This document shows, in pieces, positions 1-64,000 of a stretch of DNA of 64,000 bases. The stretch lies in assembly GCA_029210725.1 (NCBI GenBank), contig JARGFM010000012.1, positions 36,956-100,955 on the forward strand, in the 5' to 3' direction. The translations under genes were made by a program, and so were the position numbers. How positions within the stretch are numbered: position 1 is the first letter of the stretch; every line of letters begins with the position of its first letter. Source of the stretch: Bacteroidales bacterium. Its GTDB lineage: Bacteria > Bacteroidota > Bacteroidia > Bacteroidales > GCA-2748055. The notes below the pieces were generated by a model. The model did no database searches, had not been told where the DNA came from, and saw only the letters and a program-made list of their open reading frames with translations.

Positions 1-47
1 TGGCAGGAATTTGTTACCTTGGGAAGTGAAGATTTAAGAAATATGAG

Positions 48-434
48 ATGAGAAAGAAAACCATTTTACTGGCAGACGATGATCCGGATGTGATTTTTCA
101 GGTGAAACATCATCTGGAACTCTGGGGGTATGAGGTTGTAGCGGTGGAATCGCGGGTCGAAGCTGAACGCTATCTGGAAAGCGGGTGCCCCGACCTGGCC
201 ATACTCGATCTGATGATGGAGGAGGAAGACAGCGGGTTTATACTTTCCTACCGGATAAAAAAGTGCCGGCCAGATGTGCCGGTGATTATCTCTACGGCGG
301 TGGCTGCTGAACGCGGCATCAGTTTTGATATCAACAGTCCCGGCAGCAGGTCCTGGATCAAAGCAGATCATTACCTGGAGAAGGGCTTCAGAATGGAACA
401 GTTAAGATTGCTGATCCAAAAATACCTGGATTAA
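48..434 (+). CDS. stand-alone response regulator receiver (REC) domain protein
   Basis: 128-aa ORF. It has a CheY-like receiver pattern (LLADDDP, DLAILDLMM, PVIISTA) and no output domain. Confidence 0.8.
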   Translation: MRKKTILLADDDPDVIFQVKHHLELWGYEVVAVESRVEAERYLESGCPDLAILDLMMEEEDSGFILSYRIKKCRPDVPVIISTAVAAERGISFDINSPGSRSWIKADHYLEKGFRMEQLRLLIQKYLD

Positions 435-438
435 TCCT

Positions 439-1557
439 ATGGAAACTTTAACTGTCCTGGTGGTTGACGATGAACCTGGAATACGCTCGGGTATAAAAAG
501 GATCCTGGAAGGGCACCGTGTGAGTTTCCCTTTTATGGATGAAGACTATCAGTTTGAATGCAGGGAGGTGGCCAGCGGCGAGGAGGCGCTTACCATGCTT
601 GAAGTGGTGACCCCGGAAATTATTTTGCTGGATAATAAGCTGCCAGGCATGGATGGTATGGAAGTCCTTGAAATCATCAAGCAGAGAAATCTGGATGTCG
701 TCGTGGCCATGATCACTTCTTATGCCTCCATGGAGATTGCGGCTAAAGCTACGAATGACGGGGCCAGGGATTTTATTCCCAAACCTTTTACCCCCGCAGA
801 GCTGAAGTCCAGTATCGACCTGATCACCAAGCAGTATTTCCTCAAGAAGATTACCAGCAATATGAAGGAGGAGGGGAAGAAGATCCGCTATCAGTTTCTC
901 TCCGTATTGAGTCATGAGCTCAAGTCGCCCCTGAATGCCCTTGAGGGCTACCTTCAAATGATGAAGGAGCGTGAACTGGGTGAGGATATGAGTGCTTATA
1001 AAACGGTTCTGGACCGCTCCCTTCAACGTGTGGACGGGATGCGCTCGCTGATCATGGATCTACTCGACTTTACCAAAATCAGGATGGAAAAGAAAGAGGA
1101 AAAAGTTGAACAGGTAGACCTCAGGGAACGCGCAGAGCTGGCCATTGCCACGATCAACCCCATGGTTATCCAACGGAATATCAAGGTCAGCTGTTTCGGG
1201 GATGAGGTCTTTTACGATGCGGATCCCTCGGACCTGGATATTATGTTTAATAATCTGCTGTCCAATGCGGTTAAATATAACCATGACGGGGGTGAAGTCA
1301 AGGTGCAGGTTTATAAAAAGGAACAGGCAGTAGTCATCCAGGTTAAGGATACGGGCATCGGAATGAGCGAGGAGGAGGTTTCCCGGTTATTCAAAGAGTT
1401 TGTCCGCATTAAAAACAGCCGTACCAGGGGAATTCCCGGCTCGGGTCTGGGCCTCTCTATTGTGAGCAAAATTGCTCAACTGTACGGGGGGCATATTCAG
1501 GTAAGCAGCATTCCCGACCAGGGAAGCGAATTCCGTGTTATTCTGCCTCTTACCTGA
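439..1557 (+). CDS. hybrid receiver-histidine kinase (REC + HisKA + HATPase_c)
   Basis: 372 aa. N-terminal receiver (VLVVDDEP, ILLDNKLPGMDG), canonical H-box LSVLSHELKSPLNAL, N box LLSNAVKYN, and G boxes DTGIGM and GSGLGLSI. It starts 4 nt after the upstream REC gene. Confidence 0.85.
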   Translation: METLTVLVVDDEPGIRSGIKRILEGHRVSFPFMDEDYQFECREVASGEEALTMLEVVTPEIILLDNKLPGMDGMEVLEIIKQRNLDVVVAMITSYASMEIAAKATNDGARDFIPKPFTPAELKSSIDLITKQYFLKKITSNMKEEGKKIRYQFLSVLSHELKSPLNALEGYLQMMKERELGEDMSAYKTVLDRSLQRVDGMRSLIMDLLDFTKIRMEKKEEKVEQVDLRERAELAIATINPMVIQRNIKVSCFGDEVFYDADPSDLDIMFNNLLSNAVKYNHDGGEVKVQVYKKEQAVVIQVKDTGIGMSEEEVSRLFKEFVRIKNSRTRGIPGSGLGLSIVSKIAQLYGGHIQVSSIPDQGSEFRVILPLT

Positions 1558-1592
1558 GACTGACGGGTATCATTAGAATTGTTGATCTGAAA

Positions 1593-1610
1593 TTGTGATT
1601 AAATTAACAA
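1593..1610. promoter_or_regulatory. Rex-operator-like inverted repeat TTGTGATTAAATTAACAA upstream of rex
   Basis: The site matches the published Rex box TTGTGAA-N4-TTCACAA at all but 2 of the 14 specified positions. It lies 37 nt upstream of the rex start codon. Confidence 0.45.
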
Positions 1611-1646
1611 TATTTTGTAGTATTGTATCAGCCCAATTAGTGATCT

Positions 1647-2270
1647 ATGTCCTTACCTGAGCGTACTGTTGAACGTTTGAGTGAATATCGCAGATCCCTG
1701 CTTCAATGCCTGGAGGAGGGAAAGACACATATATTTTCGCATGAACTTGCCGAACTGCATCACAATACAGCGGTACAGGTGCGCCGGGATATTATGTTTA
1801 TCGGTTATACCAGCATGCAACGAAAAGGTTATGATGTCAGAGAGCTGGTAGATGTTATCGGAGACATTCTGGATTCGGAGAGTGGCCTCAATGTGGCTGT
1901 GATTGGGATAGGAAATCTGGGGCGGGCTGTTACCACTTACTTTATTGGGAAGCGTTCCAAGCTGAATATCATTGCTACCTTCGATGTGGATGCCAATAAG
2001 ATAGACCGGGTGATTTCAGGGGTGAAATGCTATCCGCTCAGCAGGCTGAAAGAGCTTGTACAAAGCCAGAATATTTCCATAGCTATCATGACGGTACCGG
2101 CCGATTCGGCTGCAGAAGTGACTGCCCAGCTGGTGGATGCCGGCATTAAGGGCCTGATGAATTTTACCACCGTCCCCCTGAATGTGCCGCCGCAAGTGTA
2201 CCTGGATGAGTATGATATGATTACCTCCCTCGAGAAAGTAGCCTATTTTGTGAAGAGTTCCCGGAATTAA
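1647..2270 (+). CDS. rex: redox-sensing transcriptional repressor Rex
   Basis: 207 aa. N-terminal winged helix (TVERLSEYRRSL), a Rossmann motif VAVIGIGNLGRA, and a length typical of Rex. Confidence 0.85.
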   Translation: MSLPERTVERLSEYRRSLLQCLEEGKTHIFSHELAELHHNTAVQVRRDIMFIGYTSMQRKGYDVRELVDVIGDILDSESGLNVAVIGIGNLGRAVTTYFIGKRSKLNIIATFDVDANKIDRVISGVKCYPLSRLKELVQSQNISIAIMTVPADSAAEVTAQLVDAGIKGLMNFTTVPLNVPPQVYLDEYDMITSLEKVAYFVKSSRN

Positions 2271-2271
2271 G

Positions 2272-3156
2272 ATGCAGGTGCATAACTCCATGGAAAATTT
2301 GCCGGTGATCCCTTCACCGGTAGTCACGGTGGGTTCATTCGACGGGGTACATGTGGGGCACCGGGCCATTATCAGGCGGTTGAATGCCCTGGCCCGGGAG
2401 GTGCAGGGCTCCTCGGTGCTCATCACCTTCCATCCGCATCCCCGCATGGTGCTCTATCCGGATTCGGCCGGGAAGGATCTGAAGCTGATAAATTCCAGAT
2501 CTGAGAAGATCCTCCTCCTGGAGGAAGCGGGGCTGGATTTTCTGATCATTATGGAGTTTACCAATGATTTTGCACGTACCAGTTCCGATGATTTTGTGGA
2601 ACACTACCTGGTGGGTTTCCTGCACGCCCATACCATCGTTGTCGGATTTAACCATTACTTCGGCCACAATAAGGAGGGGAGCTTTAAATCCCTGTACAGG
2701 GCCCGGAAGAGATTTGGTTTCCGGGTGGAGGAGATTCCGGAACAGGAAATCCAGCATGAGGCCGTCAGCAGCACCAAAATCCGGAAGGCCCTGGAGGAGG
2801 GAAATATCCAGCGGGCCAATGCCTATCTGGAGCATCACTATATGATACAGGCAAGCCTGGAACCGCTTCCGGAGCATGAGGCGGTGCCCGGGCAGCCCTG
2901 TTACCGGATTCCCGTGAGTGACCCAGTGAAACTGATCCCCCCGGAAGGGGCATATGCTGCCTCGTACCTTTGCAAAGGACAGTATAAAAAGGCCCTGGTG
3001 TATATTGGGAACAGGTCCATCCTTCTCTTTCCGCTTGAAGCGGATCATGATCCTCTAAGGGCTGAGGGGAGGGTGCGTTTCCATCTAAGACTTGCCGCTT
3101 CGGAAGATCCCGACTTTTCCGCTTTGCTGTTTGCTGCAGGGGAGCTCATTTATTAG
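2272..3156 (+). CDS. ribF: bifunctional riboflavin kinase / FMN adenylyltransferase
   Basis: 294 aa. VVTVGSFDGVHVGHRAII nucleotidyltransferase motif, followed by a C-terminal riboflavin kinase domain. Confidence 0.85.
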   Translation: MQVHNSMENLPVIPSPVVTVGSFDGVHVGHRAIIRRLNALAREVQGSSVLITFHPHPRMVLYPDSAGKDLKLINSRSEKILLLEEAGLDFLIIMEFTNDFARTSSDDFVEHYLVGFLHAHTIVVGFNHYFGHNKEGSFKSLYRARKRFGFRVEEIPEQEIQHEAVSSTKIRKALEEGNIQRANAYLEHHYMIQASLEPLPEHEAVPGQPCYRIPVSDPVKLIPPEGAYAASYLCKGQYKKALVYIGNRSILLFPLEADHDPLRAEGRVRFHLRLAASEDPDFSALLFAAGELIY

Positions 3157-3168
3157 TATCTTCGTTTT

Positions 3169-3411
3169 ATGGAAAAGCGAATCGGAGCGGTTATCATACT
3201 GATCGGACAGGGGGGGGATATTCACCGGATCAATGCCATTATATCCGAGCATGCCGATCTGATCCTGGGCCGGCAGGGAATCCCGCTCAGGGACCGCTCT
3301 ACCAGCGTGATCTCACTGGTTATTGAAGGGAATACAGACCTGATAGGATCGCTTACCGGCAAACTTGGCAGATTGCCGGGGGTCAAAGTCAAATCTATAC
3401 TGGCCGGTTGA
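3169..3411 (+). CDS. TM1266-family small ACT-like protein (putative iron-only hydrogenase system regulator family)
   Basis: 80 aa. MEKR...IGSLTGKLGRLPGVKVKSI closely resembles what I recall of Thermotoga TM1266 (ALSGKLGQISGVRVKTV). The assignment rests on memory, not a search. Confidence 0.55.
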   Translation: MEKRIGAVIILIGQGGDIHRINAIISEHADLILGRQGIPLRDRSTSVISLVIEGNTDLIGSLTGKLGRLPGVKVKSILAG

Positions 3412-3523
3412 AAAAGGCAGTATCAAATGTTAAAAAACAGCCCCTTTTTGTTAAAACGGCTTTCGCTAAAAACAAATCATCAACTCATTGGTTTATATAT
3501 TTGAAAAGTAATTGTTGGGGTGC

Positions 3524-3587
3524 AAGGCAAGTTGCGAATCTTTTGAGGGTTTTAGGAAGAAAAGCAACTTGCCTTATTTTTTTATTC
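3524..3587 (+). terminator. putative intrinsic terminator (12-bp stem, large loop, T-run)
   Basis: AAGGCAAGTTGC (3524-3535) pairs with GCAACTTGCCTT (3564-3575), followed by ATTTTTTTTATT. The 28-nt loop is longer than ideal. Confidence 0.45.
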
Positions 3588-3675
3588 CTGTTATTAGGCA
3601 GTGTTCTAAGACACTCCCGATGCGGCGATCACACAAATCTGCTTTGTTATCTTTGAATCTGTTAAACCGATTCGA

Positions 3676-5736
3676 ATGATTAATCGCCAACTTATTAATC
3701 CTGAAAGTATTGTCGTTGTCGGAGCCTCCAATAACATCTCCAAGCCGGGAGGTAAACTCTTCCATAATATACGTAGCGGAACATTCAGTGGGCAGCTTTT
3801 TTCTCTGAACCCCAAAGAAGATGAGATCCAGGGACTGCCTTCCTACAGGCAGATCAGGGAGATGCCTCCTGCCGATCTGGCTTTCCTGGCGCTTCCGGCC
3901 AAACTTTGTCCGGCTGTTGTCAGGGAACTTGCTGAGAGTAAGGGAACCCGTGCTTTTGTTATTGTATCGGCCGGATTCAGTGAAGAGAATAGCGAAGGTG
4001 CTGCCATTGAAAAGGAGATCGTTGAGATTTGCAGAAAGCATGATGCTGCCCTGATCGGGCCTAACTGCATTGGGGTGATGACCCCGGCCTACCAGGGAGT
4101 CTTTACCCTGCCCGTGCCCAAACAGGATCCGCGAGGATGTGATTTTATCTCCGGAAGCGGGGCCACCGCTGTTTTTATTATGGAGTCGGGCCTGCAGAAA
4201 GGGCTCCGGTTTAACCATATGTTTTCGGTGGGAAACTCCGCCCAGCTCGGAGTGGAGGATGTATTGCAGTACCTGGATCTGACATACAGTAAAGAGCATT
4301 CTTCCCGGGTAAAGATGCTCTATTTTGAGACCATCAGGGACCCGGGCCTTCTGCTCAGGCATGCGGTTTCCCTCAGGGAGAAAGGCTGTCAGATTGCGGC
4401 CATCAAGGCCGGAACCACCGAAGCGGGAAGCAGGGCCGCATCTTCACATACGGGAGCCATGGCATCTTCCGATATGGCGGTTGATGCGCTTTTTCGCAAA
4501 GCAGGCATAGTACGCTGCTATGGCAGGGAGGAGCTGACTACGGTGGCTTCGGTCATGTTGCATCCGCCAATGCAGGGGAAGAATCTGGCCATTATTACCC
4601 ATGCAGGCGGACCGGCCGTTATGCTCACCGATCAGCTGGCCAAGGGAAATATGGATGTACCCAGGCTGGAAGGACCCCAAGTGGAGAAATTGCTCACCCA
4701 TCTTTTTCCGGGTTCATCGGCTTCTAATCCCATTGATATGCTTGCCACCGGCAACGCCGGACAGCTGGGTATATGCATCGATTATTGTGAACACTCCTTC
4801 AAGGAGATTGATGGCATCGTGGTCATCTTTGGCACTCCCGGACTGGCCCCGGTCTTTGACGTATATGACCTGCTTTATGAGAAGATGCAGCAGTGCAGCA
4901 AACCCATTTACCCGGTTCTGCCCTCTCTCACCACGGCAGCCAGGGAGGTGGAAGCCTTCCTGGCACACGGCACCATCAATTTTCCCGACGAGGTGCAGCT
5001 GGGCAGGGCTCTGACCCTGGTGTACGGAACGGACCTCCCTGCCGGAGAGATTTCCGTTCCGGAGGGGATCGACCTGAAAGGTATCAGGGAGCTGCTCGAC
5101 CAATACGGGGAGGGTTACCTGGCCCCTGGGATCATTCAGAAGATACTGGATGCTGCCGGTATCTCCAGGGTACGTGAAGAGCTGGCCGGCGATGAAGCTA
5201 ACTTGTATCGCCTGGCTCATCAAATGGCTTATCCCCTTGTAATGAAGGTAGTCGGCCCGGTTCATAAATCTGATGTTGGGGGTGTGGCCCTGGGAGTAGA
5301 TAACGATATCGACCTGATGGAGCATTTTCAGCAAATGATGAAGATAGATGGAGCCACCGGAGTACTGCTGCAGCCCATGCTGGAAGGGATTGAGCTGTTT
5401 GTAGGGGCAAAATATGAGCCGGGTTTTGGTCATATCATACTGTGTGGCCTGGGGGGTATCTACGTGGAAGTGCTGAAGGATATGGCATCCGGACTTGCTC
5501 CTTTATCGAAGGCAGAGGCGGGCCGGATGATCCGCTCCCTGAAAGGCTTTAAGATGCTGGAAGGAATGCGGGGACAGGCGGGGATCAGTCTCCCTGTTTT
5601 TGAGGAGATACTGGTCAGGCTCTCCGTGGTGCTGAGTGAAAACCGTCGGATTGCGGAACTTGATCTGAATCCCTTGATGGCAAAGGAAGATCAGCTTGTG
5701 GTGGTGGATTCAAGAATACGTATAGAAAAACCTTAG
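3676..5736 (+). CDS. ADP-forming acetyl/acyl-CoA synthetase (fused alpha-beta, NDP-forming family)
   Basis: 686 aa. N-terminal CoA-binding domain (IVVVGASNN), a succinyl-CoA-synthetase-like ligase domain, and a C-terminal ATP-grasp domain (VMKVVGPVHKSDVGGV). Confidence 0.8.
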   Translation: MINRQLINPESIVVVGASNNISKPGGKLFHNIRSGTFSGQLFSLNPKEDEIQGLPSYRQIREMPPADLAFLALPAKLCPAVVRELAESKGTRAFVIVSAGFSEENSEGAAIEKEIVEICRKHDAALIGPNCIGVMTPAYQGVFTLPVPKQDPRGCDFISGSGATAVFIMESGLQKGLRFNHMFSVGNSAQLGVEDVLQYLDLTYSKEHSSRVKMLYFETIRDPGLLLRHAVSLREKGCQIAAIKAGTTEAGSRAASSHTGAMASSDMAVDALFRKAGIVRCYGREELTTVASVMLHPPMQGKNLAIITHAGGPAVMLTDQLAKGNMDVPRLEGPQVEKLLTHLFPGSSASNPIDMLATGNAGQLGICIDYCEHSFKEIDGIVVIFGTPGLAPVFDVYDLLYEKMQQCSKPIYPVLPSLTTAAREVEAFLAHGTINFPDEVQLGRALTLVYGTDLPAGEISVPEGIDLKGIRELLDQYGEGYLAPGIIQKILDAAGISRVREELAGDEANLYRLAHQMAYPLVMKVVGPVHKSDVGGVALGVDNDIDLMEHFQQMMKIDGATGVLLQPMLEGIELFVGAKYEPGFGHIILCGLGGIYVEVLKDMASGLAPLSKAEAGRMIRSLKGFKMLEGMRGQAGISLPVFEEILVRLSVVLSENRRIAELDLNPLMAKEDQLVVVDSRIRIEKP

Positions 5737-5740
5737 ATCT

Positions 5741-7063
5741 ATGAAATCGACACCGATACCGTCAGAAGTTGTTAATGAGGTGATTGATGCCTTTGGGATC
5801 TACCCGGCCGGGAGGGCCACCATCAGGGAGCTGGTTAAAATTGTCAATGATATTGAAGGGATCACGGGGGAGGAGTTTATCCGGATGGAGATGGGAGTCC
5901 CCGGTCTGGATCCCACCTTTGTGGGTACCGAGGCGGAAATGATCGCTCTGCGGCAGGGGGTCGCCTCCAAATATCCCAATATTGAAGGCATTCCTCCCCT
6001 GAAAGCCGAGGCAGCCAGGTTTGTGAAGTTATTTATGGATGTGGACGTCGAACCGAAACACTGTGTCCCGACCGTGGGGTCCATGATGGGTAGCATGGCC
6101 GCATTCATGGTGGTGAACCGTTCCGATAGGCACCGGACAGGAACGCTCTTTCTGGATCCGGGATTTCCTGTGCAGAAACAGCAGTGCCTGGTGCTGGGTC
6201 ACGAGTTTGGATCCTTCGATCTGTATGATTTCAGGGGCCGGAAACTGAGACAGAAAATGGAGGAGGAGATTGAAAGGGGTCACTACTCTTCCATCCTCTA
6301 TTCAAATCCTAACAATCCCTCCTGGATCTGCCTGAGCGATGAGGAATTAAGGATCATTGGTGAGATATCCAAAAAACATGATGTGACCGTTATTGAGGAC
6401 CTGGCTTATTTTGGCATGGATTTCAGGAAGGATTTTTCCACTCCGGGGGTACCCCCTTATCAGCCTTCGGTTGCCAAATATACGGACAACTACTTGCTTT
6501 TGATATCCAGTTCAAAAGCCTTTAGTTATGCCGGTCAGCGAATTGGTGTGATCGTCATGTCTCCCGGATTATTTGACCGGAAATACCCCGACCTGAGGCG
6601 ATACTACTCCTCCGATAAATTTGGTCATGCCATGATCTATGGAGCGCTTTACGCCTTATCGGCAGGGGCTTCACACACGGCTCAATATGCCCTGGCAGCC
6701 ATATTTAAAGCGGTCAATGATGGCAGCTACAATTACATCAGTGAAGTCAGGGAGTATGGCGAGAAGGCAAAGATCATGAAGGCCCTGTTCCTGAAGTATG
6801 GATTTAAAATTGTCTATGATATGGATTTGGATGAACCCATTGCCGACGGATTCTATTTCACCATATCCTACATGGGATTTGATGGCTTCCGGCTGGTGCA
6901 TGAGCTGCTCTATTACGGGATCAGCGCCATCTCTCTGGCGATCACAGGCAGCACCAGGACGGAAGGATTAAGGGCCTGCGTGTCTCAGGTCCGGAGGGAT
7001 CAGTTTCCGGTGCTGGAGCAGCGTCTGAAGCGGTTTCAGGAGGACCACTCCATCCCGGAATAG
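5741..7063 (+). CDS. PLP-dependent aminotransferase (class I/II fold)
   Basis: 440 aa. SSSKAFSYAGQRIG provides the Schiff-base lysine context, and the N-terminus is aspartate/aromatic-aminotransferase-like. It starts 4 nt after the acyl-CoA synthetase gene. Confidence 0.75.
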   Translation: MKSTPIPSEVVNEVIDAFGIYPAGRATIRELVKIVNDIEGITGEEFIRMEMGVPGLDPTFVGTEAEMIALRQGVASKYPNIEGIPPLKAEAARFVKLFMDVDVEPKHCVPTVGSMMGSMAAFMVVNRSDRHRTGTLFLDPGFPVQKQQCLVLGHEFGSFDLYDFRGRKLRQKMEEEIERGHYSSILYSNPNNPSWICLSDEELRIIGEISKKHDVTVIEDLAYFGMDFRKDFSTPGVPPYQPSVAKYTDNYLLLISSSKAFSYAGQRIGVIVMSPGLFDRKYPDLRRYYSSDKFGHAMIYGALYALSAGASHTAQYALAAIFKAVNDGSYNYISEVREYGEKAKIMKALFLKYGFKIVYDMDLDEPIADGFYFTISYMGFDGFRLVHELLYYGISAISLAITGSTRTEGLRACVSQVRRDQFPVLEQRLKRFQEDHSIPE

Positions 7064-7169
7064 ACAAGTTTATCCCAAAATAAAAGCATCGGGTCAAACC
7101 TGTCCAAGAACAGTTAAGAAGGTGTTTGAGAATTGTTACATTTGGTCTTGTACTTTAAAATAGCTTAAC

Positions 7170-7397
7170 ATGGCAAAAGCAAAAGGAGCCATAATGGTCG
7201 ATGTGGAGAGATGTAAAGGCTGTCAGGTTTGTTTGGTAAATTGCCCGACCGATACCATTGGCATGGCTGAAGAGGTGAACGGAAAAGGATACCACTATGC
7301 CTATATGAAAAACCCCGAGAATTGTACGGGTTGTACCAATTGTGCGGTGGTGTGCCCCGATGGAGCGATTACTGTATACCGGGTTAAACAGCAATAA
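7170..7397 (+). CDS. 2-oxoacid:ferredoxin oxidoreductase delta subunit (2x[4Fe-4S] ferredoxin)
   Basis: 75 aa with two cluster motifs, CKGCQVCLVNCP and CTGCTNCAVVCP. It lies directly upstream of the alpha, beta and gamma subunit genes. Confidence 0.8.
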   Translation: MAKAKGAIMVDVERCKGCQVCLVNCPTDTIGMAEEVNGKGYHYAYMKNPENCTGCTNCAVVCPDGAITVYRVKQQ

Positions 7398-7408
7398 AGT
7401 CAAGCAGT

Positions 7409-8479
7409 ATGAAGGAACTGGTTTTAATGAAGGGAAATGAAGCCATCGCCGAGGCGGCCATCAGGGCCGGAGTGGACGGTTATTTTGGATACCCGATCAC
7501 CCCCCAATCCGAGGTTATGGAGTACCTGATGCTCCAGAAGCCGGAAGAACGAACCGGCATGGTGGTTTTACAGGCCGAAAGCGAGGTTGCTTCCATCAAT
7601 ATGGTTTACGGAGCAGCCGGAACAGGTAAAAAGGTTATGACCTCCTCTTCAAGTCCGGGTATCAGCCTGATGCAGGAGGGGATCTCTTATATTGCAGGGG
7701 CGGAACTTCCCTGCCTGATTGTGAATGTGGTACGGGGAGGACCTGGACTGGGAACCATACAACCTTCACAGGCCGATTATTTCCAATCGACCAAGGGCGG
7801 AGGCCATGGCGATTACAGACTGATTGTTCTGGCACCGGCCTCGGTTCAGGAGATGGCCGATTTTGTGGACCTGGCCTTTGAACTGGCTTTCAAGTACCGG
7901 AACCCTGCCCTGATCCTTTCGGACGGACTTATTGGCCAGATGATGGAGAAGGTGGAACTCCCCCCCCAGAAAGAAAGGCTTAAGGAATTTGATCAGTCCT
8001 GGGTGATCACGGGAAAAACCAAAGACAGGGAGAGAAACATTATCACTTCTCTGAACCTGGATCCGGATCTGCAATACGAACATAACCTGAAGCTGCAGGC
8101 GAAGTATAAAGCCATGGAGCAGGATGTCATGTTTGAAAAAATTGCCTGTGAGGATGCCGATTTTCTCCTGGTAGCCTATGGCTCCAGCGCCCGGATCTGT
8201 CAGAAAGTGGTGGAGCTGGCCAGGAGCAGAGGTAAGAAGGTTGGTTTGCTGCGCCCGCAGACCCTGTTTCCTTTTCCAAGCGAAGAACTGGCAAAGATGG
8301 CCAGAAGGGTGAAGGGGATGATGGCTGTTGAGTTGAGTTCAGGTCAGATGGTGGAGGATGTGAAACTGGCTGTGAACGGCAAGGTTCCGGTGACTCACTA
8401 CGGAATGGTGGGTGGCAAAATTCATTCGCCGGATGATGTTTTAAACGAATTGGAAGAGAAATACATAGGAGGATACTAG
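7409..8479 (+). CDS. 2-oxoacid:ferredoxin oxidoreductase alpha subunit (KOR/VOR type)
   Basis: 356 aa. MKGNEAIAEAAIRAG...GYPITPQSE is the N-terminal signature of OFOR alpha subunits. Confidence 0.85.
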   Translation: MKELVLMKGNEAIAEAAIRAGVDGYFGYPITPQSEVMEYLMLQKPEERTGMVVLQAESEVASINMVYGAAGTGKKVMTSSSSPGISLMQEGISYIAGAELPCLIVNVVRGGPGLGTIQPSQADYFQSTKGGGHGDYRLIVLAPASVQEMADFVDLAFELAFKYRNPALILSDGLIGQMMEKVELPPQKERLKEFDQSWVITGKTKDRERNIITSLNLDPDLQYEHNLKLQAKYKAMEQDVMFEKIACEDADFLLVAYGSSARICQKVVELARSRGKKVGLLRPQTLFPFPSEELAKMARRVKGMMAVELSSGQMVEDVKLAVNGKVPVTHYGMVGGKIHSPDDVLNELEEKYIGGY

Positions 8480-9262
8480 ATGGAACTGAAAGAGATCACC
8501 AGACCGGAGAACCTGGTTTATAAACGTACTCCCCTGATGACCGATGCAACCCTTTCGTATTGTCCGGGTTGTGGTCATGGAACCATCCACCGTCTTATTA
8601 TGGAGGTGGTGGAGGAGATGGGTATTCAGGAAGATACCATCGGGATTGCCCCGGTAGGATGTTCAGTGCTTGCCTACGATTTCATGGATATTGATTGCTC
8701 ACAGGCGGCACATGGAAGAGCGCCTGCACTGGCTACGGGCATCAAACGGCTCTGGCCCGATAAATATGTCTTTACCTATCAGGGAGATGGTGACCTGGCA
8801 GCCATCGGAACCGCGGAGACCATCCATGCCTGTAACCGTGGCGAAAACATTAGTATATTCTTTGTAAATAATGGAATATACGGAATGACCGGGGGACAAA
8901 TGGCGCCCACCACCCTGGAGGGGATGAAATCATCCACCTCTCCCTATGGCAGGAACAATGAGACCATGGGTCCGCCCTATAAGATTACAGAACTGGTTGC
9001 CCGGCTGGAAGGGACCTATTATGTAACCCGGCAGTCGGTTCATAAACCCGGTCCCGTGCGCAAAGCAAAAAAGGCAATCCGCAAGGCCCTGGAGCTACAG
9101 AAGGAAAATAAGGGGCTCGCATTTGTCGAATTTGTGTCCAATTGTAATTCGGGATGGAAAATGACTCCGAATGATTCCAATACCTGGATGGAGGAACATA
9201 TGTTTCCGTTCTATCCCATGGGAGACATTAAGGTGGACGGGAAGTTGGTTCAGGGTACATAG
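8480..9262 (+). CDS. 2-oxoacid:ferredoxin oxidoreductase beta subunit (TPP-binding)
   Basis: 260 aa. CPGCGHG motif and TPP motif YQGDGDLAAIG. The start abuts the alpha subunit stop. Confidence 0.85.
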   Translation: MELKEITRPENLVYKRTPLMTDATLSYCPGCGHGTIHRLIMEVVEEMGIQEDTIGIAPVGCSVLAYDFMDIDCSQAAHGRAPALATGIKRLWPDKYVFTYQGDGDLAAIGTAETIHACNRGENISIFFVNNGIYGMTGGQMAPTTLEGMKSSTSPYGRNNETMGPPYKITELVARLEGTYYVTRQSVHKPGPVRKAKKAIRKALELQKENKGLAFVEFVSNCNSGWKMTPNDSNTWMEEHMFPFYPMGDIKVDGKLVQGT

Positions 9263-9277
9263 CTAATAGTTAGAGAT

Positions 9278-9838
9278 ATGACGGAAGAGATCATTATTGC
9301 AGGTTTCGGGGGACAGGGAGTCCTCTCCATGGGTAAGATCCTGGCCTACTCCGGGATCATGCAGGACCAGGAGGTCAGCTGGATGCCGTCCTACGGCCCT
9401 GAAATGCGCGGAGGAACCGCAAATGTTACGGTGATACTGAGCGATGACCGGGTCAGCTCTCCGGTACTGCAAAGTTATGACACCGCGATCCTGCTGAATC
9501 AGCAATCGATGGATAAATTTGAATCCATGGTGAAACCGGGAGGCCTGATGCTCTATGATCCCAACGGGATTACCCGCCATCCCCAACGGGACGATATCCG
9601 TATCTTTCAGGTGGAAGCCACCGAAGAGGCAGTCCGACTGAAATCCCCGATCACTTTTAATATGGTGGTTCTGGGGGCCTACATCAAGGTGAATCCGGTG
9701 GTGGATTTTGAGCATGTGATTCAGGGTCTGCGTAAATCACTTCCCGAACGGCACCATCACCTGATCCCTCAGAATGAGAAGGCAATACAGCGGGGAATGG
9801 AGATCGTGCGGGAAGCCAAGCTAAGTTCTGCGGGATAA
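9278..9838 (+). CDS. 2-oxoacid:ferredoxin oxidoreductase gamma subunit
   Basis: 186 aa. IIAGFGGQGVLSMG motif typical of OFOR gamma subunits. Confidence 0.85.
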   Translation: MTEEIIIAGFGGQGVLSMGKILAYSGIMQDQEVSWMPSYGPEMRGGTANVTVILSDDRVSSPVLQSYDTAILLNQQSMDKFESMVKPGGLMLYDPNGITRHPQRDDIRIFQVEATEEAVRLKSPITFNMVVLGAYIKVNPVVDFEHVIQGLRKSLPERHHHLIPQNEKAIQRGMEIVREAKLSSAG

Positions 9839-9945
9839 GGGTTTTCTGTGGAACATGTATTGATACTATCAAATGAGTTGCGCAAAGGATAGTATCATCC
9901 ATCAATCCATTCATCAACTAATATACTGCGAGGGATTTCCCGGGT

Positions 9946-10521
9946 CTATTTCTCATAAAAATGCATCTCGCGCATATAGGTATAGGCTTTGGCCGGTACC
10001 AGGTGGCGCACATCTTTCCCCTCTTTAATGGCCCGGCGAATCAGACTGGAGGAGATTTCCATGGCGGGGGCCTTTACCAGGGTGGCGTTGGGAAGACCGG
10101 TTAACAACTCCGCATCGGTCCCCGGCCGGGGGTAGATCAGACGGTGGTACTTCTCAACGATCAGGCCGGCATGTTTCCATTTATGAAAGGTCCGCAGACC
10201 ATCGGCTCCCATCACCAGCTGAAATTCCCTGCCCGGATATTTCTCTTCCAGGTAGGTCAGGGTATCTATGGTATAGGAGGGGGTAGGAAGCTTGAACTCA
10301 ATATCGGAGGCCCTGAAACGCTCATCCTCCTCTATGGCCAGCCGGACCATCTCAAGACGATGGTAATCGGGAAGCAGGCTCTTTTTCGCTTTCAGGGGAT
10401 TCTGCGGACTTACGACGAACCATAGTTGCTCTACGTCGCTGTACTCGACCATAAAGTTGGCTATGGCCAGGTGGCCGATATGGATGGGATTAAAGGAGCC
10501 AAAATAGAGTCCGGTGATCAT
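9946..10521 (-). CDS. nadD: nicotinate-nucleotide adenylyltransferase
   Basis: 191 aa. GSFNPIHIGH (HxGH motif) and ISSSLIRR (ISSTxxR-like) motif. Confidence 0.85.
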   Translation of the reverse strand: MITGLYFGSFNPIHIGHLAIANFMVEYSDVEQLWFVVSPQNPLKAKKSLLPDYHRLEMVRLAIEEDERFRASDIEFKLPTPSYTIDTLTYLEEKYPGREFQLVMGADGLRTFHKWKHAGLIVEKYHRLIYPRPGTDAELLTGLPNATLVKAPAMEISSSLIRRAIKEGKDVRHLVPAKAYTYMREMHFYEK

Positions 10522-11084
10522 TGGGCCAGGAATTCTTTAACGATTCTTTCAGCTTCCGCCAGAGCGGTCTCCAGGGCATCATTAACCAGTATGTAGTCGA
10601 AGCGAGCAGCTTGTTCCATCTCAAAAAGGGCTTTTCCAAGCCTCTTTTGCAGGGAACTTTCATCGTCTGTCGCCCTGGAACGCAGCCGTTGTTCCAGGAT
10701 CTCCATGGAGGGAGCCTGGATAAAGATGGCGCAGGCTCTCTTACCATACTTATTTTTCAGATTCAGTCCGCCCACCACATCGATATCAAAAATGGCATGG
10801 CAGCCCCCGTTCCAGATTCGCTCCACTTCGCTGTACAGGGTCCCGTAAAACTGATCGGGGTACACCTCCTCCCATTCGACAAAGGCATTTTCCCGGATCT
10901 TTTTTCGAAACTCTCCGGGAGAAATAAAATAGTACTCCCGGCCATCTAGCTCCCCTTTCCTGGGCTTGCGGGAAGTGGCTGAGATACTGAATTCCAGTCC
11001 CAGCTCCAGTTTCATCAGGTGATGAACGATGGTGGATTTACCGGCACCGGAAGGTGCGCTGAAAATGAGTAATTTCCCTTCCAT
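10518..11084 (-). CDS. gmk: guanylate kinase
   Basis: 188 aa. P-loop SAPSGAGKST and typical Gmk length. It overlaps nadD by 4 nt. Confidence 0.9.
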   Translation of the reverse strand: MEGKLLIFSAPSGAGKSTIVHHLMKLELGLEFSISATSRKPRKGELDGREYYFISPGEFRKKIRENAFVEWEEVYPDQFYGTLYSEVERIWNGGCHAIFDIDVVGGLNLKNKYGKRACAIFIQAPSMEILEQRLRSRATDDESSLQKRLGKALFEMEQAARFDYILVNDALETALAEAERIVKEFLAQ

Positions 11085-11959
11085 TACAATACGTTAAGGA
11101 CCTGCTCCTTGATTCGCTCCAGTTCATCTTTCATCTCTACCACTATTTTCTGAAGTTCCTTGTGGTTGGCCTTGGAGCCCAGTGTATTGATCTCCCTGCC
11201 CATTTCCTGGGATATGAACCCCAGCTTTTTCCCTGCAGGGCTCTGATCTTCCAGGGTCTCCAGGAAATACCTGCAATGGTTGGCCAGCCTGACTTTTTCT
11301 TCGGAGATATCCAGCTTTTCTATGTAATAAATAAGTTCCTGCTCAAAGCGGTTCTCATCTATGCTGTCCTTCATACCCAGTTCGTCCAGATGCTTCCCGA
11401 TACGCTCTCTCACCAGGTCGATACGCTCTCCCTCATATTGGTCCACCTGAGCCAGTTTCCCGAGGATGCTTTCCACCCGAAAACGCAAATCCCCATCCAG
11501 GGAAGCCCCTTCCTGCTTCCTGAACATATTGACAAACTGCAGGGCCTCCAGGAGGGTCTCCTTAACCCGGGTCCACTCGTTCTCTTCCAATTCCAGTTTT
11601 TCGGTCCGGATGGTATCGGGCATTTTCATGACGGTACTCAGCAGCTCCAGGGAAGCCTGCAGCCCCAGCTCTCCGGAGATCCTGTAGAGTTGCCCGTAAT
11701 AGGCTTTCACCACCGGCTCATTAATAATGGAGGGAACAGCTTCACTCGAAAGTTCGTAGTGGAAAGAACACTCCACCTTGCCTCTTTCCAGTTCGGAAGC
11801 GATCAGTTGCCGGATCTCCAGTTCCTTTTGCTTATAGAGGGAAGGCAGGCGGGTGCTGGTATCCAGTTGCTTGCTGTTGAGAGATTTAATTTCGACGGTC
11901 AGCTTTTTGTCGGCCAGCAGGCATTCGGCTTTCCCGTAGCCGGTCATGGATCTGATCAT
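11084..11959 (-). CDS. YicC-family stress-induced protein
   Basis: The MIRSMTGYGKAE start is typical of YicC/UPF0701. The ORF-track start at 12076 would run into the upstream kinase gene, so I place the start at the internal ATG at 11959. Confidence 0.8.
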   Translation of the reverse strand: MIRSMTGYGKAECLLADKKLTVEIKSLNSKQLDTSTRLPSLYKQKELEIRQLIASELERGKVECSFHYELSSEAVPSIINEPVVKAYYGQLYRISGELGLQASLELLSTVMKMPDTIRTEKLELEENEWTRVKETLLEALQFVNMFRKQEGASLDGDLRFRVESILGKLAQVDQYEGERIDLVRERIGKHLDELGMKDSIDENRFEQELIYYIEKLDISEEKVRLANHCRYFLETLEDQSPAGKKLGFISQEMGREINTLGSKANHKELQKIVVEMKDELERIKEQVLNVL

Positions 11960-12017
11960 GGTTTTTTCAGATAAAGTTAGGTGCAAATTTACAGTATTCA
12001 GATTGCTTTGGCAACGT

Positions 12018-15000
12018 TCAGTTGGCCATGGGTACTGTAAAGCTGAAAACCGAGCCCTTTCCGGGCGAGCTTTCAACTTTTATCTCGCCCCCGTTTTTTT
12101 CCACGAATTCCCTGCAAATGATCAGTCCGAGTCCTGTACCTTTTTCCCCGGCCGTCCCGGTGGATTTGAATTTCTCATCTATCCGGAACAATTTCTCCAT
12201 CTGTTCCGGGCTGATCCCGATCCCTTCATCCACAATGGACACTTCGATCTCCTCCTTCCGGGGCTTCAGCTGGATCTCGACCTTTTTATCTCTGTTGGTA
12301 AATTTGACTGCATTGGTAACCAGGTTGCGTATTACACTGTTGATCATGTCCCGGTCCCCGTAAGCGTAAACTTCATCCTGTTCAGATGCATGTAACATGA
12401 TTCCCTTTTTCTCGGCCAGCAGCCGGTGCAGGTTGATATTCTCCTGAACCAGGGAGCTCAGGTTAAACTTTACCGGATCGTACTTGATTCTTCCCCTTTG
12501 CGATCTGGACCAGGTCAGGAGGTTTTCCAGCAGGTCGAGCAGATGTTTTACAGACTGGTTTATCTTCATAAATCCAGCTTTATGGTCCTCTCTTTCCGTA
12601 TCGTCAAAACTTTCTACCATCAGCTCGCTGATCTGCTGATTCTGATGCTTCAGCAGGCGGTTGGTCCGCGACTTCAACAGGTAAATATAGATCCAAACCG
12701 CGATGGATACAGAGACCAGTATCTCCAGCAGGATAAACCACCAGGATAACCAGATGGGTGGAGTGATAAGAATACTAAGCTGCAGAGGCGGATCACTCCG
12801 GTATCCATCCGTGTTCTCGGCCACCACCTTCAGCAGATAATTGCCTGCTTTCATGTTGGTATAGGAAACATAGTTCCTGGAGCCGGCATTGTTCCAGTCC
12901 GTATCAAGATTTTCCATGATATAGCTGTAGTGCAGATCGCCTGTTTGCAGGTTGTTGAGGGCCGCAAATTCGACAGAGAAGAAGCGATGCCGGTAATCCA
13001 GAACAATCTCCTCCATGTAGCTCACATTTTCACTGCTGTAGAAATTTCCATCGGATTCTACTATACGTTCCGGCTGACCCTCAAACTCCTCTTCCAAATC
13101 AATCCCTCCGATTCGTACTTCTTTCCCAAGCACTTCCAGGCTGGTAAGGGTGAACTCCGGGACATTCGTGACCGGTTCCAGGGTCTCGGGGTCGACGATA
13201 TTCATGCCATATACCCCTCCGAAATATAGTTTCCCGCTGGGTCCCCTGTAGAAGGAGCCTCCATTAAATTCGTTGCTCTGCAGGCCATCGTTCATATCAA
13301 AGTTCCTGACTTCAAAAGTCTCCAGATCGAAGCGGCAGATCCCCAGATTGGTGCTTAGCCAGATGCAGTTGTTGTTATCCGGAAGCACTCCGTATATCAC
13401 CTCATTGGCCAGTCCCTCGTTCACCCCAAAACGTCGGAAGGTTCCCGTGGCCGGATAGAACATATTCAGTCCGCTGTTGGTCCCTATCCAGAACCTCTCC
13501 TGAGGGTCTTCATAAATAGAAAAGACAATATTATCCGAAATACTGTTGGGATCTTCGGGATCGTAAAAATAGCTGATGCAGCTGCCATCTTCCGGATTCA
13601 GCCTGCAGAGGCCGCCTCCGTAGGTTCCCACCCAGAGTTTGTCATTTTTATCCTGGTGAATGGCGGAGTAAATGAAGTTATGCGGGGGGCCTGTTTCCTG
13701 GGCTGCGGCGGTCAGGTATCGCCTGAAACTCTTTTGATCCTCCAGCAGGAGGTTCAGTCCGTTGCGTGTGCCTACCCAGATTCTTCCCTCCCGGTCCTCA
13801 AACACTGCCCGGACTGAATTGTGTGACAGGGAAGCCGGATTGCCGGGATCATGTCTGAAGTGCGTAAAAGACCGCTTATCCGGATGGAACAGATTTAGTC
13901 CGCCTCCGTCGGTCCCGATCCAGATTCGGCCCCTGCTGTCCTGGTAGATTTTCCGGATGGAGGAGTGAGCCAGTGAGCCGGGTTCAAGTGGATTGTGATC
14001 GTAATGTGTGTAGGTCCCCCGGCGCTGATCGTAGCAGGAGATCCCATGAGCATTTGTGCCCATCCACAGGGTGCTGTCCGAAGCTTCACATATGGTCCAG
14101 ATAAATGAACTGGCCAGGCTGTTTGGATTAAAGGGGTTGTTTTTGAACAGGGTAAACCTGTTTGAATGGGGATTCATTACAGAGATGCCGGCACCAAAGG
14201 TCCCAAACCAGGTGGCCCCGGAACGATCCTGGAAAACACAATTGATGGAATTATCCGAGAGACTTTCCGGATCAGCAGGATTATGCATATAATGCCGGTA
14301 ACTGAAGTTTTCCGGATCGATCCAGAAAACACCATTTCCAAAGGTTCCGAACCAGATATCTCCGGTGAGGTCTTCCAGCAGTGATTCCCTGGGGTCCGTG
14401 GCCAGCGAGTGAGTGCTTCCTCCTGTTGAGAGAAAAAGTTGCAGGTCGTCCTCTTCTTTCCGGTAGCAGTAAAGTCCCTCCCCGGTAAGTATCCATACCT
14501 GGCCCAGATAGTCCGGAAGGACCCTGGTGATCCTGGCATTTTCCCCGGCAAAATTCAGTGCGATCAACTGACTCCGGCGGTCGGGCGACAGGTCAAGCTT
14601 CACCAGCCCCCTGTCGGTCCCGAGCCAGAGAGTCTCGTCTCTCAGTGCCATATCGTAAATGGAGGTGCTGGTATCGATCGGGCCATCCCTGTTTTCACTG
14701 AAAAATAATCCTGATTTCCTGTCGTAACTGTAGAGCCCCTTATAGGTGGAAATCCAGAAACGGCCCGATTTATCGTTCAGAAATCCGCTGATCCGGCTGC
14801 TTAGCCCAACCAGCTCCTGGTCGTCCGGTACGACTCTCTGAACTTCTCTGGAGAACCGGTCCACATGGTTCAGTCCCCGGAAAGTTCCCACCCATATTTC
14901 ATTTCTAAGGTCTGCCTCAATGGCGGTGATGGTGTCGTTTGAGAGGCTGGAGATGTTTTTCGGGTCGTGCTTCAGGGCGGTAAACATACCTGTACGCGGA

Positions 15001-15326
15001 TTGTACCTGGTAAGTCCGCTTTTGGAGCCGAGCCAGATGACTCCCGATTTATCTTCGAAGATGAGTTCAATCCATTTATCTGCCAGCAGATTGTGCTGAT
15101 CGGTATGTGCTCCGTACACCGTGATGTTCTGGCCATCATATTTATTCAGGCCGTCCTCGGTCCCAAACCACATAAATCCTTTGGAGTCCTGGTATATATG
15201 GTAGACCGAACTCAGGGAGAGGCCATCGTTGATGGTAATCCGCTTAAAGGGGAGATAGTCATCCTGTGCGGCCAGTCCGGCGGAGCAGAGCAGCAGTCCG
15301 ATTAAAAGCAGTAAGTACCTGGTCAT
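12018..15326 (-). CDS. sensor histidine kinase with periplasmic two-component-regulator propeller/Y_Y_Y domains (no REC or HTH output)
   Basis: 1102 aa. Signal/TM segment, many propeller repeats (e.g. WFGTEDGLNKYD, WIGTDGGGLNLF), a single TM (WWFILLEILVSVSIAVWIYIYLL), then a short DHp-like segment and HATPase_c (NLVTNAVKF, DEGIGI, GTGLGL). Confidence 0.8.
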   Translation of the reverse strand: MTRYLLLLIGLLLCSAGLAAQDDYLPFKRITINDGLSLSSVYHIYQDSKGFMWFGTEDGLNKYDGQNITVYGAHTDQHNLLADKWIELIFEDKSGVIWLGSKSGLTRYNPRTGMFTALKHDPKNISSLSNDTITAIEADLRNEIWVGTFRGLNHVDRFSREVQRVVPDDQELVGLSSRISGFLNDKSGRFWISTYKGLYSYDRKSGLFFSENRDGPIDTSTSIYDMALRDETLWLGTDRGLVKLDLSPDRRSQLIALNFAGENARITRVLPDYLGQVWILTGEGLYCYRKEEDDLQLFLSTGGSTHSLATDPRESLLEDLTGDIWFGTFGNGVFWIDPENFSYRHYMHNPADPESLSDNSINCVFQDRSGATWFGTFGAGISVMNPHSNRFTLFKNNPFNPNSLASSFIWTICEASDSTLWMGTNAHGISCYDQRRGTYTHYDHNPLEPGSLAHSSIRKIYQDSRGRIWIGTDGGGLNLFHPDKRSFTHFRHDPGNPASLSHNSVRAVFEDREGRIWVGTRNGLNLLLEDQKSFRRYLTAAAQETGPPHNFIYSAIHQDKNDKLWVGTYGGGLCRLNPEDGSCISYFYDPEDPNSISDNIVFSIYEDPQERFWIGTNSGLNMFYPATGTFRRFGVNEGLANEVIYGVLPDNNNCIWLSTNLGICRFDLETFEVRNFDMNDGLQSNEFNGGSFYRGPSGKLYFGGVYGMNIVDPETLEPVTNVPEFTLTSLEVLGKEVRIGGIDLEEEFEGQPERIVESDGNFYSSENVSYMEEIVLDYRHRFFSVEFAALNNLQTGDLHYSYIMENLDTDWNNAGSRNYVSYTNMKAGNYLLKVVAENTDGYRSDPPLQLSILITPPIWLSWWFILLEILVSVSIAVWIYIYLLKSRTNRLLKHQNQQISELMVESFDDTEREDHKAGFMKINQSVKHLLDLLENLLTWSRSQRGRIKYDPVKFNLSSLVQENINLHRLLAEKKGIMLHASEQDEVYAYGDRDMINSVIRNLVTNAVKFTNRDKKVEIQLKPRKEEIEVSIVDEGIGISPEQMEKLFRIDEKFKSTGTAGEKGTGLGLIICREFVEKNGGEIKVESSPGKGSVFSFTVPMAN

Positions 15327-15435
15327 CCTGGAAACGTGGTAGCGTTAGTTCAAATAGGACGTACAAATATCGATCCAAGTTACCCAATCACCCCGGGTAA
15401 ATCAATGAAAAAGGGTTAAAATATGTTATCTGTTC

Positions 15436-16836
15436 TTAACGGGTAATGGTAGCTGGTTCCACTTTGGCTTTGACAACCGTCCTGGTTTTCCAGCGGCCCG
15501 TCCGGTAGTAGATGACAGACAGCAGCAATCCGATTCCCCACCCGCTGGGAATGGACCACCAGATTCCCGTAGCTCCCAGTCCGGCCCCTTTTATGCTCAG
15601 TCCGAATATCTGTATGCTCTCCTGGCTGAGGAACACGGCGGCCGGAATCCGTATGATCCACAGAGAGAAAATGGTCAGGAACATGGGAATCAGAGTATCC
15701 CCGGCCCCCCGCATTACCCCTCCATAGGTAAACATCCCTGTAAACAAAAGGTAGAAGGAGGTGACAATGGTCAGGTACCTGCCCCCGATGTCGATCACCG
15801 CCTGATCGCGGGTAAACAGGTTCATAAGCGGATACTTGAAAATAATTACCAGAATTGTGATTACCAGGGCCGTGGCCGATGACATCAGCAGGGTGCGGGC
15901 CAGTCCCTTTTTCACCCGGTCTATTTTTCCGGCCCCGATATTTTGTCCCACGAAAGTTGCCAGGGCATGAGAAAAAACCATGGAGGGGATGACCGCCAGA
16001 CTGTCGAGCCGGCCGGCAGCCGTATAACCTGCAACCACATCTGTTCCAAATCCGTTGACAATTCGCATAAGCGCCATCATTCCCAGAGCCACAAATGCCT
16101 GCTGTACCCCTGTGGGCAGGCCAATGCGCAGACTCTGTTTAAAGATATCCCAGTCAAAGGAGAACTCCCTGAGGTTAAATCTGATCAGTTCATGGTTCCT
16201 GTTGAGATAGAATACGGCCACCATAAAGGCAGTCCCCTGGGCAATCAGGGTAGCAAAAGCCGCACCCTCGATGCCCCAGCCAAGTTTCACAATAAACAGC
16301 AGGTCCAGTCCGATATTGAGAATGGTGGAAAGAACCAGGAAATAGAGGGGAGTAATGGAATCGCCCAGTCCCCTCAGGATGGCCGCCACCCCGTTATAGC
16401 CGAAAAAGACCACCAGTCCGGATACGTAAATAGTTAAGTAGGTGTTGGCCATGGGCAAAAGCTCCTCGGGGAGCTTGATCAGACGGAAAATCTGTTCTGA
16501 AAAGGAGATCCCGATGACGGTCATGATCACGGCAAAAACACCCATGACAATAAAAATGGTATCAATGGCACGTTTGACTTTGGTAAAGTTTTTGGCGCCA
16601 TAAAACTGGGAGATCACAATGGTCCCACCGGTTGCAATCCCGATGATCAGAGCGATCAGGGTGAAGATGACCGGGAAGGAAGCACCTACCGCTGCCAGTG
16701 CCTCTTTCCCCAGGAATCTGCCTACAATGATCTGATCTACAAAGGTATAAAGCTGCTGAAACATATGCCCTACCAGCATTGGCATGGCGAAACGCAATAT
16801 GTTTTTTCCTACGCTGCCTTCGGTTAAATCTTTCAT
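15436..16836 (-). CDS. MATE family efflux transporter
   Basis: 466 aa, roughly 12 hydrophobic segments, and a MATE-type N-terminus (ILRFAMPMLVGHMFQQLY). Confidence 0.85.
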   Translation of the reverse strand: MKDLTEGSVGKNILRFAMPMLVGHMFQQLYTFVDQIIVGRFLGKEALAAVGASFPVIFTLIALIIGIATGGTIVISQFYGAKNFTKVKRAIDTIFIVMGVFAVIMTVIGISFSEQIFRLIKLPEELLPMANTYLTIYVSGLVVFFGYNGVAAILRGLGDSITPLYFLVLSTILNIGLDLLFIVKLGWGIEGAAFATLIAQGTAFMVAVFYLNRNHELIRFNLREFSFDWDIFKQSLRIGLPTGVQQAFVALGMMALMRIVNGFGTDVVAGYTAAGRLDSLAVIPSMVFSHALATFVGQNIGAGKIDRVKKGLARTLLMSSATALVITILVIIFKYPLMNLFTRDQAVIDIGGRYLTIVTSFYLLFTGMFTYGGVMRGAGDTLIPMFLTIFSLWIIRIPAAVFLSQESIQIFGLSIKGAGLGATGIWWSIPSGWGIGLLLSVIYYRTGRWKTRTVVKAKVEPATITR

Positions 16837-17055
16837 GATAAAATTCAGCCGCCTAAGTTCGTTAATTTATTTCAGCTAACATAATGGCCTGCAGGTGACC
16901 TGGAATCTGTAAGAGGATCCGCCTGAAAAGAGTGCGTCGGGGAGGATGGTCGTTGATGTTATAGGAGATATTTTTTTATTTCACAGGAAATTTTCTTAAC
17001 CTGTGTAATTATTTTCTTTCATGCACCTGTCAAACAACAAAAGCTATTTCTTATC

Positions 17056-17694
17056 ATGAAAAATTTCCGGATGTTCACTGCCATGTTGTTCACTTTTGGA
17101 CTCATGCAGGGCGGAATTGCCCAGATTGCAGGAACTGCACACGATTTCTCAAGCGAATCGTAGGCCCCTGGCTCTAACCGCGGATGTGGCGTTTGTCACA
17201 CTACCCACCAATCACTTCCAGTCGCCAGCGCTCCCTTGTGGCACCATGAAACCACGGTGCTGGCCGGTTATACCCTCTATGATTCACCCACATTTGATGG
17301 AGGAACCACCATTATCGATCCAGGGGCAAGCTCACGCCTCTGCCTAAGCTGCCATGACGGGACCGTGGCACTGGAGAATTTCGGTGGGGTCAGTTCCGGC
17401 ACCAACTATATCGATCCTTCATCGCGGATCGGGGGGGTGGCCGGCAATGATCTGAGCACAGAACATCCCATCTCTTTTGATTATACCGATGCGCTGGCCT
17501 CCGGTGACGGAGGTCTTTTCCCTCGTACAACCACCAACAGCGGGCTGGGGAGCACCATCGATAACGATATGCTTTTCAGTAGCAGGATGGAGTGCGCCTC
17601 GTGCCACGATGTTCATAACAGGTACGGGGTCATGCACCTGTTGAAGATGTCCAATGTGAACAGCGAACTCTGCCTGACCTGCCATAACAAATAG
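17056..17694 (+). pseudogene. tetrahaem c-type cytochrome (Cyt1) interrupted by in-frame TAG at 17161-17163
   Basis: The ATG at 17056 encodes a signal peptide, MKNFRMFTAMLFTFGLMQGGIAQIAGTAHDFSSES. A TAG follows, and the same frame then continues APGSNRGCGVCHTTH...CLSCH...CASCH...CLTCHNK. It is paralogous to the N-terminus of Cyt4 (CIFCHTPHHSLPASPLW versus CGVCHTTHQSLPVASAPLW). Confidence 0.7.
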
Positions 17695-17735
17695 TGCAGC
17701 CGGTTTCAGTCTAATCCGTAATAAGTTCATCACCC

Positions 17736-18818
17736 ATGAACAGACCTCTGCCCTTTGTTTCCATTGGAATAATTTGCTTCACCTGCCTGCTCTTTGCCTG
17801 TAATTCACAGGTGGCAAAGTCCCCTTCTCCAGGATCCCTGGTCATTTTTCCGCCACCCCCCGATACCACCCGGATACAGTTTCTGACCTACTTCAGCTCT
17901 TCTGATGATCTGGAGGGGGATCAGGGAGCATTTCAAAGGTTTTTGTTTGGTGAGGAGCCCCCGCTCAATATGATCAAACCCTATGGAATCACCGTTCATT
18001 AGGAGAAAGTTTATATCTGTGATACCGGTTTGGGCGGACTGGAGGTGCTGGATCTGGAAAAGGGGAGCTTCGAGTATTTCATCCCGGGTGGCAAGGGTCA
18101 GTTGAAACTGCCCATCAACTGTTGTGTGGATGAACGGGGCTATCTTTATGTGGCCGATGCCAACCGTGGGCAAATTGTCGTGTTTGACGGGAATCAGCAG
18201 TTCGTGCATGCTTTTGGGGAAGCGGAAGGATTCAGGCCCACGGATGTGGGTGTTCACCAGGGGATCATCTGGGTGGCCAATGTCCGGGACCACTCGGTCT
18301 GTCTCTACGGAAGCGATGATTTTAAATTGATCGACCGCAGACCGGATCTGGGACCGGAGGAGGAGGGATTTATCAGGCAGGCCACAAATATGGCCATCCT
18401 GAACGACAGGCTCTATATTTCGGATTTCGGCGATTTCAATGTAAAATCCTATACCCTCGGGGGGGAATACCTGGGTGTGGTAGGTGGTTATGGGAACGGA
18501 CCCGGACGCTTTACCAGGCCCAAGGGTATTGCTCAGGACCGGGAGGAGAACCTCTATTTAGTGGACGCTGCATTCGAAAATGTACAGCTGTTTAATGCCG
18601 GGGGAGATTTGTTGATGCATTTTGGTGGTGCTTACAAAGGAGCCGGAGCCATGTGGCTGCCTGCTGCTGTTGAGATCAGTTATGAGAACCTCTCCTTTTT
18701 CGAACCTTATGTTGATGATAGTTTCGTGCTGAAATACCTGATTTATGTTACGAACCAGTATGGTCCTGCTAAAGTCAATGTGTATGGTTTTGTGGAACAG
18801 AAACCAGCTTATCCTTAA
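17736..18818 (+). pseudogene. NHL-repeat beta-propeller lipoprotein (NHL1) interrupted by in-frame TAG at 18000-18002
   Basis: Lipobox LLFAC. The reading ...KPYGITVH-TAG-EKVYICDTGLGGLEVLDL stays in one frame across the stop and forms a normal NHL blade. Later blades include FTRPKGIAQDREENLYLVDAAFENVQLF. Confidence 0.7.
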
Positions 18819-18827
18819 AAGCCGTCC

Positions 18828-19401
18828 ATGAAGTGCCTGCGAAACATATGCATAAGGCTGCTTTTAGGGATGGGAATGATCTTTTTAAGTCAGTGTTCCC
18901 CCTATGCGGGAAAAAGTCTGTTGCACTTTTTCTTTGATGGGGTTCCGGATGCAGACACCATCTCTGTGGCCTCTGCAGATCCAGGAATCGCAGACCCCGA
19001 TTCAACTTTGATGGCCTCCGGTCAAAGGGCTCCGGATGAAGCGGAGCTGTTCATCCACTATCCTTATGGAGAGCGGGAATGCGCCTCCTGTCATAATAAG
19101 AGCTCGCTGGGAAGCATGACAGAACCCCAGCCTGCACTTTGCTATATCTGTCACGAAGATCTGACCGGACAATTTAACTACCTGCATGGACCGGTTGCCG
19201 GGGGGGTACTGCACCGCCTGTCACGATCCCCATAGCTCGGGGAATGAGATGCTGCTCAGGTTTACCGGTGAAAAGCTCTGTTTCTATTGCCATAAGGCTG
19301 GTAGTGTCATGCGAAACGAGATGCATGAAGGGATTGAGGGCATGCTTTGTACCGATTGCCATAATCCGCACGGGGGAGAAGATAACTATATTTTTCAATA
19401 G
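18828..19401 (+). pseudogene. pentahaem lipoprotein c-type cytochrome (Cyt2) with +1 frameshift in a G7 run (19200-19206)
   Basis: Lipobox FLSQC. Frame A ends ...YLHGPVAGG and frame B continues YCTACHDPHSS.... Removing one G restores the repeated HxPxxxGxCxxCHxPH unit. Haem motifs are CASCH, CYICH, CTACH, CFYCH and CTDCH. Confidence 0.7.
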
Positions 19402-19419
19402 CCAGCAGACCATAAAAGG

Positions 19420-21264
19420 GTGAACCGATTCAGAACCATATTGCTTCTTGCAGCCTTGCTTAATCCGATCTGCTCGTTCGCACAGGCACAGCGCTCAGCA
19501 GGTATCTGGTACCTCAGGAATATTTCGGGGGAGCTGGATCTGAAGGGGCAGTACAGGCAGCTGGTAAGCTCATTCAATGAGATTACCGAGGACCAGAGAA
19601 GTACCTACCTCCTGAGCGGACTGAAGCTGAATACCAGCAGCTACCTCTGGGACAAGGATATATTTCTGATTGATCTGAATGCTGCCTACAGCCCGGAGTT
19701 AAGGGATTAAAAGTACATTACTGTTCCCGACCGGTCGGAAGTAAGGACCCTGAAGAAGGTGGACCTGAAGACCACTCTCTTTAATAACAAAGCGGTGAGC
19801 CTGCAGGGCTTTTATAATTTCGATCAGAGCTATTACAACCGCGAGCTACTTACCAATGTCAGATCCAACAACCGGCAATGGGGAGGGATCCTTTCCCTCC
19901 ATAACAGCTTCCTGCCTATAAGTTTGACATACAGGGATCAGATGTGGAGTCAGGAAGAGATACAGTCCGGGCGGACCTTTAACATGGACCAGCAGAATAT
20001 GGAGGCCAGGACTTCCAGGTCTTTCGGAGCAAGGGATCGTACCGAATTGCTCTATTCTCATCAGAATTATATTTACCGTTATGCAGAGCTTCACCGGACC
20101 GTGCATCAAATCGATCGTTTGGCATTCAATAACAGCCTCTTTTTTGATGCAGCCAGGAAGTATAATCTGAATTCCCGGTTTACATGGTACGATCAGGAAG
20201 GGACCACCAGTTTCAGGCGTGTGGAGCTTCTGGAAGGTCTTTCCATGCAGTTGCCCCGTCATTTGAAACTGAGGACCAGTTTTAATCTTTACGGGCTAAA
20301 GGATCCGGTACAAACCTGAAACCAGAAAAGAACCCGGGCCTCCCTGCAGCATAAACTGTTCCAGAGCCTGACCACCAGGCTCTACATGAAGTACACCCGG
20401 CATGAGCATTCAACGGAGGGAATGCCGGGGATGCTCCAGGTGATCCGGGAAGAACAGAGCATTTCCGACGGGGAGGTGACACTTTTGAAGAAGCCCTATG
20501 TGCAGGATCTGTCGGTCGTTGTCAGGGACGCGAACGGATTCATGATCTACCAGCTTAATTTTGATTATATCCTGATTAAGCGGGGCAGCTTTACGGAGAT
20601 CCAGCGAGTTCCGGGCGGCTTGATACCCAACGGGGCTGCGGTCTATATCGATTACAGCTATCAGCAACCAGGTTCCTACTCTTATGGGGCCAACAACAAT
20701 TATTTTAGTGCAAGTGTCCTCTTGTTCAACAGCTTGTTAGAGCTTTATTACCAGTATTCCATCCAGGACTATCCCAGGGTGGATCAGGGTGACCTGCTCA
20801 CCCTGAACTACTTCCGTCAACATTTGTATGGAGTTCGTCTGGATCTGGGATTTGCCAGGGCCGGTGTGGAGGCCGACCTGTTCAACAGCAATATCATCCC
20901 TTACCGGATGAGGCGATATTATATGGATGTGAACTGGAATCTCAGGTCCAGACTGTTGCTTACACTAAATGGAAATATCCGGGATTACAATATGATTGCA
21001 GATGAGGTGGATCAGTGCTACGCCAATCTTTCCGGGAAGATGGTGTACCGGATCAGGCCAGGCATGAGAGTCAGCCTGGAGTCGGGATACCTGAATCAGC
21101 GCGGGTCACATATCGATCTGGATCTGCTTACCTCCAGGGTCGAATTTCAATCCGCCTTTAACAAACTTCAGCTCAGGCTTGGACTGGAGATGTACAGACG
21201 GCTTTATATGAACAGTGAGTTTGCCTTTAATGGAGCGTATGTACAATTAACCAGAAGATTTTAA
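19420..21264 (+). pseudogene. large outer-membrane beta-barrel protein (about 614 codons) interrupted by in-frame TAA (19708-19710) and TGA (20317-20319)
   Basis: A GTG start encodes the signal peptide MNRFRTILLLAALLNPICSFAQA. Three ORF-track pieces (19420, 19759, 20386) are all in one frame. The sequence is Tyr/Asn/Ser-rich with an alternating pattern, and the C-terminus ...NGAYVQLTRRF ends in Phe as in BAM substrates. Confidence 0.6.
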
Positions 21265-21268
21265 CAGT

Positions 21269-22150
21269 GTGCTTATGATACAATGGCTGATAGTAGATAT
21301 CCTGATCGTTCTGACGGTTCCCTTCAGCAGATCGGCCACCCCGGATACGGGGCAGGAGCCCTTCTCAGAGTGCAGGGAGTGCCATTCGGATCTGGTGGAG
21401 CAGGAGATCATGCACTATCCGGCCGGGGATGCCTGCAATAACTGTCACGAATCCACCGGCGCATCCCATCCTTCAGAAGACAGCGCTGGATTTCGATTGA
21501 TGGACCAGATACCCGTGCTCTGTTTTTACTGTCATGAGGAGAACGGACCAGTAAGTTTTGCTCATAAACCCGTTGAAGATGGCAACTGTCTGGGATGTCA
21601 CGATGCCCACGGTTCATCGGAGTCTTCCCTTTTGCTTGCCGGGGATCCGGATCTGTGCCTCTCCTTTCACAACCGGGAATACAGGTCCGACTCTACGGAA
21701 ACAGCAAATATCGGCCGGCTTGTCAAGGGGAAAATGACGGCACATTCGGCCATCCCGGGCGGAGGGTGCATGTCCTGTCACCAGGCCCATGGCTCCGGCT
21801 TCCGGTCCCTGCTGGTGGACCTGTATCCGGAGGAGGACTACCTGCCGGCACTTACTGAGAATTTCGGGCTCTGTTTTCTTTGCCATGATACCGACCTTCT
21901 GGAAGCCGGGGAGACTGAATGGGGCACCGGGTTCAGGAATGGGAAGAAGAATCTTCACAGGCTTCATATAAACGGGAACAAAGGAAGGAACTGCCGGATG
22001 TGTCATAACATTCACGGATCGCCCCGGCCCTTTCTGGTGGAGGAGCAAATTGTCTTTGGGTCCTGGGAGATGCAGATGAATTTTATTCCTGATGAGCAGG
22101 GGGGATCCTGTCTTCCCGGATGTCACGGAAAACTGTCATACCAGAGGTAA
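21269..22150 (+). CDS. multihaem c-type cytochrome (Cyt3): 7 CXXCH, 1 degenerate CLSFH and a terminal CX3CH
   Basis: 293 aa. Haem motifs are CRECH, CNNCH, CFYCH, CLGCH, CMSCH, CFLCH and CRMCH, arranged in a regular repeat (HxPxxxGxCxxCH...LL...LCxxCH). There is one broken site, CLSFH, and a C-terminal CLPGCH. Confidence 0.75.
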   Translation: MLMIQWLIVDILIVLTVPFSRSATPDTGQEPFSECRECHSDLVEQEIMHYPAGDACNNCHESTGASHPSEDSAGFRLMDQIPVLCFYCHEENGPVSFAHKPVEDGNCLGCHDAHGSSESSLLLAGDPDLCLSFHNREYRSDSTETANIGRLVKGKMTAHSAIPGGGCMSCHQAHGSGFRSLLVDLYPEEDYLPALTENFGLCFLCHDTDLLEAGETEWGTGFRNGKKNLHRLHINGNKGRNCRMCHNIHGSPRPFLVEEQIVFGSWEMQMNFIPDEQGGSCLPGCHGKLSYQR

Positions 22151-22153
22151 GCG

Positions 22154-23179
22154 ATGGAGAGAATGAGATATAGAGGGCCATGTAATGAGCGGGTAAAAGA
22201 GTATGAAAGGGCTGTCCGGACGGGCATGATGCTTATGCTGCTCCTTCTGTTCGTACTTCCCTTAAAGGCTCAGTCCGCAGAAGAATACCGTGTGAAATGG
22301 ATCGGGGAGTACCCCGGGGAAAGGGGAGAAAAAAGGACCAGCTTTGGCGACCGGCTATCCAGGATTGTATTCGGGCAGAAGCCGCAGGATCTGATGAAGC
22401 CCTTTAATGTGGTGGCTGTAGATCAGGAGCAGTTCTGGATTCTCGACCAGGGAGCAGGGGGAGTGTTTCAGGTGGCCGGTGGTCAGGGAGCCTGGATCCG
22501 GCCCCTCAGGCGAGCTGAGCTGGAATACCCTTCCCTGGTGGGGATCTGCCGGATGCCTGGCGGAGACTTGCTTCTCACCGATTCCAGACTAAACAGGGTG
22601 TTGCGCATTTCCGAAGGCCAGTTGATGATTTTCGGAGATTCCATCCCCCTGGATCAGCCAACCGGAATAGCCTGTAACAGAAGCAACGGAGAGGTCTGGG
22701 TGGTGGAGACCGGGGAACATCAGCTCACCAGGATCAGCAGTGAGGGGAAATTGATTGAGAAGATCGGGGGAAGGGGTACAGGTCCCGGTCAGTACAATTT
22801 TCCGACCTTTTTATGGATCGATCAGGAGGGCCGGATTTACGTTGTTGATTCAATGAATGATCGCATTCAGATTCTGAACCAGGAGGGGGCCTGTCTTGGG
22901 TCTTTTGGAGAATCGGGCGATGCTACGGGGTATATGGCCCGGCCCAAAGGAATCGCAACGGATTCAAAGGGAAACATTTACGTGGCCGATGCACTTTTTC
23001 ACGCAGTTCAGATTTTTGATAGTCAGGGACAATTCCTCTACAGTTTCGGAAGCCAGGGGCAGGGTCCGGGTGAGTTCTGGATGCCTGCAGGCCTTTATAT
23101 CGATGAAAAGGACCATATTTTTGTAGCTGACACCTACAATGCCAGGGTCCAGGTTTTTCAACTGGAAAAAGAAAATTGA
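22154..23179 (+). CDS. NHL-repeat six-bladed beta-propeller protein (NHL2)
   Basis: 341-aa ORF. The likely start is at 22226 (MMLMLLLLFVLPLKAQS signal). NHL blades include GPGQYNFPTFLWIDQEGRIYVVDSMNDRIQIL, ARPKGIATDSKGNIYVADALFHAVQIF and GPGEFWMPAGLYIDEKDHIFVADTYNARVQVF. Confidence 0.75.
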   Translation: MERMRYRGPCNERVKEYERAVRTGMMLMLLLLFVLPLKAQSAEEYRVKWIGEYPGERGEKRTSFGDRLSRIVFGQKPQDLMKPFNVVAVDQEQFWILDQGAGGVFQVAGGQGAWIRPLRRAELEYPSLVGICRMPGGDLLLTDSRLNRVLRISEGQLMIFGDSIPLDQPTGIACNRSNGEVWVVETGEHQLTRISSEGKLIEKIGGRGTGPGQYNFPTFLWIDQEGRIYVVDSMNDRIQILNQEGACLGSFGESGDATGYMARPKGIATDSKGNIYVADALFHAVQIFDSQGQFLYSFGSQGQGPGEFWMPAGLYIDEKDHIFVADTYNARVQVFQLEKEN

Positions 23180-23180
23180 G

Positions 23181-24656
23181 ATGAGACAATTCCCAGCCAT
23201 AGCACTGCTCCTCCTGGTCCTGATCCCTGCCTTAGCCGGAGCCCAGTCCATTGTTACCACGGTTCATAACCTCTCCGTATCGGGTCCTGGGGATGTGCGG
23301 GCCGTATCGGAATCGGAAATCTGCATTTTCTGTCATACTCCGCACCACAGCCTGCCGGCCAGTCCGCTCTGGAACAAGGATGACCGGGGATATACCTACA
23401 CACTTTATCACAGTTCCACCGCTGAGGCTGTGCCGGGTCAGCCCGATGGTGCTTCCATTCTCTGTCTCAGCTGTCATGATGGCACCACCGCACTCGGACA
23501 GGTATTGAGCCGGACAGGCGATATTGGCTTTTCGGGAGGAATCAGCACCCTCCCTCCGGGGACTTCAAATATTTCCACCGATCTGGCCGATGATCATCCG
23601 ATCTCCTTTGATTATACGACCGGACTGGCGGCAGCCGACGGACAGTTAAAGGACCCCGCGGCTCTTGTACCTCCTGTTGCTCTGTTCAGTGGCCGCATGC
23701 AGTGTACCTCCTGCCACGATCCCCACAGGAACCTGACCAATGATTTCCTGGTGCTGACCAAGCAGTTTTCGGAGCTGTGCTTTAGCTGTCATAACCGTAA
23801 TTTCTGGTCTTTTTCATCCCATTCCAATTCTACGGCTGCCTGGAACGGAAACGGGACCGATCCCTGGCCACATACCACTTATCAGACGGTGGCCGAAAAT
23901 GCATGCGAGAGCTGTCATATTCCGCACAATGCATGAAACAGCCAGCGGCTCCTGAATGAACTCGCCGAAGAGAATAACTGTCTTCCCTGTCACAATGGGA
24001 ATGTGTCGTCCACCAACATCCTGGCCCAGCTGACCAAGCCCTACCTGCATAATGTGTATGCATACAACCTGGAGCATGATGCTGCAGAGGATCCGCTGGT
24101 GCTTTCCATGCATGTGGAGTGCGAGGATTGCCATAATCCGCATGCTGTAAGCAATACACCTGCCCTGGCCCCGGCCGCCAATGGATTTCTCACCGGGATC
24201 TCCGGGGTGGATCAGAGCGGGAACCCGGTGGATCCCATTCAGTATGCTTATGAGCTTTGTTACCGTTGCCATGCCGACAGTCCGGCCAAACCGACCAGTC
24301 TGACCACCCGGCTGATTGAGCAGAATAATGTGATACTGGAGTTTGATCCGGCCAATCCCTCGCATCACGCACTTACTTCGGCAGGGGCCAATCCCAATGT
24401 CCCCAGTCTGATTGCTCCTCTTAGCGAATCAAGCATGATCTACTGTACGGATTGCCATGCCTGTCATGATCCGCACGGAATCAGTCATAACCAGGGCAAC
24501 AGCACCAACCATGCCCATCTGATCAACTTCGACAGGAGCATGGTCTCACCTGCCAATAATGGTTTGCTGCAATTCGAGAGCCTGGGCGTGTTCTCAGGCC
24601 GTTGCTACCTGAATTGTCATGGTCAGAATCACATGGGATTTGCCTTTGAGTATTAA
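23181..24656 (+). pseudogene. about-decahaem c-type cytochrome (Cyt4) interrupted by in-frame TGA at 23934-23936
   Basis: The ATG at 23181 encodes the signal MRQFPAIALLLLVLIPALAGAQS. Motifs CIFCH, CLSCH, CTSCH, CFSCH and CESCH precede HIPHNA-TGA-NSQRLLNELAEENNCLPCH, all in the same frame. CEDCH, CYRCH, CTDCH(ACH) and CYLNCH follow. Confidence 0.7.
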
Positions 24657-24675
24657 CTCCGGTACCGGGTGGATT

Positions 24676-26052
24676 TTAGGTGATTTTTTCAAGCTCCACG
24701 GTAAAATGACGCATAATCGGGGCCTCATAAGTGATCTTGTACCCCGAGTGGATCTGCTCTTTGCGTTTATGAATGTTGATCAGTGCAGCGGCCACATAAT
24801 CCATATGGTTCCTGGTATACACCCTCCGGGGGATGGTTAAGCGCAGCAGTTCTAACCTGGGATACCGGTTCTCACGGGTTTCCGGATCCCGGTCGGCCAG
24901 GAGGGTCCCGATTTCCACGGCCCTGACTCCCGATTCCAGATATAGTTCTGCCGCCAGTGTTTGTGCGATAAACTCTTCCCTGGGCACCCCAGGCAGAAAG
25001 CGGGCGGCATCGACAAAAATGGCATGTCCCCCAAATGGTTCCTGCACGGGAACTCCTGCTTTCCTGAGCAGCTCACCCAGGTAGTGGACCTGGGTGATCC
25101 TGCTTTCCAGGTAGCTATAGGTGGAGGCCTCTTCCAGCCCCTGAGCCAGGGCGGCCATATCCCTTCCCGACATGCCCCCGTAGGTGATGAATCCTTCAAA
25201 CATGATATTAAAGGTGGATGCTTCCCGGAAGAGGTCCCTGCTCCTGAGAGCAATGAATCCGCCCATATTCACAATTCCGTCTTTCTTGCTGCTCATGGTC
25301 ATTCCATCGGCACAGGAGAACATCTCCCGGATGATGTCCCTGATCGAATGATCCTTGTAGCCTTTCTCCCTGGTCTTGATGAACCAGGCATTTTCTGCAA
25401 ACCTGGCCGCATCAAAGACTACGGGGATCCCGTATTGATCGGCAAAATTGCGCACTGCCTTCAGATTCTCCATACTCACGGGCTGGCCTCCTGTGGAGTT
25501 GCAGGTGACTGTAACAATTATCAGCGGAATCCGCTCCTTCCCGTAGACCTGAATCAAATTTTCAAGTTTACTTAAATCGAGGTTTCCTTTAAAAGGGTGG
25601 TACTTCCGGGTGTCTCCGGCCTCATCGATGGTACAGTCAAAGGCGCGGGCCTTTCTAAACTCAATATGTCCCTTGGTTGTATCGAAATGTGCATTACCCG
25701 GTACCACTTGTCCCTCCTTCACCAGCACCGAAAAGAGCACATTTTCAGCGGCTCGTCCCTGATGGGTGGGAAGAACGTAGGGGAAGCCTGTCAGAGAGGT
25801 GATTACCTCCTTCATCCGATCAAAGGACCGGCTTCCGGCATAGGCTTCGTCACCGCTCATCAGGGCGGACCACTGCTCCTGGCTCATGGCCCCGGTTCCG
25901 GAGTCGGTCAGCAGGTCGATAAATACCTGTGTGCTCTTCAGGTTAAACAGGTTATAATGTGCCTCCCGGAGCCACTCTTCCCGCTCCGCCCTGGTGCTGG
26001 GATGCATGGGTTCGACCATTTTTATTTTATAGGGTTCTGCGTATGGTAACAT
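24676..26052 (-). CDS. beta-eliminating lyase (tryptophanase / tyrosine phenol-lyase family)
   Basis: 458 aa. DLLTDSGTGAMS motif, PLP-lysine context MSSKKDGIVNMGG, and a C-terminal RLTIPRRVYT. I cannot separate TnaA from TPL by eye. Confidence 0.8.
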   Translation of the reverse strand: MLPYAEPYKIKMVEPMHPSTRAEREEWLREAHYNLFNLKSTQVFIDLLTDSGTGAMSQEQWSALMSGDEAYAGSRSFDRMKEVITSLTGFPYVLPTHQGRAAENVLFSVLVKEGQVVPGNAHFDTTKGHIEFRKARAFDCTIDEAGDTRKYHPFKGNLDLSKLENLIQVYGKERIPLIIVTVTCNSTGGQPVSMENLKAVRNFADQYGIPVVFDAARFAENAWFIKTREKGYKDHSIRDIIREMFSCADGMTMSSKKDGIVNMGGFIALRSRDLFREASTFNIMFEGFITYGGMSGRDMAALAQGLEEASTYSYLESRITQVHYLGELLRKAGVPVQEPFGGHAIFVDAARFLPGVPREEFIAQTLAAELYLESGVRAVEIGTLLADRDPETRENRYPRLELLRLTIPRRVYTRNHMDYVAAALINIHKRKEQIHSGYKITYEAPIMRHFTVELEKIT

Positions 26053-26464
26053 GAGATATCGTATTGGAAATGAACTATAAATGCTGAGTTGGAAAAACGG
26101 GGGATAGCCTCGTGCCGGCAGGGGCTGTCTGGCAAGCGCCGGACGCTAAAATTTGTCCCGTTGTTTGATATTGAGGAACAGGCGTTTGGAAGTGATATCC
26201 ATATAAATATTCATACCAGGTACAAAGATAAGCCGATGCGGCCAATTAAGATGGAAGAGAAGGATGTTCTTGGGCATTTAGCTTGCCCTGATCTCTTCTT
26301 CAGCTTCTTTCATCCTGCAAAAAGCTGTGTATAAGATCTATTTCTGCCCCCCCCGTTTCAGATAAAATACCCAATTATGGGGATCAGGCGCAAGCAATTC
26401 TGTTCTATTTTTGCAAATCAGTGATCCTTATACAGATTTGTTTGTTATACTAGTCTCAAAGTAG

Positions 26465-27727
26465 ATGCATGTGCTTAAGATTGCCGGGACATATGTAAGT
26501 GAGCTGGTAGGGCTGGTGAATGAGATGTCACCCTACCTTCTACTGGGATTCTTATTTGCCGGAATACTCCGGGTATTATTTCCAAGGCACTTGATTACCA
26601 GGTATATGGGTCAGAGTAATTTCAGATCGGTATTCAATGCATCCCTGCTTGGGGTCCCCATGCCCCTTTGTTCCTGCGGGGTACTTCCTGCCGGGATCGG
26701 GTTCTACAAGAATGGAGCCGCCAGGGGACCTACCATTTCTTTTTTAATCTCCACACCCCAGACCGGAGTGGATTCCATTCTGGCCACCTACTCCCTGCTC
26801 GGACTCCCGCTGGCTATAATCAGGCCGATAGTTGCTCTTTTTACAGGGCTTTTAGGAGGAGTGCTGGGAAATGCAGTGGACAGAAATGCTGTGGAGGAGA
26901 TTGAACGCGGAAGCAAAAGTGAAGAGAAATATGAGAGATCGGTCCGCGAACTTTTCAGGTATGGATTTGTCGAACTGATACAGGATATCTCCAAGTGGCT
27001 GCTGATCGGTATACTGCTTGCTGCCTTGCTGGCAGTATTAATTCCCAATGATTTTTTCACAAATACCATTTCCAGCGAATACCTGGCCATGCTCCTGATG
27101 ATCGCAGCTTCGGTACCGCTCTATATTTGTGCCACGGGTTCTATTCCCATTGCAGCGGTTCTGCTGATGAAGGGGCTGGCTCCCGGAGCTGCACTGGTCC
27201 TGCTTATGGCAGGTCCGGCCACCAATATCGCCACCATGGCAGTGATAGGTAACTCGCTCGGGAAAAGAGCTCTCTGGGTATACCTGGGCAGCATCATCGG
27301 CGGGGCGCTTTTTTTCGGGATCCTGGTCAACGAACTTCTGCCCAGGGAGTGGTTTACCGGTGCCATTGCATCGGTGGCTCATGAACACGGAACCGGATGG
27401 TTCAAATGGGCCTCATCGGCCCTTCTTGTGCTTTTGATTCTGAACGGATATTTAATGAAACTGCTCTCCTCCCGAATGGAGCGGAGAAGAGACCGGGAAA
27501 AAACAAATCGTATGAAACATGATATACTACAATACCGGGTAGAAGGGATGACCTGTGATCACTGTAAGGCAAGCGTTGAAAACGGATTGAAGAGTCTGAA
27601 GGGTATCTCGGAGGTAGTGGCCGACCGGATCAATAATCAGGTGAGCATTCAGGCCGGCTCTGTGTCAGAGAATCAAATCAGGGAGACCATTGAAAAGCTG
27701 GGTTACAGGTTTGTGGGCAAGCTTTAG
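26465..27727 (+). CDS. predicted metal permease (SO_0444-like) fused to a C-terminal heavy-metal-associated (HMA) domain
   Basis: 420 aa. Multi-TM permease with a PLCSCGVLP motif, and a C-terminal ferredoxin-like HMA domain with GMTCDHC. Confidence 0.75.
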   Translation: MHVLKIAGTYVSELVGLVNEMSPYLLLGFLFAGILRVLFPRHLITRYMGQSNFRSVFNASLLGVPMPLCSCGVLPAGIGFYKNGAARGPTISFLISTPQTGVDSILATYSLLGLPLAIIRPIVALFTGLLGGVLGNAVDRNAVEEIERGSKSEEKYERSVRELFRYGFVELIQDISKWLLIGILLAALLAVLIPNDFFTNTISSEYLAMLLMIAASVPLYICATGSIPIAAVLLMKGLAPGAALVLLMAGPATNIATMAVIGNSLGKRALWVYLGSIIGGALFFGILVNELLPREWFTGAIASVAHEHGTGWFKWASSALLVLLILNGYLMKLLSSRMERRRDREKTNRMKHDILQYRVEGMTCDHCKASVENGLKSLKGISEVVADRINNQVSIQAGSVSENQIRETIEKLGYRFVGKL

Positions 27728-27730
27728 GAG

Positions 27731-30202
27731 ATGACTCTGAATGATTTACATACGGGCGAATCTGCAACCATTGCCAGGATCAGGGGTCGTGGCGCTTTTC
27801 GTAAACGCCTGACAGAGATGGGTTTTATCCGCGGGAAAAACATTACTGTCTTAAAGTCGGCGCCTCTGAAGGATCCGGTAGAATACAGAATACTGGACAG
27901 TAATGTATCGCTGCGCAGAAGCGAAGCCAGCCTGGTGGAAGTTATTTTGGAGAGCGACTACCAGACGATATCACCGGGCAGGGCGGGAATGATTTCCGAT
28001 GTTTTTCAGAGGGGACCGTTGATGCCCAGGCCCGGGAAAATCATTGATGTGGCCCTGGTGGGGAATCCCAATTGCGGTAAGACCACTTTGTTTAACCGGG
28101 TCTCCCGTTCCAGGGAACATGTGGGAAACTATTCAGGGGTCACTGTCGGTTCGAAGGAGGCTCTGTTCAACCACAGGGGCTATACCTTTCGCATGACCGA
28201 TCTTCCGGGCACCTACTCTCTTTCCGATTACTCCAGTGAAGAGCGCTTTGTCAGGGAGCATATCCTGAAAAACAAGCCCGATGTGGTGGTCAATGTGGTC
28301 GATGCCAATAACCTGGAGCGGAATCTCTACCTCACCAGTCAGCTGATCGACATGGATGTTACCGTGGTAGTGGCACTGAATATGTATGATGATTTGTTGG
28401 AGAAAAAGGATAGAATCGACCTTGGATTATTGAGTAAGCTTCTGGGCATAAGGGTTGTGCCAACAATAAGTACACGGGGCAAAGGAATTTTCAGGTTGTT
28501 GAATCATGTCATTCGTGTTTTTGAAAACCAGGATCCTGATATCAGGCATATCCATATCCATTACGGGGAGGAGATCGAACAATCGGTGCAAAAACTACAG
28601 GAGCTGATTCGTCTCACACCCTCCCTCACAGATCACTACTCATCCCGGTTCATTGCCCTGAAACTGCTGGAACAGGATGACAATTGCACCTTTCTGATCT
28701 CAGGTGCGGAAAATTTTCTGGAGATACAGGCAACAGCCAGGGAGGAGAATGAAAGGATCAGCAGACTTTTCAGGGACGATACCGAAACTCTGATCACAGA
28801 CGCCCGCTATGGCTTTGTGGCCGGAGCTCTGAAGGAGACCATGAAGAGAAGCGGGAACGATCCGGGCTTTTCGCGTTCTCAGCGAATCGATCGCGTACTC
28901 ACTCATAAGTACCTGGGCCTGCCCATTTTTCTGGGTTTTCTCTGGATCATGTTCCATGCCACCTTTACCTTGGGGAACTATCCCATGGGCTGGATCGAAC
29001 AGGGCGTGGATCTGCTGGGTCAGCTTATCCGCACAAATATGGCAGAGGGGATCTTCCGGGATATGCTGGTTGACGGGGTTATCGGGGGTGTGGGAGGCGT
29101 CATTGTCTTTCTTCCCAATATCCTCATTCTGTTTTTCTTTATCTCGCTGATGGAGGATACGGGCTATATGGCCCGTACCGCTTTTATTATGGATAAGGTG
29201 ATGCATTTGTTTGGCCTTCACGGGAAGTCCTTTATACCGCTGATCATGGGCTTTGGCTGCAATGTGCCTGCCATCATGGCTACCAGAACGCTGGAGGACC
29301 GGAACGATCGTCTGCTGACCATGCTGATCATACCCTTTATGTCGTGCAGTGCCCGGCTTCCGGTCTATGTGCTGGTGGCCGGAGCCATTTTTCCTGCAAA
29401 AGCAGGGAATGTAATTTTTATGCTTTACATCCTCGGGGTTGTATTTTCCATGCTGATGTCCATCCTTTTTAAGAAGACACTTTTTAAGAATAGCGAGGCC
29501 CCTTTTGTCATGGAGCTGCCCATGTACAGGAACCCCGGGATCCGCGTGATCATGCGCCATATGTGGAGAAAGGGCTCACATTATCTGAAAAAGATGGGTG
29601 GAGTGATCCTGGTGGCATCCCTGGTGATCTGGGTGCTGGGGTATTTTCCCAGGGGGGTGGAGTATTCAAGGGATTATGAGCATCTTATAAACCTTGAGAA
29701 ACAGGCTGGTTCCGGGCAATCCGCCTCACAAATTATGCTTTTGACCAGGCAAATGGAATCGGAGCGACAGCAAAACTCCTATATCGGAAGGATTGGTATG
29801 GCCGTAGAACCCCTTATCAGGCCTTTGGGCTTTGACTGGAAGATGGGCATCAGTCTGGTCACAGGTTTTGCTGCCAAGGAGATTGTGGTAAGCACCATGG
29901 GTGTACTCTACCAGGCTGATCCCGGTGGGGAGGAAGGGACGGCCTCCCTGCAGGACAGGATCAGCAAGGAGGTGTACAGTGAAGGTCCTAAAGCAGGAAG
30001 CAGGGTGTTTACTCCTCTGGCCAGCATCTCTTTTCTCCTGTTTGTGCTTTTTTATCTGCCCTGTGTCGCGGTTATCGCCACGGTAGGAAGGGAATCGGGA
30101 AGCTGGAAGTGGGCTGCTTTTGTCCTGTTTTATACGACGGCCATCGCCTGGACGGCCAGTTTTGCAGTATACCAGCTGGGCAGTTTGTTCCAACTGGGAT
30201 GA
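27731..30202 (+). CDS. feoB: ferrous iron transporter, FeoA-FeoB fusion
   Basis: 823 aa. N-terminal FeoA SH3-like domain (ATIARIRGRGAFRKRLTEMGF), G domain (GNPNCGKTTLFN, DLPGTYS), and a C-terminal FeoB membrane domain. Confidence 0.9.
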   Translation: MTLNDLHTGESATIARIRGRGAFRKRLTEMGFIRGKNITVLKSAPLKDPVEYRILDSNVSLRRSEASLVEVILESDYQTISPGRAGMISDVFQRGPLMPRPGKIIDVALVGNPNCGKTTLFNRVSRSREHVGNYSGVTVGSKEALFNHRGYTFRMTDLPGTYSLSDYSSEERFVREHILKNKPDVVVNVVDANNLERNLYLTSQLIDMDVTVVVALNMYDDLLEKKDRIDLGLLSKLLGIRVVPTISTRGKGIFRLLNHVIRVFENQDPDIRHIHIHYGEEIEQSVQKLQELIRLTPSLTDHYSSRFIALKLLEQDDNCTFLISGAENFLEIQATAREENERISRLFRDDTETLITDARYGFVAGALKETMKRSGNDPGFSRSQRIDRVLTHKYLGLPIFLGFLWIMFHATFTLGNYPMGWIEQGVDLLGQLIRTNMAEGIFRDMLVDGVIGGVGGVIVFLPNILILFFFISLMEDTGYMARTAFIMDKVMHLFGLHGKSFIPLIMGFGCNVPAIMATRTLEDRNDRLLTMLIIPFMSCSARLPVYVLVAGAIFPAKAGNVIFMLYILGVVFSMLMSILFKKTLFKNSEAPFVMELPMYRNPGIRVIMRHMWRKGSHYLKKMGGVILVASLVIWVLGYFPRGVEYSRDYEHLINLEKQAGSGQSASQIMLLTRQMESERQQNSYIGRIGMAVEPLIRPLGFDWKMGISLVTGFAAKEIVVSTMGVLYQADPGGEEGTASLQDRISKEVYSEGPKAGSRVFTPLASISFLLFVLFYLPCVAVIATVGRESGSWKWAAFVLFYTTAIAWTASFAVYQLGSLFQLG

Positions 30203-30227
30203 TTTATTATATTGCGCCCCCTATTAA

Positions 30228-33200
30228 ATGTGTAACACTATGTTAAAAAAGCTATCCTTTCTCGTTTCTATGCCATTTATGGCTGTCCTGGTGATATCCC
30301 TGATAGTTGTTCTGGCACTGGCCACCTTTGTTGAGAGTGCCTATGGCACACAAACGGCATGGGCCGTGATATATGGGACGCACTGGTTTGAGCTGTTGAT
30401 GCTCCTGATCGGAATCAACCTGGTAGGGGTCATGGTAAAGCAGAAATTCTTCAGACGAAAGAAGATCGTCGTTCTGTTGTTTCACCTGGCATTTATCCTG
30501 ATCCTGCTGGGAGCCTCTGTAACCCGCTTTATCAGTTATGAGGGCAATATGCATATCCGGGAAAATTCTGCATCTGATGTCATGCTGAGTAACAATGCCT
30601 ATATAAATGTCTTACTGGAAGCCAGGGGGGAGCGCTCCGAGCATGCCAGAGAGGTGATGCTGACCGAACTGACCCCGAAAGATTACCGGATGAGCACCCG
30701 TGTGGGTGGAGAAAAGGTCACGATCAGATCCACAGAATACCTGAGCAGTGCGATTGAGCAGTATATATCCTCTCCGGGGGGAGAACCTTATATGCAGCTG
30801 ATGCTGGTAAGTGACCGGCAGACCACCATCGGGATCCCATCGGGGTCCACACAGGAGGTAAACGGAATGACCATTGGTTTTAACAGGGCCGATACATCGG
30901 CCATGGTTAATTTTTATTCCAGGGGCGATATGATATGGATGACGGCACCCTTTGCTGTTTCGGTCATGCAGATGGGTGGCGCCGGAGGTGAAGAGTATGC
31001 TCCCGGGCAGGAAGTACCTGTGAGGGAGAATACCCTCTACGCGATGGCGAATATGCGTTTGGCACTTCAGAGTTATATGCCTTCTGCCAGGAAGCAGATT
31101 GTAAGAGCTCCTGCTGGTCAGAGGGGTTCACATCTGGGAGCCGTCCGCCTGGAGATCAGTTACAGGGGGATGACAGGCGAGCTTTACGTACCGGGACTGG
31201 CCAGGCTGGCAGGACAGCCGGTCAGCGGAAGCATGGGTGATCTTAACTATACGGTCACTTATGGATCCAGAGAGATCAAAGTGCCATTTTCGCTCTTCCT
31301 GAAAAATTTTGAGGTGGAACGTTACCCCGGTTCCAACAGTCCATCGTCCTTTGCCAGCGATGTGGTATTGCTTGACCAGGAGATGGGAATCCAGGAAGAA
31401 CGGAGGATATTTATGAATAATGTATTAAAGCACAGGGGCTACCGATTCTATCAGGCTTCCTATGACAACGATGAGCAGGGAACGATTCTTTCGGTGAACA
31501 GGGACAGGGCGGGTACCCTCATCACCTACCTGGGTTATCTGGTTTTGATAGCCGGAATGGTAGTGGCTCTTTTTGTTCCCGGAACACGCTTCTCCATGAT
31601 CGCCAGGAAATCTGCTCCTGCAGCAAAGGTCCTGGTTATGGTTCTTTTGCTTCTGGGCGGAAGTCTGTCGCTGTTTTCTCAGGAGGTTCCGCCCAGGGAT
31701 GTGGCCCAGGACTTTGGCTATCTTTGGGTTCAGGACAAAGGGGGCCGTTTTGAACCCATGAATACCCTCTCCAATGAGGTGGTCAGGAAGATTACCAAAC
31801 ACAGCCATTATCAGAGCTACAGCGCCGATCAGGTACTTCTGGGAATGATTCTCTATCCGGATGTCTGGCAGAATAAAGAGCTGTTCGAGATAAAACATCC
31901 GGAGCTGCATCGCCTGACTGGTTACAGGGGAGAAATGGTAAGTTTTAAGGATATGATGGATTCCACAGGAAGTTATCTGCTCTCTAACCTGGTGAATGAG
32001 GCATATGCCAAGCAGGTACCCATGCAGACAGAGTTGGACCGGGAGCTTATTAAACTGGACGATCGTCTGAACGCTTTCTACCTGGTGCAGTCGGGAGGAC
32101 TGATCCGCATATTCCCTGATGAGGGAGCTGAGAATCACCGGTGGGCATCGCTTAGCGAGGCGATGATGGGACAGATGACTCAAAAAGAGGATACCATGTC
32201 CAATGTCTTTTTCCGCTACCTAAGTGCCTTGCAGCAAGGGGATTATACAGCTGCCGGGTTCTATGTGGACCAGCTTGGTGAGAGCCAGCTTTCCTCTGAA
32301 ATTCTCCCCCCCGAATCCAAAAAGAAGATGGAGCTCATTTACAACCGGATCAATATCTTTCCGCTTCTGGCAAGATTTTACGCTCTCTTCGGGGTCATTA
32401 TGATGGTGCTGGCCTTTCTGTTGGTTTTCAGACCGCGCAAGCTATATAAATTCCTCTTCAAGGTGGGAGTGATCCATTTGTCAGTGGCACTGGTGGCACA
32501 TACCGTGGCCCTGGGGCTCAGATGGTATATCAGCGGTCATGCCCCCATGAGTAACGGTTATGAATCGATGATCTTTGTGGCCTGGGTAACTTTGCTGGCC
32601 GGATTGATCTTTGTAAAACGATCCGGATATGCGCTGGCACTTACCGCCATACTGGCGGCTCTCTCCTTACTGGTAGCAGGAATGAGTAATATGAATCCGG
32701 AAATAACGAATCTGGTGCCTGTCCTTAAGTCTGTATGGCTTACCATCCACGTGGCTGTGATTATGGCCGGGTATGGCTTCCTGGGTTTGGCTTCTATCAT
32801 GGGCTTGCTGAATGTTGCATTGTACGCTTCGCTTTCTCCCTCCAATAAAACCAGGCTTGAAGAGGTGATTCAGCAGGTGACCCATGTGAACCACCTGACC
32901 TTGATTGTGGGTCTCTATTTTATGACTGCCGGGGTTTTCCTGGGAGGGGTATGGGCCAACGAATCATGGGGACGATACTGGGGATGGGACCCCAAGGAGA
33001 CCTGGGCCCTGATTACGGTGCTGGTGTATGCTTTTGTGACGCATATGCACCGGATTCCCGGACTCAGGGGAAGCTTTGCCTTTAACCTGGCGTCCTTCAT
33101 CTCTTACAGTTCCGTAATGATGACTTATTTCGGGGTGAACTACTTCCTGGGAGGAATGCACTCCTATGCCAGTGGTTCCTCCTTTACAATACCCCTGTGG

Positions 33201-33305
33201 ACCTACCTGATACTGCTTATGCTTGTGGGACTGTCGGTGTTTGCCTTCAGAAAGCAGCAAAAGCTGTTGCCAGAGAAGTCCCCGGATGAAGCAAGGGATC
33301 AGTAG
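30228..33305 (+). CDS. ccsBA: system II cytochrome c biogenesis protein, fused CcsB(ResB)-CcsA
   Basis: 1025 aa. The N-terminal part is ResB-like. The C-terminal CcsA part carries the Trp-rich haem-handling motif WGRYWGWDPKETWA. Confidence 0.8.
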   Translation: MCNTMLKKLSFLVSMPFMAVLVISLIVVLALATFVESAYGTQTAWAVIYGTHWFELLMLLIGINLVGVMVKQKFFRRKKIVVLLFHLAFILILLGASVTRFISYEGNMHIRENSASDVMLSNNAYINVLLEARGERSEHAREVMLTELTPKDYRMSTRVGGEKVTIRSTEYLSSAIEQYISSPGGEPYMQLMLVSDRQTTIGIPSGSTQEVNGMTIGFNRADTSAMVNFYSRGDMIWMTAPFAVSVMQMGGAGGEEYAPGQEVPVRENTLYAMANMRLALQSYMPSARKQIVRAPAGQRGSHLGAVRLEISYRGMTGELYVPGLARLAGQPVSGSMGDLNYTVTYGSREIKVPFSLFLKNFEVERYPGSNSPSSFASDVVLLDQEMGIQEERRIFMNNVLKHRGYRFYQASYDNDEQGTILSVNRDRAGTLITYLGYLVLIAGMVVALFVPGTRFSMIARKSAPAAKVLVMVLLLLGGSLSLFSQEVPPRDVAQDFGYLWVQDKGGRFEPMNTLSNEVVRKITKHSHYQSYSADQVLLGMILYPDVWQNKELFEIKHPELHRLTGYRGEMVSFKDMMDSTGSYLLSNLVNEAYAKQVPMQTELDRELIKLDDRLNAFYLVQSGGLIRIFPDEGAENHRWASLSEAMMGQMTQKEDTMSNVFFRYLSALQQGDYTAAGFYVDQLGESQLSSEILPPESKKKMELIYNRINIFPLLARFYALFGVIMMVLAFLLVFRPRKLYKFLFKVGVIHLSVALVAHTVALGLRWYISGHAPMSNGYESMIFVAWVTLLAGLIFVKRSGYALALTAILAALSLLVAGMSNMNPEITNLVPVLKSVWLTIHVAVIMAGYGFLGLASIMGLLNVALYASLSPSNKTRLEEVIQQVTHVNHLTLIVGLYFMTAGVFLGGVWANESWGRYWGWDPKETWALITVLVYAFVTHMHRIPGLRGSFAFNLASFISYSSVMMTYFGVNYFLGGMHSYASGSSFTIPLWTYLILLMLVGLSVFAFRKQQKLLPEKSPDEARDQ

Positions 33306-33970
33306 GGCACCTCATTCATGCTGCCGGCGGATGTGGAACCAAAGTCCATCACGCAATTGATCCGGTATTTGCGATGGGGCCTGAAGGCCACTCCAATGGA
33401 GTTGAAGTCGCGGGACAACATATTGTTCCGGTGCCCCAGGCTTTTAATGCCCTCATCGATCAGCAGGGAAATTACAATATCGATGGCCTGTTCATATCCA
33501 TAGGAGCAGTTTTCACCCACATGGGTATATGGATTTCCAAGCAAAGGTTCAAAGCGCTTTTTAAAACCACTGTGACCGGTAGTTCCTTTTTCTCCGGAAC
33601 TTTGTGCGTGACCCTGAGCCACTGCTGTTAAATCTTCCTGCGGCATCAGTGGAGCCAGTCCCTTGGTTTTTTTCAAATCTCTTTGTAGTGATCTGATATA
33701 GCTGCTGTTATCCAGACTCTTTTCCTGAAGGTAGCTCTGGAGGAAGGTTTGGGCAAAAAGGGGCCCGTCATGCCTGGCCATATTCATAAACAGGATCACT
33801 TTCTTTTCCTCTTCGTTGAGGTAGTCACTTTCCCCGGCACTATTCAGTGAACGGACCAGACCCGCTTCCCAGGCCGACCATGGACCGGACTGTCCAAGCA
33901 TGGGTAGCGGGAGGAACAGGAAGCATATGAGGATCGTCCTAGGTATCATGCTGGAGCATATATACTTCAT
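33299..33970 (-). CDS. secreted CAP/SCP (PR-1-like) domain protein
   Basis: 223 aa with a signal peptide. CAP motifs are GHSGF, GENCSYG and GHRNNML. Confidence 0.7.
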   Translation of the reverse strand: MKYICSSMIPRTILICFLFLPLPMLGQSGPWSAWEAGLVRSLNSAGESDYLNEEEKKVILFMNMARHDGPLFAQTFLQSYLQEKSLDNSSYIRSLQRDLKKTKGLAPLMPQEDLTAVAQGHAQSSGEKGTTGHSGFKKRFEPLLGNPYTHVGENCSYGYEQAIDIVISLLIDEGIKSLGHRNNMLSRDFNSIGVAFRPHRKYRINCVMDFGSTSAGSMNEVPY

Positions 33971-34358
33971 AGTCGTCGAATACTTTAAATCCCAGGCTCA
34001 GGTACAGACGTATGGCCGGGATATTATCCCGGTGAACCTCCAGCTTCACGGGGGAGTTTTTTTCCCGGGCAAAGGCAAGTGATTCCAGGGCCAGCATTCG
34101 GCCATAACCTAAGCCCTGTTTAGAGGGCAGAATCGCAAAATGATGAAGCTGGACCCGTCTTCCGTCCCAGGTAAGCCAGGAGGTGCCGAAAATCCTGTTG
34201 TTCAGCTCTTCCTCCAAAACCAGGAATCTTCCACCCTGGGCATTACATCGAAGGATCGAATCCGGGGTATCCCCGCGTTCTGCCGTATAAATACCCGTCT
34301 CTTTCCAGAGGGCATCTACCTTCGGAAAATCAGGGGGTTTGTAATCACGGATGATCAT
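33939..34358 (-). CDS. GNAT family N-acetyltransferase
   Basis: 139 aa. The acetyl-CoA-binding motif QGLGYGRML (Q/RxxGxG/A) sits in the expected position. Confidence 0.75.
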   Translation of the reverse strand: MIIRDYKPPDFPKVDALWKETGIYTAERGDTPDSILRCNAQGGRFLVLEEELNNRIFGTSWLTWDGRRVQLHHFAILPSKQGLGYGRMLALESLAFAREKNSPVKLEVHRDNIPAIRLYLSLGFKVFDDYEVYMLQHDT

Positions 34359-34364
34359 TTGAAA

Positions 34365-35825
34365 TCAGGCTTTTACCACATAAACCTGACCGGTCTCATA
34401 CCGGATGACCTTAATGGGAGCACCTTTTTCAATAAATCCATACTCAGATTTGGCGTCATAGAGTTTATCATTTATCATAACCTTCCCGGAGGGCCTTAAA
34501 ACCGTATGGGCTGCTCCCGTCTCTCCGATCAGGCTTTGCTGTTCGGTTTCCACCCCGATAAATCCTTCCTCGGTGCGTTGTTCACTTTTCAGAGACAGGT
34601 TTCCGAAAGCGGTGGTGGTCAGCAATTTTCTGGTTGCCCACAGGGACAAAATGACCCCCATCAGCACTGCCACAAGCACCAGGCTGAGGGATTTCATTAA
34701 AATTCCCAGGCCTTCGCCCGTAAACTCGGGATCCTCGAACACAACGTTATCAACCAGGCTAAGAGTGAGACCGGTAATGACTGCAATGATCCCCGCAACA
34801 CCTGCCACCCCAAAGCCGGGGATGGCAAATATCTCAACCATGATCAGGATTATTCCCACAATGAAAAGAAGCAGTTCCCAGTTTTCGACCAGTCCTTCCA
34901 GGTAGAGCGGGGCAAAATAGAGCAGTGCTGCTACAATGGCCGCCCCCAGGGCGAATCCAATTCCAGGCGACTGCAGTTCAAAATAGATGCCCCCGATGAT
35001 GATCATAATCAGAATACCGCTTACCAGAGGATTGATCAACAGACCAATCACTTTATCCAAACCGGAAGGATTATAGGATCGGAGTTCATACTCCCCGATT
35101 CCGATTTTGGAGATCACCTCCTCGATGGAGGTGGCAGTTCCTTCGCAATATCCGTGAGTGATAGCCTCGGATGCAGTAAAGGTCAGGACCTGACCGGTAT
35201 CACTGATCCCCTCCACATAGAGTCTGGGATCCACCATCGCTTCGGCTATGGCCGGATTGCGATGCCAGATAAACAGGGTATCTGTACCGGTGATAAGGGT
35301 GTCTTGCCCGTGCGCTTCTGCTGTGGCTCTCATGGTGGCCCTCATGTAGGACTGGTATTTATCGGGTACCTGTTCCCCGGTCTGATTGACCACGGTGGCG
35401 GCTCCAATCTTTCCTCCCGGCTGCATGTAGATGCTGTCGCATGCGATGGCGATCAGGGCACCGGCCGAAGCGGCATTGTCATCAATAAAAACATGGACAG
35501 GCATGGGCGCATTAAGAATTTTTGTACGGATCGAGTCAGCAGCGCTTACTTCACCCCCGTAAGTGTTCAGATGAAGAATGACCACATCGGCATTCAGGGA
35601 AAGAGCCTCTTCAAAAGCTTCCCGGGTAATACGCCAGGCAGGAGCGGCAATGTTTTCTTTTATGGCAAAGGTGTAGACCAGGGTTTTCGGTCCGGAGGCA
35701 GAATCGGGAAGAGGATTTCCGGCCTCAGGTCCGGAATCACTGCTCACTGTGTCTGGTGCCCTTACCTGGCCGGAAAGTACAATAAGCAGTAAGGCAGCGA
35801 GAACAGTATATGTGGCTTGCTTCAT
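34365..35825 (-). CDS. NfeD-family membrane-bound ClpP-class serine protease
   Basis: 486 aa. Signal peptide, ClpP-like domain (LNTYGGEVSAADSI), a block of TM helices, and a C-terminal NfeD OB-fold (VLRPSGKVMINDKLYDAKSE). Confidence 0.7.
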   Translation of the reverse strand: MKQATYTVLAALLLIVLSGQVRAPDTVSSDSGPEAGNPLPDSASGPKTLVYTFAIKENIAAPAWRITREAFEEALSLNADVVILHLNTYGGEVSAADSIRTKILNAPMPVHVFIDDNAASAGALIAIACDSIYMQPGGKIGAATVVNQTGEQVPDKYQSYMRATMRATAEAHGQDTLITGTDTLFIWHRNPAIAEAMVDPRLYVEGISDTGQVLTFTASEAITHGYCEGTATSIEEVISKIGIGEYELRSYNPSGLDKVIGLLINPLVSGILIMIIIGGIYFELQSPGIGFALGAAIVAALLYFAPLYLEGLVENWELLLFIVGIILIMVEIFAIPGFGVAGVAGIIAVITGLTLSLVDNVVFEDPEFTGEGLGILMKSLSLVLVAVLMGVILSLWATRKLLTTTAFGNLSLKSEQRTEEGFIGVETEQQSLIGETGAAHTVLRPSGKVMINDKLYDAKSEYGFIEKGAPIKVIRYETGQVYVVKA

Positions 35826-35894
35826 AATGAACTGTATATAACTTCAAAAGTAAGAATATTTTCTGCTAAATTTGCGGGAACAAAACCGATTCGG

Positions 35895-37244
35895 ATGGAA
35901 TTAAACAAACTTACAGCAATCTCACCGGTGGATGGCCGCTACAGGTTAAAAACAGAAGAGCTTTCCGCCTATTTTTCGGAGTTTGGCCTGATCAGATACC
36001 GGGTGATGGTTGAAGTGGAATATTTTATTGCCTTATGTAAAGCGGGTATTCCGCGCTTATCTGAGCTAAGTCCGGATCAGCAGGAGGGACTGAGGACCAT
36101 CTATACCGGTTTTTCCATGGAGGATGCAGAGAAAGTGAAAGAGATTGAAAAGCTTACCAACCATGATGTAAAGGCTGTAGAGTATTTTTTAAAAGAGAAA
36201 TTTGAACAACAGGGATACGGCCGCTTTAAGGAATTTATCCATTTCGGACTTACCTCGCAGGACATCAATAACACAGCTACTCCTCTCTCTTTGAAAGATG
36301 CCATGCAGAGCAGCTACTATCCCATGCTGGATCAGCTGACCATGGAGCTGGAGAAACTGGCCACCGAATGGGACGAGATTCCCATGCTGGCAAGAACCCA
36401 TGGACAACCGGCCTCTCCCACCAGGCTGGGTAAGGAAATCCGTGTTTTTATCGAGCGGCTCGATGTTCAGCTGGAGCAGCTGAAGGAGATTCCGGTACCT
36501 GCCAAGTTTGGGGGAGCCACAGGGAATATGAATGCTCATAAGGTTACTTACCCGGAGATAGACTGGTTCCGGTTCGGAGAGCAATTTGTGGGCGAAGTGC
36601 TGGGATTGAAGCGGTCCTGGCCCACGACCCAGATTGATCATTACGATAACCTGGCAGCCATGTTCCATGCTTTTGAGCGGATCAATACCATTCTGCTGGA
36701 CCTTTCCAGGGATTTATGGACCTATATTTCGATGGACTATTTCAAGCAGAAGATCAAAGCGGGTGAGATTGGATCCTCGGCCATGCCCCATAAGGTGAAT
36801 CCCATTGATTTTGAGAATGCGGAGGGCAACCTGGGCATGGCCAATGCCATTTTTTCATTTCTGGCGGCCAAGCTACCGGTGTCCAGATTACAGCGCGATC
36901 TTAGCGATTCCACCGTGCTTCGAAACCTGGGAGTGCCTCTCGGGCATACCCTGATTGCCATGCAATCGATGATTAAAGGTCTGGGGAAACTGATCGTGAA
37001 TGAGACGGCCATCCGTGCCGATCTGGAAAAGAACTGGGCCGTTGTAGCCGAGGCGGTCCAGTCGATCCTGAGGAGGGAGGAGTATCCCAAGCCCTATGAA
37101 GCACTGCTGGAACTCACACGTACCAATCAGGCTGTGACCGCCGAAACCATTCATAAGTTTATTGAAAACCTGAGTATCAGCCAGGAGGTGAAAGAAGAGC
37201 TTTACCAAATTGCTCCCTGGAATTATACCGGATTGCAGATATGA
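35895..37244 (+). CDS. purB: adenylosuccinate lyase
   Basis: The start is placed at the internal ATG (MELNKLTAISPVDGRYR). Fumarate-lyase signature GSSAMPHKVNP. Confidence 0.9.
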   Translation: MELNKLTAISPVDGRYRLKTEELSAYFSEFGLIRYRVMVEVEYFIALCKAGIPRLSELSPDQQEGLRTIYTGFSMEDAEKVKEIEKLTNHDVKAVEYFLKEKFEQQGYGRFKEFIHFGLTSQDINNTATPLSLKDAMQSSYYPMLDQLTMELEKLATEWDEIPMLARTHGQPASPTRLGKEIRVFIERLDVQLEQLKEIPVPAKFGGATGNMNAHKVTYPEIDWFRFGEQFVGEVLGLKRSWPTTQIDHYDNLAAMFHAFERINTILLDLSRDLWTYISMDYFKQKIKAGEIGSSAMPHKVNPIDFENAEGNLGMANAIFSFLAAKLPVSRLQRDLSDSTVLRNLGVPLGHTLIAMQSMIKGLGKLIVNETAIRADLEKNWAVVAEAVQSILRREEYPKPYEALLELTRTNQAVTAETIHKFIENLSISQEVKEELYQIAPWNYTGLQI

Positions 37245-39064
37245 AAAGATTTTTCAGGTTACTGAATTACCTGGTTCCGTATAAATGGTATGTACTGCAG
37301 AATGTTCTGTATAACATCCTGGGGGCTTTCTTTGCCCTTTTCTCATTTGCGATGGTGATTCCCTTCCTGAGGGTGCTCTTCAGTAATCAGCCCCTGGTGA
37401 CCGAGCCCATGGAGTTTCATCTCAGCACCGAGTACCTGATGCATACTCTGAATTACTACATTGGGAAAATTATGCTGGCACATGAGGAGGCCGGGGCCCT
37501 GATTCTGGTTAGTTTGATGGTGGTGCTTTTCAGTCTGCTGAAAAACGGATTTATTTTTGCAGCCAATTTTATGCTGGCACCCATCCGGGCCTTTCTGGTG
37601 AGGGATATACGAAATGATATATACAGGAAGGTGCTGAAGCTCCCGCTCTCCTATTATACCGAAGCAAGAAAGGGAGATGTGATCGCAAGGATTTCCAACG
37701 ATGTTCAGGAGATCGAGGCGTCGATACTAAGTTCTCTGCAGATGCTTTTCAGGGATCCCATTACCATCATTATTTACCTGGTGATTCTTTTTTCCATCAG
37801 TATCAATCTGACACTTTTTGCAGCCCTGGTGCTTCCGCTGACAGGCATCCTGATCGGGCGTATAGGGAAAAGCCTCAGGAAGACCACCTTCAGGGGACAA
37901 CAGCGTCTCGGCGAATTGCTGGCCCTGCTCGAGGAGACCCTGGGAGGCTTAAGGATCGTAAAGGCATTTAATGCCGAGGAGCAGATGGAGGAGCGCTTTC
38001 TAAGCGTAAACAACCGGTTTTCACTGCTCATCCGGAAGGTGGTTCGCCGGAGATACCTGGCCAGTCCCATCAGCGAACTTTTGGCCACCATTGCCCTGAT
38101 GGTGATTCTCGCATATGGGGGGTCTCTGGTACTTGGAGGAAACGATAAAATGACTGGAGAGAGCCTCATTCTTTTCCTGATGATCTTCTCCCAGATTATC
38201 CCACCGGCTAAAACCATCTCCACCGCCTGGATTAATGTACAGAAGGGAATGGCATCGGTCGACCGGGTGGATCAGCTCCTTCTGGCAGATGATAAAATCG
38301 TTGAAAAACCTGATGCTGTGGAAGCCGATGGTTTTCTGGAATCCATAGAATTCAGGAATGTCTCCTTCAAATATGATAAGGAGTATGTACTGAAGGATAT
38401 CTCCTTTACCATCAGGAAAGGTCAGACAGTGGCCCTGGTGGGTAAGTCCGGATCAGGAAAATCGACCATGGTGGATCTGCTCCCCAGGTTTATGGACACC
38501 AGCGAAGGGCAGATATTTATCGATGGAGTGCCCATCCAGGATTTCAGCCTGAAATCCCTTCGCTCACTGATGGGTATGGTGAGTCAGCAATCGATCCTTT
38601 TCAACGACACCTTCAGGAACAATATAGCATTTGGAAAAAGTGAAGGGGCAGATATGGAGCAGATTGTAAATGCTGCAAAAGTAGCTAATGCTCACGACTT
38701 TATCATGGATAATGAGGAGGGATACGAAGCCGGAGTAGGTGAGGGGGGCGGCAAATTGAGTGGTGGACAGAAACAGCGAATCAGTATTGCCCGTGCGGTA
38801 CTGGCCAATCCGCCCATATTGATCCTGGATGAAGCCACCTCTGCCCTGGATACAGAGTCGGAGCGACTGGTGCAGGATGCCATTATTAAACTGATGCAAA
38901 AGAGAACATCCTTTGTTATTGCACACAGACTCTCCACGATCAAACATGCCGATCTGATTCTCGTGATTGACGAAGGAGAGATTGTGGAGCGGGGCAATCA
39001 TGAAGAACTGATCAGTAATAAGAAGGGCCTATATAGAAAACTACATTCCATGCAAATGTTTTAA
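37241..39064 (+). CDS. ABC exporter, fused permease/ATPase (MsbA-like lipid exporter family)
   Basis: 607 aa. 6-TM exporter domain, Walker A GKSGSGKST, signature LSGGQKQR, and Walker B ILILDEATSALD. The ATGA start overlaps the purB stop. Confidence 0.85.
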   Translation: MKRFFRLLNYLVPYKWYVLQNVLYNILGAFFALFSFAMVIPFLRVLFSNQPLVTEPMEFHLSTEYLMHTLNYYIGKIMLAHEEAGALILVSLMVVLFSLLKNGFIFAANFMLAPIRAFLVRDIRNDIYRKVLKLPLSYYTEARKGDVIARISNDVQEIEASILSSLQMLFRDPITIIIYLVILFSISINLTLFAALVLPLTGILIGRIGKSLRKTTFRGQQRLGELLALLEETLGGLRIVKAFNAEEQMEERFLSVNNRFSLLIRKVVRRRYLASPISELLATIALMVILAYGGSLVLGGNDKMTGESLILFLMIFSQIIPPAKTISTAWINVQKGMASVDRVDQLLLADDKIVEKPDAVEADGFLESIEFRNVSFKYDKEYVLKDISFTIRKGQTVALVGKSGSGKSTMVDLLPRFMDTSEGQIFIDGVPIQDFSLKSLRSLMGMVSQQSILFNDTFRNNIAFGKSEGADMEQIVNAAKVANAHDFIMDNEEGYEAGVGEGGGKLSGGQKQRISIARAVLANPPILILDEATSALDTESERLVQDAIIKLMQKRTSFVIAHRLSTIKHADLILVIDEGEIVERGNHEELISNKKGLYRKLHSMQMF

Positions 39065-39070
39065 GCTCCT

Positions 39071-40030
39071 ATGAAGATCAGTGGATTTACAATGGGCAAA
39101 AATGCCCTGAAACTATATTATCCCATGCGGCAATCCGTGGAGTCGATTTTGCCGTTGGTGGATGAATTTGTGGTGGCCCTGGGCGATTCAGACGAAGATG
39201 ATTTCACAAGAGCCGAGATAGAGGCCATTGGAAGTAAAAAGATCCGAATTGTGGATACCGTCTGGGACATAGAAAAATATCCCCGCGGCATGGAACATGC
39301 TCATCAGACCGATCTGGCCATGAAAATGTGCACGGGTGACTGGCTGTTTTACCTGCAATCGGACGAGGTCGTGCATGAACAGGATCTGGAGCCTATCCGG
39401 CAGCGTTGTGAAGAGCTTCTTGATGACCATGAGGTGGATGGACTGCTTTTCCGCTACCGCCATTTCTGGGGTGACTATGAGCATTTGCAGGATGGTCATT
39501 GCTGGTACCGGAGGGAGATCCGGATCGTCAGAAACCACCCGGATATCCATTCCTGGGAGTCTGCCCAGTCCTTCCGTAAAATTCCCGGCTTCGACGGAAT
39601 AAATTACAGGCAGCAGGCAGGAACCTATAAACTCCAGGTTGCCACTGTGGATGCTGAAATTTTTCACTATGGCTGGGTACGCCCGCCCAGGCTTATGCAA
39701 AACAAAATCAAAGCCTTCAGTATCAATCACCGTGGCAAAGAGGGTGTGGCGGAGATGGAGGCCGCTCACCATTTTGATCGTGTTTTTGATTATGGGAACT
39801 TGTCCGGATATACCAGGTATGAGGGTACTCATCCTGCTGTTATGAAATCATGGATGGAGGGTTTTGACTGGAAGGATCAACTCCGTTTTACCGGTCCCAC
39901 CCGGAGCCTGAATCCGTTCAGGGCCAAGCATGACAAATTAAAATACCGCCTGATTACCTGGATCGAAAAGAATCTTTTGGGGGGTGGACGCCTCGGAGAA
40001 TTTGCCAACTACATTCTGTTAAAGAAGTAG
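39071..40030 (+). CDS. glycosyltransferase (family 2-like)
   Basis: 319 aa. The N-terminal layout is GT-A-like (ISGFTMGKNA...VVALGDSDEDD, and QSDE as a DxD-like site). The assignment rests on general resemblance only. Confidence 0.55.
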   Translation: MKISGFTMGKNALKLYYPMRQSVESILPLVDEFVVALGDSDEDDFTRAEIEAIGSKKIRIVDTVWDIEKYPRGMEHAHQTDLAMKMCTGDWLFYLQSDEVVHEQDLEPIRQRCEELLDDHEVDGLLFRYRHFWGDYEHLQDGHCWYRREIRIVRNHPDIHSWESAQSFRKIPGFDGINYRQQAGTYKLQVATVDAEIFHYGWVRPPRLMQNKIKAFSINHRGKEGVAEMEAAHHFDRVFDYGNLSGYTRYEGTHPAVMKSWMEGFDWKDQLRFTGPTRSLNPFRAKHDKLKYRLITWIEKNLLGGGRLGEFANYILLKK

Positions 40031-40480
40031 CTATTTTTTAATCAGATTGCCCTCTTTGTCATAGGTCTTTTTCCCGGAAAGTTCTTCGCCTGTATCATAA
40101 GTTACTTCCTCGTAAAGTTCACCTGTTTCGTAGTAGCGTTTGGTAATGCCGTTCTTTCGGTTCTGGTAATAGGTGGTATGTTCGAAGATCTTTCCACTTT
40201 TGAAGAACCATATGGCAGGCCCGTGTTTTCGCCCATGCTCATAAGTGATCTTGGAATGGACCGTTAAGCCGTCCTCGTAAAAATTGACTTTTACTCCATG
40301 CACGTAGCCATTTTCATCCACAGGGTTCATGCTCGACAGGGTGCCGTCCTCTCGCTTTTTTTTCACCATGCCGGGCATCTCTTCCCCAACACTTTGTTGC
40401 GTCTGCTCCTTCCCCTGCTTGCATGATACAATCAGGATGGAGAGGCAAAAGATCAGCATTATATAGAGATATTTTTTCAT
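40031..40480 (-). CDS. lipoprotein with MORN-variant (YwqK-like) repeats
   Basis: 149 aa. Lipobox LIVSC, with repeated G-x-x-x-x-Y-Y/F-x-x-G units (VNFYEDGLTVHSKITYEHGRKHG, TTYYQNRKNGITKRYYETGEL). Confidence 0.55.
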   Translation of the reverse strand: MKKYLYIMLIFCLSILIVSCKQGKEQTQQSVGEEMPGMVKKKREDGTLSSMNPVDENGYVHGVKVNFYEDGLTVHSKITYEHGRKHGPAIWFFKSGKIFEHTTYYQNRKNGITKRYYETGELYEEVTYDTGEELSGKKTYDKEGNLIKK

Positions 40481-40676
40481 GTGAGAGAGAGATTAGGAGG
40501 GTAAATATACCCGATTTTCTTTTACCAACAACAGAAGGAATTCAGATGTGATATTCCTTACATTGGTCTTCTCTTTTTGTCCTTCTGTCAATTATGGAGC
40601 AAAACATAACGGATCTACGCTTCTATTTTGATAATTTAAAAGCGGAATTTCAACTATACTCTAATAACACCCCGGA

Positions 40677-41036
40677 ATGGAAATTAAAATTCTTGAGCAG
40701 GATGGTGTAATAATTCGTCAGGTATCCGGTGAAGTCATTTTCGAGGATCTGATGGAATCATGGAACATACTGTTTGCAAGTTATCCCAACCTGAAAAATT
40801 ACAAAGGTATCCTGACCAGTTTTCTTGATGCCAGGGTTAAACATGAAGATAACAACCTGAATGCTCTGGTGGAGTTTTTTAAAGAACACCTGGACCAATT
40901 ACAGAATCTGAAAATTGCAATGGTGATGGATACCCCCATGGTGACCAATACCATCATCCTGGGGCAGAGGGTTAGATCTTTGCAGATCAAGCCTTTCTCC
41001 ACGATGGATGCCGCCATGCTGTGGATTAGTCATTAG
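40677..41036 (+). CDS. hypothetical protein (possibly STAS/SpoIIAA-like fold)
   Basis: 119-aa ORF with a coding-like composition. I recognised no motif. Confidence 0.35.
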   Translation: MEIKILEQDGVIIRQVSGEVIFEDLMESWNILFASYPNLKNYKGILTSFLDARVKHEDNNLNALVEFFKEHLDQLQNLKIAMVMDTPMVTNTIILGQRVRSLQIKPFSTMDAAMLWISH

Positions 41037-42054
41037 GGACTGAATTATGATTTGCTGTCGGCTTCACTTCGTTAACCAACTCCTCGTTTCTGATGAAAGA
41101 TTTCAGGTTTTCCAGGGTAGTGGCAGCAATTTGTTCCAGAGCTTCGCTGGTCAGAAAAGCCTGATGTGCCGTGATCAACACATTGGGGAAAGACATTAAA
41201 CGTGCAATCTCGTCGTCCTGCAGGATCTGTTCAGACCGGTCCCTGAAAAACAGCTTCTCCTCCTGTTCATATACATCGATACCCAGATAACCCAGGTGGC
41301 GGTTTTTAAGAAAAGTAATGGCATCGTTGGTATTAACCAGCGCCCCCCGGCTGGTGTTTATCAGCATTACACCAGGCTTCATCATGCTTAGGGTTTTTTG
41401 ATCTATCAGGTGGGTGGTTTCCGGAGTAAGCGGACAATGAAGAGAAATGATATCTGACTGATATAGAAGTTGTTCCAGGCTCACATATTCCAGCCCTGAC
41501 AGTATCAGAGCTTCGTTCGGATAGGTGTCAAAGGCCAATACCCGGCAGCCCATGCCGGACATGATGGAGGAAAATGCTGCCCCAATTTTTCCTGTTCCGA
41601 TAACTCCAACTGTTTTGCCGGACAGATTAAACCCGGTAAGCCGCTCCAGAGAAAAATTCCCTTCCCGGACACGGTTATAGGCTTTATGGGTTTTTCGGTT
41701 CAGGGTCAGAATCAGGGCCAGGGCATGCTCAGCCACAGCCTCAGGAGAGTAAGCAGGAACCCGGACCACCTTTATTTCTGCATCGATTGCTGCAGTCAGG
41801 TCCACATTGTTAAAACCGGCACATCTCAGAGCTATTAGGGATACACCATGCTCCTTCAGGATGCCAATGGTTTCTCTGTCAAGTACGTCGTTTACAAAGA
41901 CGATGACTGCATTGAATCCGGCGGCCAGGTGGGCAGTACGCTTTCTCAGCCTGGCCTCAAAATGAGTGATATCGAAATGGAATCTTTTGTTTGCTTCATC
42001 AAAGTACTCCTTATCATAGGAGGTGGTGCTGAAAAGTGCTATTCTCATGGACAT
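41026..42054 (-). CDS. D-isomer-specific 2-hydroxyacid dehydrogenase (D-lactate dehydrogenase-like)
   Basis: 342 aa. NAD motif GVIGTGKIGAAF. The N-terminus MRIALFSTTSYDKEYF resembles fermentative D-LDH. Confidence 0.8.
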   Translation of the reverse strand: MSMRIALFSTTSYDKEYFDEANKRFHFDITHFEARLRKRTAHLAAGFNAVIVFVNDVLDRETIGILKEHGVSLIALRCAGFNNVDLTAAIDAEIKVVRVPAYSPEAVAEHALALILTLNRKTHKAYNRVREGNFSLERLTGFNLSGKTVGVIGTGKIGAAFSSIMSGMGCRVLAFDTYPNEALILSGLEYVSLEQLLYQSDIISLHCPLTPETTHLIDQKTLSMMKPGVMLINTSRGALVNTNDAITFLKNRHLGYLGIDVYEQEEKLFFRDRSEQILQDDEIARLMSFPNVLITAHQAFLTSEALEQIAATTLENLKSFIRNEELVNEVKPTANHNSVPND

Positions 42055-42136
42055 ATAACAAAGTAAATTCTGTTTTGTGCTCCCTCTGTGCTCCCGCCGT
42101 CATTTATTTCATATTTTAGTGGCTAAATCTGGAGCC

Positions 42137-43072
42137 ATGTACAACTTGTGGAAATGCCTCTTTGTTTTGCTGGTCATACCGGCGGCATTAATATGTCCGG
42201 GATGTTCGGAGGAGAAGGAGCCGGGGATTCCCGGAATCCTGGTATCCACCCAATGGCTTCAGGATCATATAGATAATCCAGATGTGGTGCTTCTTCATTC
42301 AGGATCAGCTGAGTTCTTTGATTCGCTTCATATACCCGGTGCCAGGTTCATCGATCCTGCCAGTTTCACGGTGAATACGGATTTGGTTCGCAATGAGATG
42401 CCTTCGGCAGACAGCATCCTGAAGCTGCTGAGGAGCGTGGGTGTGGACGATAATTCCAGAATAGTTCTCTACCATGAATCATCGAGGCTCCTTTCGCGCA
42501 CGGCCCGGGTCTTTGCCGCTCTGGATGGGGTGGGACTCGGAGAGCGGACTTTTTTCCTGAACGGCGGACTGCCGGCCTGGGAGGAGGAAGCCAGGGAGAC
42601 CACCGGTGTTAAAACACAGTTTTCATATGGTACACTGAGCAAAGCGGAATCCGGTCAGGTGCTTATCGAAGCTGAAGAGCTTGACAGAGGGCGATGGAGC
42701 CCCGATATGGTGGTGGTCGATGTAAGAACCGGCGAAGAGTATTACGGGACTCCGGGTTCACAGGAGGAGCCTGCCGAAGGCGGCCATGTGGAAGGGGCCT
42801 ATTCCCTGCCTTATCAGTCACTTCTCAGAGACGATTATGATTATTTTTTCAAATCCGATGCAGCGTTGAAGGACTTGTTCCGGGAGGCGGGAATGGATCC
42901 GGGAAAGGTGAATGTTGTTTATTGTGGATCGGGGGTGCGTGCATCGGTTAGTTATCTGGCAGCCAGACATATGGGTTATAATGTTAGGCTATATGATGGA
43001 TCCTGGGAGGAGTGGAAGCAGCTGGAACTGCCCTTGACCGGGCCGGTGACTCCTCCGGGTGACACGGAATAA
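42137..43072 (+). CDS. exported tandem-rhodanese sulfurtransferase (thiosulfate/3-mercaptopyruvate type)
   Basis: The start is placed at the ATG at 42137 (MYNLWKCLFVLLVIPAALICPGCSEE, a signal/lipobox-like sequence). The active-site loop is YCGSGVRAS. Confidence 0.75.
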   Translation: MYNLWKCLFVLLVIPAALICPGCSEEKEPGIPGILVSTQWLQDHIDNPDVVLLHSGSAEFFDSLHIPGARFIDPASFTVNTDLVRNEMPSADSILKLLRSVGVDDNSRIVLYHESSRLLSRTARVFAALDGVGLGERTFFLNGGLPAWEEEARETTGVKTQFSYGTLSKAESGQVLIEAEELDRGRWSPDMVVVDVRTGEEYYGTPGSQEEPAEGGHVEGAYSLPYQSLLRDDYDYFFKSDAALKDLFREAGMDPGKVNVVYCGSGVRASVSYLAARHMGYNVRLYDGSWEEWKQLELPLTGPVTPPGDTE

Positions 43073-43077
43073 ACTTT

Positions 43078-43605
43078 ATGCTTATGAAGAATAGAGAATC
43101 GCGCCCCTACTGGAACCCCTACCTGGTGGGAACGGGCATTGGCCTGCTGATCATCCTCTCGTTTGTAGTTACCGGAAGGGGACTTGGTGCCATTGGGGCA
43201 TTCAATGGGATTTTGGCTTCCCTGGTGCATGCCATCGCCCCTGACTATGCTCTTTCGAAAACGGCCTATTCAACTTACCTGGCTGGTGTGGACCATCCGC
43301 TGAAAGATTGGGTGGTCATAGAAATCGCCGGTGTTTGTATTGGAGGACTTCTCTCGGGGATTGTATCTCGGCGTTTCAGATTCGAAGTGATCAAAGGCCC
43401 CCGTATTTCAAATCTGACCAGGCTTATCTTTGCCTTTTCGGGCGGAATGCTGATGGCTGTTGCTGCCAAGTTTACGCGTGGCTGCACGAGCGGACTGGCT
43501 CTCAGCGGGGGCTCCGTTTTAAGTCCGGGGGCCTGGCTGTTTATGATTTCGGTTTTTATAGGTGGTTACTCCATTGCCTGGTTAATGAAAAAAGCATGGA
43601 ACTGA
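43078..43605 (+). CDS. YeeE/YedE family sulfur-compound transporter component
   Basis: 175 aa, multi-TM, with the conserved Cys motif FTRGCTSG. Confidence 0.75.
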   Translation: MLMKNRESRPYWNPYLVGTGIGLLIILSFVVTGRGLGAIGAFNGILASLVHAIAPDYALSKTAYSTYLAGVDHPLKDWVVIEIAGVCIGGLLSGIVSRRFRFEVIKGPRISNLTRLIFAFSGGMLMAVAAKFTRGCTSGLALSGGSVLSPGAWLFMISVFIGGYSIAWLMKKAWN

Positions 43606-44204
43606 TGGCACCTCTTCAATTTTCTTACCAGGTTCCGGAGGGACTGCTTCTCCTCTTTGCGCTCTTAACGGGGATTGCCTTCGGAATGTTCCTGGAAAAG
43701 GCAGGTTTCGGAAATGCCCGCAAGCTGGTTCAGCAATTTTATTTTACCGATATGGCGATGTTCAAGGTGCTGTTCTCGGCAATCGTAACCGCCATGCTGG
43801 GCATTTACTGGCTCAGTTACTTCGGAATTCTGGATATTACCCAGATCTATATCAACGGGACCTACCTGTGGCCCCAGGTGGTGGGTGGTTTGATTTTTGG
43901 ATTTGGCTTTGTGCTGTCGGGACTGTGTCCGGGTACCTCCTGCGTGGCTGTCTTCACTGGTAAACTGGATGGCCTGGCTGTTTTTGCAGGGATGTTTACC
44001 GGGTTAATTCTCTTTGCAGAGACAGAATCTTTTCTGAAAGGAGCTCTTTCTTTTTCCTCTTTGGGAGATATCTCCCTGTATGAGCTGTTCCATATGGAGT
44101 ACGGCTTACTTACCTTCCTGATTGTTGTTATTGCTGTTATCGCTTTCTGGCTGGCCGGAAGGGTGGAGAATGGGTTTCATAAAATTAGCTCCGGGAAATC
44201 ATGA
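43596..44204 (+). CDS. YeeE/YedE family sulfur-compound transporter component (second half)
   Basis: The start is placed at the ATG at 43596 (or 43605). The ORF-track start at 43308 lies inside the previous gene. Multi-TM, with the motif LSGLCPGTSC. Confidence 0.7.
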   Translation: MELMAPLQFSYQVPEGLLLLFALLTGIAFGMFLEKAGFGNARKLVQQFYFTDMAMFKVLFSAIVTAMLGIYWLSYFGILDITQIYINGTYLWPQVVGGLIFGFGFVLSGLCPGTSCVAVFTGKLDGLAVFAGMFTGLILFAETESFLKGALSFSSLGDISLYELFHMEYGLLTFLIVVIAVIAFWLAGRVENGFHKISSGKS

Positions 44205-44761
44205 AGATCAACCACCTGCTTGCCATCCTCGCCATCCTTGCAGGAATAAGCGCCGCCTTCACCTATCATGCAGGCAAAAACGGGCTTTACCCGGATTGGA
44301 AATTTCATAAGGAGCGCTTGGAGGGAAAACGGCTGGGCTTTATTTCCGCCCACCACCTGGCAGACCTCCTGTACAGCAAAGAGGACGGTATCAAGCTTTT
44401 GGATACCCGAGCAAAGAAAGACTATGAACACTACCATATTCCAAGGGCCCTGTGGTTTGATCCCGGTAAGGGAAGGGAGAAGGGACAGGGAGCCGGTATA
44501 ATCATTGTATATGGGGAGGATGAGGAAAACGGCCCGTACGAGCTGGCCAGAGAACTTCCGGGAAAGGTGTATGTTTTGAAGGGTGGAATGGATGCCTGGC
44601 ATTCTCTGGTCCTGTTTCCGGACTTCCAGACCTTTCATGTGAGGAACAGCGATCTGCTGGAGCATGTTTTGAGAAGAAGCGGCTTTTTTGGCGGGAAAGC
44701 GCAGAATACCCAGCTGTTAAATATAGAAGTGCGGGAAAGCCGTTACCGGGAAGGGTGCTGA
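44201..44761 (+). CDS. membrane-anchored rhodanese-homology domain protein lacking the catalytic Cys
   Basis: 186 aa. N-terminal TM helix. Rhodanese fold (LLDTRAKKDYEHYHIPRAL...VLKGGMDAW), but the active-site loop reads VYGEDEENG. The protein ends ...YREGC. Confidence 0.55.
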   Translation: MKINHLLAILAILAGISAAFTYHAGKNGLYPDWKFHKERLEGKRLGFISAHHLADLLYSKEDGIKLLDTRAKKDYEHYHIPRALWFDPGKGREKGQGAGIIIVYGEDEENGPYELARELPGKVYVLKGGMDAWHSLVLFPDFQTFHVRNSDLLEHVLRRSGFFGGKAQNTQLLNIEVRESRYREGC

Positions 44762-44920
44762 TCTTTATCTACCCGGGATGAAACGTCTGTTTACAATAAG
44801 CGGATGTCACCCGACGGATTACGTCCCCTGATGGTGCATAACATAGGAAACGGCCAGGTACTTGAGGACTGCCTGTTTGATTATCGGATCATTGGTCACT
44901 ATATTTATAATGGCAAATAA

Positions 44921-45715
44921 ATGGACAAGATGAAACAAAGCATTTTCCAGGTTGATGCATTTACGCAGGAAAAATTCAAGGGAAATCCGGCAGCGGTATG
45001 CATCCTGGATCAATGGCCGGAGGAGGCTAAGATGCAGCTAATTGCCAATGAAAACAACCTTTCGGAGACTGCTTTTGCCGTACCGGCAGGGGAATGCTAC
45101 GAGATTCGCTGGTTCACCCCCGAAATGGAGGTGGAGCTGTGCGGCCACGCCACCCTGGCTACGGCCCATGTCCTGTTTAACCACCTGGATCAACCCGGCG
45201 GGCGGATCTGTTTTGAGTCCATTCACAGCGGGAGACTGACTGTGAAACAGAAAGGGGACCTGCTTACCCTCGATTTCCCTGCTGACCGGATCGAAGAAAT
45301 GCTTATTCCCGGGCTGATAGCCACAGCCCTGATGAAACCTCCCCTGAAAGCTTTCCGTGGGAAAACCGACTTTATGTTTTTATTTGCCAGCGAGTCCGAG
45401 ATTCGAAACATGGAGCCGGATTTTGGTCTTCTGGCCCAGGTTGGGGGTAGGGGTGTGATTGTGACCGCCCCCGGGAATGAAGTGGATTTTGTATCCCGTT
45501 TTTTCGCCCCCCAGACCGGTATCCATGAAGACCCCGTGACCGGTTCGGCTCATACGACCCTGACTCCGTACTGGTCGAAGGTGCTGGGTAAGAAGAAGCT
45601 GACGGCACGGCAGCTGTCGGCCCGTGGAGGAGAGCTGATTTGTGAAGACCGGGGGGACCGGATTGAGATCTCCGGGCACGCGGTGACCTATATGATCGGA
45701 CAAATAGACATTTAA
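44921..45715 (+). CDS. PhzF-family isomerase-like protein
   Basis: 264 aa. IFQVDAFT...GNPAAV start and a duplicated half-domain layout, as in PhzF/YddE. Confidence 0.8.
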   Translation: MDKMKQSIFQVDAFTQEKFKGNPAAVCILDQWPEEAKMQLIANENNLSETAFAVPAGECYEIRWFTPEMEVELCGHATLATAHVLFNHLDQPGGRICFESIHSGRLTVKQKGDLLTLDFPADRIEEMLIPGLIATALMKPPLKAFRGKTDFMFLFASESEIRNMEPDFGLLAQVGGRGVIVTAPGNEVDFVSRFFAPQTGIHEDPVTGSAHTTLTPYWSKVLGKKKLTARQLSARGGELICEDRGDRIEISGHAVTYMIGQIDI

Positions 45716-45729
45716 AAGAAATACGGCAC

Positions 45730-46599
45730 ATGAGATTTTCTGAGGACCGCATCGAAAAACTGCACTGCAGCGACGGTATACTGCGCGACGTGCATATCTG
45801 GGAACCTGCCGGCCCCCGGGCCGTTTTTCTGACCCTGCACGGACTTATGGACCATGGTGGGAACTATAAAAACCCGGGCCTCTTTATGAAAGAGCAGGGT
45901 TATGCCCTGGTGGCGCCCGACCAGCAGGGACATGACCGGAAGAGGAAAGCACATGTTTCCCGCTTCGACCGCTACCTGGATGATCTGCAGCTGATGCTCG
46001 ACTGGGTAAAAGAGAATTACAAGGGGCTTCCCGTATTTATCATGGGGCATTCCATGGGTGGGTTGATGCTTACCCACTTTGGCATCAGACGCTTTCAGGG
46101 AGACCCTGCTGTAAAAGGATTTATTATGTCCGCCCCGGGCTATGAAAACAGCGTCCGGACCTCCGGATTCCTGATCGCGGTCGCAAAATTCCTGTCTGTG
46201 GCAGCCCCGAAAATGGCCGTTCCCATTGAGAATCTCAGGTTACATGTGACCCGGGATGAAGCCGAATACAAACGGATGCGTGAAGATGAAAAAGACGGGA
46301 TCCAGGCGACACGTATGTCGGCCCGCCTGGGAGCCGAGTTTTTAAAGGCCCAGGAGTGGGTTCCGGGACATATGGACCAATGGAAACATCCCCTGCTGGT
46401 TATTTTACCCGGGGCAGACAGGCTGATTAATCCGGAGGTGACCAGAAAACTGCTTTCGAAGATAGAGAAGGGATTGGTGACGGTTCTGGAGTACCCCGAT
46501 AATTATCATGAGAGCTTCAACGAGTTGAACCGGAAGGAGGTTTTTACCGCTGTCCTGGAGTGGTGCCAGGCACGGCTCTATGCGAACAAAGATTTGTAA
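45730..46599 (+). CDS. alpha/beta hydrolase (lysophospholipase / monoacylglycerol-lipase-like)
   Basis: 289 aa. LHGLMDHGG oxyanion region and the GHSMGG nucleophile elbow. Confidence 0.75.
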   Translation: MRFSEDRIEKLHCSDGILRDVHIWEPAGPRAVFLTLHGLMDHGGNYKNPGLFMKEQGYALVAPDQQGHDRKRKAHVSRFDRYLDDLQLMLDWVKENYKGLPVFIMGHSMGGLMLTHFGIRRFQGDPAVKGFIMSAPGYENSVRTSGFLIAVAKFLSVAAPKMAVPIENLRLHVTRDEAEYKRMREDEKDGIQATRMSARLGAEFLKAQEWVPGHMDQWKHPLLVILPGADRLINPEVTRKLLSKIEKGLVTVLEYPDNYHESFNELNRKEVFTAVLEWCQARLYANKDL

Positions 46600-46629
46600 T
46601 TGAATAAATTACATATTAAATTGTGAGCT

Positions 46630-46827
46630 ATGTATTATCTGATTGTACGTAATCTGGGTGCTCCCCGGTGCGTCGATCGAAATGAGGAGGATATTTACGA
46701 GGATGGAATGTCGTTCGACTGTACCCCGCACCTGGAATGTCATCCGGAGGAGTTCGTGAAAGAGGTGGAGATCCTCTGTATAGAACACCCCGAGGACCCA
46801 ATCGTAGCCATGGTATTCAGGGATTAA
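46630..46827 (+). CDS. small hypothetical protein
   Basis: 65-aa ORF in an otherwise empty gap. No recognisable motif. Confidence 0.3.
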   Translation: MYYLIVRNLGAPRCVDRNEEDIYEDGMSFDCTPHLECHPEEFVKEVEILCIEHPEDPIVAMVFRD

Positions 46828-46855
46828 ACTTTCCTTTCATATAAAATATGCCGGA

Positions 46856-48115
46856 ATGAAAAAGCCTGCTCTCCTTATAACAGGAGCCATATTTTTAATA
46901 GCTGTAAGTGGATGCACCTCGGTAAAACGGTTCAGAACGGCTGAGTTTAAAGGGATGGATAACCATCTGGCGGATGTGGAGCTGTTTAATGCCAGCTTGT
47001 CCGCTGAACCCGCCGCGATCCAGGAAAAAAACCTGTGGTCGCTGAGCGCCAATGCCCAGGCACGTCTGGTACAGATACTGGATGAAAGATACCCGGATAA
47101 TGAGCAGTTCATGAGTGCCATGGCCGGCACATACGGGTCCGCTATGTTTCCGGTGGAGGATTACACACGGAAAGATCTTCGAATGGTGTTTACTATTAGT
47201 AAGAGCCGTGACTACGCCAAATTGAATGATGCCGGAGAAAGGTTCTCTCCGGCCGACCGGATCGAATATCTCAGGCTTAGTTTGGAGATTCCGGAGGATT
47301 ACGGCCTGAGGTTTTTGGAATGGAACCGCTACTCCACCGAGTACGGGGAGATTGATATTGCAGATGTCAGTTTCTCCCGGAACCTGGATTTGTCAGTGGA
47401 AGGCAGTCCTGCAAGCCTGGACGTGGGATCAGAGGCTGCTCTGGGCAGGAATGAGAAGCAGGTGGTCAGCAAGCGTTATCTGAAACTGAATGGAAGCATC
47501 AGTGATCATAAAGCTGTGATCGAATCGGAGGGTACCCGGGAGCTTGATCTGACCGGGAATGTTATTGCCGATGTATCCCTTGCCTTTGCCGGTTTTCCGG
47601 AACTGATTGTGGTTCCGGTATTTGTGGATAGCGGAGAAGCTGCAGGGAGGGAAAAGGTGCTTGCTCTGAAATTTGTGGATGTGTTGGTTCCGGCCATGGA
47701 GGATGCGCCGGACACTCTGTTTGCGGAGCTCTCCATGGAGTATATCTACCGGCATGTGCAGTCGGGATGGAAGACCTTCGCCGAGTGGGACGATGGGGTC
47801 GAGTATTACCAGGGCAGCATCCGTAAACGGGTTCCTCTGTTTCTGAAGAAAGATTATCTGCCTCGGCTCTACTGCATTGGAAGCGACCTGGGAGAAAAGA
47901 AGACCCTGAAATTCCGGACCGGAACGGACAGGGAATACCAGTTGCAATTCATGGACCGCGGGGATGCCGGCCGTTTTCTGCAATGGCTGGAGGATCCCTT
48001 ACAAAGGCAGACTGAGCCGGTCTATATAGGAAGCAACGAGTTACTCTATAAAGGGATTCCCCTCACCCCCGGGGAGCTGATCCGGAACCGTTTGAAGGTC
48101 ATGCCGGTCTATTAG
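46856..48115 (+). CDS. hypothetical lipoprotein
   Basis: 419 aa. Lipobox IAVSGC. No recognisable domain. Confidence 0.5.
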   Translation: MKKPALLITGAIFLIAVSGCTSVKRFRTAEFKGMDNHLADVELFNASLSAEPAAIQEKNLWSLSANAQARLVQILDERYPDNEQFMSAMAGTYGSAMFPVEDYTRKDLRMVFTISKSRDYAKLNDAGERFSPADRIEYLRLSLEIPEDYGLRFLEWNRYSTEYGEIDIADVSFSRNLDLSVEGSPASLDVGSEAALGRNEKQVVSKRYLKLNGSISDHKAVIESEGTRELDLTGNVIADVSLAFAGFPELIVVPVFVDSGEAAGREKVLALKFVDVLVPAMEDAPDTLFAELSMEYIYRHVQSGWKTFAEWDDGVEYYQGSIRKRVPLFLKKDYLPRLYCIGSDLGEKKTLKFRTGTDREYQLQFMDRGDAGRFLQWLEDPLQRQTEPVYIGSNELLYKGIPLTPGELIRNRLKVMPVY

Positions 48116-48131
48116 GGCCGGGTTTGATCGT

Positions 48132-49106
48132 TTATTTCCCTCCGTACCAGAAACCGCGGTTCCAGCTGTGTTCCCGCAGCCGGACCAGGATCTCTTCGGA
48201 CAGATCGGGCAGGTCCGACACAGCAGTATTCATGATGGCCTGTTGTTTGTTCCGGATTCCCGGGATCACCGTGGATACGGCCTCGTGAGACAGGGCAAAT
48301 TTAAGTGCCAGTTCGGGCATGGAGTAGCCACTGTCCTTAAATTCTTTTTTAATCTTCTCGGTTCTGTGCACGCCCCGCTCCAGACGATCGCCGGCAAAGT
48401 AGTTGCTCCGGAAGTCGTCCGCACCAAAGCTTTCCTTGCCCGTATATTTTCCTGTCAACACGCCTTCATCGAAAGCAACCCGCACAATTATTCCGGTTCC
48501 TGTTTCTATCGCTACCGGAAAAAGCTGGGCCGCCGGTTCCTGCTCAAAAATATTGTAGATCACCTGCAGGACATCCACCATGCCCTCCCGCATAAGCTGT
48601 ATGACGCAGTTCTGATCATGTTCCGGCGTTGAAATACCCACCTGTTTGATCAGACCTTCAGCCTTCATCTTATGCAGGGTTTTCAGAGCCACCGGCTTAT
48701 CATTCCAGGCCCGGGTCCAGGTGTGCAGCAAGAGCACATCCAGGCTCTCGGTCTGCAGGTTGTTCAGTCGCTGCTCCACATTTTCGCGCAAATACTTTTC
48801 TGAATAGCGTTCCTCAATCTTGCAGTAGGGCGACGGGGGCCATTTTCCCGGGGCCGGCGGGGTTTTCGTGCAGACGTACACCTTTTCCGGCCTGGATTTC
48901 AGGAACTTGCCAATAATCCGTTCCGATTTTCCATCCCCGTAGCCTGCTGCGGTGTCGATGAAATTGACTCCCCGGTCCAGGGCGGTTGCCAGGCCTTCCA
49001 GGGAATCTTCCTCCGACTGTGCTCCCCAGCTGCCGCCGATGGCCCATGCTCCGAATCCGATCTCCGAGATCTCAGGACCTGTTTTTCCAAATACGCGTTT
49101 TTTCAT
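48132..49106 (-). CDS. aldo/keto reductase
   Basis: 324 aa. GFGAWAIGG, the FIDTAAGYGDGKSE motif, and an AKR-typical length. Confidence 0.85.
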   Translation of the reverse strand: MKKRVFGKTGPEISEIGFGAWAIGGSWGAQSEEDSLEGLATALDRGVNFIDTAAGYGDGKSERIIGKFLKSRPEKVYVCTKTPPAPGKWPPSPYCKIEERYSEKYLRENVEQRLNNLQTESLDVLLLHTWTRAWNDKPVALKTLHKMKAEGLIKQVGISTPEHDQNCVIQLMREGMVDVLQVIYNIFEQEPAAQLFPVAIETGTGIIVRVAFDEGVLTGKYTGKESFGADDFRSNYFAGDRLERGVHRTEKIKKEFKDSGYSMPELALKFALSHEAVSTVIPGIRNKQQAIMNTAVSDLPDLSEEILVRLREHSWNRGFWYGGK

Positions 49107-49202
49107 TTGCTGAAATTTTATTTAAAACTACAGCAATCGGCAGAATTCTGCAAAAAGGTTTTTATTATCTTTAGTCTCTCTCAACCATAAGAATCCGAAA
49201 GC

Positions 49203-49973
49203 ATGAAACAATCCAGGCCTTATTCCAGAAGAACCTTTTTTAAGAGCGCGGGTATGGGTGCTGCCGCCGTGGCAGGTCTGCCTTTCCTGGCTAAATCCTG
49301 TGTAACACACGCAGATAGGGTGAACGTACATGATTTTTTCTCGGAGGGGGACGTGGTGCTGTTCCAGGGCGACTCCATCACCGACGCGGGAAGAAGCCGG
49401 GAACAGGAACTGCCCAATCATGCAGGGTCCTTCGGTGGGGGATATGCCAGCCATATCGCTTCCTGGCTGCTGGCAGAGATGCCGGCCAGCCGGCTGAGCA
49501 TCTATAACCGGGGGATCAGCGGGAACAAGGTGTACCAGCTGGCCGAACGCTGGGACAGGGACTGCCTGGATCTGAAACCGGATGTACTGAGCATCCTGAT
49601 CGGGGTGAACGATTACTGGCATTTCCGGAACGGGAACTACGACGGCACTCCGGAAATCTACAAGAACGACTTCAGGAAGCTGCTGACGCGGACCAGGGAA
49701 GCCCTTCCCGGTCTGAAACTGGTCATCTGTCAGCCCTTTATCCTGACCGGGACCAGTGCGGTGGACGAATCCTGGGTGGAGCCCTTCAGCACCTACCAGG
49801 CCATTGCGAAAAAGATCGCGGACGAGTTCGGAGCGGTATGGGTGCCCTTCCAGGAGGCCTTTGACAGTGCCATCGAAGTAGCCGACCCGGCCTACTGGGC
49901 AGCCGACGGGGTACACCCCTCCATGGCCGGGGCCCAGCTGATGGCAAACACCTGGCTGGAAGCGCTGGTTTAA
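49203..49973 (+). CDS. exported SGNH/GDSL hydrolase
   Basis: 256 aa. Tat-like signal SRRTFFKSAGMGAAAVAG, block I GDSITD, and block V DGVHP. Confidence 0.75.
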   Translation: MKQSRPYSRRTFFKSAGMGAAAVAGLPFLAKSCVTHADRVNVHDFFSEGDVVLFQGDSITDAGRSREQELPNHAGSFGGGYASHIASWLLAEMPASRLSIYNRGISGNKVYQLAERWDRDCLDLKPDVLSILIGVNDYWHFRNGNYDGTPEIYKNDFRKLLTRTREALPGLKLVICQPFILTGTSAVDESWVEPFSTYQAIAKKIADEFGAVWVPFQEAFDSAIEVADPAYWAADGVHPSMAGAQLMANTWLEALV

Positions 49974-51043
49974 GACTTAGCAGCCTCGTTGTACTCCTGC
50001 TGGAGTTCGTCGAAAACCTCTTTTACCGTGGAGATGCGATGAATTCTTCCGGCATTGGCTCCGACAAAAGCAAAGCCATCTTTCAGATTTCCCCTGAATG
50101 CATTCACAAGAGCGTCTGAAATGCAGTAGAGGGTCGTTTTGGGATTGCAGGAGCGGATGCAGTTGTGCTGGCAGACCGCGGGCCTTCTTTGTCCATCGCC
50201 GGCTTCCTGCAAAAAGCGGTTGAAAATCGACCGGCCGGGCATGCCCACCGGGCTTTTGATGATCTGAATATCCTCTTCTTTTGCTTCTACAACAGCCTGC
50301 TTGAATTCTTCTGAGGCGTCACACTCTTCCGTGGCCACAAAACGGGTGCCCAGCTGAACGGCGCTGGCCCCCTTTTTCATGATTTCCAGGATATCTTTCC
50401 CGTTGAAGATGCCTCCTGCGGCGATCACCGGGATCTCTTTGTTGAATTTTTCCTTGATCTCCCCGGCTACCTTGACCACTTCTGCCACCAGGTTTTCCAG
50501 GGTATTCCCAACTTCTTCCAGGGCATTGGCCTTAAAGCCCAGGTGTCCTCCCGCCTTCGGACCCTCAACCACGAATGCATCCGGCAGGTAATTGTAATTC
50601 TGTTGCCATTTTTGTGCAATGATATTGGCCGCCCTTCCCGAGGAGACAATGGGAACCAGCTTTGTTTTGCTTCCCTTGGTCAGGTAGGAGGGGAGATCCA
50701 GCGGAAGTCCCGCTCCGGAAAAGATGATATCGATTCCTTCTTCGATGGAGGTTTTCACCATGTCTGAAAAATCGGTCAGTACCGACATGATATTTACTCC
50801 CAGTACCCCGGAGGTCAGGGTACGTGCTTTCCGGATTTCCCTCCGGACCCCTTCGATGTTCCCCTTCTTCCAGCCCAGCTTGCTCGGTAATCCGGTCTGA
50901 CCAATTCCCACGGTGGAAATAATCCCGATGCCACCCATATTGGCGACGGCCGAGGCAAGCTTCGACAGGGATATGCCAATACCCATCCCCCCTTGTATGA
51001 TGGGGACCTTAATTTCCAACTCTCCAATTTTCAGCGCTTTCAT
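49970..51043 (-). CDS. NAD(P)H-dependent flavin oxidoreductase (nitronate monooxygenase / FabK family)
   Basis: 357 aa. PIIQGGMG motif and an FMN TIM-barrel pattern (AAGGIFNG). Confidence 0.8.
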   Translation of the reverse strand: MKALKIGELEIKVPIIQGGMGIGISLSKLASAVANMGGIGIISTVGIGQTGLPSKLGWKKGNIEGVRREIRKARTLTSGVLGVNIMSVLTDFSDMVKTSIEEGIDIIFSGAGLPLDLPSYLTKGSKTKLVPIVSSGRAANIIAQKWQQNYNYLPDAFVVEGPKAGGHLGFKANALEEVGNTLENLVAEVVKVAGEIKEKFNKEIPVIAAGGIFNGKDILEIMKKGASAVQLGTRFVATEECDASEEFKQAVVEAKEEDIQIIKSPVGMPGRSIFNRFLQEAGDGQRRPAVCQHNCIRSCNPKTTLYCISDALVNAFRGNLKDGFAFVGANAGRIHRISTVKEVFDELQQEYNEAAKS

Positions 51044-51109
51044 GCTTATAGCCTTGATGAGTTGTCAAAAGTAATCCATATAATCCACCTTTATAGATTA
51101 TAGGGATGA

Positions 51110-52477
51110 ATGAGCATACTTAGGGATGGTTTCGCAAAAGGCTCCTATCTTTGTGGGATGAAGCCTAACTGCAACAAACCCTTCCCCGTTTCAAAGTTTC
51201 CTTTCTTTTATGGCTGGGTCATCCTGGCTGCCGGGACCTTCGGGATCCTCATGAGCATTCCCGGTCAGACCATGGGAGTATCGGTATTCACCGAAAGCCT
51301 GCTTTCTGACCTGCAGATTAACCGTAATCATTTGAGTCTGGCCTATCTGGTGGGGACTTTGGGTTCGGGACTGATGATTACCCGGGCCGGCAAGCTGTAT
51401 GACCGGTACGGGGCGAGGGTGATGGCATTTGTAGCCGGAGTGATGCTGGGAGTGATGTTGATCTACCTGACCCGCGTCGACCGGCTGGCAGCATCCATGG
51501 CGGAAGCCGGCTGGCTTTCTCCCGCATTGATCACTTTTATTCTGCTGGCCTTTGGATTCTGGGGCATCCGTTTTTTCGGGCAGGGACTGCTCACCATGGT
51601 TTCCCGGAACATGGTGATGAAATGGTTCAACCGGAGGCGGGGACTGGCCAACGCGGTGCTGGGGATCTTCTCGGCGCTGGGGTTCTCCGTGGCTCCAAAG
51701 ATCCTAGACCAGGTGATCCTCCGGCTGGAATGGCGGGGGGCCTGGATCTTCCTGGCTCTGCTGGTAGGAATTGCCTTTGCCCTGTTCGTTCTTCTAATCT
51801 TCCGGGATAATCCAAAAGACTGCGGATGTGAAGCTGACGGGAGGCTGAAACCGGACAAAGGAAGGCGAATGCCTCCCAGTTTGCCGGATCATGATTTTAC
51901 CCTTAAAGAAGCCAGGAAGACCCTGGCATTCTGGGTCTTTACCCTGGGTCTTTCTCTTTCTGCACTCTATATCAGCGGGCTCACCTTCCACGTGGTTTCC
52001 GTCTTCGAAGCCTCCGGCCTTACCCGGGAGATGGGGCTGGGCATCTTTATCCCAACCTCGCTGATTGCCGTAGGGGTCCAATTCCTGGGGAGCTACGCCA
52101 GTGACTATATACGCCTGAAGTTTATCCTGATACTTTTTGGTCTGGGTATGACCCTCTCCATGGTGGGCCTGACCTTGCTGGGAGGCACTCCTCTGGCTTA
52201 CTGGATGATCATCGCCGGGAATGGAGTGGTCTGGGGCCTCTATACGGTCCTGATCGGGGTTACCTGGCCCCGCTTCTATGGCCTGAAACATCTGGGGGCA
52301 ATTTCTGGATTTTCCCTGAGCTGGACCGTCATCGGCTCCGCCCTGGGCCCCTACATGTTCAGCGTATCCATGGATATTAGCGGCAGCTATGACCTGGTGG
52401 CCTGGATCTGTTTCGGGATCTCCATCCTGGTGGTAGCCCTGGCCTTTAAAGCTGATAATCCTGGCGTGCCGGGATAA
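51110..52477 (+). CDS. MFS transporter
   Basis: 455 aa, with about 12 hydrophobic segments in a 6+6 arrangement and a central loop. Confidence 0.75.
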   Translation: MSILRDGFAKGSYLCGMKPNCNKPFPVSKFPFFYGWVILAAGTFGILMSIPGQTMGVSVFTESLLSDLQINRNHLSLAYLVGTLGSGLMITRAGKLYDRYGARVMAFVAGVMLGVMLIYLTRVDRLAASMAEAGWLSPALITFILLAFGFWGIRFFGQGLLTMVSRNMVMKWFNRRRGLANAVLGIFSALGFSVAPKILDQVILRLEWRGAWIFLALLVGIAFALFVLLIFRDNPKDCGCEADGRLKPDKGRRMPPSLPDHDFTLKEARKTLAFWVFTLGLSLSALYISGLTFHVVSVFEASGLTREMGLGIFIPTSLIAVGVQFLGSYASDYIRLKFILILFGLGMTLSMVGLTLLGGTPLAYWMIIAGNGVVWGLYTVLIGVTWPRFYGLKHLGAISGFSLSWTVIGSALGPYMFSVSMDISGSYDLVAWICFGISILVVALAFKADNPGVPG

Positions 52478-52706
52478 AACGGGAAACCATGTCAGGCCGT
52501 TCAAGGGCAACTTGTATTCCAAGACATTTCTTAGTAAATTTCTTAGGCCTTTCAAACATAGAGCTTTCCTTTATGTAAGTCAGGGGGCGAAGCTGTTGAA
52601 GTACGCCAGCTTAGGTCCACCGTTCCGCTGCTGGGAAAAATATAATAATGCTTGATAAGGATCATAAAACTGATATCTGAGATATCCTGCCTAATACCTC
52701 ACTCAC

Positions 52707-53091
52707 ATGAAAAGTTCAATTGCATTACTGCTGCTACTTTCTATAATAAGCTGTTAGATTCCCAAGAGAAGAATTCATTAAGTACAGAGAGGAAACACTT
52801 CAGGAAATTGCTGGTTCAGACAGTACACAAAAGTCTGAACTTGAGGAAGCAATGGAAGCCGCTAATAATGCAAACCTAAGGAAGCAAATAGAATATGTTA
52901 GGAATAATCCTGATTCCCCAATATCCCCATATTTGCTAGCCAGGAATTTCTTTGGTTTTCCTATTGAAGAAGCGGAGATTATCCTAAGTAACTTTTCTTC
53001 TGAGAATAAGAAAACAGCAATCTGCATTTCATTACAGGAGAAACTAGATATGCTGAAAGCATACAGTAACAGTACATCGATTACAGAATAA
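52707..53091 (+). pseudogene. remnant of a small lipoprotein gene (signal peptide and body in different frames)
   Basis: The ATG at 52707 encodes MKSSIALLLLLSIISC and then hits TAG. The +1 frame continues RFPREEFIKY...NNPDSPISPYLLARNFF...EKLDMLKA to the stop at 53091. The body resembles, from memory, the linker region of TlpA-like thioredoxin lipoproteins, but no thioredoxin domain follows. Confidence 0.3.
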
Positions 53092-53345
53092 AACAGATTC
53101 ACACTTAATTCCATTCATTCCATGCAACCAATAAATAGATCTGATCCGCAAACCCTAAAGGTCAGGGGATATGATTTGAAATGTCCGGTTTACCAAAATA
53201 CCTTGTTCTGGAGCAGGCGGGTTCAGCTGAACACTGCCGTAGCCTCGTTTTTCAACCTTGACTGGGCCAACAGAAGTGCCACCTGTTTCATTTGTGCCGA
53301 TTGCACGCACATATCCTGGTTTTTCGGCCGTCAGTAATAAAGCTC

Positions 53346-53913
53346 ATGAATATGAATAAAAGGAATTTATCGCCTGAACAGAAGGGAGCACTGCTCGGCA
53401 TTTTAAAGGATCGTTTTGAGAAGAACAGGAACCGCCAAGAGAATCTTGGATGGACAAAAGTCCAGACGAGGATGGAAGCAAATGCTGAGAAGCTCTGGTC
53501 GCTGAATGAAATGGAACGGACCGGCGGTGAACCGGATGTCGTCGGTCAGGATAATGCGACGGGCGAATACATTTTTTATGATTGTTCAGCGGAGAGTCCC
53601 AGGGGAAGGAGAAGTGTCTGTTATGACGACAGGGCGCTGGAGTCAATTAAAGAATTCAAACCTAAAGATTCCGCTATGGGAATGGCTGAGGCCATGGGCG
53701 TTGAGGTTCTTACGGAGGAAGAATACAGGGAGCTGCAGAAACTTGGAAACTTCGATTTGAAAACATCGAGCTGGGTGAAAACGCCCGCTGATATCAGAAA
53801 ACAGGGGGGGTGCTATCTTTTGCGATCGTCGTTATAATACGGTTTTCAGGTATCATAACGGAGCCGAATCCTACTATGCCGCCAGGGGATTCCGGGGCTC
53901 GCTCAGGGTCTGA
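53346..53913 (+). pseudogene. DUF4256-like protein with +1 frameshift in a G7 run (53804-53810)
   Basis: Frame A ends ...ADIRKQGG. Frame B continues AIFCDRRYNTVFRYHNGAESYYAARGFRGSLRV to the stop. Removing one G joins them. The family assignment is from memory. Confidence 0.6.
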
Positions 53914-53955
53914 GTTTTGGCTTTCGCAAAGAAGGACTAAAAACAACGGAGACTA

Positions 53956-55194
53956 ATGACAGAAAGACTGAAAGATCTGTTTTTTTCAAATGAATTCATT
54001 AAGGAACTGGGAGAGGCCATTAAGGAAGTCTATCCCGGATTTGATATGGCTGAGTTCAACAGCCTGGTTTATGCGGATGATTGGGGAAGCCAGGAGCTGA
54101 AGCAGAAGATGCATCATGTTACCAGCTGTCTGGCAGAAACATTGCCCGTGGATTACCGGGAAGCCCTGGCCATACTGACTGAAATTGCTCCCCGGTTCGG
54201 GGGATTTAATGCCCTGGTCTTCCCGGATTTTGTGGAAATGAAAGGATTGGATCATTGGGAATTATCGCTTCCTGCTCTGGCTTTATTTACAGGTTTGTGC
54301 AGTTCGGAATTCGCTGTTCGTCCTTTCCTGCTGAAGGATCCGGAAAGAACCATGCCTTATCTGGAGGAATTGGCCAGGGAAAAAAACCTTCACCTGCGCC
54401 GGTTGGCCAGTGAGGGTTGTCGCCCCCGTCTTCCGTGGGCCAAGGCATTGCCCATGTTTAAAAAGGATCCGGCTCCCATCTTCCAGATATTGGAAATATT
54501 GAAGGAGGACCCGGAGGAATATGTGCGAAAGAGCGTGGCCAATAATCTGAACGATATCTCCAAGGACCATCCGGATAAGGTGCTGGATGTTTGTGAAAGG
54601 TGGTACGGCCATCATAAGCACACGGATTGGATCGTGAAAAGAGCCTGCCGTACCCTGCTGAAGGAGGGGAACAAGCGGGCTTTAATGCTTTTTGGTTTTT
54701 CCGATCCCGGGGAAATAATTGTAGAGAATTTATCATTCGATCCACAATCAATTTCCATTGGCGCCGCATTGAAGTTTTCCTTTGAGATTAAGCTTAGAGA
54801 TCCGGGAATCCAACGGGTGAGGCTGGAATATGGAGTGGATTATGTCAAAGCCAATGGGAAGACCTCGCGCAAGATATTTCAGATTAAGGAGGCTGACTTT
54901 GAAGCCGGGAGCTACCCCATTACCAGGAAGTATTCCTTTGAGGATATGTCGACCAGGAAGCATTATCCCGGAAAGCATCTATTCACCATTGTAGTAAACG
55001 GGGTCGGGAAGGCAGAAGGGATCGTTGATCTCTATTCGGGCTCCGAGTGCCGGCAAAATGCAAAGTTGGGATTCATCCTTATTCCAGCAGGATCACTGAT
55101 GCGATCTCATCCGGGGCTTTGGCTGGCAGGCTCAGGAGCATGCCGCCATCTTTCGGTTTCATCTCCAGCTCCATTTTCCCATCCAGCAGGGTAG
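53956..55194 (+). CDS. DNA alkylation repair protein (AlkD-like HEAT-repeat family)
   Basis: 412-aa ORF. RRLASEGCRPRLPWA and VRKSVANNLNDISKDHP motifs. The last 116 nt or so overlap the convergent fucosidase gene, so the tail may be read-through past a lost stop. Confidence 0.7.
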   Translation: MTERLKDLFFSNEFIKELGEAIKEVYPGFDMAEFNSLVYADDWGSQELKQKMHHVTSCLAETLPVDYREALAILTEIAPRFGGFNALVFPDFVEMKGLDHWELSLPALALFTGLCSSEFAVRPFLLKDPERTMPYLEELAREKNLHLRRLASEGCRPRLPWAKALPMFKKDPAPIFQILEILKEDPEEYVRKSVANNLNDISKDHPDKVLDVCERWYGHHKHTDWIVKRACRTLLKEGNKRALMLFGFSDPGEIIVENLSFDPQSISIGAALKFSFEIKLRDPGIQRVRLEYGVDYVKANGKTSRKIFQIKEADFEAGSYPITRKYSFEDMSTRKHYPGKHLFTIVVNGVGKAEGIVDLYSGSECRQNAKLGFILIPAGSLMRSHPGLWLAGSGACRHLSVSSPAPFSHPAG

Positions 55195-56434
55195 CCTTGG
55201 TGAAGCTTCGACCACCGTTTTCCAACCATAGTTTCCCGTCAGCCGGCCAGTCGAACACCACGGCATAAACCGACTCCCCCTTACTCGTATAACGGCCCCA
55301 ATCCGGCTTGCTGAAAGGACTGGCCTGGCTTCCGTAAATTGCTTCCCCGTTCATATTCAGCCACTGACCTACAGACAAAAGCCTTTCCACACTGGGAGCG
55401 GGGATCAGTCCATCTGCTGTTGGTCCCACATTCAGCAGGAAGTTGCCCCCCTTGGAGGCTATGTCCACCAGGTTGCGGATAAGCATGGTATCGGACTTCC
55501 AGTTGTGATCAAAATGTTTAAAGCCCCAGGTATCGTTCATGGTCATGCATGATTCCCAGTCCTCCCCTTCGATCCCTGTATCAGGAATTTCCTGCTCGGG
55601 AGTGCCGAAATCTCCGGCAAAATCGCCCTCGGCATTCATGCCTGCCATGCCCTGGCGGCCCTTATCTACCCGGTTGTTTACAATCATCTCCGGATCCATA
55701 TCCGTGATAAACTTGTAGAGGTCCTTGCCCATCTCTGTAGTATAGGCCGGCACCCATTCACCATCAAACCACATGATCCTGGTGGGGTACTTCTCCATCA
55801 GTTCCTTCACCTGCGGTTTGAGGTAGTTTTCGTAATACCGGGGGAACTCCGGGTTGCCCACCGAATCTCCGCGCCATTTATTGTAATCGGGTTCCCAGAT
55901 AGCCTGGGCCTGGGGATGGTGCCAGTCCATGATGGAATGGTAAAAGCCCAGGGTGATGCCCTGTTTCTCGCAGGCTTCCGCAAGCTCTTCCAGGATATCC
56001 CGTCCAAAGGGAGTGGAGTCCATAATGTCGTAATCGCTGACCTCGGAATCCCAGAGGCAAAACCCATCGTGGTGCTTGGAGGTGATCACGATGTACTTCA
56101 TTCCTGCATCTTTGGCTATACCGACCCACTGCTCCGCATCGAACTTCACGGGATTAAACTGTGGGGCTAACTTCTCGTACTCAGCAATGGGAATCTGCAG
56201 GTGGTGCATGATCCATTCCGCATTCCTGGCCGGTGTACGCTTGCCATTGAACTCGCCTGCTGGGATGGAATATAGGCCCCAGTGGATGAACATGCCGAAG
56301 CGGGCATCTCTCCACCATTCCATTTTATCGGGCTGAGCGTTTGGTTCTGCTGCCTCTGTACCGGCAGGTTTGGGTGGTGTGTTACAGGCCATCAGGAAAG
56401 CAGTGGCCAGAATTGCAAGAAAGATTTTTCTCAT
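55079..56434 (-). CDS. alpha-L-fucosidase (GH29)
   Basis: 451 aa with a signal peptide. WWRDARFGMFIHWGLYS and KYIVITSKHHDGF motifs. Confidence 0.85.
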   Translation of the reverse strand: MRKIFLAILATAFLMACNTPPKPAGTEAAEPNAQPDKMEWWRDARFGMFIHWGLYSIPAGEFNGKRTPARNAEWIMHHLQIPIAEYEKLAPQFNPVKFDAEQWVGIAKDAGMKYIVITSKHHDGFCLWDSEVSDYDIMDSTPFGRDILEELAEACEKQGITLGFYHSIMDWHHPQAQAIWEPDYNKWRGDSVGNPEFPRYYENYLKPQVKELMEKYPTRIMWFDGEWVPAYTTEMGKDLYKFITDMDPEMIVNNRVDKGRQGMAGMNAEGDFAGDFGTPEQEIPDTGIEGEDWESCMTMNDTWGFKHFDHNWKSDTMLIRNLVDIASKGGNFLLNVGPTADGLIPAPSVERLLSVGQWLNMNGEAIYGSQASPFSKPDWGRYTSKGESVYAVVFDWPADGKLWLENGGRSFTKATLLDGKMELEMKPKDGGMLLSLPAKAPDEIASVILLE

Positions 56435-56532
56435 TGGTGCAGGACTTAGGTTCAGAAACTAAATATACGAACTTTAAGAGTTTTCCCCTCACTCCCGGGA
56501 AGGAACCTGATCTGGCTGCAGCTGGCCGCAGA

Positions 56533-57777
56533 TCACTCCTGGTATTCAGGCTTTTCAACCTTCCCCATAAAAACGATGGCCCCGGTGGAGTTTTCTTTAA
56601 TCAGGTAAAGAAAGGGCCGGTCCGCTTTGAAATAGATGGGGGATCCGCCTCCCTGGGTGCTTAGATTTCTCATCTCAACGATGGTGGCTGCGGCGGCCTC
56701 GGTGCCCTCCTCCTGCACATCAATAAAAGTCTGATGAATGACCCTGGAAATAAAGATCTGCATGGAGCTGGTTATTTTGGAAAAGTCGGCCGTGTCAGAA
56801 AAGGCAATACCCAGCCCCAGGTTTTTCAAAGGGATGTTGAGTAGTTCTTTAAATTCATACTTGAATTTGGGGAGTTCCACGTGAACTCCGGTGTACAGGG
56901 AGCTTTCGAACCAGTCGTTCCATTTTCCAATATCCAGGAGTCCTGTCAGCTCATCCACGTTTTTTCCATCAGAGGGAAGCATTACCAGCATGCTGAAAGC
57001 GCTGTCTCCATAAGGCAATTCAACGGCTGTGAAATCGTTATTGCTGATATATTGAAAATTTCCTTCCACATGCATGTAATCGACCTGGTGGGGGGACAGA
57101 TCAGAGAGAGTGAATTCCCCTTCCCGGGTTTCCGTTTTTTCGAACTCATATTTCCAGGTGGCATTAAAATAGATGGCATTGATCAGGTACATGACGGCGT
57201 AATCAGGGATCTCGTCCAGCATGTCCTGTATTTTGTTGTTGGTTTTATCTTCGATCCACTGGTTAATGATATCAACTGTTGCAGGATCTGTGAAATCGAC
57301 CTCTTCCACGACCGCATCAAAGTAGTCCCGGTTGACCGCGATAAATCCGGGAAATACCTGGAAGCCCTGCCGGTACCAGATGCTGTTGGCCAGGGCGAAT
57401 TCCACCTGGTCGTCCAGGACCAGCAGCTGATCCATCAGGTCTTTGTAGTTTTCGTTGACCTCTTCGGTCGACAGTCCGCTGAAATGCAATACCTCATTAA
57501 ATGCCTGGAGGGTGGCTCCCTCTGCTCCGTTGTAGGTCATCCCGAGTGCGTAAGAGACACTCAGAGGCGAGATCATCAGGTTTTGTCCTTCTGCCAGTTG
57601 ACAAAGCTCTTTGAATAGTTCAAAGCCAAAAGCATTATCTGCCTGGATAATTTCTGCGGCTTTTTTATGCAGGGTTATTTTTGGAATTTCTTTTTCCACC
57701 GGATCTGTTTTCTCGCAGGAGAAAGTGAGGCAGGCAGCAATGATCGGGAGGATCGGAAACAGACTGGACTTTTTCAT
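56533..57777 (-). CDS. serpin-family serine protease inhibitor (lipoprotein)
   Basis: 414 aa. Lipobox LTFSC, hinge / reactive-centre-loop region EEGTEAAAATIVEMR, and C-terminal FKADRPFLYLI. Confidence 0.85.
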   Translation of the reverse strand: MKKSSLFPILPIIAACLTFSCEKTDPVEKEIPKITLHKKAAEIIQADNAFGFELFKELCQLAEGQNLMISPLSVSYALGMTYNGAEGATLQAFNEVLHFSGLSTEEVNENYKDLMDQLLVLDDQVEFALANSIWYRQGFQVFPGFIAVNRDYFDAVVEEVDFTDPATVDIINQWIEDKTNNKIQDMLDEIPDYAVMYLINAIYFNATWKYEFEKTETREGEFTLSDLSPHQVDYMHVEGNFQYISNNDFTAVELPYGDSAFSMLVMLPSDGKNVDELTGLLDIGKWNDWFESSLYTGVHVELPKFKYEFKELLNIPLKNLGLGIAFSDTADFSKITSSMQIFISRVIHQTFIDVQEEGTEAAAATIVEMRNLSTQGGGSPIYFKADRPFLYLIKENSTGAIVFMGKVEKPEYQE

Positions 57778-57847
57778 GGGTTCGTCGGTTTGTGACTGTA
57801 GGATGCAAATTTAGCAAAGAAGGTTGGGTGTTAACAGGGTTAATCGG

Positions 57848-57918
57848 GGATTACTCGCAGCCTTGATGCTCCTGATCCCAGAGAGGGGGTCCTGCACTGA
57901 TTAGAATAACGCAAAAGA
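57848..57918. repeat. single copy of the 39-47-bp structured repeat plus conserved tail (related to 59260-59421)
   Basis: GGATTACTCGCAGCCTTGATGCTCCTGATCCCAGAGAGG differs at 2 of 39 positions from the tandem unit at 59260. The tail CCTGCACTGATTAGAATAACGCAAAAG parallels CCTGCACAGATTCGAAAAACGCAAAAT. Confidence 0.7.
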
Positions 57919-57944
57919 GGCTGCCCCTGTAGAGACAGCCTCTT
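57911..57944 (-). terminator. putative intrinsic terminator downstream of the S8 protease gene
   Basis: On the minus strand, AAGAGGCTG and CAGCCTCTT form a 9-bp stem with a 12-nt loop. The stem is followed by TTGCGTTATT. Confidence 0.5.
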
Positions 57945-57965
57945 CTTCGGGATGTCACGAAATAG

Positions 57966-59150
57966 TTAATTATGTGCTATGGGATCGGGTTCTCCATCCG
58001 GATCACTATTCACATATCCGTCACTTGACAGGTTTCCACCGGTCGCCAGTAATAATCCACATACATGGGGGGCAGCCATGGAGGTCCCGCTCATGGTGGC
58101 ATAACCTCCACTTTTGTAGGTGGATAAGACACTTACACCCGGGGCGCAATAATCTATTGGCGGATTTCCATAGTTAGAGAAATATGCAAAGTTATCGTTG
58201 ATATCCATGGCCGAAACGGTATAAAGGTTGGTTCCGTTAGCGCGGGCAGGAGAATGATTGTTGGCATCATCACTTTCATTTCCGGCAGCAAGTGCTACAA
58301 ATACGCCTGAAGCTCCCAGGTTTATTACAGCTTCATCAATGGGATCATAAACACTGCCCCCAAGGCTTAAGTTGGCTACATCACCTGGCTGGGCATTGGC
58401 GGCCACGTAGTCCACTCCTGCTATGATATCGGTCATGGTTCCTGATCCCCTGCGGTTGAGTACCTTCACCGCGACCACTGTGGCACCGGCAGCAACTCCA
58501 ACCACACCTATCTCATTATCAATGGCGGCAACAATACCAGCACAGTGGGATCCATGTCCGTTATCGTCCTCCGGGCTAGTGGTTCTGATCACAAATGTTT
58601 TGGATTTTAAGGCGTCCACGTTCAGATCGGGATGATCCAGATCGATTCCCGTATCAATGATCCAGGCCACATGGCTTCCTGTATAGGTGATGCTGCCAAC
58701 CCTGGTAATTCCATAAGGTACCGATTGGGCAGGTGGATCCGTAGGTACAGTTCCGGGTTTTTTGAGGGTAACGATCCGGTCCTCCCAGACACCTTTCACT
58801 CCCTCCTGCTTTTTCAGGGCTGATGCCTCTTCCTCACTCAGAGATACGGAAAAGCCTTTGAAAGCGGATCCGTAAATTCTATTCGGAGACTTTCCATCAA
58901 CTCCGGTTCGTTGAAGAATGCGGGATGCTTCCTCTGAGACCAGGGCCTTACGGGCAGTTTCATCTGCAAGGGTTGATTTAAGTGAGGAGATGGCTCCATC
59001 GAGTTGAACAATGTAAACTCCGGGAATCACATCATCGGCAAAGCTTGTTTCGCTCTCATTGTCTATTAGCCCTGGTTCAATGCCAGGATCCTTTTCGCAG
59101 GAATACACCAATAGGGCAAGAATGGCCACAAACAGTAAGATTCTTTTCAT
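57966..59150 (-). CDS. S8 (subtilisin-like) serine peptidase with N-terminal I9-like propeptide
   Basis: 394 aa. Lipoprotein-like signal (LLVYSC). Catalytic triad contexts are IIDTGIDLDHPDL (Asp), GHGSHCAGI (His) and SGTSMAAPHV (Ser). Confidence 0.85.
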   Translation of the reverse strand: MKRILLFVAILALLVYSCEKDPGIEPGLIDNESETSFADDVIPGVYIVQLDGAISSLKSTLADETARKALVSEEASRILQRTGVDGKSPNRIYGSAFKGFSVSLSEEEASALKKQEGVKGVWEDRIVTLKKPGTVPTDPPAQSVPYGITRVGSITYTGSHVAWIIDTGIDLDHPDLNVDALKSKTFVIRTTSPEDDNGHGSHCAGIVAAIDNEIGVVGVAAGATVVAVKVLNRRGSGTMTDIIAGVDYVAANAQPGDVANLSLGGSVYDPIDEAVINLGASGVFVALAAGNESDDANNHSPARANGTNLYTVSAMDINDNFAYFSNYGNPPIDYCAPGVSVLSTYKSGGYATMSGTSMAAPHVCGLLLATGGNLSSDGYVNSDPDGEPDPIAHN

Positions 59151-59259
59151 TTTGATTGGGTTTTAGGTTTAATAAATAGTACCTGTAAAGTAATTATAAT
59201 TACAGGGAAAGCCATGCATTGTGCATATTTATTTGGATCCGGGAAATCTTTCATCGGGA

Positions 59260-59421
59260 GGATTACTCGCAGCCTTGCTGCTCCTGATCCCTGAGAGGAT
59301 AAGAGGGGATTACTCGCAGCCTTGCTGCTCCTGATCCCTGAGAGGATAAGAGGGGATTACTCGCTTCGCTCATGATCCCATTGGGGGAGACCTGCACAGA
59401 TTCGAAAAACGCAAAATGCAC
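59260..59421. repeat. tandem 47-bp repeat (2 perfect units plus a diverged third) with conserved tail
   Basis: Units at 59260-59306 and 59307-59353 are identical (GGATTACTCGCAGCCTTGCTGCTCCTGATCCCTGAGAGGATAAGAGG). A third, diverged unit starts at 59354. Each unit can fold as GGGAUUA-CUC-GCAGC-CUU-GCUGC-UCC-UGAUCCC. Confidence 0.85.
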
Positions 59422-59487
59422 TTTGTGCATCTTTGGTTTTTATTTGCACCTTCTCCTCGCTCAGGCAAGCCTGGCTCGGGAAGCTAC

Positions 59488-59523
59488 AAATAAAAAACCC
59501 GCTTGCTGTGCAAACGGGTTTTT
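59488..59523 (-). terminator. intrinsic terminator downstream of tRNA-Ser
   Basis: On the minus strand, AAAACCCG-tttgcacagcaag-CGGGTTTT is followed by TTATTTG. Confidence 0.65.
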
Positions 59524-59533
59524 CGAATCTTTG

Positions 59534-59618
59534 CGGAGGAAGAGGGATTCGAACCCCCGGTACCTTACGGTACAACGGTTTTCAAGACCGCCGCATTCGA
59601 CCACTCTGCCATTCCTCC
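59534..59618 (-). tRNA. tRNA-Ser (anticodon UGA)
   Basis: The 85-nt minus-strand sequence is GGAGGAATGGCAGAGTGGTCGAATGCGGCGGTCTTGAAAACCGTTGTACCGTAAGGTACCGGGGGTTCGAATCCCTCTTCCTCCG. It has a 7-bp acceptor stem, anticodon loop CU-UGA-AA, a long variable arm (GTACC/GGTAC) and a T-loop TTCGAAT. Confidence 0.88.
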
Positions 59619-59865
59619 GGGCGCGAAATTAGTAAAATTTTGCTTTTTGGAGCTGAAAAAGCAGAAGATTATGGCTGGAAAGGGGATGTGTAAAGAGGAA
59701 AATTTGTATATTTTAAGTTGACTTTGACAAAAGTGAGTATTGGCGGACCTTGCAGAAGAAATATTCTGCAAAAAGAAAACGGCGAAAATGGCCGTATTTA
59801 TGCCTGGAATAGTGGGGGAATCTCAGTATTTATACACATTTCAGCGATTTTTTTGCAGGGGATTC

Positions 59866-59895
59866 TTGGTGGGGTATCAGAAAAAATTATATTTG
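59866..59895 (+). promoter_or_regulatory. Bacteroidota-type promoter (TTG-N19-TATATTTG) upstream of the HU gene
   Basis: TTG at 59866-59868 and TATATTTG at 59888-59895 match the published -33 TTG / -7 TAnnTTTG consensus with 19-nt spacing. The site lies about 60 nt upstream of the start codon. Confidence 0.45.
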
Positions 59896-59955
59896 TATAG
59901 AATTTGGCTAGAAAAGTTAAGAAAACATTTTACTAACCCTTAAATTTCATTTATT

Positions 59956-60228
59956 ATGAACAAAGCAGAATTAATAGATGCTGTTGCTTCTGAGTCTAAT
60001 CTGACTAAGGCAGATGCCAAAAGGGCTCTTGATGCTTTTATCACTACTACTACTGATGCATTGAAGAAAGGTACCCGTGTTGCACTTGTTGGATTTGGAT
60101 CTTTTTCAGTTTCTGAAAGAGGTGCGAGGACCGGCCGTAATCCGCAAACAGGAGCAGAGATTAAAATTGCTGCCAAGAAAGTTGTGAAGTTCAAAGCTGG
60201 AAGTGAGCTCAGTGACGCTGTCAAGTAA
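59956..60228 (+). CDS. hup: HU-family DNA-binding protein
   Basis: 90 aa. [11 protein letters not shown] start and beta-arm [12 protein letters not shown]. Confidence 0.9.
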
Positions 60229-60251
60229 AAATATTTGAACTGCATTAAATA

Positions 60252-60277
60252 GGGAGCGTTTCGCTCCCTTTTTTTTT
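60252..60277 (+). terminator. intrinsic terminator after the HU gene
   Basis: GGGAGCG-ttt-CGCTCCC followed by T9. Confidence 0.8.
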
Positions 60278-60292
60278 ACATAATTTTGAATT

Positions 60293-60982
60293 ATGGACCA
60301 ACTGGAACTGGACCTGATAGAGCATCTTTCGGGATGTATCACTGAAAAGAGGCTTTCCCTTTTTAAACAGGTTTTGGGAGATCGTACGCGTTACCTCACT
60401 GTATTGATTGAGGATATCTACCAGTCGCATAATGCTTCGGCAGTGCTGCGTACCTGCGATTGTAATGGAATCCAGGATGTACATATAGTGGAGGAGAATA
60501 ATGAGTATGAGATCAACCGGGATGTGGCCCTTGGCTCGGAGCAGTGGCTCACTCTGCACTATTACAGGGAAGGAAGGGACAATATTTGCAAAAGTATTGA
60601 TTCATTACGGAAGAATGGATACCGCATTGTGGCCACATCTCCCTACAAAGAGGGAAGCACTCCTGAGGACTTTGACCTGGAGAGGGGCAAGGCGGCCCTG
60701 ATGTTCGGGACTGAACTGAACGGACTAACAGAACGGGCGCTGGAACTTGCTGACGAGTATATTCAGATTCCCATGGTTGGATTTACTGAGAGTTATAATA
60801 TCTCGGTTTCCGCTGCCATTATCCTTTATTCACTCAGGAAACGCCTGGAATTATCATCACTATCATGGCGTCTGGATGAAAAGGAACGAAACCACTTGTT
60901 GCTTAAATGGTTACGCACAAGTATTAAGATGTCAAAACAGATTGAGAATAAGTTCATTAAAGAATATCGCCCCTATTTTTAG
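60293..60982 (+). CDS. trmH: SpoU/TrmH-family tRNA/rRNA 2'-O-methyltransferase
   Basis: 229 aa. SpoU motifs NASAVLRTCD, ALMFGTELNGL and IPMVGFTESYNISVSAAI. The domain order matches TrmH-like Gm18 enzymes. Confidence 0.7.
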   Translation: MDQLELDLIEHLSGCITEKRLSLFKQVLGDRTRYLTVLIEDIYQSHNASAVLRTCDCNGIQDVHIVEENNEYEINRDVALGSEQWLTLHYYREGRDNICKSIDSLRKNGYRIVATSPYKEGSTPEDFDLERGKAALMFGTELNGLTERALELADEYIQIPMVGFTESYNISVSAAIILYSLRKRLELSSLSWRLDEKERNHLLLKWLRTSIKMSKQIENKFIKEYRPYF

Positions 60983-61074
60983 GCTCCCGGTGCATTGGAT
61001 TTCCATACTTTAGTTATCTTTGATTAACAGAGGATTTCCTTAGATAAGCCTTATCCTTTGTTTGACAAAACACT

Positions 61075-61788
61075 ATGGTGATGAATTGCATGATAATAGA
61101 TGATGATACGCTTTCCAGGCGGATTATTGAGGAGTTTATCCAGAAAACCGATGGATTGGAGTTAGTGTCTTCCAGCGGGGATCCGGTCGAAGGGATCAAC
61201 CTTCTTAAGAAACATGATGATATCCATTTGATCTTCCTGGATATTGAGATGCCTGAAATGACTGGAATTGAGCTTCTTAATACCCTGAAAAATCCTCCAC
61301 AGATCATTATTGTATCCTCAAAAGGGAAGTATGCGGTTGATTCTTATGAGTATGATGTAACCGATTATTTGCTTAAGCCGGTGGATTATGGCCGTTTCTA
61401 CAGGGCTGTTTCCAAAGCTTTTAAGCGCTTTGAGCAGATGACAGCCGAACAGATTGGTAAAGATGAAATCTTCATAAAAAAGAATGCGACTCTGGTCAAG
61501 TTGAAGTACGATGATATTCTTTGGGTTGAAGCCCTGGAAAATTATGTAATTTTCAATACCTTCTCTGATAAGTATACCATTCACTTCACTATGAAGGCCA
61601 TTGAGCAGAAACTGCCGACCAATAAATTTACCCGCGTTCATCGTTCTTATATTGTAAATACCAGTTGCATCAATGTTATAGAAGATAACTCGGTGATTAT
61701 TAAAGTGGAGGATGGTGCCAAATCCATCCCCATCGGAAAATCTTACAAGGAGAAATTAATGAGGGATATCAACCTGATCATTAAGTAA
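61075..61788 (+). CDS. LytTR-family response regulator
   Basis: 237 aa. Receiver (IIDDD, FLDIEMPEMTG) plus a LytTR DNA-binding domain (FTRVHRSYIVN). Confidence 0.85.
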   Translation: MVMNCMIIDDDTLSRRIIEEFIQKTDGLELVSSSGDPVEGINLLKKHDDIHLIFLDIEMPEMTGIELLNTLKNPPQIIIVSSKGKYAVDSYEYDVTDYLLKPVDYGRFYRAVSKAFKRFEQMTAEQIGKDEIFIKKNATLVKLKYDDILWVEALENYVIFNTFSDKYTIHFTMKAIEQKLPTNKFTRVHRSYIVNTSCINVIEDNSVIIKVEDGAKSIPIGKSYKEKLMRDINLIIK

Positions 61789-61791
61789 TAT

Positions 61792-62979
61792 ATGGTTTCC
61801 AGGCGGCAGCTATTTTTCCGCTACGTGGCGCAGACATCTGAATCTTCCCTTCAGTTTGAGATCGAAAGAGCTGAAGGGATTTATTTTTATGATATCAAGG
61901 GCAAAGCCTATATCGACTTGGTTTCGGGGGTGTCCGTATCTGCTGTAGGGCACGGGAACCCGGTTGTGGTGAAAGCAGTTCAGGATCAGGCAGAGACTTA
62001 TATGCACACCATGGTTTACGGGGAGTTTGTTCAATCGCCCCAGGTGGCATATGCCCAGTGGCTGACAGAGCGATTGCCCCGATGTCTTGATAATGTTTAT
62101 TTTGTAAATTCGGGTAGTGAAGCCCTTGAAGGGGCCATGAAGCTGGCAAAGCGGGCCACAGGAAGAAGCGATTTTATTGCTTTTGAAAAGGCCTACCATG
62201 GGGGAACCCAGGGCGCCTTGAGTATACTCGGGGATGCGAAGGGGAGATCGGGTTATTTGCCCCTGTTGCCGGGGATCCAACATATCCGGTTCAACCATAA
62301 GGAGGACCTTGGGTTCATTCATAAGGGTGTGGCCGGCGTTATCGTGGAGCCCATTCAGGCTGAAGCAGGGATCATTGAACCATCCGGGGATTATCTGATC
62401 CAGTTACGGCGTAAGTGTGACGAGTCGGGTGCCTTGTTGATTCTGGATGAGATTCAGACGGGGATGGGAAGGACCGGAAAGTTCATGGCTTATGAACATT
62501 TTGACATTGTTCCCGATATTCTATGCCTGGCGAAGAGCTTTGGAGGAGGAATGCCTTTGGGGGCTTTTGTGGCTTCCAGGAAGCTAATGAGTAAGTTAAC
62601 CTTCGATCCACCCCTGGGGCATATCACCACCTTTGGTGGCCATCCTGTATGCTGCGCGGCTGGTCTGGCAGCTCAAAAATTAATTGAGGAAGAGGGTTTG
62701 GTGGCCCGTGCTTTAAAGATGGAGCAGCGTTACCGGGGCGGGTTGAAACATCCTGTGATCAAGCGGATTAGGGGAAGAGGATTGTTTCTTGCTGTAGTGC
62801 TTGATTCGGAGATACAGGTGAGCCGCTTTATCTCCAGAGCTTTTGAGAATGGACTGATCATTGATCAGTTTTTGTTTTCAGACAATTCGTTCCGGATAGC
62901 TCCTCCGCTGATCATCTCAGATCATGAGGCCGATGAATCCATGGAACGAATTATGGCTACGCTGGATGGCCTGGCCTGA
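61792..62979 (+). CDS. class-III PLP aminotransferase (acetylornithine/ornithine aminotransferase-like)
   Basis: 395 aa. NSGSEALEGAMKLA, DEIQTGMGRTG, and the PLP-lysine context LCLAKSFGGG. Confidence 0.8.
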   Translation: MVSRRQLFFRYVAQTSESSLQFEIERAEGIYFYDIKGKAYIDLVSGVSVSAVGHGNPVVVKAVQDQAETYMHTMVYGEFVQSPQVAYAQWLTERLPRCLDNVYFVNSGSEALEGAMKLAKRATGRSDFIAFEKAYHGGTQGALSILGDAKGRSGYLPLLPGIQHIRFNHKEDLGFIHKGVAGVIVEPIQAEAGIIEPSGDYLIQLRRKCDESGALLILDEIQTGMGRTGKFMAYEHFDIVPDILCLAKSFGGGMPLGAFVASRKLMSKLTFDPPLGHITTFGGHPVCCAAGLAAQKLIEEEGLVARALKMEQRYRGGLKHPVIKRIRGRGLFLAVVLDSEIQVSRFISRAFENGLIIDQFLFSDNSFRIAPPLIISDHEADESMERIMATLDGLA

Positions 62980-63032
62980 CAAGAAAACGGAGTATTTTTT
63001 CGTTCGGAGTATTTTTTCGTTCATTAAGTGAT

Positions 63033-63860
63033 ATGATCAGATTTTTTGGCACTTTTTTCTTACTTTTTTTCCACCTGTCGCTTCATGCTCAGGAGCCGGC
63101 CTATCTGGAACTTGTAAAAGCGGAATCCCGGCTTCAGGGCCTTTTTAATCAACTCTATGGGGATAGTATTTCCGATAAAGAATTTCTTCTTGAAACTATA
63201 AAACTGGAGATGACCGTAGCGCTTTCCATGCCCGGTTCTCTGGATTTCCCCTGGAATCGTCTGGACAAAATAGGGGTCATACGCTCCGAGGATAAACGAA
63301 TGAGGGTATTTTCCTGGCATGTGGAGGATGATAAGGACCACTACCGTTACTTTGGTCTGATTCAGATTGAACTGAAAAAGGGAAAAATCAGGCTTTACGA
63401 ACTGAAGGATAACGGGAAGCCCCAGCGGGGAATGGTGAAGTATGACCAGTCGAAAACCGACTGGTATGGAAAACTCTACTACCAGGTATTAACAAACACC
63501 TACAAACGAAAGACCTTCTATACTCTTCTGGGTATGGACTTTAACAATATGCTTTCCACCATCAAGAGTGTGGAGGTGATGGTCATTCAGCGGAACGAGC
63601 CCCTGTTTGCCAGATCACTTTTTTTTAACGGCCGCGATTTCGTGGATCGGCTTGTTCTGGAGTACGCCAAGCAGGTAGCCATATCGGTTCGCTACGACCC
63701 GGGAATAGGAATGATTACCTTCGATCACCTGGCACCCTTTCATCCCATCTATGAAAACAACTTTGAGTTTTATGGACCCGACGGCTCCTTTGACGGCCTG
63801 GAATTTGAAGAAGGGCACTGGATCTACCGTGCTGATATCGATGCCAGGAATGCAGACTGA
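63033..63860 (+). CDS. hypothetical exported protein
   Basis: 275 aa with an N-terminal signal peptide (FFLLFFHLSLHAQE). No recognised domain. Confidence 0.5.
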   Translation: MIRFFGTFFLLFFHLSLHAQEPAYLELVKAESRLQGLFNQLYGDSISDKEFLLETIKLEMTVALSMPGSLDFPWNRLDKIGVIRSEDKRMRVFSWHVEDDKDHYRYFGLIQIELKKGKIRLYELKDNGKPQRGMVKYDQSKTDWYGKLYYQVLTNTYKRKTFYTLLGMDFNNMLSTIKSVEVMVIQRNEPLFARSLFFNGRDFVDRLVLEYAKQVAISVRYDPGIGMITFDHLAPFHPIYENNFEFYGPDGSFDGLEFEEGHWIYRADIDARNAD

Positions 63861-63937
63861 CATTCCGTCAGTTTTAAGTACTTGGCATAGCCTTTGACAC
63901 TTCCGTGGTCAAATGTAAAACCTAAAATAGTTGAACG

Positions 63938-64000
63938 ATGCAGAAAGGTAAGATCAATGTTACCACAGAGAACATTTTTCCCATTATTAAGAAATTCCTG
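63938..64000 (+). CDS. htpG: molecular chaperone HtpG, N-terminal fragment (runs off the window)
   Basis: MQKGKINVTTENIFPIIKKFL matches the conserved N-terminus of Bacteroidota Hsp90/HtpG as I recall it. Only 21 codons are visible. Confidence 0.6.
   Translation, partial: MQKGKINVTTENIFPIIKKFL

Follow-up and report, generated by a model that had tools for sequence, protein, structure and literature searches.

What a run of multihaem cytochrome, NHL propeller and outer-membrane barrel genes represents in a Bacteroidales genome, and whether it is still functional, are the questions raised by positions 17056-24656 of the window, a 64,000-nucleotide stretch of contig JARGFM010000012.1 (assembly GCA_029210725.1). 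The span holds seven co-directional genes on the + strand, as an earlier note on this DNA had described; the intergenic gaps, given there as 1-41 nt, measure -41 to 41 nt. Cyt1 (17056..17694, 212 codons, signal peptide) is an OmcE-like tetrahaem cytochrome pseudogene and is followed by NHL1 (17736..18818), a pseudogene for an NHL beta-propeller lipoprotein with the lipobox LFAC. Cyt2 (18828..19401) is a pentahaem cytochrome pseudogene whose product is probably a lipoprotein (conserved ...FLSQCSPYAGK). The large outer-membrane beta-barrel pseudogene (19420..21264) encodes a signal peptide and the C-terminus ...VQLTRRF, both as previously noted. Only 4 nt separate it from Cyt3 (21269..22150), an octahaem cytochrome gene whose frame is open but which has lost one haem site. 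NHL2 (22154..23179) is an intact NHL beta-propeller gene with a signal peptide, and Cyt4 (23139..24656) is an 11-haem cytochrome pseudogene, the N-terminal ~200 residues of which form an OmcE-like tetrahaem domain.

Profile searches bore out the domain and haem assignments made from the letters alone. All four cytochromes matched Paired_CXXCH_1 (Cyt2, E 6e-26) and both propellers matched NHL/DUF5128, NHL2 with E 2e-28 for NHL and with the six-bladed propeller family DUF5128. The window copy carries four CXXCH motifs in Cyt1, five in Cyt2, seven in Cyt3 (plus a degenerate CLSFH) and nine in Cyt4. No inner-membrane quinol dehydrogenase is encoded within the seven-gene cluster. An intact fused ResB-CcsA cytochrome c maturase, CcsBA (30228..33305, + strand; domains ResB and Cytochrom_C_asm), was confirmed downstream; it is cluster-associated and lies outside the cluster proper. 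A ResB/CcsA gene also adjoins the cluster in Aestuariivivens, and likewise in Geobacter sulfurreducens.

The same seven genes, in the same order and intact, were found in about 50 Bacteroidales species-level MAGs, and the Flavobacteriaceae isolate Aestuariivivens sp. NBU2969 has intact one-to-one orthologues of all seven. Co-conservation, which the earlier note had named as a check, is thus borne out. Cyt4 is the most conserved of the seven proteins. More distant members of the barrel family keep a core set of OmcE-like protein, NHL protein, cytochrome, barrel and cytochrome, adjoining glycosylation genes.

Intact orthologues were used for comparison with solved structures and with the omcE loci of Desulfuromonadia (the G. 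sulfurreducens GSU0618 region and D. soudanensis WTL; structures 7TFS and 9YUQ). Two OmcE filament structures matched the Cyt1 orthologue, 9YUQ with E 1e-21 and 7TFS with E 4e-17, and a full-length alignment of that orthologue with G. sulfurreducens OmcE gives 33% identity. Residues 28-225 of the Cyt4 orthologue matched the same two structures (7TFS, E 1e-33; 9YUQ, E 6e-24), which were the only credible PDB matches for Cyt1 and the Cyt4 N-terminal domain. Four CXXCH motifs and the distal histidines H31, H58, H149 and H208, together eight haem ligands, are invariant in Cyt1 and in the OmcE-like domain of Cyt4. The cytochrome OmcE is the building block of conductive nanowires in Geobacter. In OmcE, a histidine of the adjacent subunit completes haems (PMC9473688). 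The likeness extends to other components. Aligned with the G. sulfurreducens omcE cluster, NHL1 shows 28% identity to its NHL protein over ~330 aa (E 9e-29) and the Cyt3 orthologue 34% full-length identity to its 370-aa cytochrome (E 6e-57); the NHL2 orthologue is 32% identical to a Geobacter omcE-cluster NHL protein (E 5e-44). Hence four of the seven proteins are sequence homologues of G. sulfurreducens omcE-cluster proteins, and Cyt2 shows partial similarity to both Geobacter omcE-cluster cytochromes. Tetrahaem OmcE-like proteins are widespread, and polymerization need not apply to every one of them.

The barrel matched no Pfam, NCBIfam or PDB family by sequence. An AF2 model of its closest intact homologue (pLDDT 87.3) contains 30 strands of at least 8 residues, with positions 388-444 forming a conserved insert; the best PDB matches found by Foldseek were Cir, MtrB (TM 0.44, the highest), FimD and LptD. 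The 19420-21264 product thus belongs to a family for which a large transmembrane beta-barrel fold is confidently predicted, in agreement with the earlier assignment. The Geobacter omcE-cluster barrel is also a predicted barrel, of ~34 strands, yet no sequence homology was detectable between the two (hhalign profile-profile probability 2%). The barrel component may have been recruited independently.

The combination of cytochromes, NHL propellers and a large barrel had been put forward as an uncharacterised type, a claim that did not survive comparison with the literature: it has been described three times, in D. ferrophilus (DFE_0448-0451/0461-0465; PMC5815863), in the uet cluster of Candidatus Tenderia electrophaga (bioRxiv 10.1101/2022.05.06.490989) and, closest to the cluster studied here, as the minimal omcE cluster (bioRxiv 10.1101/2025.10.22.684050), in which OmcE is accompanied by a pair of multihaem cytochromes, a pair of beta-propeller lipoproteins and a large barrel. 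The Bacteroidota cluster shares with the last an OmcE-like tetrahaem subunit in which the eight haem ligands are all retained, NHL beta-propeller proteins and further multihaem cytochromes (two of each), a very large barrel of no known family (at least 30 predicted strands in both) and a ResB/CcsA maturase close by; glycosylation genes adjoin its distant members. It differs in gene order, in its smaller barrel (653 aa and ~30 strands versus 752 aa and ~34 in Geobacter) and in an added NHL2-Cyt4 module, in which an OmcE-like domain is fused to seven further haems; in addition, the window copy is dead. The preprint reports such clusters from five phyla, Bacteroidota not included, and it found in omcE operons no tip or stopper candidate like the NHL2-Cyt4 cytochrome. 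By its published description, uet (uetA-J and ccsAB) also has a tetrahaem cytochrome, CcsAB nearby, a large barrel (28 strands, pore ~5 nm) and two NHL propellers beside an extracellular undecahaem cytochrome; NHL2-Cyt4, with 11 haems, resembles UetH/I-UetJ. Unlike the present cluster, uet adds a prolyl isomerase, three trihaem c7 proteins and a cupredoxin, and its proposed role is electron uptake. The outer-membrane cytochrome clusters of D. ferrophilus IS5 are described with larger cytochromes (12 and 14 haems), and a dedicated barrel is not part of that description.

The earlier description makes no mention of broken genes here, but five of the seven frames are interrupted and a sixth gene, Cyt3, lacks one haem-binding cysteine. 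Nine lesions are spread over six of the seven genes, NHL2 alone being lesion-free: besides the lost cysteine these are five nonsense codons comprising all three stop types, a +1 frameshift and two deletions that keep the frame (117 and 210 bp). Cyt1 has TAG at 17161-17163 (TGG in relatives), NHL1 has TAG at 18000-18002 (AAA/AAG) and Cyt2 is frameshifted by a surplus G within the G7 run 19200-19206. The barrel gene carries TAA at 19708-19710, where relatives have GAA for an invariant Glu, TGA at 20317-20319 (TGG in relatives) and, after 20396, the 117-bp deletion, which removes ~39 residues of barrel strands and leaves 614 codons versus 653. In Cyt3, TTT at 21665-21667 replaces TGY of the relatives, turning CLSCH into CLSFH and abolishing a haem site. 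Cyt4 has TGA at 23934-23936 (GGR in relatives) and, after 24456, the 210-bp deletion, which fuses two CXXCH motifs with the loss of two haem sites (505 codons versus 555-581). By comparison, seven of seven flanking orthologues (CTP transferase, Gmk, YicC, hybrid histidine kinase, MatE, TnaA and ArsP) align full-length with zero stops. Thus, decay is restricted to the cluster, chance is far too small an explanation, and the cluster is a relic in this genome. Amino-acid change on the window branch (85:61 in the cluster versus 71:81 in the flanks; odds ratio 1.6, p ~0.05) suggests a modest acceleration within the cluster, of borderline significance.

Could the cluster nevertheless be functional, the stops, frameshift and deletions reflecting sequencing or assembly artefacts or stop-codon recoding? 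The surplus G in a G7 run is typical of long-read assembly error, and loci L045, L019 and L016 from related nanopore MAGs are visibly fragmented. However, such error-prone MAGs show broken flanks too, whereas the window's flanks are lesion-free and long ORFs cover 91% of it. The five substitutions create TAG, TAA and TGA in place of Trp, Lys, Glu, Trp and Gly, which no single recoding fits, the two deletions are clean and located at short repeats, and the window contains no suppressor tRNA. We consider this explanation very improbable. As to the intact system, the architecture recalls MtrCAB, PioAB, OmbB-OmaB-OmcB (Pcc) and Ext in combining a periplasmic multihaem cytochrome, an outer-membrane barrel and an outer cytochrome. 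It might be a static porin-cytochrome conduit of the Mtr/Pcc kind, the type put forward in the earlier note, with Cyt3 inside the barrel, Cyt1 and Cyt4 as monomeric surface reductases and no polymer, the OmcE similarity reflecting only a common tetrahaem fold. MtrB ranks in the top three structural matches of the barrel model and has the highest TM-score, Cyt3 lies directly 3' of it and matches MtrC/MtrF domain II/IV, and the Tenderia UetC barrel has been interpreted in this way. Cyt2 and Cyt3 also match the DmsE/MtrA family, but below threshold (Cyt3 orthologue against TIGR03508, 73.5 bits, cut-off 192 bits); indeed, no component reaches the curated cut-offs for MtrB, MtrA/DmsE or OmcA/MtrC, and by these thresholds none belongs to these families. 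The barrel has ~30 strands and MtrB 26, the outer cytochromes resemble OmcE and not MtrC/OmcA, NHL propellers are present, and the gene inventory fits the omcE cluster, not mtrCAB. The two OmcE filaments as the only solved relatives and the conserved trans-acting N-terminal histidine also argue against a static conduit. We regard it as unlikely, although it is partly compatible with a nanowire and the two are not fully exclusive.

The intact system might also serve electron uptake from solids or partner cells, or surface redox or iron acquisition, in place of respiratory export. The D. ferrophilus clusters are analogous and are induced on electron-donor starvation, for electron uptake (PMC5815863), the uet cluster is conserved among electroautotrophs, and FeoAB and a metal permease adjoin the cluster in its closest relatives. 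Yet sequence cannot show direction, the FeoB linkage is limited to close relatives, being absent at the Aestuariivivens and L055 loci, and the Bacteroidales carriers are presumably fermenters, to which an electron sink would be useful. This alternative appears decidedly unlikely.

An outer-membrane multihaem role in extracellular electron transfer remains the best reading of the intact system. To this extent the electron conduit first proposed stands, but the window copy cannot work, because the cluster consists of pseudogenes. The region is probably a recently inactivated copy of a Bacteroidota-wide seven-gene cluster, itself a variant of the gene cluster that in Geobacter and Desulfuromonas serves OmcE-type nanowires or electron transfer at the outer membrane. 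OmcE filaments are known as structures and the Bacteroidota system from its genes alone; from the homology found we infer the following roles. Cyt1 would be an OmcE-like tetrahaem subunit, exported and polymerizing on the cell surface, its conserved N-terminal histidine completing a haem in the neighboring subunit. The ~30-strand barrel would be an outer-membrane channel or anchor passed by the cytochrome chain, with periplasmic electrons supplied by lipoprotein Cyt2 and by octahaem, MtrA/DmsE-like Cyt3, which appears translationally coupled to the barrel. The NHL propellers, NHL1 being lipid-anchored, may act as scaffolds or chaperones, and Cyt4, with its OmcE-like domain and seven further haems, is a candidate for the subunit at the base or tip of the filament or for its terminator. 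Nine independent lesions have abolished the system in this genome while sparing the general maturase CcsBA and all neighboring genes. Although the gene combination is already described, the phylum, the ~30-strand barrel with no detectable homology to that of Geobacter and the extra 11-haem Cyt4 set this cluster apart from described omcE clusters. The finding would thus extend the OmcE-type nanowire gene set to the Bacteroidota, a phylum from which it had not been reported earlier.

Seven co-directional genes with very short spacers lie at 17056-24656 on the (+) strand, as the earlier note had described, and its domain calls proved right: Paired_CXXCH_1 was found in all four cytochromes (Cyt1 to Cyt4) and NHL/DUF5128, a six-bladed propeller, in both propellers (NHL1 and NHL2). 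The haem counts held as well, with four CXXCH motifs in Cyt1, five in Cyt2, seven plus one degenerate in Cyt3 and nine in Cyt4. What had gone unmentioned is that the reading frames are broken. Lesions were mapped by frame-by-frame translation and by nucleotide alignment with six orthologous loci. Cyt1 is interrupted by a TGG to TAG change at 17161 and NHL1 by AAR to TAG at 18000, while Cyt2 carries an extra G in a run of seven (19200-19206). Barrel contains two nonsense codons, GAA to TAA at 19708 and TGG to TGA at 20317, together with a 117-bp in-frame deletion after 20396. In Cyt3, TGY to TTT at 21665 turns CLSCH into CLSFH and a haem cysteine is lost. Cyt4 shows GGR to TGA at 23934 and, after 24456, a 210-bp in-frame deletion by which two CXXCH motifs were joined. 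NHL2 is the only lesion-free gene of the seven. Translation and alignment thus revealed nine lesions, of which five are nonsense codons, two are deletions, one is a frameshift and one removes a haem cysteine, and the cluster is not a set of open, translatable genes in this genome. The point lesions (17161, 18000, 19708, 20317, 21665 and 23934) are skewed in type, comprising three G>T (GAA>TAA, GGR>TGA and TGY>TTT), one A>T and two G>A, and are too few to interpret.

Stop-codon reassignment was considered as an explanation and could be discarded. The in-frame stops include TAG, TAA and TGA and stand in place of Trp, Lys, Glu, Trp and Gly, and since all three codons are used and four different amino acids replaced, recoding is excluded; the normal neighbouring genes and the sole tRNA of the window, an ordinary tRNA-Ser, also oppose it. 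The homopolymer insertion in Cyt2 is the only lesion that resembles a possible sequencing error. A search of metagenome contigs with the exact 24-mer spanning the Barrel TAA gave no match. In three loci from long-read MAGs (L045, L019 and L016), flanking genes and cluster are both fragmented, as expected of assembly errors; in contrast, the breaks in the window are confined to the cluster. The decay is cluster-specific, because seven flanking orthologues align over their full length with zero stops and 91% of the window lies under long ORFs. On the window branch, the ratio of amino-acid change was 85:61 in the cluster versus 71:81 in the flanks (odds ratio 1.6, p ~0.05), a modest acceleration which fits a short period without selection. 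Read from these DNA lesions, the window copy is a relic.

Relatives carry intact copies. The reconstructed Barrel has 235 homologues, all unnamed, all from Bacteroidales MAGs and nearly all 645-653 aa long. In their neighbourhoods the intact seven-gene set encodes, in gene order, proteins of 212, 360, 190, 645-653, 293-295, 337-338 and 555-581 aa, flanked on one side by a hybrid histidine kinase and MatE, as in the window, and on the other by tryptophanase, a WD40 protein, an ArsP/HMA permease and FeoAB. Scanning one genome per GTDB species yielded 50 loci, 49 of them labelled Bacteroidota. A Synergistaceae-binned contig (L026, DAIRTK010000027.1) carries a complete Bacteroidales-type cluster, with a Barrel 47% identical, and is probably mis-binned. 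The earlier note had staked its reading on co-conservation in other genomes, and this was borne out: all seven genes were found in every locus of the scan with a long enough contig, and in an isolate. Most often the genes run Cyt1-NHL1-Cyt2-Barrel-Cyt3-NHL2-Cyt4, and where NHL2-Cyt4 leads instead, as in some loci, the cluster is seen to consist of two modules. Even the loci closest to the window share only ~78% DNA identity with it. An exhaustive search with the Barrel profile returned 1785 cluster representatives at E<=1e-3, one of which belongs to the isolate Aestuariivivens sp. NBU2969 (Flavobacteriaceae). Each of the seven genes has an intact one-to-one orthologue at its locus, which spans 64.5-86.5 kb of contig JAIOUU010000008.1 in assembly GCA_019931125.1; Cyt1 is 217 aa long there, and behind the cluster lie glycosylation genes and a ResB/CcsA gene. 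Distant members retain five core genes, for an OmcE-like protein, an NHL protein, a cytochrome, the barrel and another cytochrome, which adjoin PMT_2, TPR, DUF2142 and methyltransferase genes.

The decisive result for the identity of the cluster came from the search against solved structures. A Cyt1 orthologue matched PDB 9YUQ (E 1e-21) and 7TFS (E 4e-17) over its whole length and nothing else in that search, and the N-terminal 200 residues of Cyt4 matched 7TFS (E 1e-33) and 9YUQ (E 6e-24); such E-values between multihaem proteins are partly driven by CXXCH motifs, but the OmcE matches, like that of Cyt3 described below, are nevertheless full-length. We take 7TFS to be the OmcE nanowire of G. 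sulfurreducens; 9YUQ, which has 16 chains, is presumably the OmcE bundle from D. soudanensis described in a 2025 preprint. The G. sulfurreducens protein P0121 is 98% identical to the 7TFS sequence as aligned to Cyt4, and the pur/resB/ccsB synteny upstream of its locus matches the omcE surroundings in that preprint. By blastp, Cyt1 and the N-terminal domain of Cyt4 are 33% and 37% identical to G. sulfurreducens OmcE. In an alignment that joined both solved OmcE proteins to the Cyt1 and Cyt4 N-terminal domain sequences of four Bacteroidota loci, H31, C51/C54/H55, H58, C103/C106/H107, H149, C201/C204/H205, H208 and C226/C229/H230 were invariant; the four CXXCH motifs together with H31, H58, H149 and H208 supply all eight axial ligands. 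In OmcE, a histidine of the neighbouring subunit completes one haem (PMC9473688), and we infer that the N-terminal His acts here as the trans ligand of the neighbour's haem. The cluster encodes, then, a tetrahaem OmcE homologue of ~210-235 aa with four CXXCH motifs and four distal histidines. Cyt4, which combines an OmcE-like domain with seven more haems, was the best conserved protein of the cluster in the 50-locus comparison.

The G. sulfurreducens omcE locus was fetched and its proteins were compared pairwise with those of the cluster. Two further multihaem cytochromes have homologues in the Geobacter cluster. Cyt3 aligns over its full length with the 370-aa cytochrome (34% identity, E 6e-57), and Cyt2 gave partial matches to both Geobacter-cluster cytochromes (E 1e-20 to 2e-23), a weaker relationship for which the haem motifs alone could account. 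The cluster also contains two NHL beta-propellers, NHL1 with a lipobox and NHL2 with an ordinary signal peptide, which match the 361-aa NHL lipoprotein of G. sulfurreducens at 28-32% identity (E 9e-29 and 5e-44, respectively). Pfam/NCBIfam-type domain searches for T9SS export found no Por_Secre_tail in any cytochrome, which would fit export via a barrel of the cluster's own.

Barrel (614 codons, 19420-21264) has a signal peptide and a C-terminal Phe, and its proposed nature as a transmembrane beta-barrel survived structure prediction. Modelled with AF2 from a 62-sequence alignment, the closest intact homologue is barrel-like (pLDDT 87.3), and its DSSP strings contain 30 strands of at least 8 residues, arranged 18 + 12. 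Foldseek matched the model to outer-membrane barrels at probability 1.0, with Cir, MtrB, FimD and LptD best and none close. A very large outer-membrane beta-barrel is therefore predicted next to the cytochrome genes. It was not found to share a protein family with the barrel of the Geobacter omcE cluster, which has 752 aa and is itself predicted to form ~34 strands: hhalign of 62 versus 33 sequences gave a probability of 2%, the Barrel profile against the single Geobacter sequence 0.7%, and hmmsearch with 120 sequences scored the Geobacter barrel at 1 bit. Between strands 18 and 19 lies a conserved insert of ~57 residues (model residues 388-444, window ~20470-20640). This non-barrel segment is strongly conserved, with the pattern …VINEEQ.LSDG…NFDY.LI.R…EIQRVPGGLIPN…. 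Strand parity in the model would place the insert on the periplasmic side or inside the lumen, as a possible docking or plug domain.

The likeness to Mtr/Pcc conduits drawn in the earlier note does not extend to protein families. Pfam, NCBIfam and PDB profile searches, run also for the suggested MtrB/PioB-type families, were all empty for Barrel, which is of neither MtrB/PioB nor OmbB type; its highest TM-score, to MtrB, is 0.44, comparable to those of TonB-dependent receptors and LptD. There is no MtrA/DmsE-family decahaem protein, as Cyt3 and Cyt2 have 8 and 5 haems rather than 10 and score 73.5 and 56.1 bits against TIGR03508 (cut-off 192). An OmcA/MtrC-family decahaem lipoprotein is likewise missing (TIGR03507 at most 24 bits, cut-off 209), and PF22113 domain matches are marginal (Cyt3 40.8 and Cyt4 30.7, cut-off 30). 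Nor is the combination of an uncharacterised type, as had been suggested, since it is already published for D. ferrophilus, the Tenderia uet cluster and omcE clusters. The D. ferrophilus clusters combine NHL proteins and multihaem cytochromes (PMC5815863), and the uet cluster of Tenderia, for which a role in electron uptake is proposed, has an NHL-NHL-undecahaem module and a large barrel (bioRxiv 10.1101/2022.05.06.490989); the likeness to both was judged from the published descriptions. With the Geobacter omcE cluster, the Bacteroidota cluster shares the OmcE-like subunit, two NHL proteins, two cytochromes and a large barrel, so that, as judged from sequence, the gene inventory match is complete, while the barrel family differs. 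Many omcE clusters are followed by glycosylation genes and adjoined by resB/ccsB, their operons offer no tip or stopper candidate, and OmcE homologues are reported from five phyla, Bacteroidota not among them (bioRxiv 10.1101/2025.10.22.684050). In the literature collection searched, nothing relevant linked OmcE to Bacteroidota. Compared with known omcE clusters, three things are new: the phylum, a barrel of a different family, and an additional cytochrome with a fused OmcE-like domain.

The ResB-CcsA fusion downstream (30228-33305) is intact, as previously noted. A ResB/CcsA maturase also lies near the cluster in Aestuariivivens (L054, 21798 onward) and directly upstream in G. sulfurreducens (L053, 3911-6148), a recurring linkage. 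A divergently transcribed gene (12018-15326, (-) strand) encodes a hybrid histidine kinase that carries Reg_prop/Y_Y_Y domains and, with MatE, is kept beside the cluster in close relatives; it is a candidate regulator. Aestuariivivens has a 7TMR-DISM protein after the cluster in its place. Directly downstream of the cluster and its neighbours, the window and close relatives have an ArsP/HMA permease (26465-27727) and the ferrous-iron transporter FeoAB (27731-30202), which distant carriers lack there. A WD40-repeat gene (~380 aa), present in all close relatives between tryptophanase and the permease, has been reduced to 412 bp (26053-26464), a further loss beside that of the cluster. Scans for sigma-70 promoters and terminators and for the Bacteroidetes -7 box TAnnTTTG gave hits at chance level and nothing upstream of Cyt1, and an Rfam scan of the window returned tRNA only. 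Ahead of Cyt1, ~55-90 nt from its start codon, a AAATTYCTTAAYCTGT-like motif is conserved; it occupies the same position in L001, L003, L004, L006, L012, L013, L016 and L043 and persists in the window (~16985-17000), with no TAnnTTTG to accompany it. The motif may be a promoter or operator of the cluster's own.

In the proposed working of the cluster, Cyt1 would polymerise like OmcE and Barrel would serve as secretion channel or anchor. Cyt3, encoded 4 nt after Barrel and DmsE/MtrA-like below threshold, may be an in-barrel feeder, Cyt2 a lipoprotein feeder and the NHL propellers scaffolds, while Cyt4 would possibly join the filament end as base, tip or terminator. It is conceivable, though we hold it doubtful, that OmcE-type nanowires are built in Bacteroidota, cultivable marine Flavobacteriaceae among them, by means of an independently recruited ~30-strand barrel and a dedicated 11-haem Cyt4. 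The OmcE-like domain of Cyt4 would then serve to nucleate, anchor or cap the filament of Cyt1, and the window would represent a lineage in which this ability was recently given up. If true, Cyt4 would be the tip or stopper subunit sought in vain in Geobacter operons.

To our knowledge, structures of cytochrome nanowires are available from a few Desulfuromonadia and archaea only, and Bacteroidota, a large and ecologically dominant phylum, are not regarded as electroactive. The cultured carrier Aestuariivivens sp. NBU2969 provides an experimental handle, a second, unrelated barrel family is now open to comparison, and Cyt4 is a natural candidate for a filament end subunit. The dead copy in the window is mainly evidence that the trait is dispensable and lost as a unit. 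With a conserved OmcE-type cluster in Bacteroidota, long-range electron transfer in sediments and soils would extend beyond its known range.

Follow-up and report, generated by a model that had tools for sequence, protein, structure and literature searches.

Probable recent pseudogenisation of a conserved omcE-type cytochrome cluster in a Bacteroidales genome

Introduction

The minimal omcE nanowire cluster is described from Desulfuromonadia, with OmcE of Geobacter sulfurreducens (PDB 7TFS) and OmcE of Desulfuromonas soudanensis (bioRxiv 10.1101/2025.10.22.684050) as its representatives; OmcE homologues were listed in five phyla, Bacteroidota not among them (bioRxiv 10.1101/2025.10.22.684050). 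A second type of extracellular electron-transfer system is the porin-cytochrome conduit, known as the OmbB-OmaB-OmcB Pcc complex in Geobacter (PMC4282303) and as MtrCAB in Shewanella (PDB 6R2Q).

We analysed one strand of a 64,000-nucleotide stretch of the genome of an uncultured Bacteroidales bacterium (GCA_029210725.1, JARGFM010000012.1:36956-100955), hereafter the window, in which alignment with orthologous Bacteroidales operons revealed about ten independent lesions in a seven-gene cytochrome cluster and a further one in a neighbouring sensor kinase gene. Multi-lesion pseudogenes and operon decay following a change of niche are familiar from Shigella, Yersinia pestis, Salmonella Typhi and Mycobacterium leprae, and mutation clusters driven by deaminases are familiar from APOBEC-like kataegis, DddA-type toxins and engineered CRISPR-STOP/iSTOP base editing.

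Results

Composition and predicted function of the cluster

The cluster comprises seven plus-strand genes, g1 to g7. The first, g1 (17056..17694), encodes an OmcE-like tetrahaem cytochrome with four CXXCH motifs; among PDB sequences it matched 9yuq, the D. soudanensis OmcE filament (E = 1.8e-21), and 7tfs (E = 6.6e-17), and in the alignment with OmcE all four CXXCH motifs line up, together with the histidines of HD(F/L)S, CHTxH, (D/E)HP and CHxVH. Two beta-propeller proteins, encoded by g2 (17736..18818) and g6 (22154..23179), matched NHL and 6-bladed propeller profiles, and a lipobox was noted, by eye only, in g2 (LFAC) and g3. The cytochrome encoded by g3 (18828..19401) has five haem motifs and that encoded by g5 (21269..22150) eight or nine (eight CXXCH and one CX3CH), and a paired_CXXCH_1 domain was found. 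A large outer-membrane beta-barrel protein is predicted for g4 (19420..21264), whose homologues are almost all 640-655 aa long. The AlphaFold model of one g4 orthologue (P0121) is an all-beta barrel with more than 30 beta-strands (pLDDT 85), and its Foldseek matches were all large outer-membrane barrels (Cir, FimD, LptD, MtrB), with a best TM-score of 0.44 to MtrB (6r2q_B), whereas no relationship of g4 to MtrB or to Pfam/NCBIfam families was found at the sequence level. The last gene, g7 (23181..24656), encodes a 12-haem cytochrome in which an OmcE-like N-terminal tetrahaem domain (residues 7-205 match PDB 7tfs, E = 1.3e-31) is followed by a C-terminal extension; nearly all of its homologues among the matches listed, of 6927, are ~561 aa long. 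Together, the OmcE-like subunit, the g3 and g5 multihaem cytochromes, the two beta-propeller proteins, the large barrel and the 12-haem OmcE fusion would build an extracellular electron-transfer cytochrome 'nanowire' or an electron conduit, as judged from the PDB matches to OmcE, the Pfam/NCBIfam domains, the barrel model and the published composition of the minimal omcE cluster.

Lesions in the operon

To each gene we compared 20-29 orthologous Bacteroidales genes, with the window frames aligned end to end. A preliminary description of the window had listed five stops, one frameshift and one lost haem ligand, with homologous frame on the far side of each, and all seven lesions were present (17161, 18000, 19200-19206, 19708, 20317, 23934 and 21656-21670). 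The orthologues align across every stop and across the frameshift without any in-frame stop of their own, nearly all of them are of full length in one frame, and in ~20 complete orthologous operons each of the seven genes occupies a single frame. Where the window has a lesion, they always have a sense codon, Cys or a frame without a shift. The concentration of damage that had been proposed was likewise borne out and far exceeds chance: of ~58 kb of coding sequence, 7.6 kb contain 6 of the window's 7 ORF-breaking lesions (P about 3e-5).

Truncating lesions occur in five separate genes, at codon 36 of 212 in g1, 89 of 360 in g2, about 126 of 190 in g3, 97 of 653 in g4 and 252 of 561 in g7. The g1 stop (TAG, 17161-17163) replaces an ancestral Trp codon, TGG, as given by the orthologue codons, and the g2 stop (TAG, 18000-18002) replaces Lys, AAG in the closest orthologues. 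In g3 a G6 run has become G7 (+1 G, 19200-19206) ahead of haem motifs 3-5; this site reads HGPVAGGYC, with a G-run of six or fewer, in 22 of 22 orthologues, and with one G taken out the gene again encodes a 190-aa protein, alignable along its whole length. Two stops interrupt g4, TAA at 19708-19710 (from Glu, GAA) and TGA at 20317-20319 (from Trp, TGG), and g7 carries TGA at 23934-23936 (from Gly, GGA). The ORF of g5 is open and its product is damaged: in the fifth CXXCH motif Cys133 (ancestral codon TGY) is replaced by Phe (TTT, 21665-21667), so that CLSFH stands at 21656-21670 where 24 of 24 orthologues have CLSCH or CLGCH, and the invariant His97 is also Phe (TTT, 21557-21559), which required a double change, CA>TT. 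Only g6 is without a detectable lesion; it aligns over its full length and has five private changes, all conservative.

Private in-frame deletions

Three deletions private to the window accompany these lesions. In g4, 39 codons (117 nt) that all orthologues keep are missing after 20397; g7 lacks exactly 70 codons (210 nt) after 24458, and with them two CXXCH motifs; and the minus-strand gene for a sensor histidine kinase (12018..15326; Reg_prop propeller, Y_Y_Y and HATPase_c), whose ORF is open, lacks 42 codons (126 nt) at about 12624-12632. The kinase deletion took out the coiled coil and the HisKA H-box: 7 of 7 orthologues read HQNQQIS-LANEAL...FFSIISHDLKNPF...LLSIS-DLMVES, whereas the window reads HQNQQI/SELMVES (junction at the slash), and the Pfam HisKA domain is present in the orthologue from locus L006 and absent from the window kinase. 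The kinase has thus lost its active site and probably its function. All three deletions are flanked by short direct repeats that are visible in the orthologues (GTAtAC/GTAtTAC in g4, TGCcATGCC/TGCaATGCC in g7 and ATCAGC/ATCAGC in the kinase gene), and deletion between direct repeats is a signature of replication slippage. The preliminary description had held that all events were single-nucleotide with no large deletions, that the lesion field was confined to 17161-23936 and that nonsense outnumbered indels 5:1. The deletions overturn each of these statements, since they extend the field to the adjacent kinase and bring the tally to five nonsense lesions against four indels.

The length of each of the three deletions is divisible by three, with P = 0.037 for a process that takes no account of frame; this counts against the reading as decay.

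The flanking genes, which encode a MATE protein, a tryptophanase-like lyase, an ArsP permease, FeoAB and a CcsBA/ResB fusion, are full length and free of stops. The order kinase, MATE, operon is kept in at least 13 loci, and the neighbouring kinase presumably regulates the operon.

Mutation spectrum

Inferred from the orthologues, the ancestral-to-stop changes are TGG>TAG, AAG>TAG, GAA>TAA, TGG>TGA and GGA>TGA (orthologue residues W, K, E, W and G), and the lost Cys codon changed from TGY to TTT. The six point lesions therefore comprise two G>A transitions, three G>T transversions and one A>T transversion. Among the nonsense changes open to this sequence, transitions account for no more than 19-48% (kappa 1-4), so that two transitions among five stops is the random expectation, and no other substitution offers as many ways to a stop as G>T. 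The spectrum of the six point lesions cannot be told apart from that of random stop-creating hits. At 18000 Gln occurs in only 1 of 15 orthologues, and at 19708 and 23934 none has Gln or Arg.

Timing and selection

For the window and its nearest relative, pairwise omega was 0.04-0.16, at a saturated dS of about 1.0-1.35, the same as for intact pairs (0.04-0.19). The terminal branch of the window is no longer than those of intact lineages, and at 1049 otherwise-invariant columns it has 21 private changes, 6 of them radical, compared with 4-60 in other lineages. Amino-acid evolution on this branch is thus not accelerated, which fits very recent decay but gives no positive sign of relaxed constraint such as raised dN/dS or an excess of radical replacements, and the match to intact lineages in branch length and private changes indicates that purifying selection acted on these genes until recently. 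Of what had been proposed for this locus beforehand, inactivating lesions of recent date in a conserved operon therefore stood, and a deamination burst fell on a spectrum made up mostly of transversions.

The five nonsense lesions predict ~40-48 private missense changes at the same 1049 columns; only 21 are seen, roughly the number found in intact lineages with a comparable branch length, and stop codons are somewhat commoner than the missense load predicts. The fit of pure neutral decay was only moderate (P about 0.1 without a baseline, 0.002-0.05 with a realistic baseline), in a post hoc comparison that is affected by ascertainment.

Discussion

These data make it probable that a conserved seven-gene omcE-type cluster has very recently undergone genuine pseudogenisation by ordinary spontaneous mutations. 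Selection on the cluster appears to have been relaxed, not reversed. Once the system was no longer useful, spontaneous mutations would have piled up unpurged, possibly triggered by deletion of the kinase H-box, and the accumulated hits would consist of various kinds of base substitution, a single slip in a homopolymer and three deletions between short direct repeats. As such, the locus is an ordinary but clean instance of operon decay.

It is unlikely that loss of function was itself favoured, with active selection for null alleles, or else a stop-biased process, silencing each gene of a costly cytochrome-nanowire system in turn, and the sensor kinase as well. The cost may have lain in a secreted cytochrome system that is expensive in haem and iron, or in its partial assemblies, and fixation of nulls in one gene after another would enrich truncating over missense lesions. 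The over-representation of stops relative to the private missense load, the presence of at least one truncating lesion in each of five genes and the unaccelerated amino-acid change all point in this direction; however, the excess is modest, post hoc and drawn from a window flagged for its many stops, second hits in an already null gene (two stops and a deletion in g4, a stop and a deletion in g7) would be invisible to selection, and operon polarity should make one early hit sufficient. If such silencing did occur, it would account for truncating lesions in excess of what a nearly unchanged missense background predicts, and the locus would be a natural example of how an apparatus for extracellular electron transfer is taken apart adaptively by multiple hits. 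A burst caused by a cytosine deaminase or similar agent, in which clustered C:G>T:A changes turned Gln, Arg and Trp codons into stops, is highly improbable. Among the five stops, those at 17161 and 20317 are indeed transitions (TGG>TAG and TGG>TGA), and in all six point lesions it is a purine on the coding strand that changed, but transversions of AAG, GAA, GGA and TGY produced the other three stops and the replacement of Cys by Phe, the share of transitions is no more than chance gives, and neither a homopolymer insertion nor deletions are deaminase products. The preliminary description had proposed such a burst and had suggested that orthologue codons be aligned and read for whether all changes were transitions; that alignment returned four transversions among six point lesions and refutes the burst, with the sole proviso that the actual ancestral codons at the three sites were not CAG, CAA and CGA.

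That the operon is intact in the organism, with some or all of the lesions introduced in sequencing, polishing or consensus building, for example through homopolymer miscalls or a mixed-strain MAG, we regard as quite unlikely. An assembly error is least improbable for the G7 frameshift, and the collections searched contained neither an independent copy of the genome nor a relative closer than about 87-90% amino-acid identity. Each of the two frameshifts in the window, moreover, added one G to a G6 run (at 19200-19206 in g3 and at 53804-53810 in an unrelated DUF4256 gene), a pattern that homopolymer miscalling would also give, and sporadic frameshifts occur in these genes in other MAG loci (L001 g2, L017 g5, L045 g5 and L050 g4). 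Yet random errors would not place five of five stops in 12-13% of the window (P about 4e-5), random substitution errors would have added ~100 missense errors that are not seen, the flanking genes are clean, and three deletions of non-repetitive DNA, lying exactly between direct repeats, are a biological signature and not that of an assembler. Recoding, with the stops translated through a suppressor tRNA, selenocysteine or a reassigned code and the proteins still made, is scarcely credible. The frames do remain open and homologous downstream of each stop, but every one of TAG, TAA and TGA is found in frame and also serves as a normal terminator in this operon, none of the replaced residues is Cys or Sec, and the same genes have a frameshift, lost haem ligands and deletions. 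It had been suggested that orthologues sharing the stops and translated through them would speak for recoding; among the 20-29 orthologues per gene none has a stop at a lesion site. No suppressor tRNA was found in the window, where only one tRNA-Ser reached the Rfam gathering score.

The resemblance to deaminase-driven clusters, several stops in a short stretch with two of them made from Trp codons by G>A, is superficial, and the transversions, the insertion and the deletions set the locus apart. With niche-change decay it shares functionally linked genes hit independently by nonsense, frameshift and deletion lesions while their neighbours are intact, as well as deletions between short direct repeats and a homopolymer indel; it differs in having no IS elements, no visibly raised missense background and large deletions that are all in frame.

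As for function, the cluster resembles the MtrCAB and Pcc conduits in that genes for multihaem cytochromes occur together with one for a large outer-membrane beta-barrel; MtrB is the best structural match of the g4 orthologue model, and some of the cytochromes match the profiles of MtrC/MtrF domain II/IV and of DmsE decahaem proteins, with scores that lie below the threshold or close to it. Unlike those systems, it has a barrel protein unrelated in sequence to MtrB, and its beta-propeller proteins and OmcE-type subunit are absent from Mtr and Pcc. The likeness to the minimal omcE cluster extends to composition (g3 and g5, g2 and g6, g1, g4), to the match of g1 and the N-terminal domain of g7 with solved OmcE filaments (E = 2e-21 to 1e-31, four aligned CXXCH motifs) and to a ResB/CcsB cytochrome-maturation gene nearby, as in Desulfuromonadia. 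The differences are that the host is a member of the Bacteroidales, that a seventh gene encodes a ~561-aa, 12-haem protein with an OmcE-like N-terminus, and that the window cluster is probably dead, its subunit gene cut at codon 36.

Gene content of the operon

The damaged operon (17056-24656, + strand) consists of seven co-directional genes, g1 to g7, separated by gaps of just 1-41 nt. The product of g1 (212 aa, four CXXCH motifs) matched both solved bacterial filaments of the cytochrome OmcE in sequence (PDB 9yuq, E = 1.8e-21; 7tfs, E = 6.6e-17), with its four haem motifs and additional histidines all in register. Two NHL beta-propellers are encoded by g2 and g6, and cytochromes with five and with eight or nine haem motifs by g3 and g5, respectively. 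For g4 there was no Pfam, NCBIfam or PDB sequence match; a structure model of an intact orthologue predicted a large beta-barrel (pLDDT 85) that was nearest to big outer-membrane barrels, with MtrB giving the best TM-score, and it is from this model that g4 is taken to be a barrel. The first 205 residues of g7 (23181-24656) also matched 7tfs (E = 1.3e-31), while the remainder of the protein, ~561 aa long in orthologues, carries eight further haem motifs. This architecture, in which an extension with eight haem motifs follows an OmcE-like tetrahaem domain at the N-terminus, defines a family with 6927 hits at E <= 1e-30, ~561 aa in nearly all matches listed, whose members are named in their sources just 'predicted CXXCH cytochrome family protein'.

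Searching the g5 protein in GTDB species genomes and JGI metagenomes yielded 58 loci, mostly from Bacteroidales/Bacteroidota MAGs and metagenome contigs. About 20 of these carry the complete operon with unchanged gene order and surroundings (sensor kinase, MATE transporter, operon, tryptophanase-like lyase, ArsP permease, FeoAB and CcsBA/ResB fusion). Directly downstream in the window, at 26465-33305, lie three intact genes that are syntenic in relatives and encode an ArsP-type permease bearing an HMA domain, a FeoA-FeoB fusion for the uptake of ferrous iron and a ResB/CcsA fusion of 1025 aa for system II cytochrome c maturation, a trio that makes functional sense alongside iron reduction and the export of haem proteins.

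Lesions in the operon and the adjoining kinase

All seven lesions listed in the preliminary description were confirmed by straight-through translation, recognisable protein sequence resumed downstream every time as it had claimed, and the orthologue alignment that it had called for gave a sense codon at every stop site. On the + strand, TAG at 17161 in g1 stands where orthologues encode Trp (TGG), TAG at 18000 in g2 where 11 of 15 encode Lys (AAG or AAA), TAA at 19708 in g4 where they have Glu (GAA or GAG), TGA at 20317 in the same gene where they have Trp (TGG), and TGA at 23934 in g7 where they have Gly (GGN). The g3 frameshift lies in a G7 run at 19200-19206, at which AGGY is encoded in all 22 orthologues and the run never exceeds six Gs, and the lost haem site of g5, CLSFH at 21656-21670, is Cys (TGT or TGC) in 24 of 24. 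A second private change at an invariant g5 residue, His97 to Phe, required a tandem CA>TT change; His97 (21557-21559) and Cys133 (21665-21667) both became the same codon, TTT.

Three segments common to every orthologue were, in addition, missing from the window: 39 codons of g4 after position 20397 (+), exactly 70 codons of g7 after 24458 (+), and 42 codons, a private loss, from the adjoining sensor histidine kinase gene (12018-15326, - strand; junction at ~12624-12632). Two of 11 CXXCH motifs are lost through the g7 deletion, which brings CTDCH up against ACHDPH. The kinase deletion leaves the frame open and takes out the coiled coil and the H-box FFSIISHDLKNPF; Pfam HisKA was found in the kinase of one orthologous locus (L006) and was absent from that of the window, and a kinase lacking the HisKA H-box would be unable to autophosphorylate. 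Private replacements in the kinase numbered 19 at 526 otherwise-invariant columns, four of them radical. All three segments are flanked in the orthologues by short direct repeats (GTAtAC...GTAtTAC in g4, TGCcATGCC...TGCaATGCC in g7 and ATCAGC...ATCAGC in the kinase), the classic footprint of slipped-strand deletion, and all three lengths are multiples of three (P = 0.037). The earlier statements that there were no large deletions and that nonsense changes outnumbered indels 5:1 therefore fail. Likewise, the listed lesions behind the tally of five broken genes in seven stand, but damage is wider, affecting six of seven operon genes (g6 alone is undamaged) and the kinase; the field of 17161-23936 contains the listed sites, but with the deletions and the kinase the damage reaches past it. 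In the sequence itself the lesions are genuine; they are confined to this lineage, sharply clustered, and outnumber those first reported.

Among the orthologues of g1 to g7 there were no in-frame stops, and isolated frameshifts occurred in only a few MAGs. Frameshifts were seen in g2 at L001, g5 at L017 (3604-4346), g5 at L045 and g4 at L050, the first two loci being from Microflora Danica 'MFD' MAGs and the last two from metagenome contigs, and the L017 lyase gene (TnaA, 7085-8464) contains six in-frame stops; together these cases show the background level of lesion noise or decay to be expected in public assemblies. A distant orthologous cluster in a Rikenellaceae MAG (L013, CAWDHN010000006.1, 6835-7435) retains little of its first two genes, only ~75 homologous codons of g1 and the last ~100 codons of g2, with g3 to g7 intact, through apparently independent partial decay or through misassembly.

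Timing of the probable decay

Branch lengths and private replacements showed no acceleration and omega was not raised, which fits the earlier suggestion that relaxation of selection was very recent. The terminal branch of the window measured 0.31-0.49 of tree scale in operon genes and 0.13-0.51 in the flanking ones, and the operon-to-flank ratio was mid-range among intact lineages. Private replacements numbered 21 at 1049 columns invariant in all other taxa for the operon and 14 at 1308 such columns for four flanking genes, and intact lineages of similar branch length had 12-31 in the operon. Relative-rate and private-change tests thus detected no acceleration on the window branch, although scatter among the intact lineages restricts their power. 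In the proposed comparison of dN/dS between operon and neighbours, omega to the nearest relative was 0.04-0.16 for operon genes, the same as among intact lineages, and dS of ~1.0-1.35 is saturated and hides a recent neutral overlay of 0.5-2%. Since neither branches nor private replacements are accelerated, normal purifying selection would have acted on the operon for nearly its entire history, with the decay no more than a thin layer of recent change. Alignment of the MATE-g1 intergenic region, made to look for promoter decay, showed the conserved blocks still in place and gave nothing decisive.

Origin of the lesions

The preliminary description had proposed a deamination-type mutational burst, against which both the orthologue codons and the null spectrum speak. 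Two of the six point lesions are G>A transitions (TGG>TAG, TGG>TGA), three are G>T transversions (GAA>TAA, GGA>TGA, TGY>TTT) and one is an A>T transversion (AAG>TAG). When all possible single-base changes were enumerated over the repaired 7503-nt coding sequence, nonsense changes made up 3.0-3.9% of the total, transitions accounted for just 19-48% of them at kappa 1-4, and G>T was the richest path to a stop codon. The observed spectrum is therefore what untargeted mutation predicts, and that a burst of deamination produced the stops is scarcely credible. Recoding or read-through, in which the stops would be translated, is equally far-fetched and was rejected: TAG, TAA and TGA are each found in frame and each also terminates operon genes, the residues replaced are neither Cys nor Sec, every orthologue has a sense codon at these positions, and no suppressor tRNA was found in the window, where an Rfam scan gave only one tRNA-Ser at threshold. 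As a separate, post hoc observation, all six point lesions (17161, 18000, 19708, 20319, 21666 and 23934) fall on a coding-strand purine, five on G and one on A; purine-targeting changes make up ~38-39% of possible nonsense changes, as derived from per-type counts.

A sequence artefact of some kind is improbable. Random base-call errors cannot place five of five stops in 12-13% of the window (P ~4e-5) unless numerous missense errors come with them, the genes on either side are clean, and repeat-bracketed loss of non-repetitive DNA is not an assembler signature. In its favour, no relative is near enough to serve as a check (best identities: g7 87%, g4 79%, lyase 90%): nothing nearer than 76-90% aa was found in GTDB species genomes, JGI metagenomes and a 5.8-billion protein set, and exact-sequence look-ups with two intact window proteins gave no match. 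Moreover, each of the window's two frameshifts is a G6>G7 change, one in g3 and the other in an unrelated DUF4256 gene (53292-53912) truncated by +1 G in a run at 53804-53810; with one G taken out, the latter regains its canonical C-terminus ...GGAIFCDRRYNTVFRYHNGAESYYAARGFRGSLRV. Such a pair fits either homopolymer miscalls or slippage hot spots, so the g3 frameshift is the least secure lesion. Elsewhere in the window, two Sulf_transp ORFs and CAP/GNAT, suspected of being split, proved to be normal genes, and a gap at 59-60 kb suspected of hiding a split gene holds the tRNA-Ser and an HU-like ORF.

Selection may instead have driven the silencing of the cluster, although we consider this unlikely. 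The five nonsense mutations predict ~40-48 neutral missense changes at the 1049 invariant columns, and the missense excess over baseline is apparently close to zero, a mismatch of P ~0.1 ignoring the baseline and 0.002-0.05 with a realistic one; the nonsense surplus may reflect selection for null alleles, but also chance or ascertainment, the window having been flagged for its many stops. Recent, genuine pseudogenisation of the cluster and adjacent kinase by ordinary spontaneous mutations is the probable explanation: the cluster would have lost its usefulness only recently, after which such mutations would have accumulated, and the deletion in the kinase may have been the trigger.

Relation to known omcE clusters

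By itself, the group of lesions adds one further case of operon decay to those already known, and its main value lies in being clean and datable: about ten independent hits on a background recently under strong purifying selection argue that the lineage has just given up the encoded function. More useful than the decay is a by-product, the conserved OmcE-type cluster in many Bacteroidales MAGs and in sediment and brine metagenomes. Should the intact orthologues build filaments or conduits across the outer membrane, fermentative Bacteroidales living in anoxic sediments could offload electrons onto minerals or partners, and the window genome would be a natural loss-of-function comparator for the electron-transfer trait.

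OmcE homologues have been reported in five phyla, Bacteroidota not among them (bioRxiv 10.1101/2025.10.22.684050), and no paper tying OmcE to a Bacteroidota gene cluster was found in the literature searched, as judged by title and abstract. The seven genes have the same composition as the minimal omcE nanowire cluster of Desulfuromonadia, with g7 in addition, and from this match we read them as a putative omcE-type extracellular electron-transfer cluster whose g1 product may form filaments.
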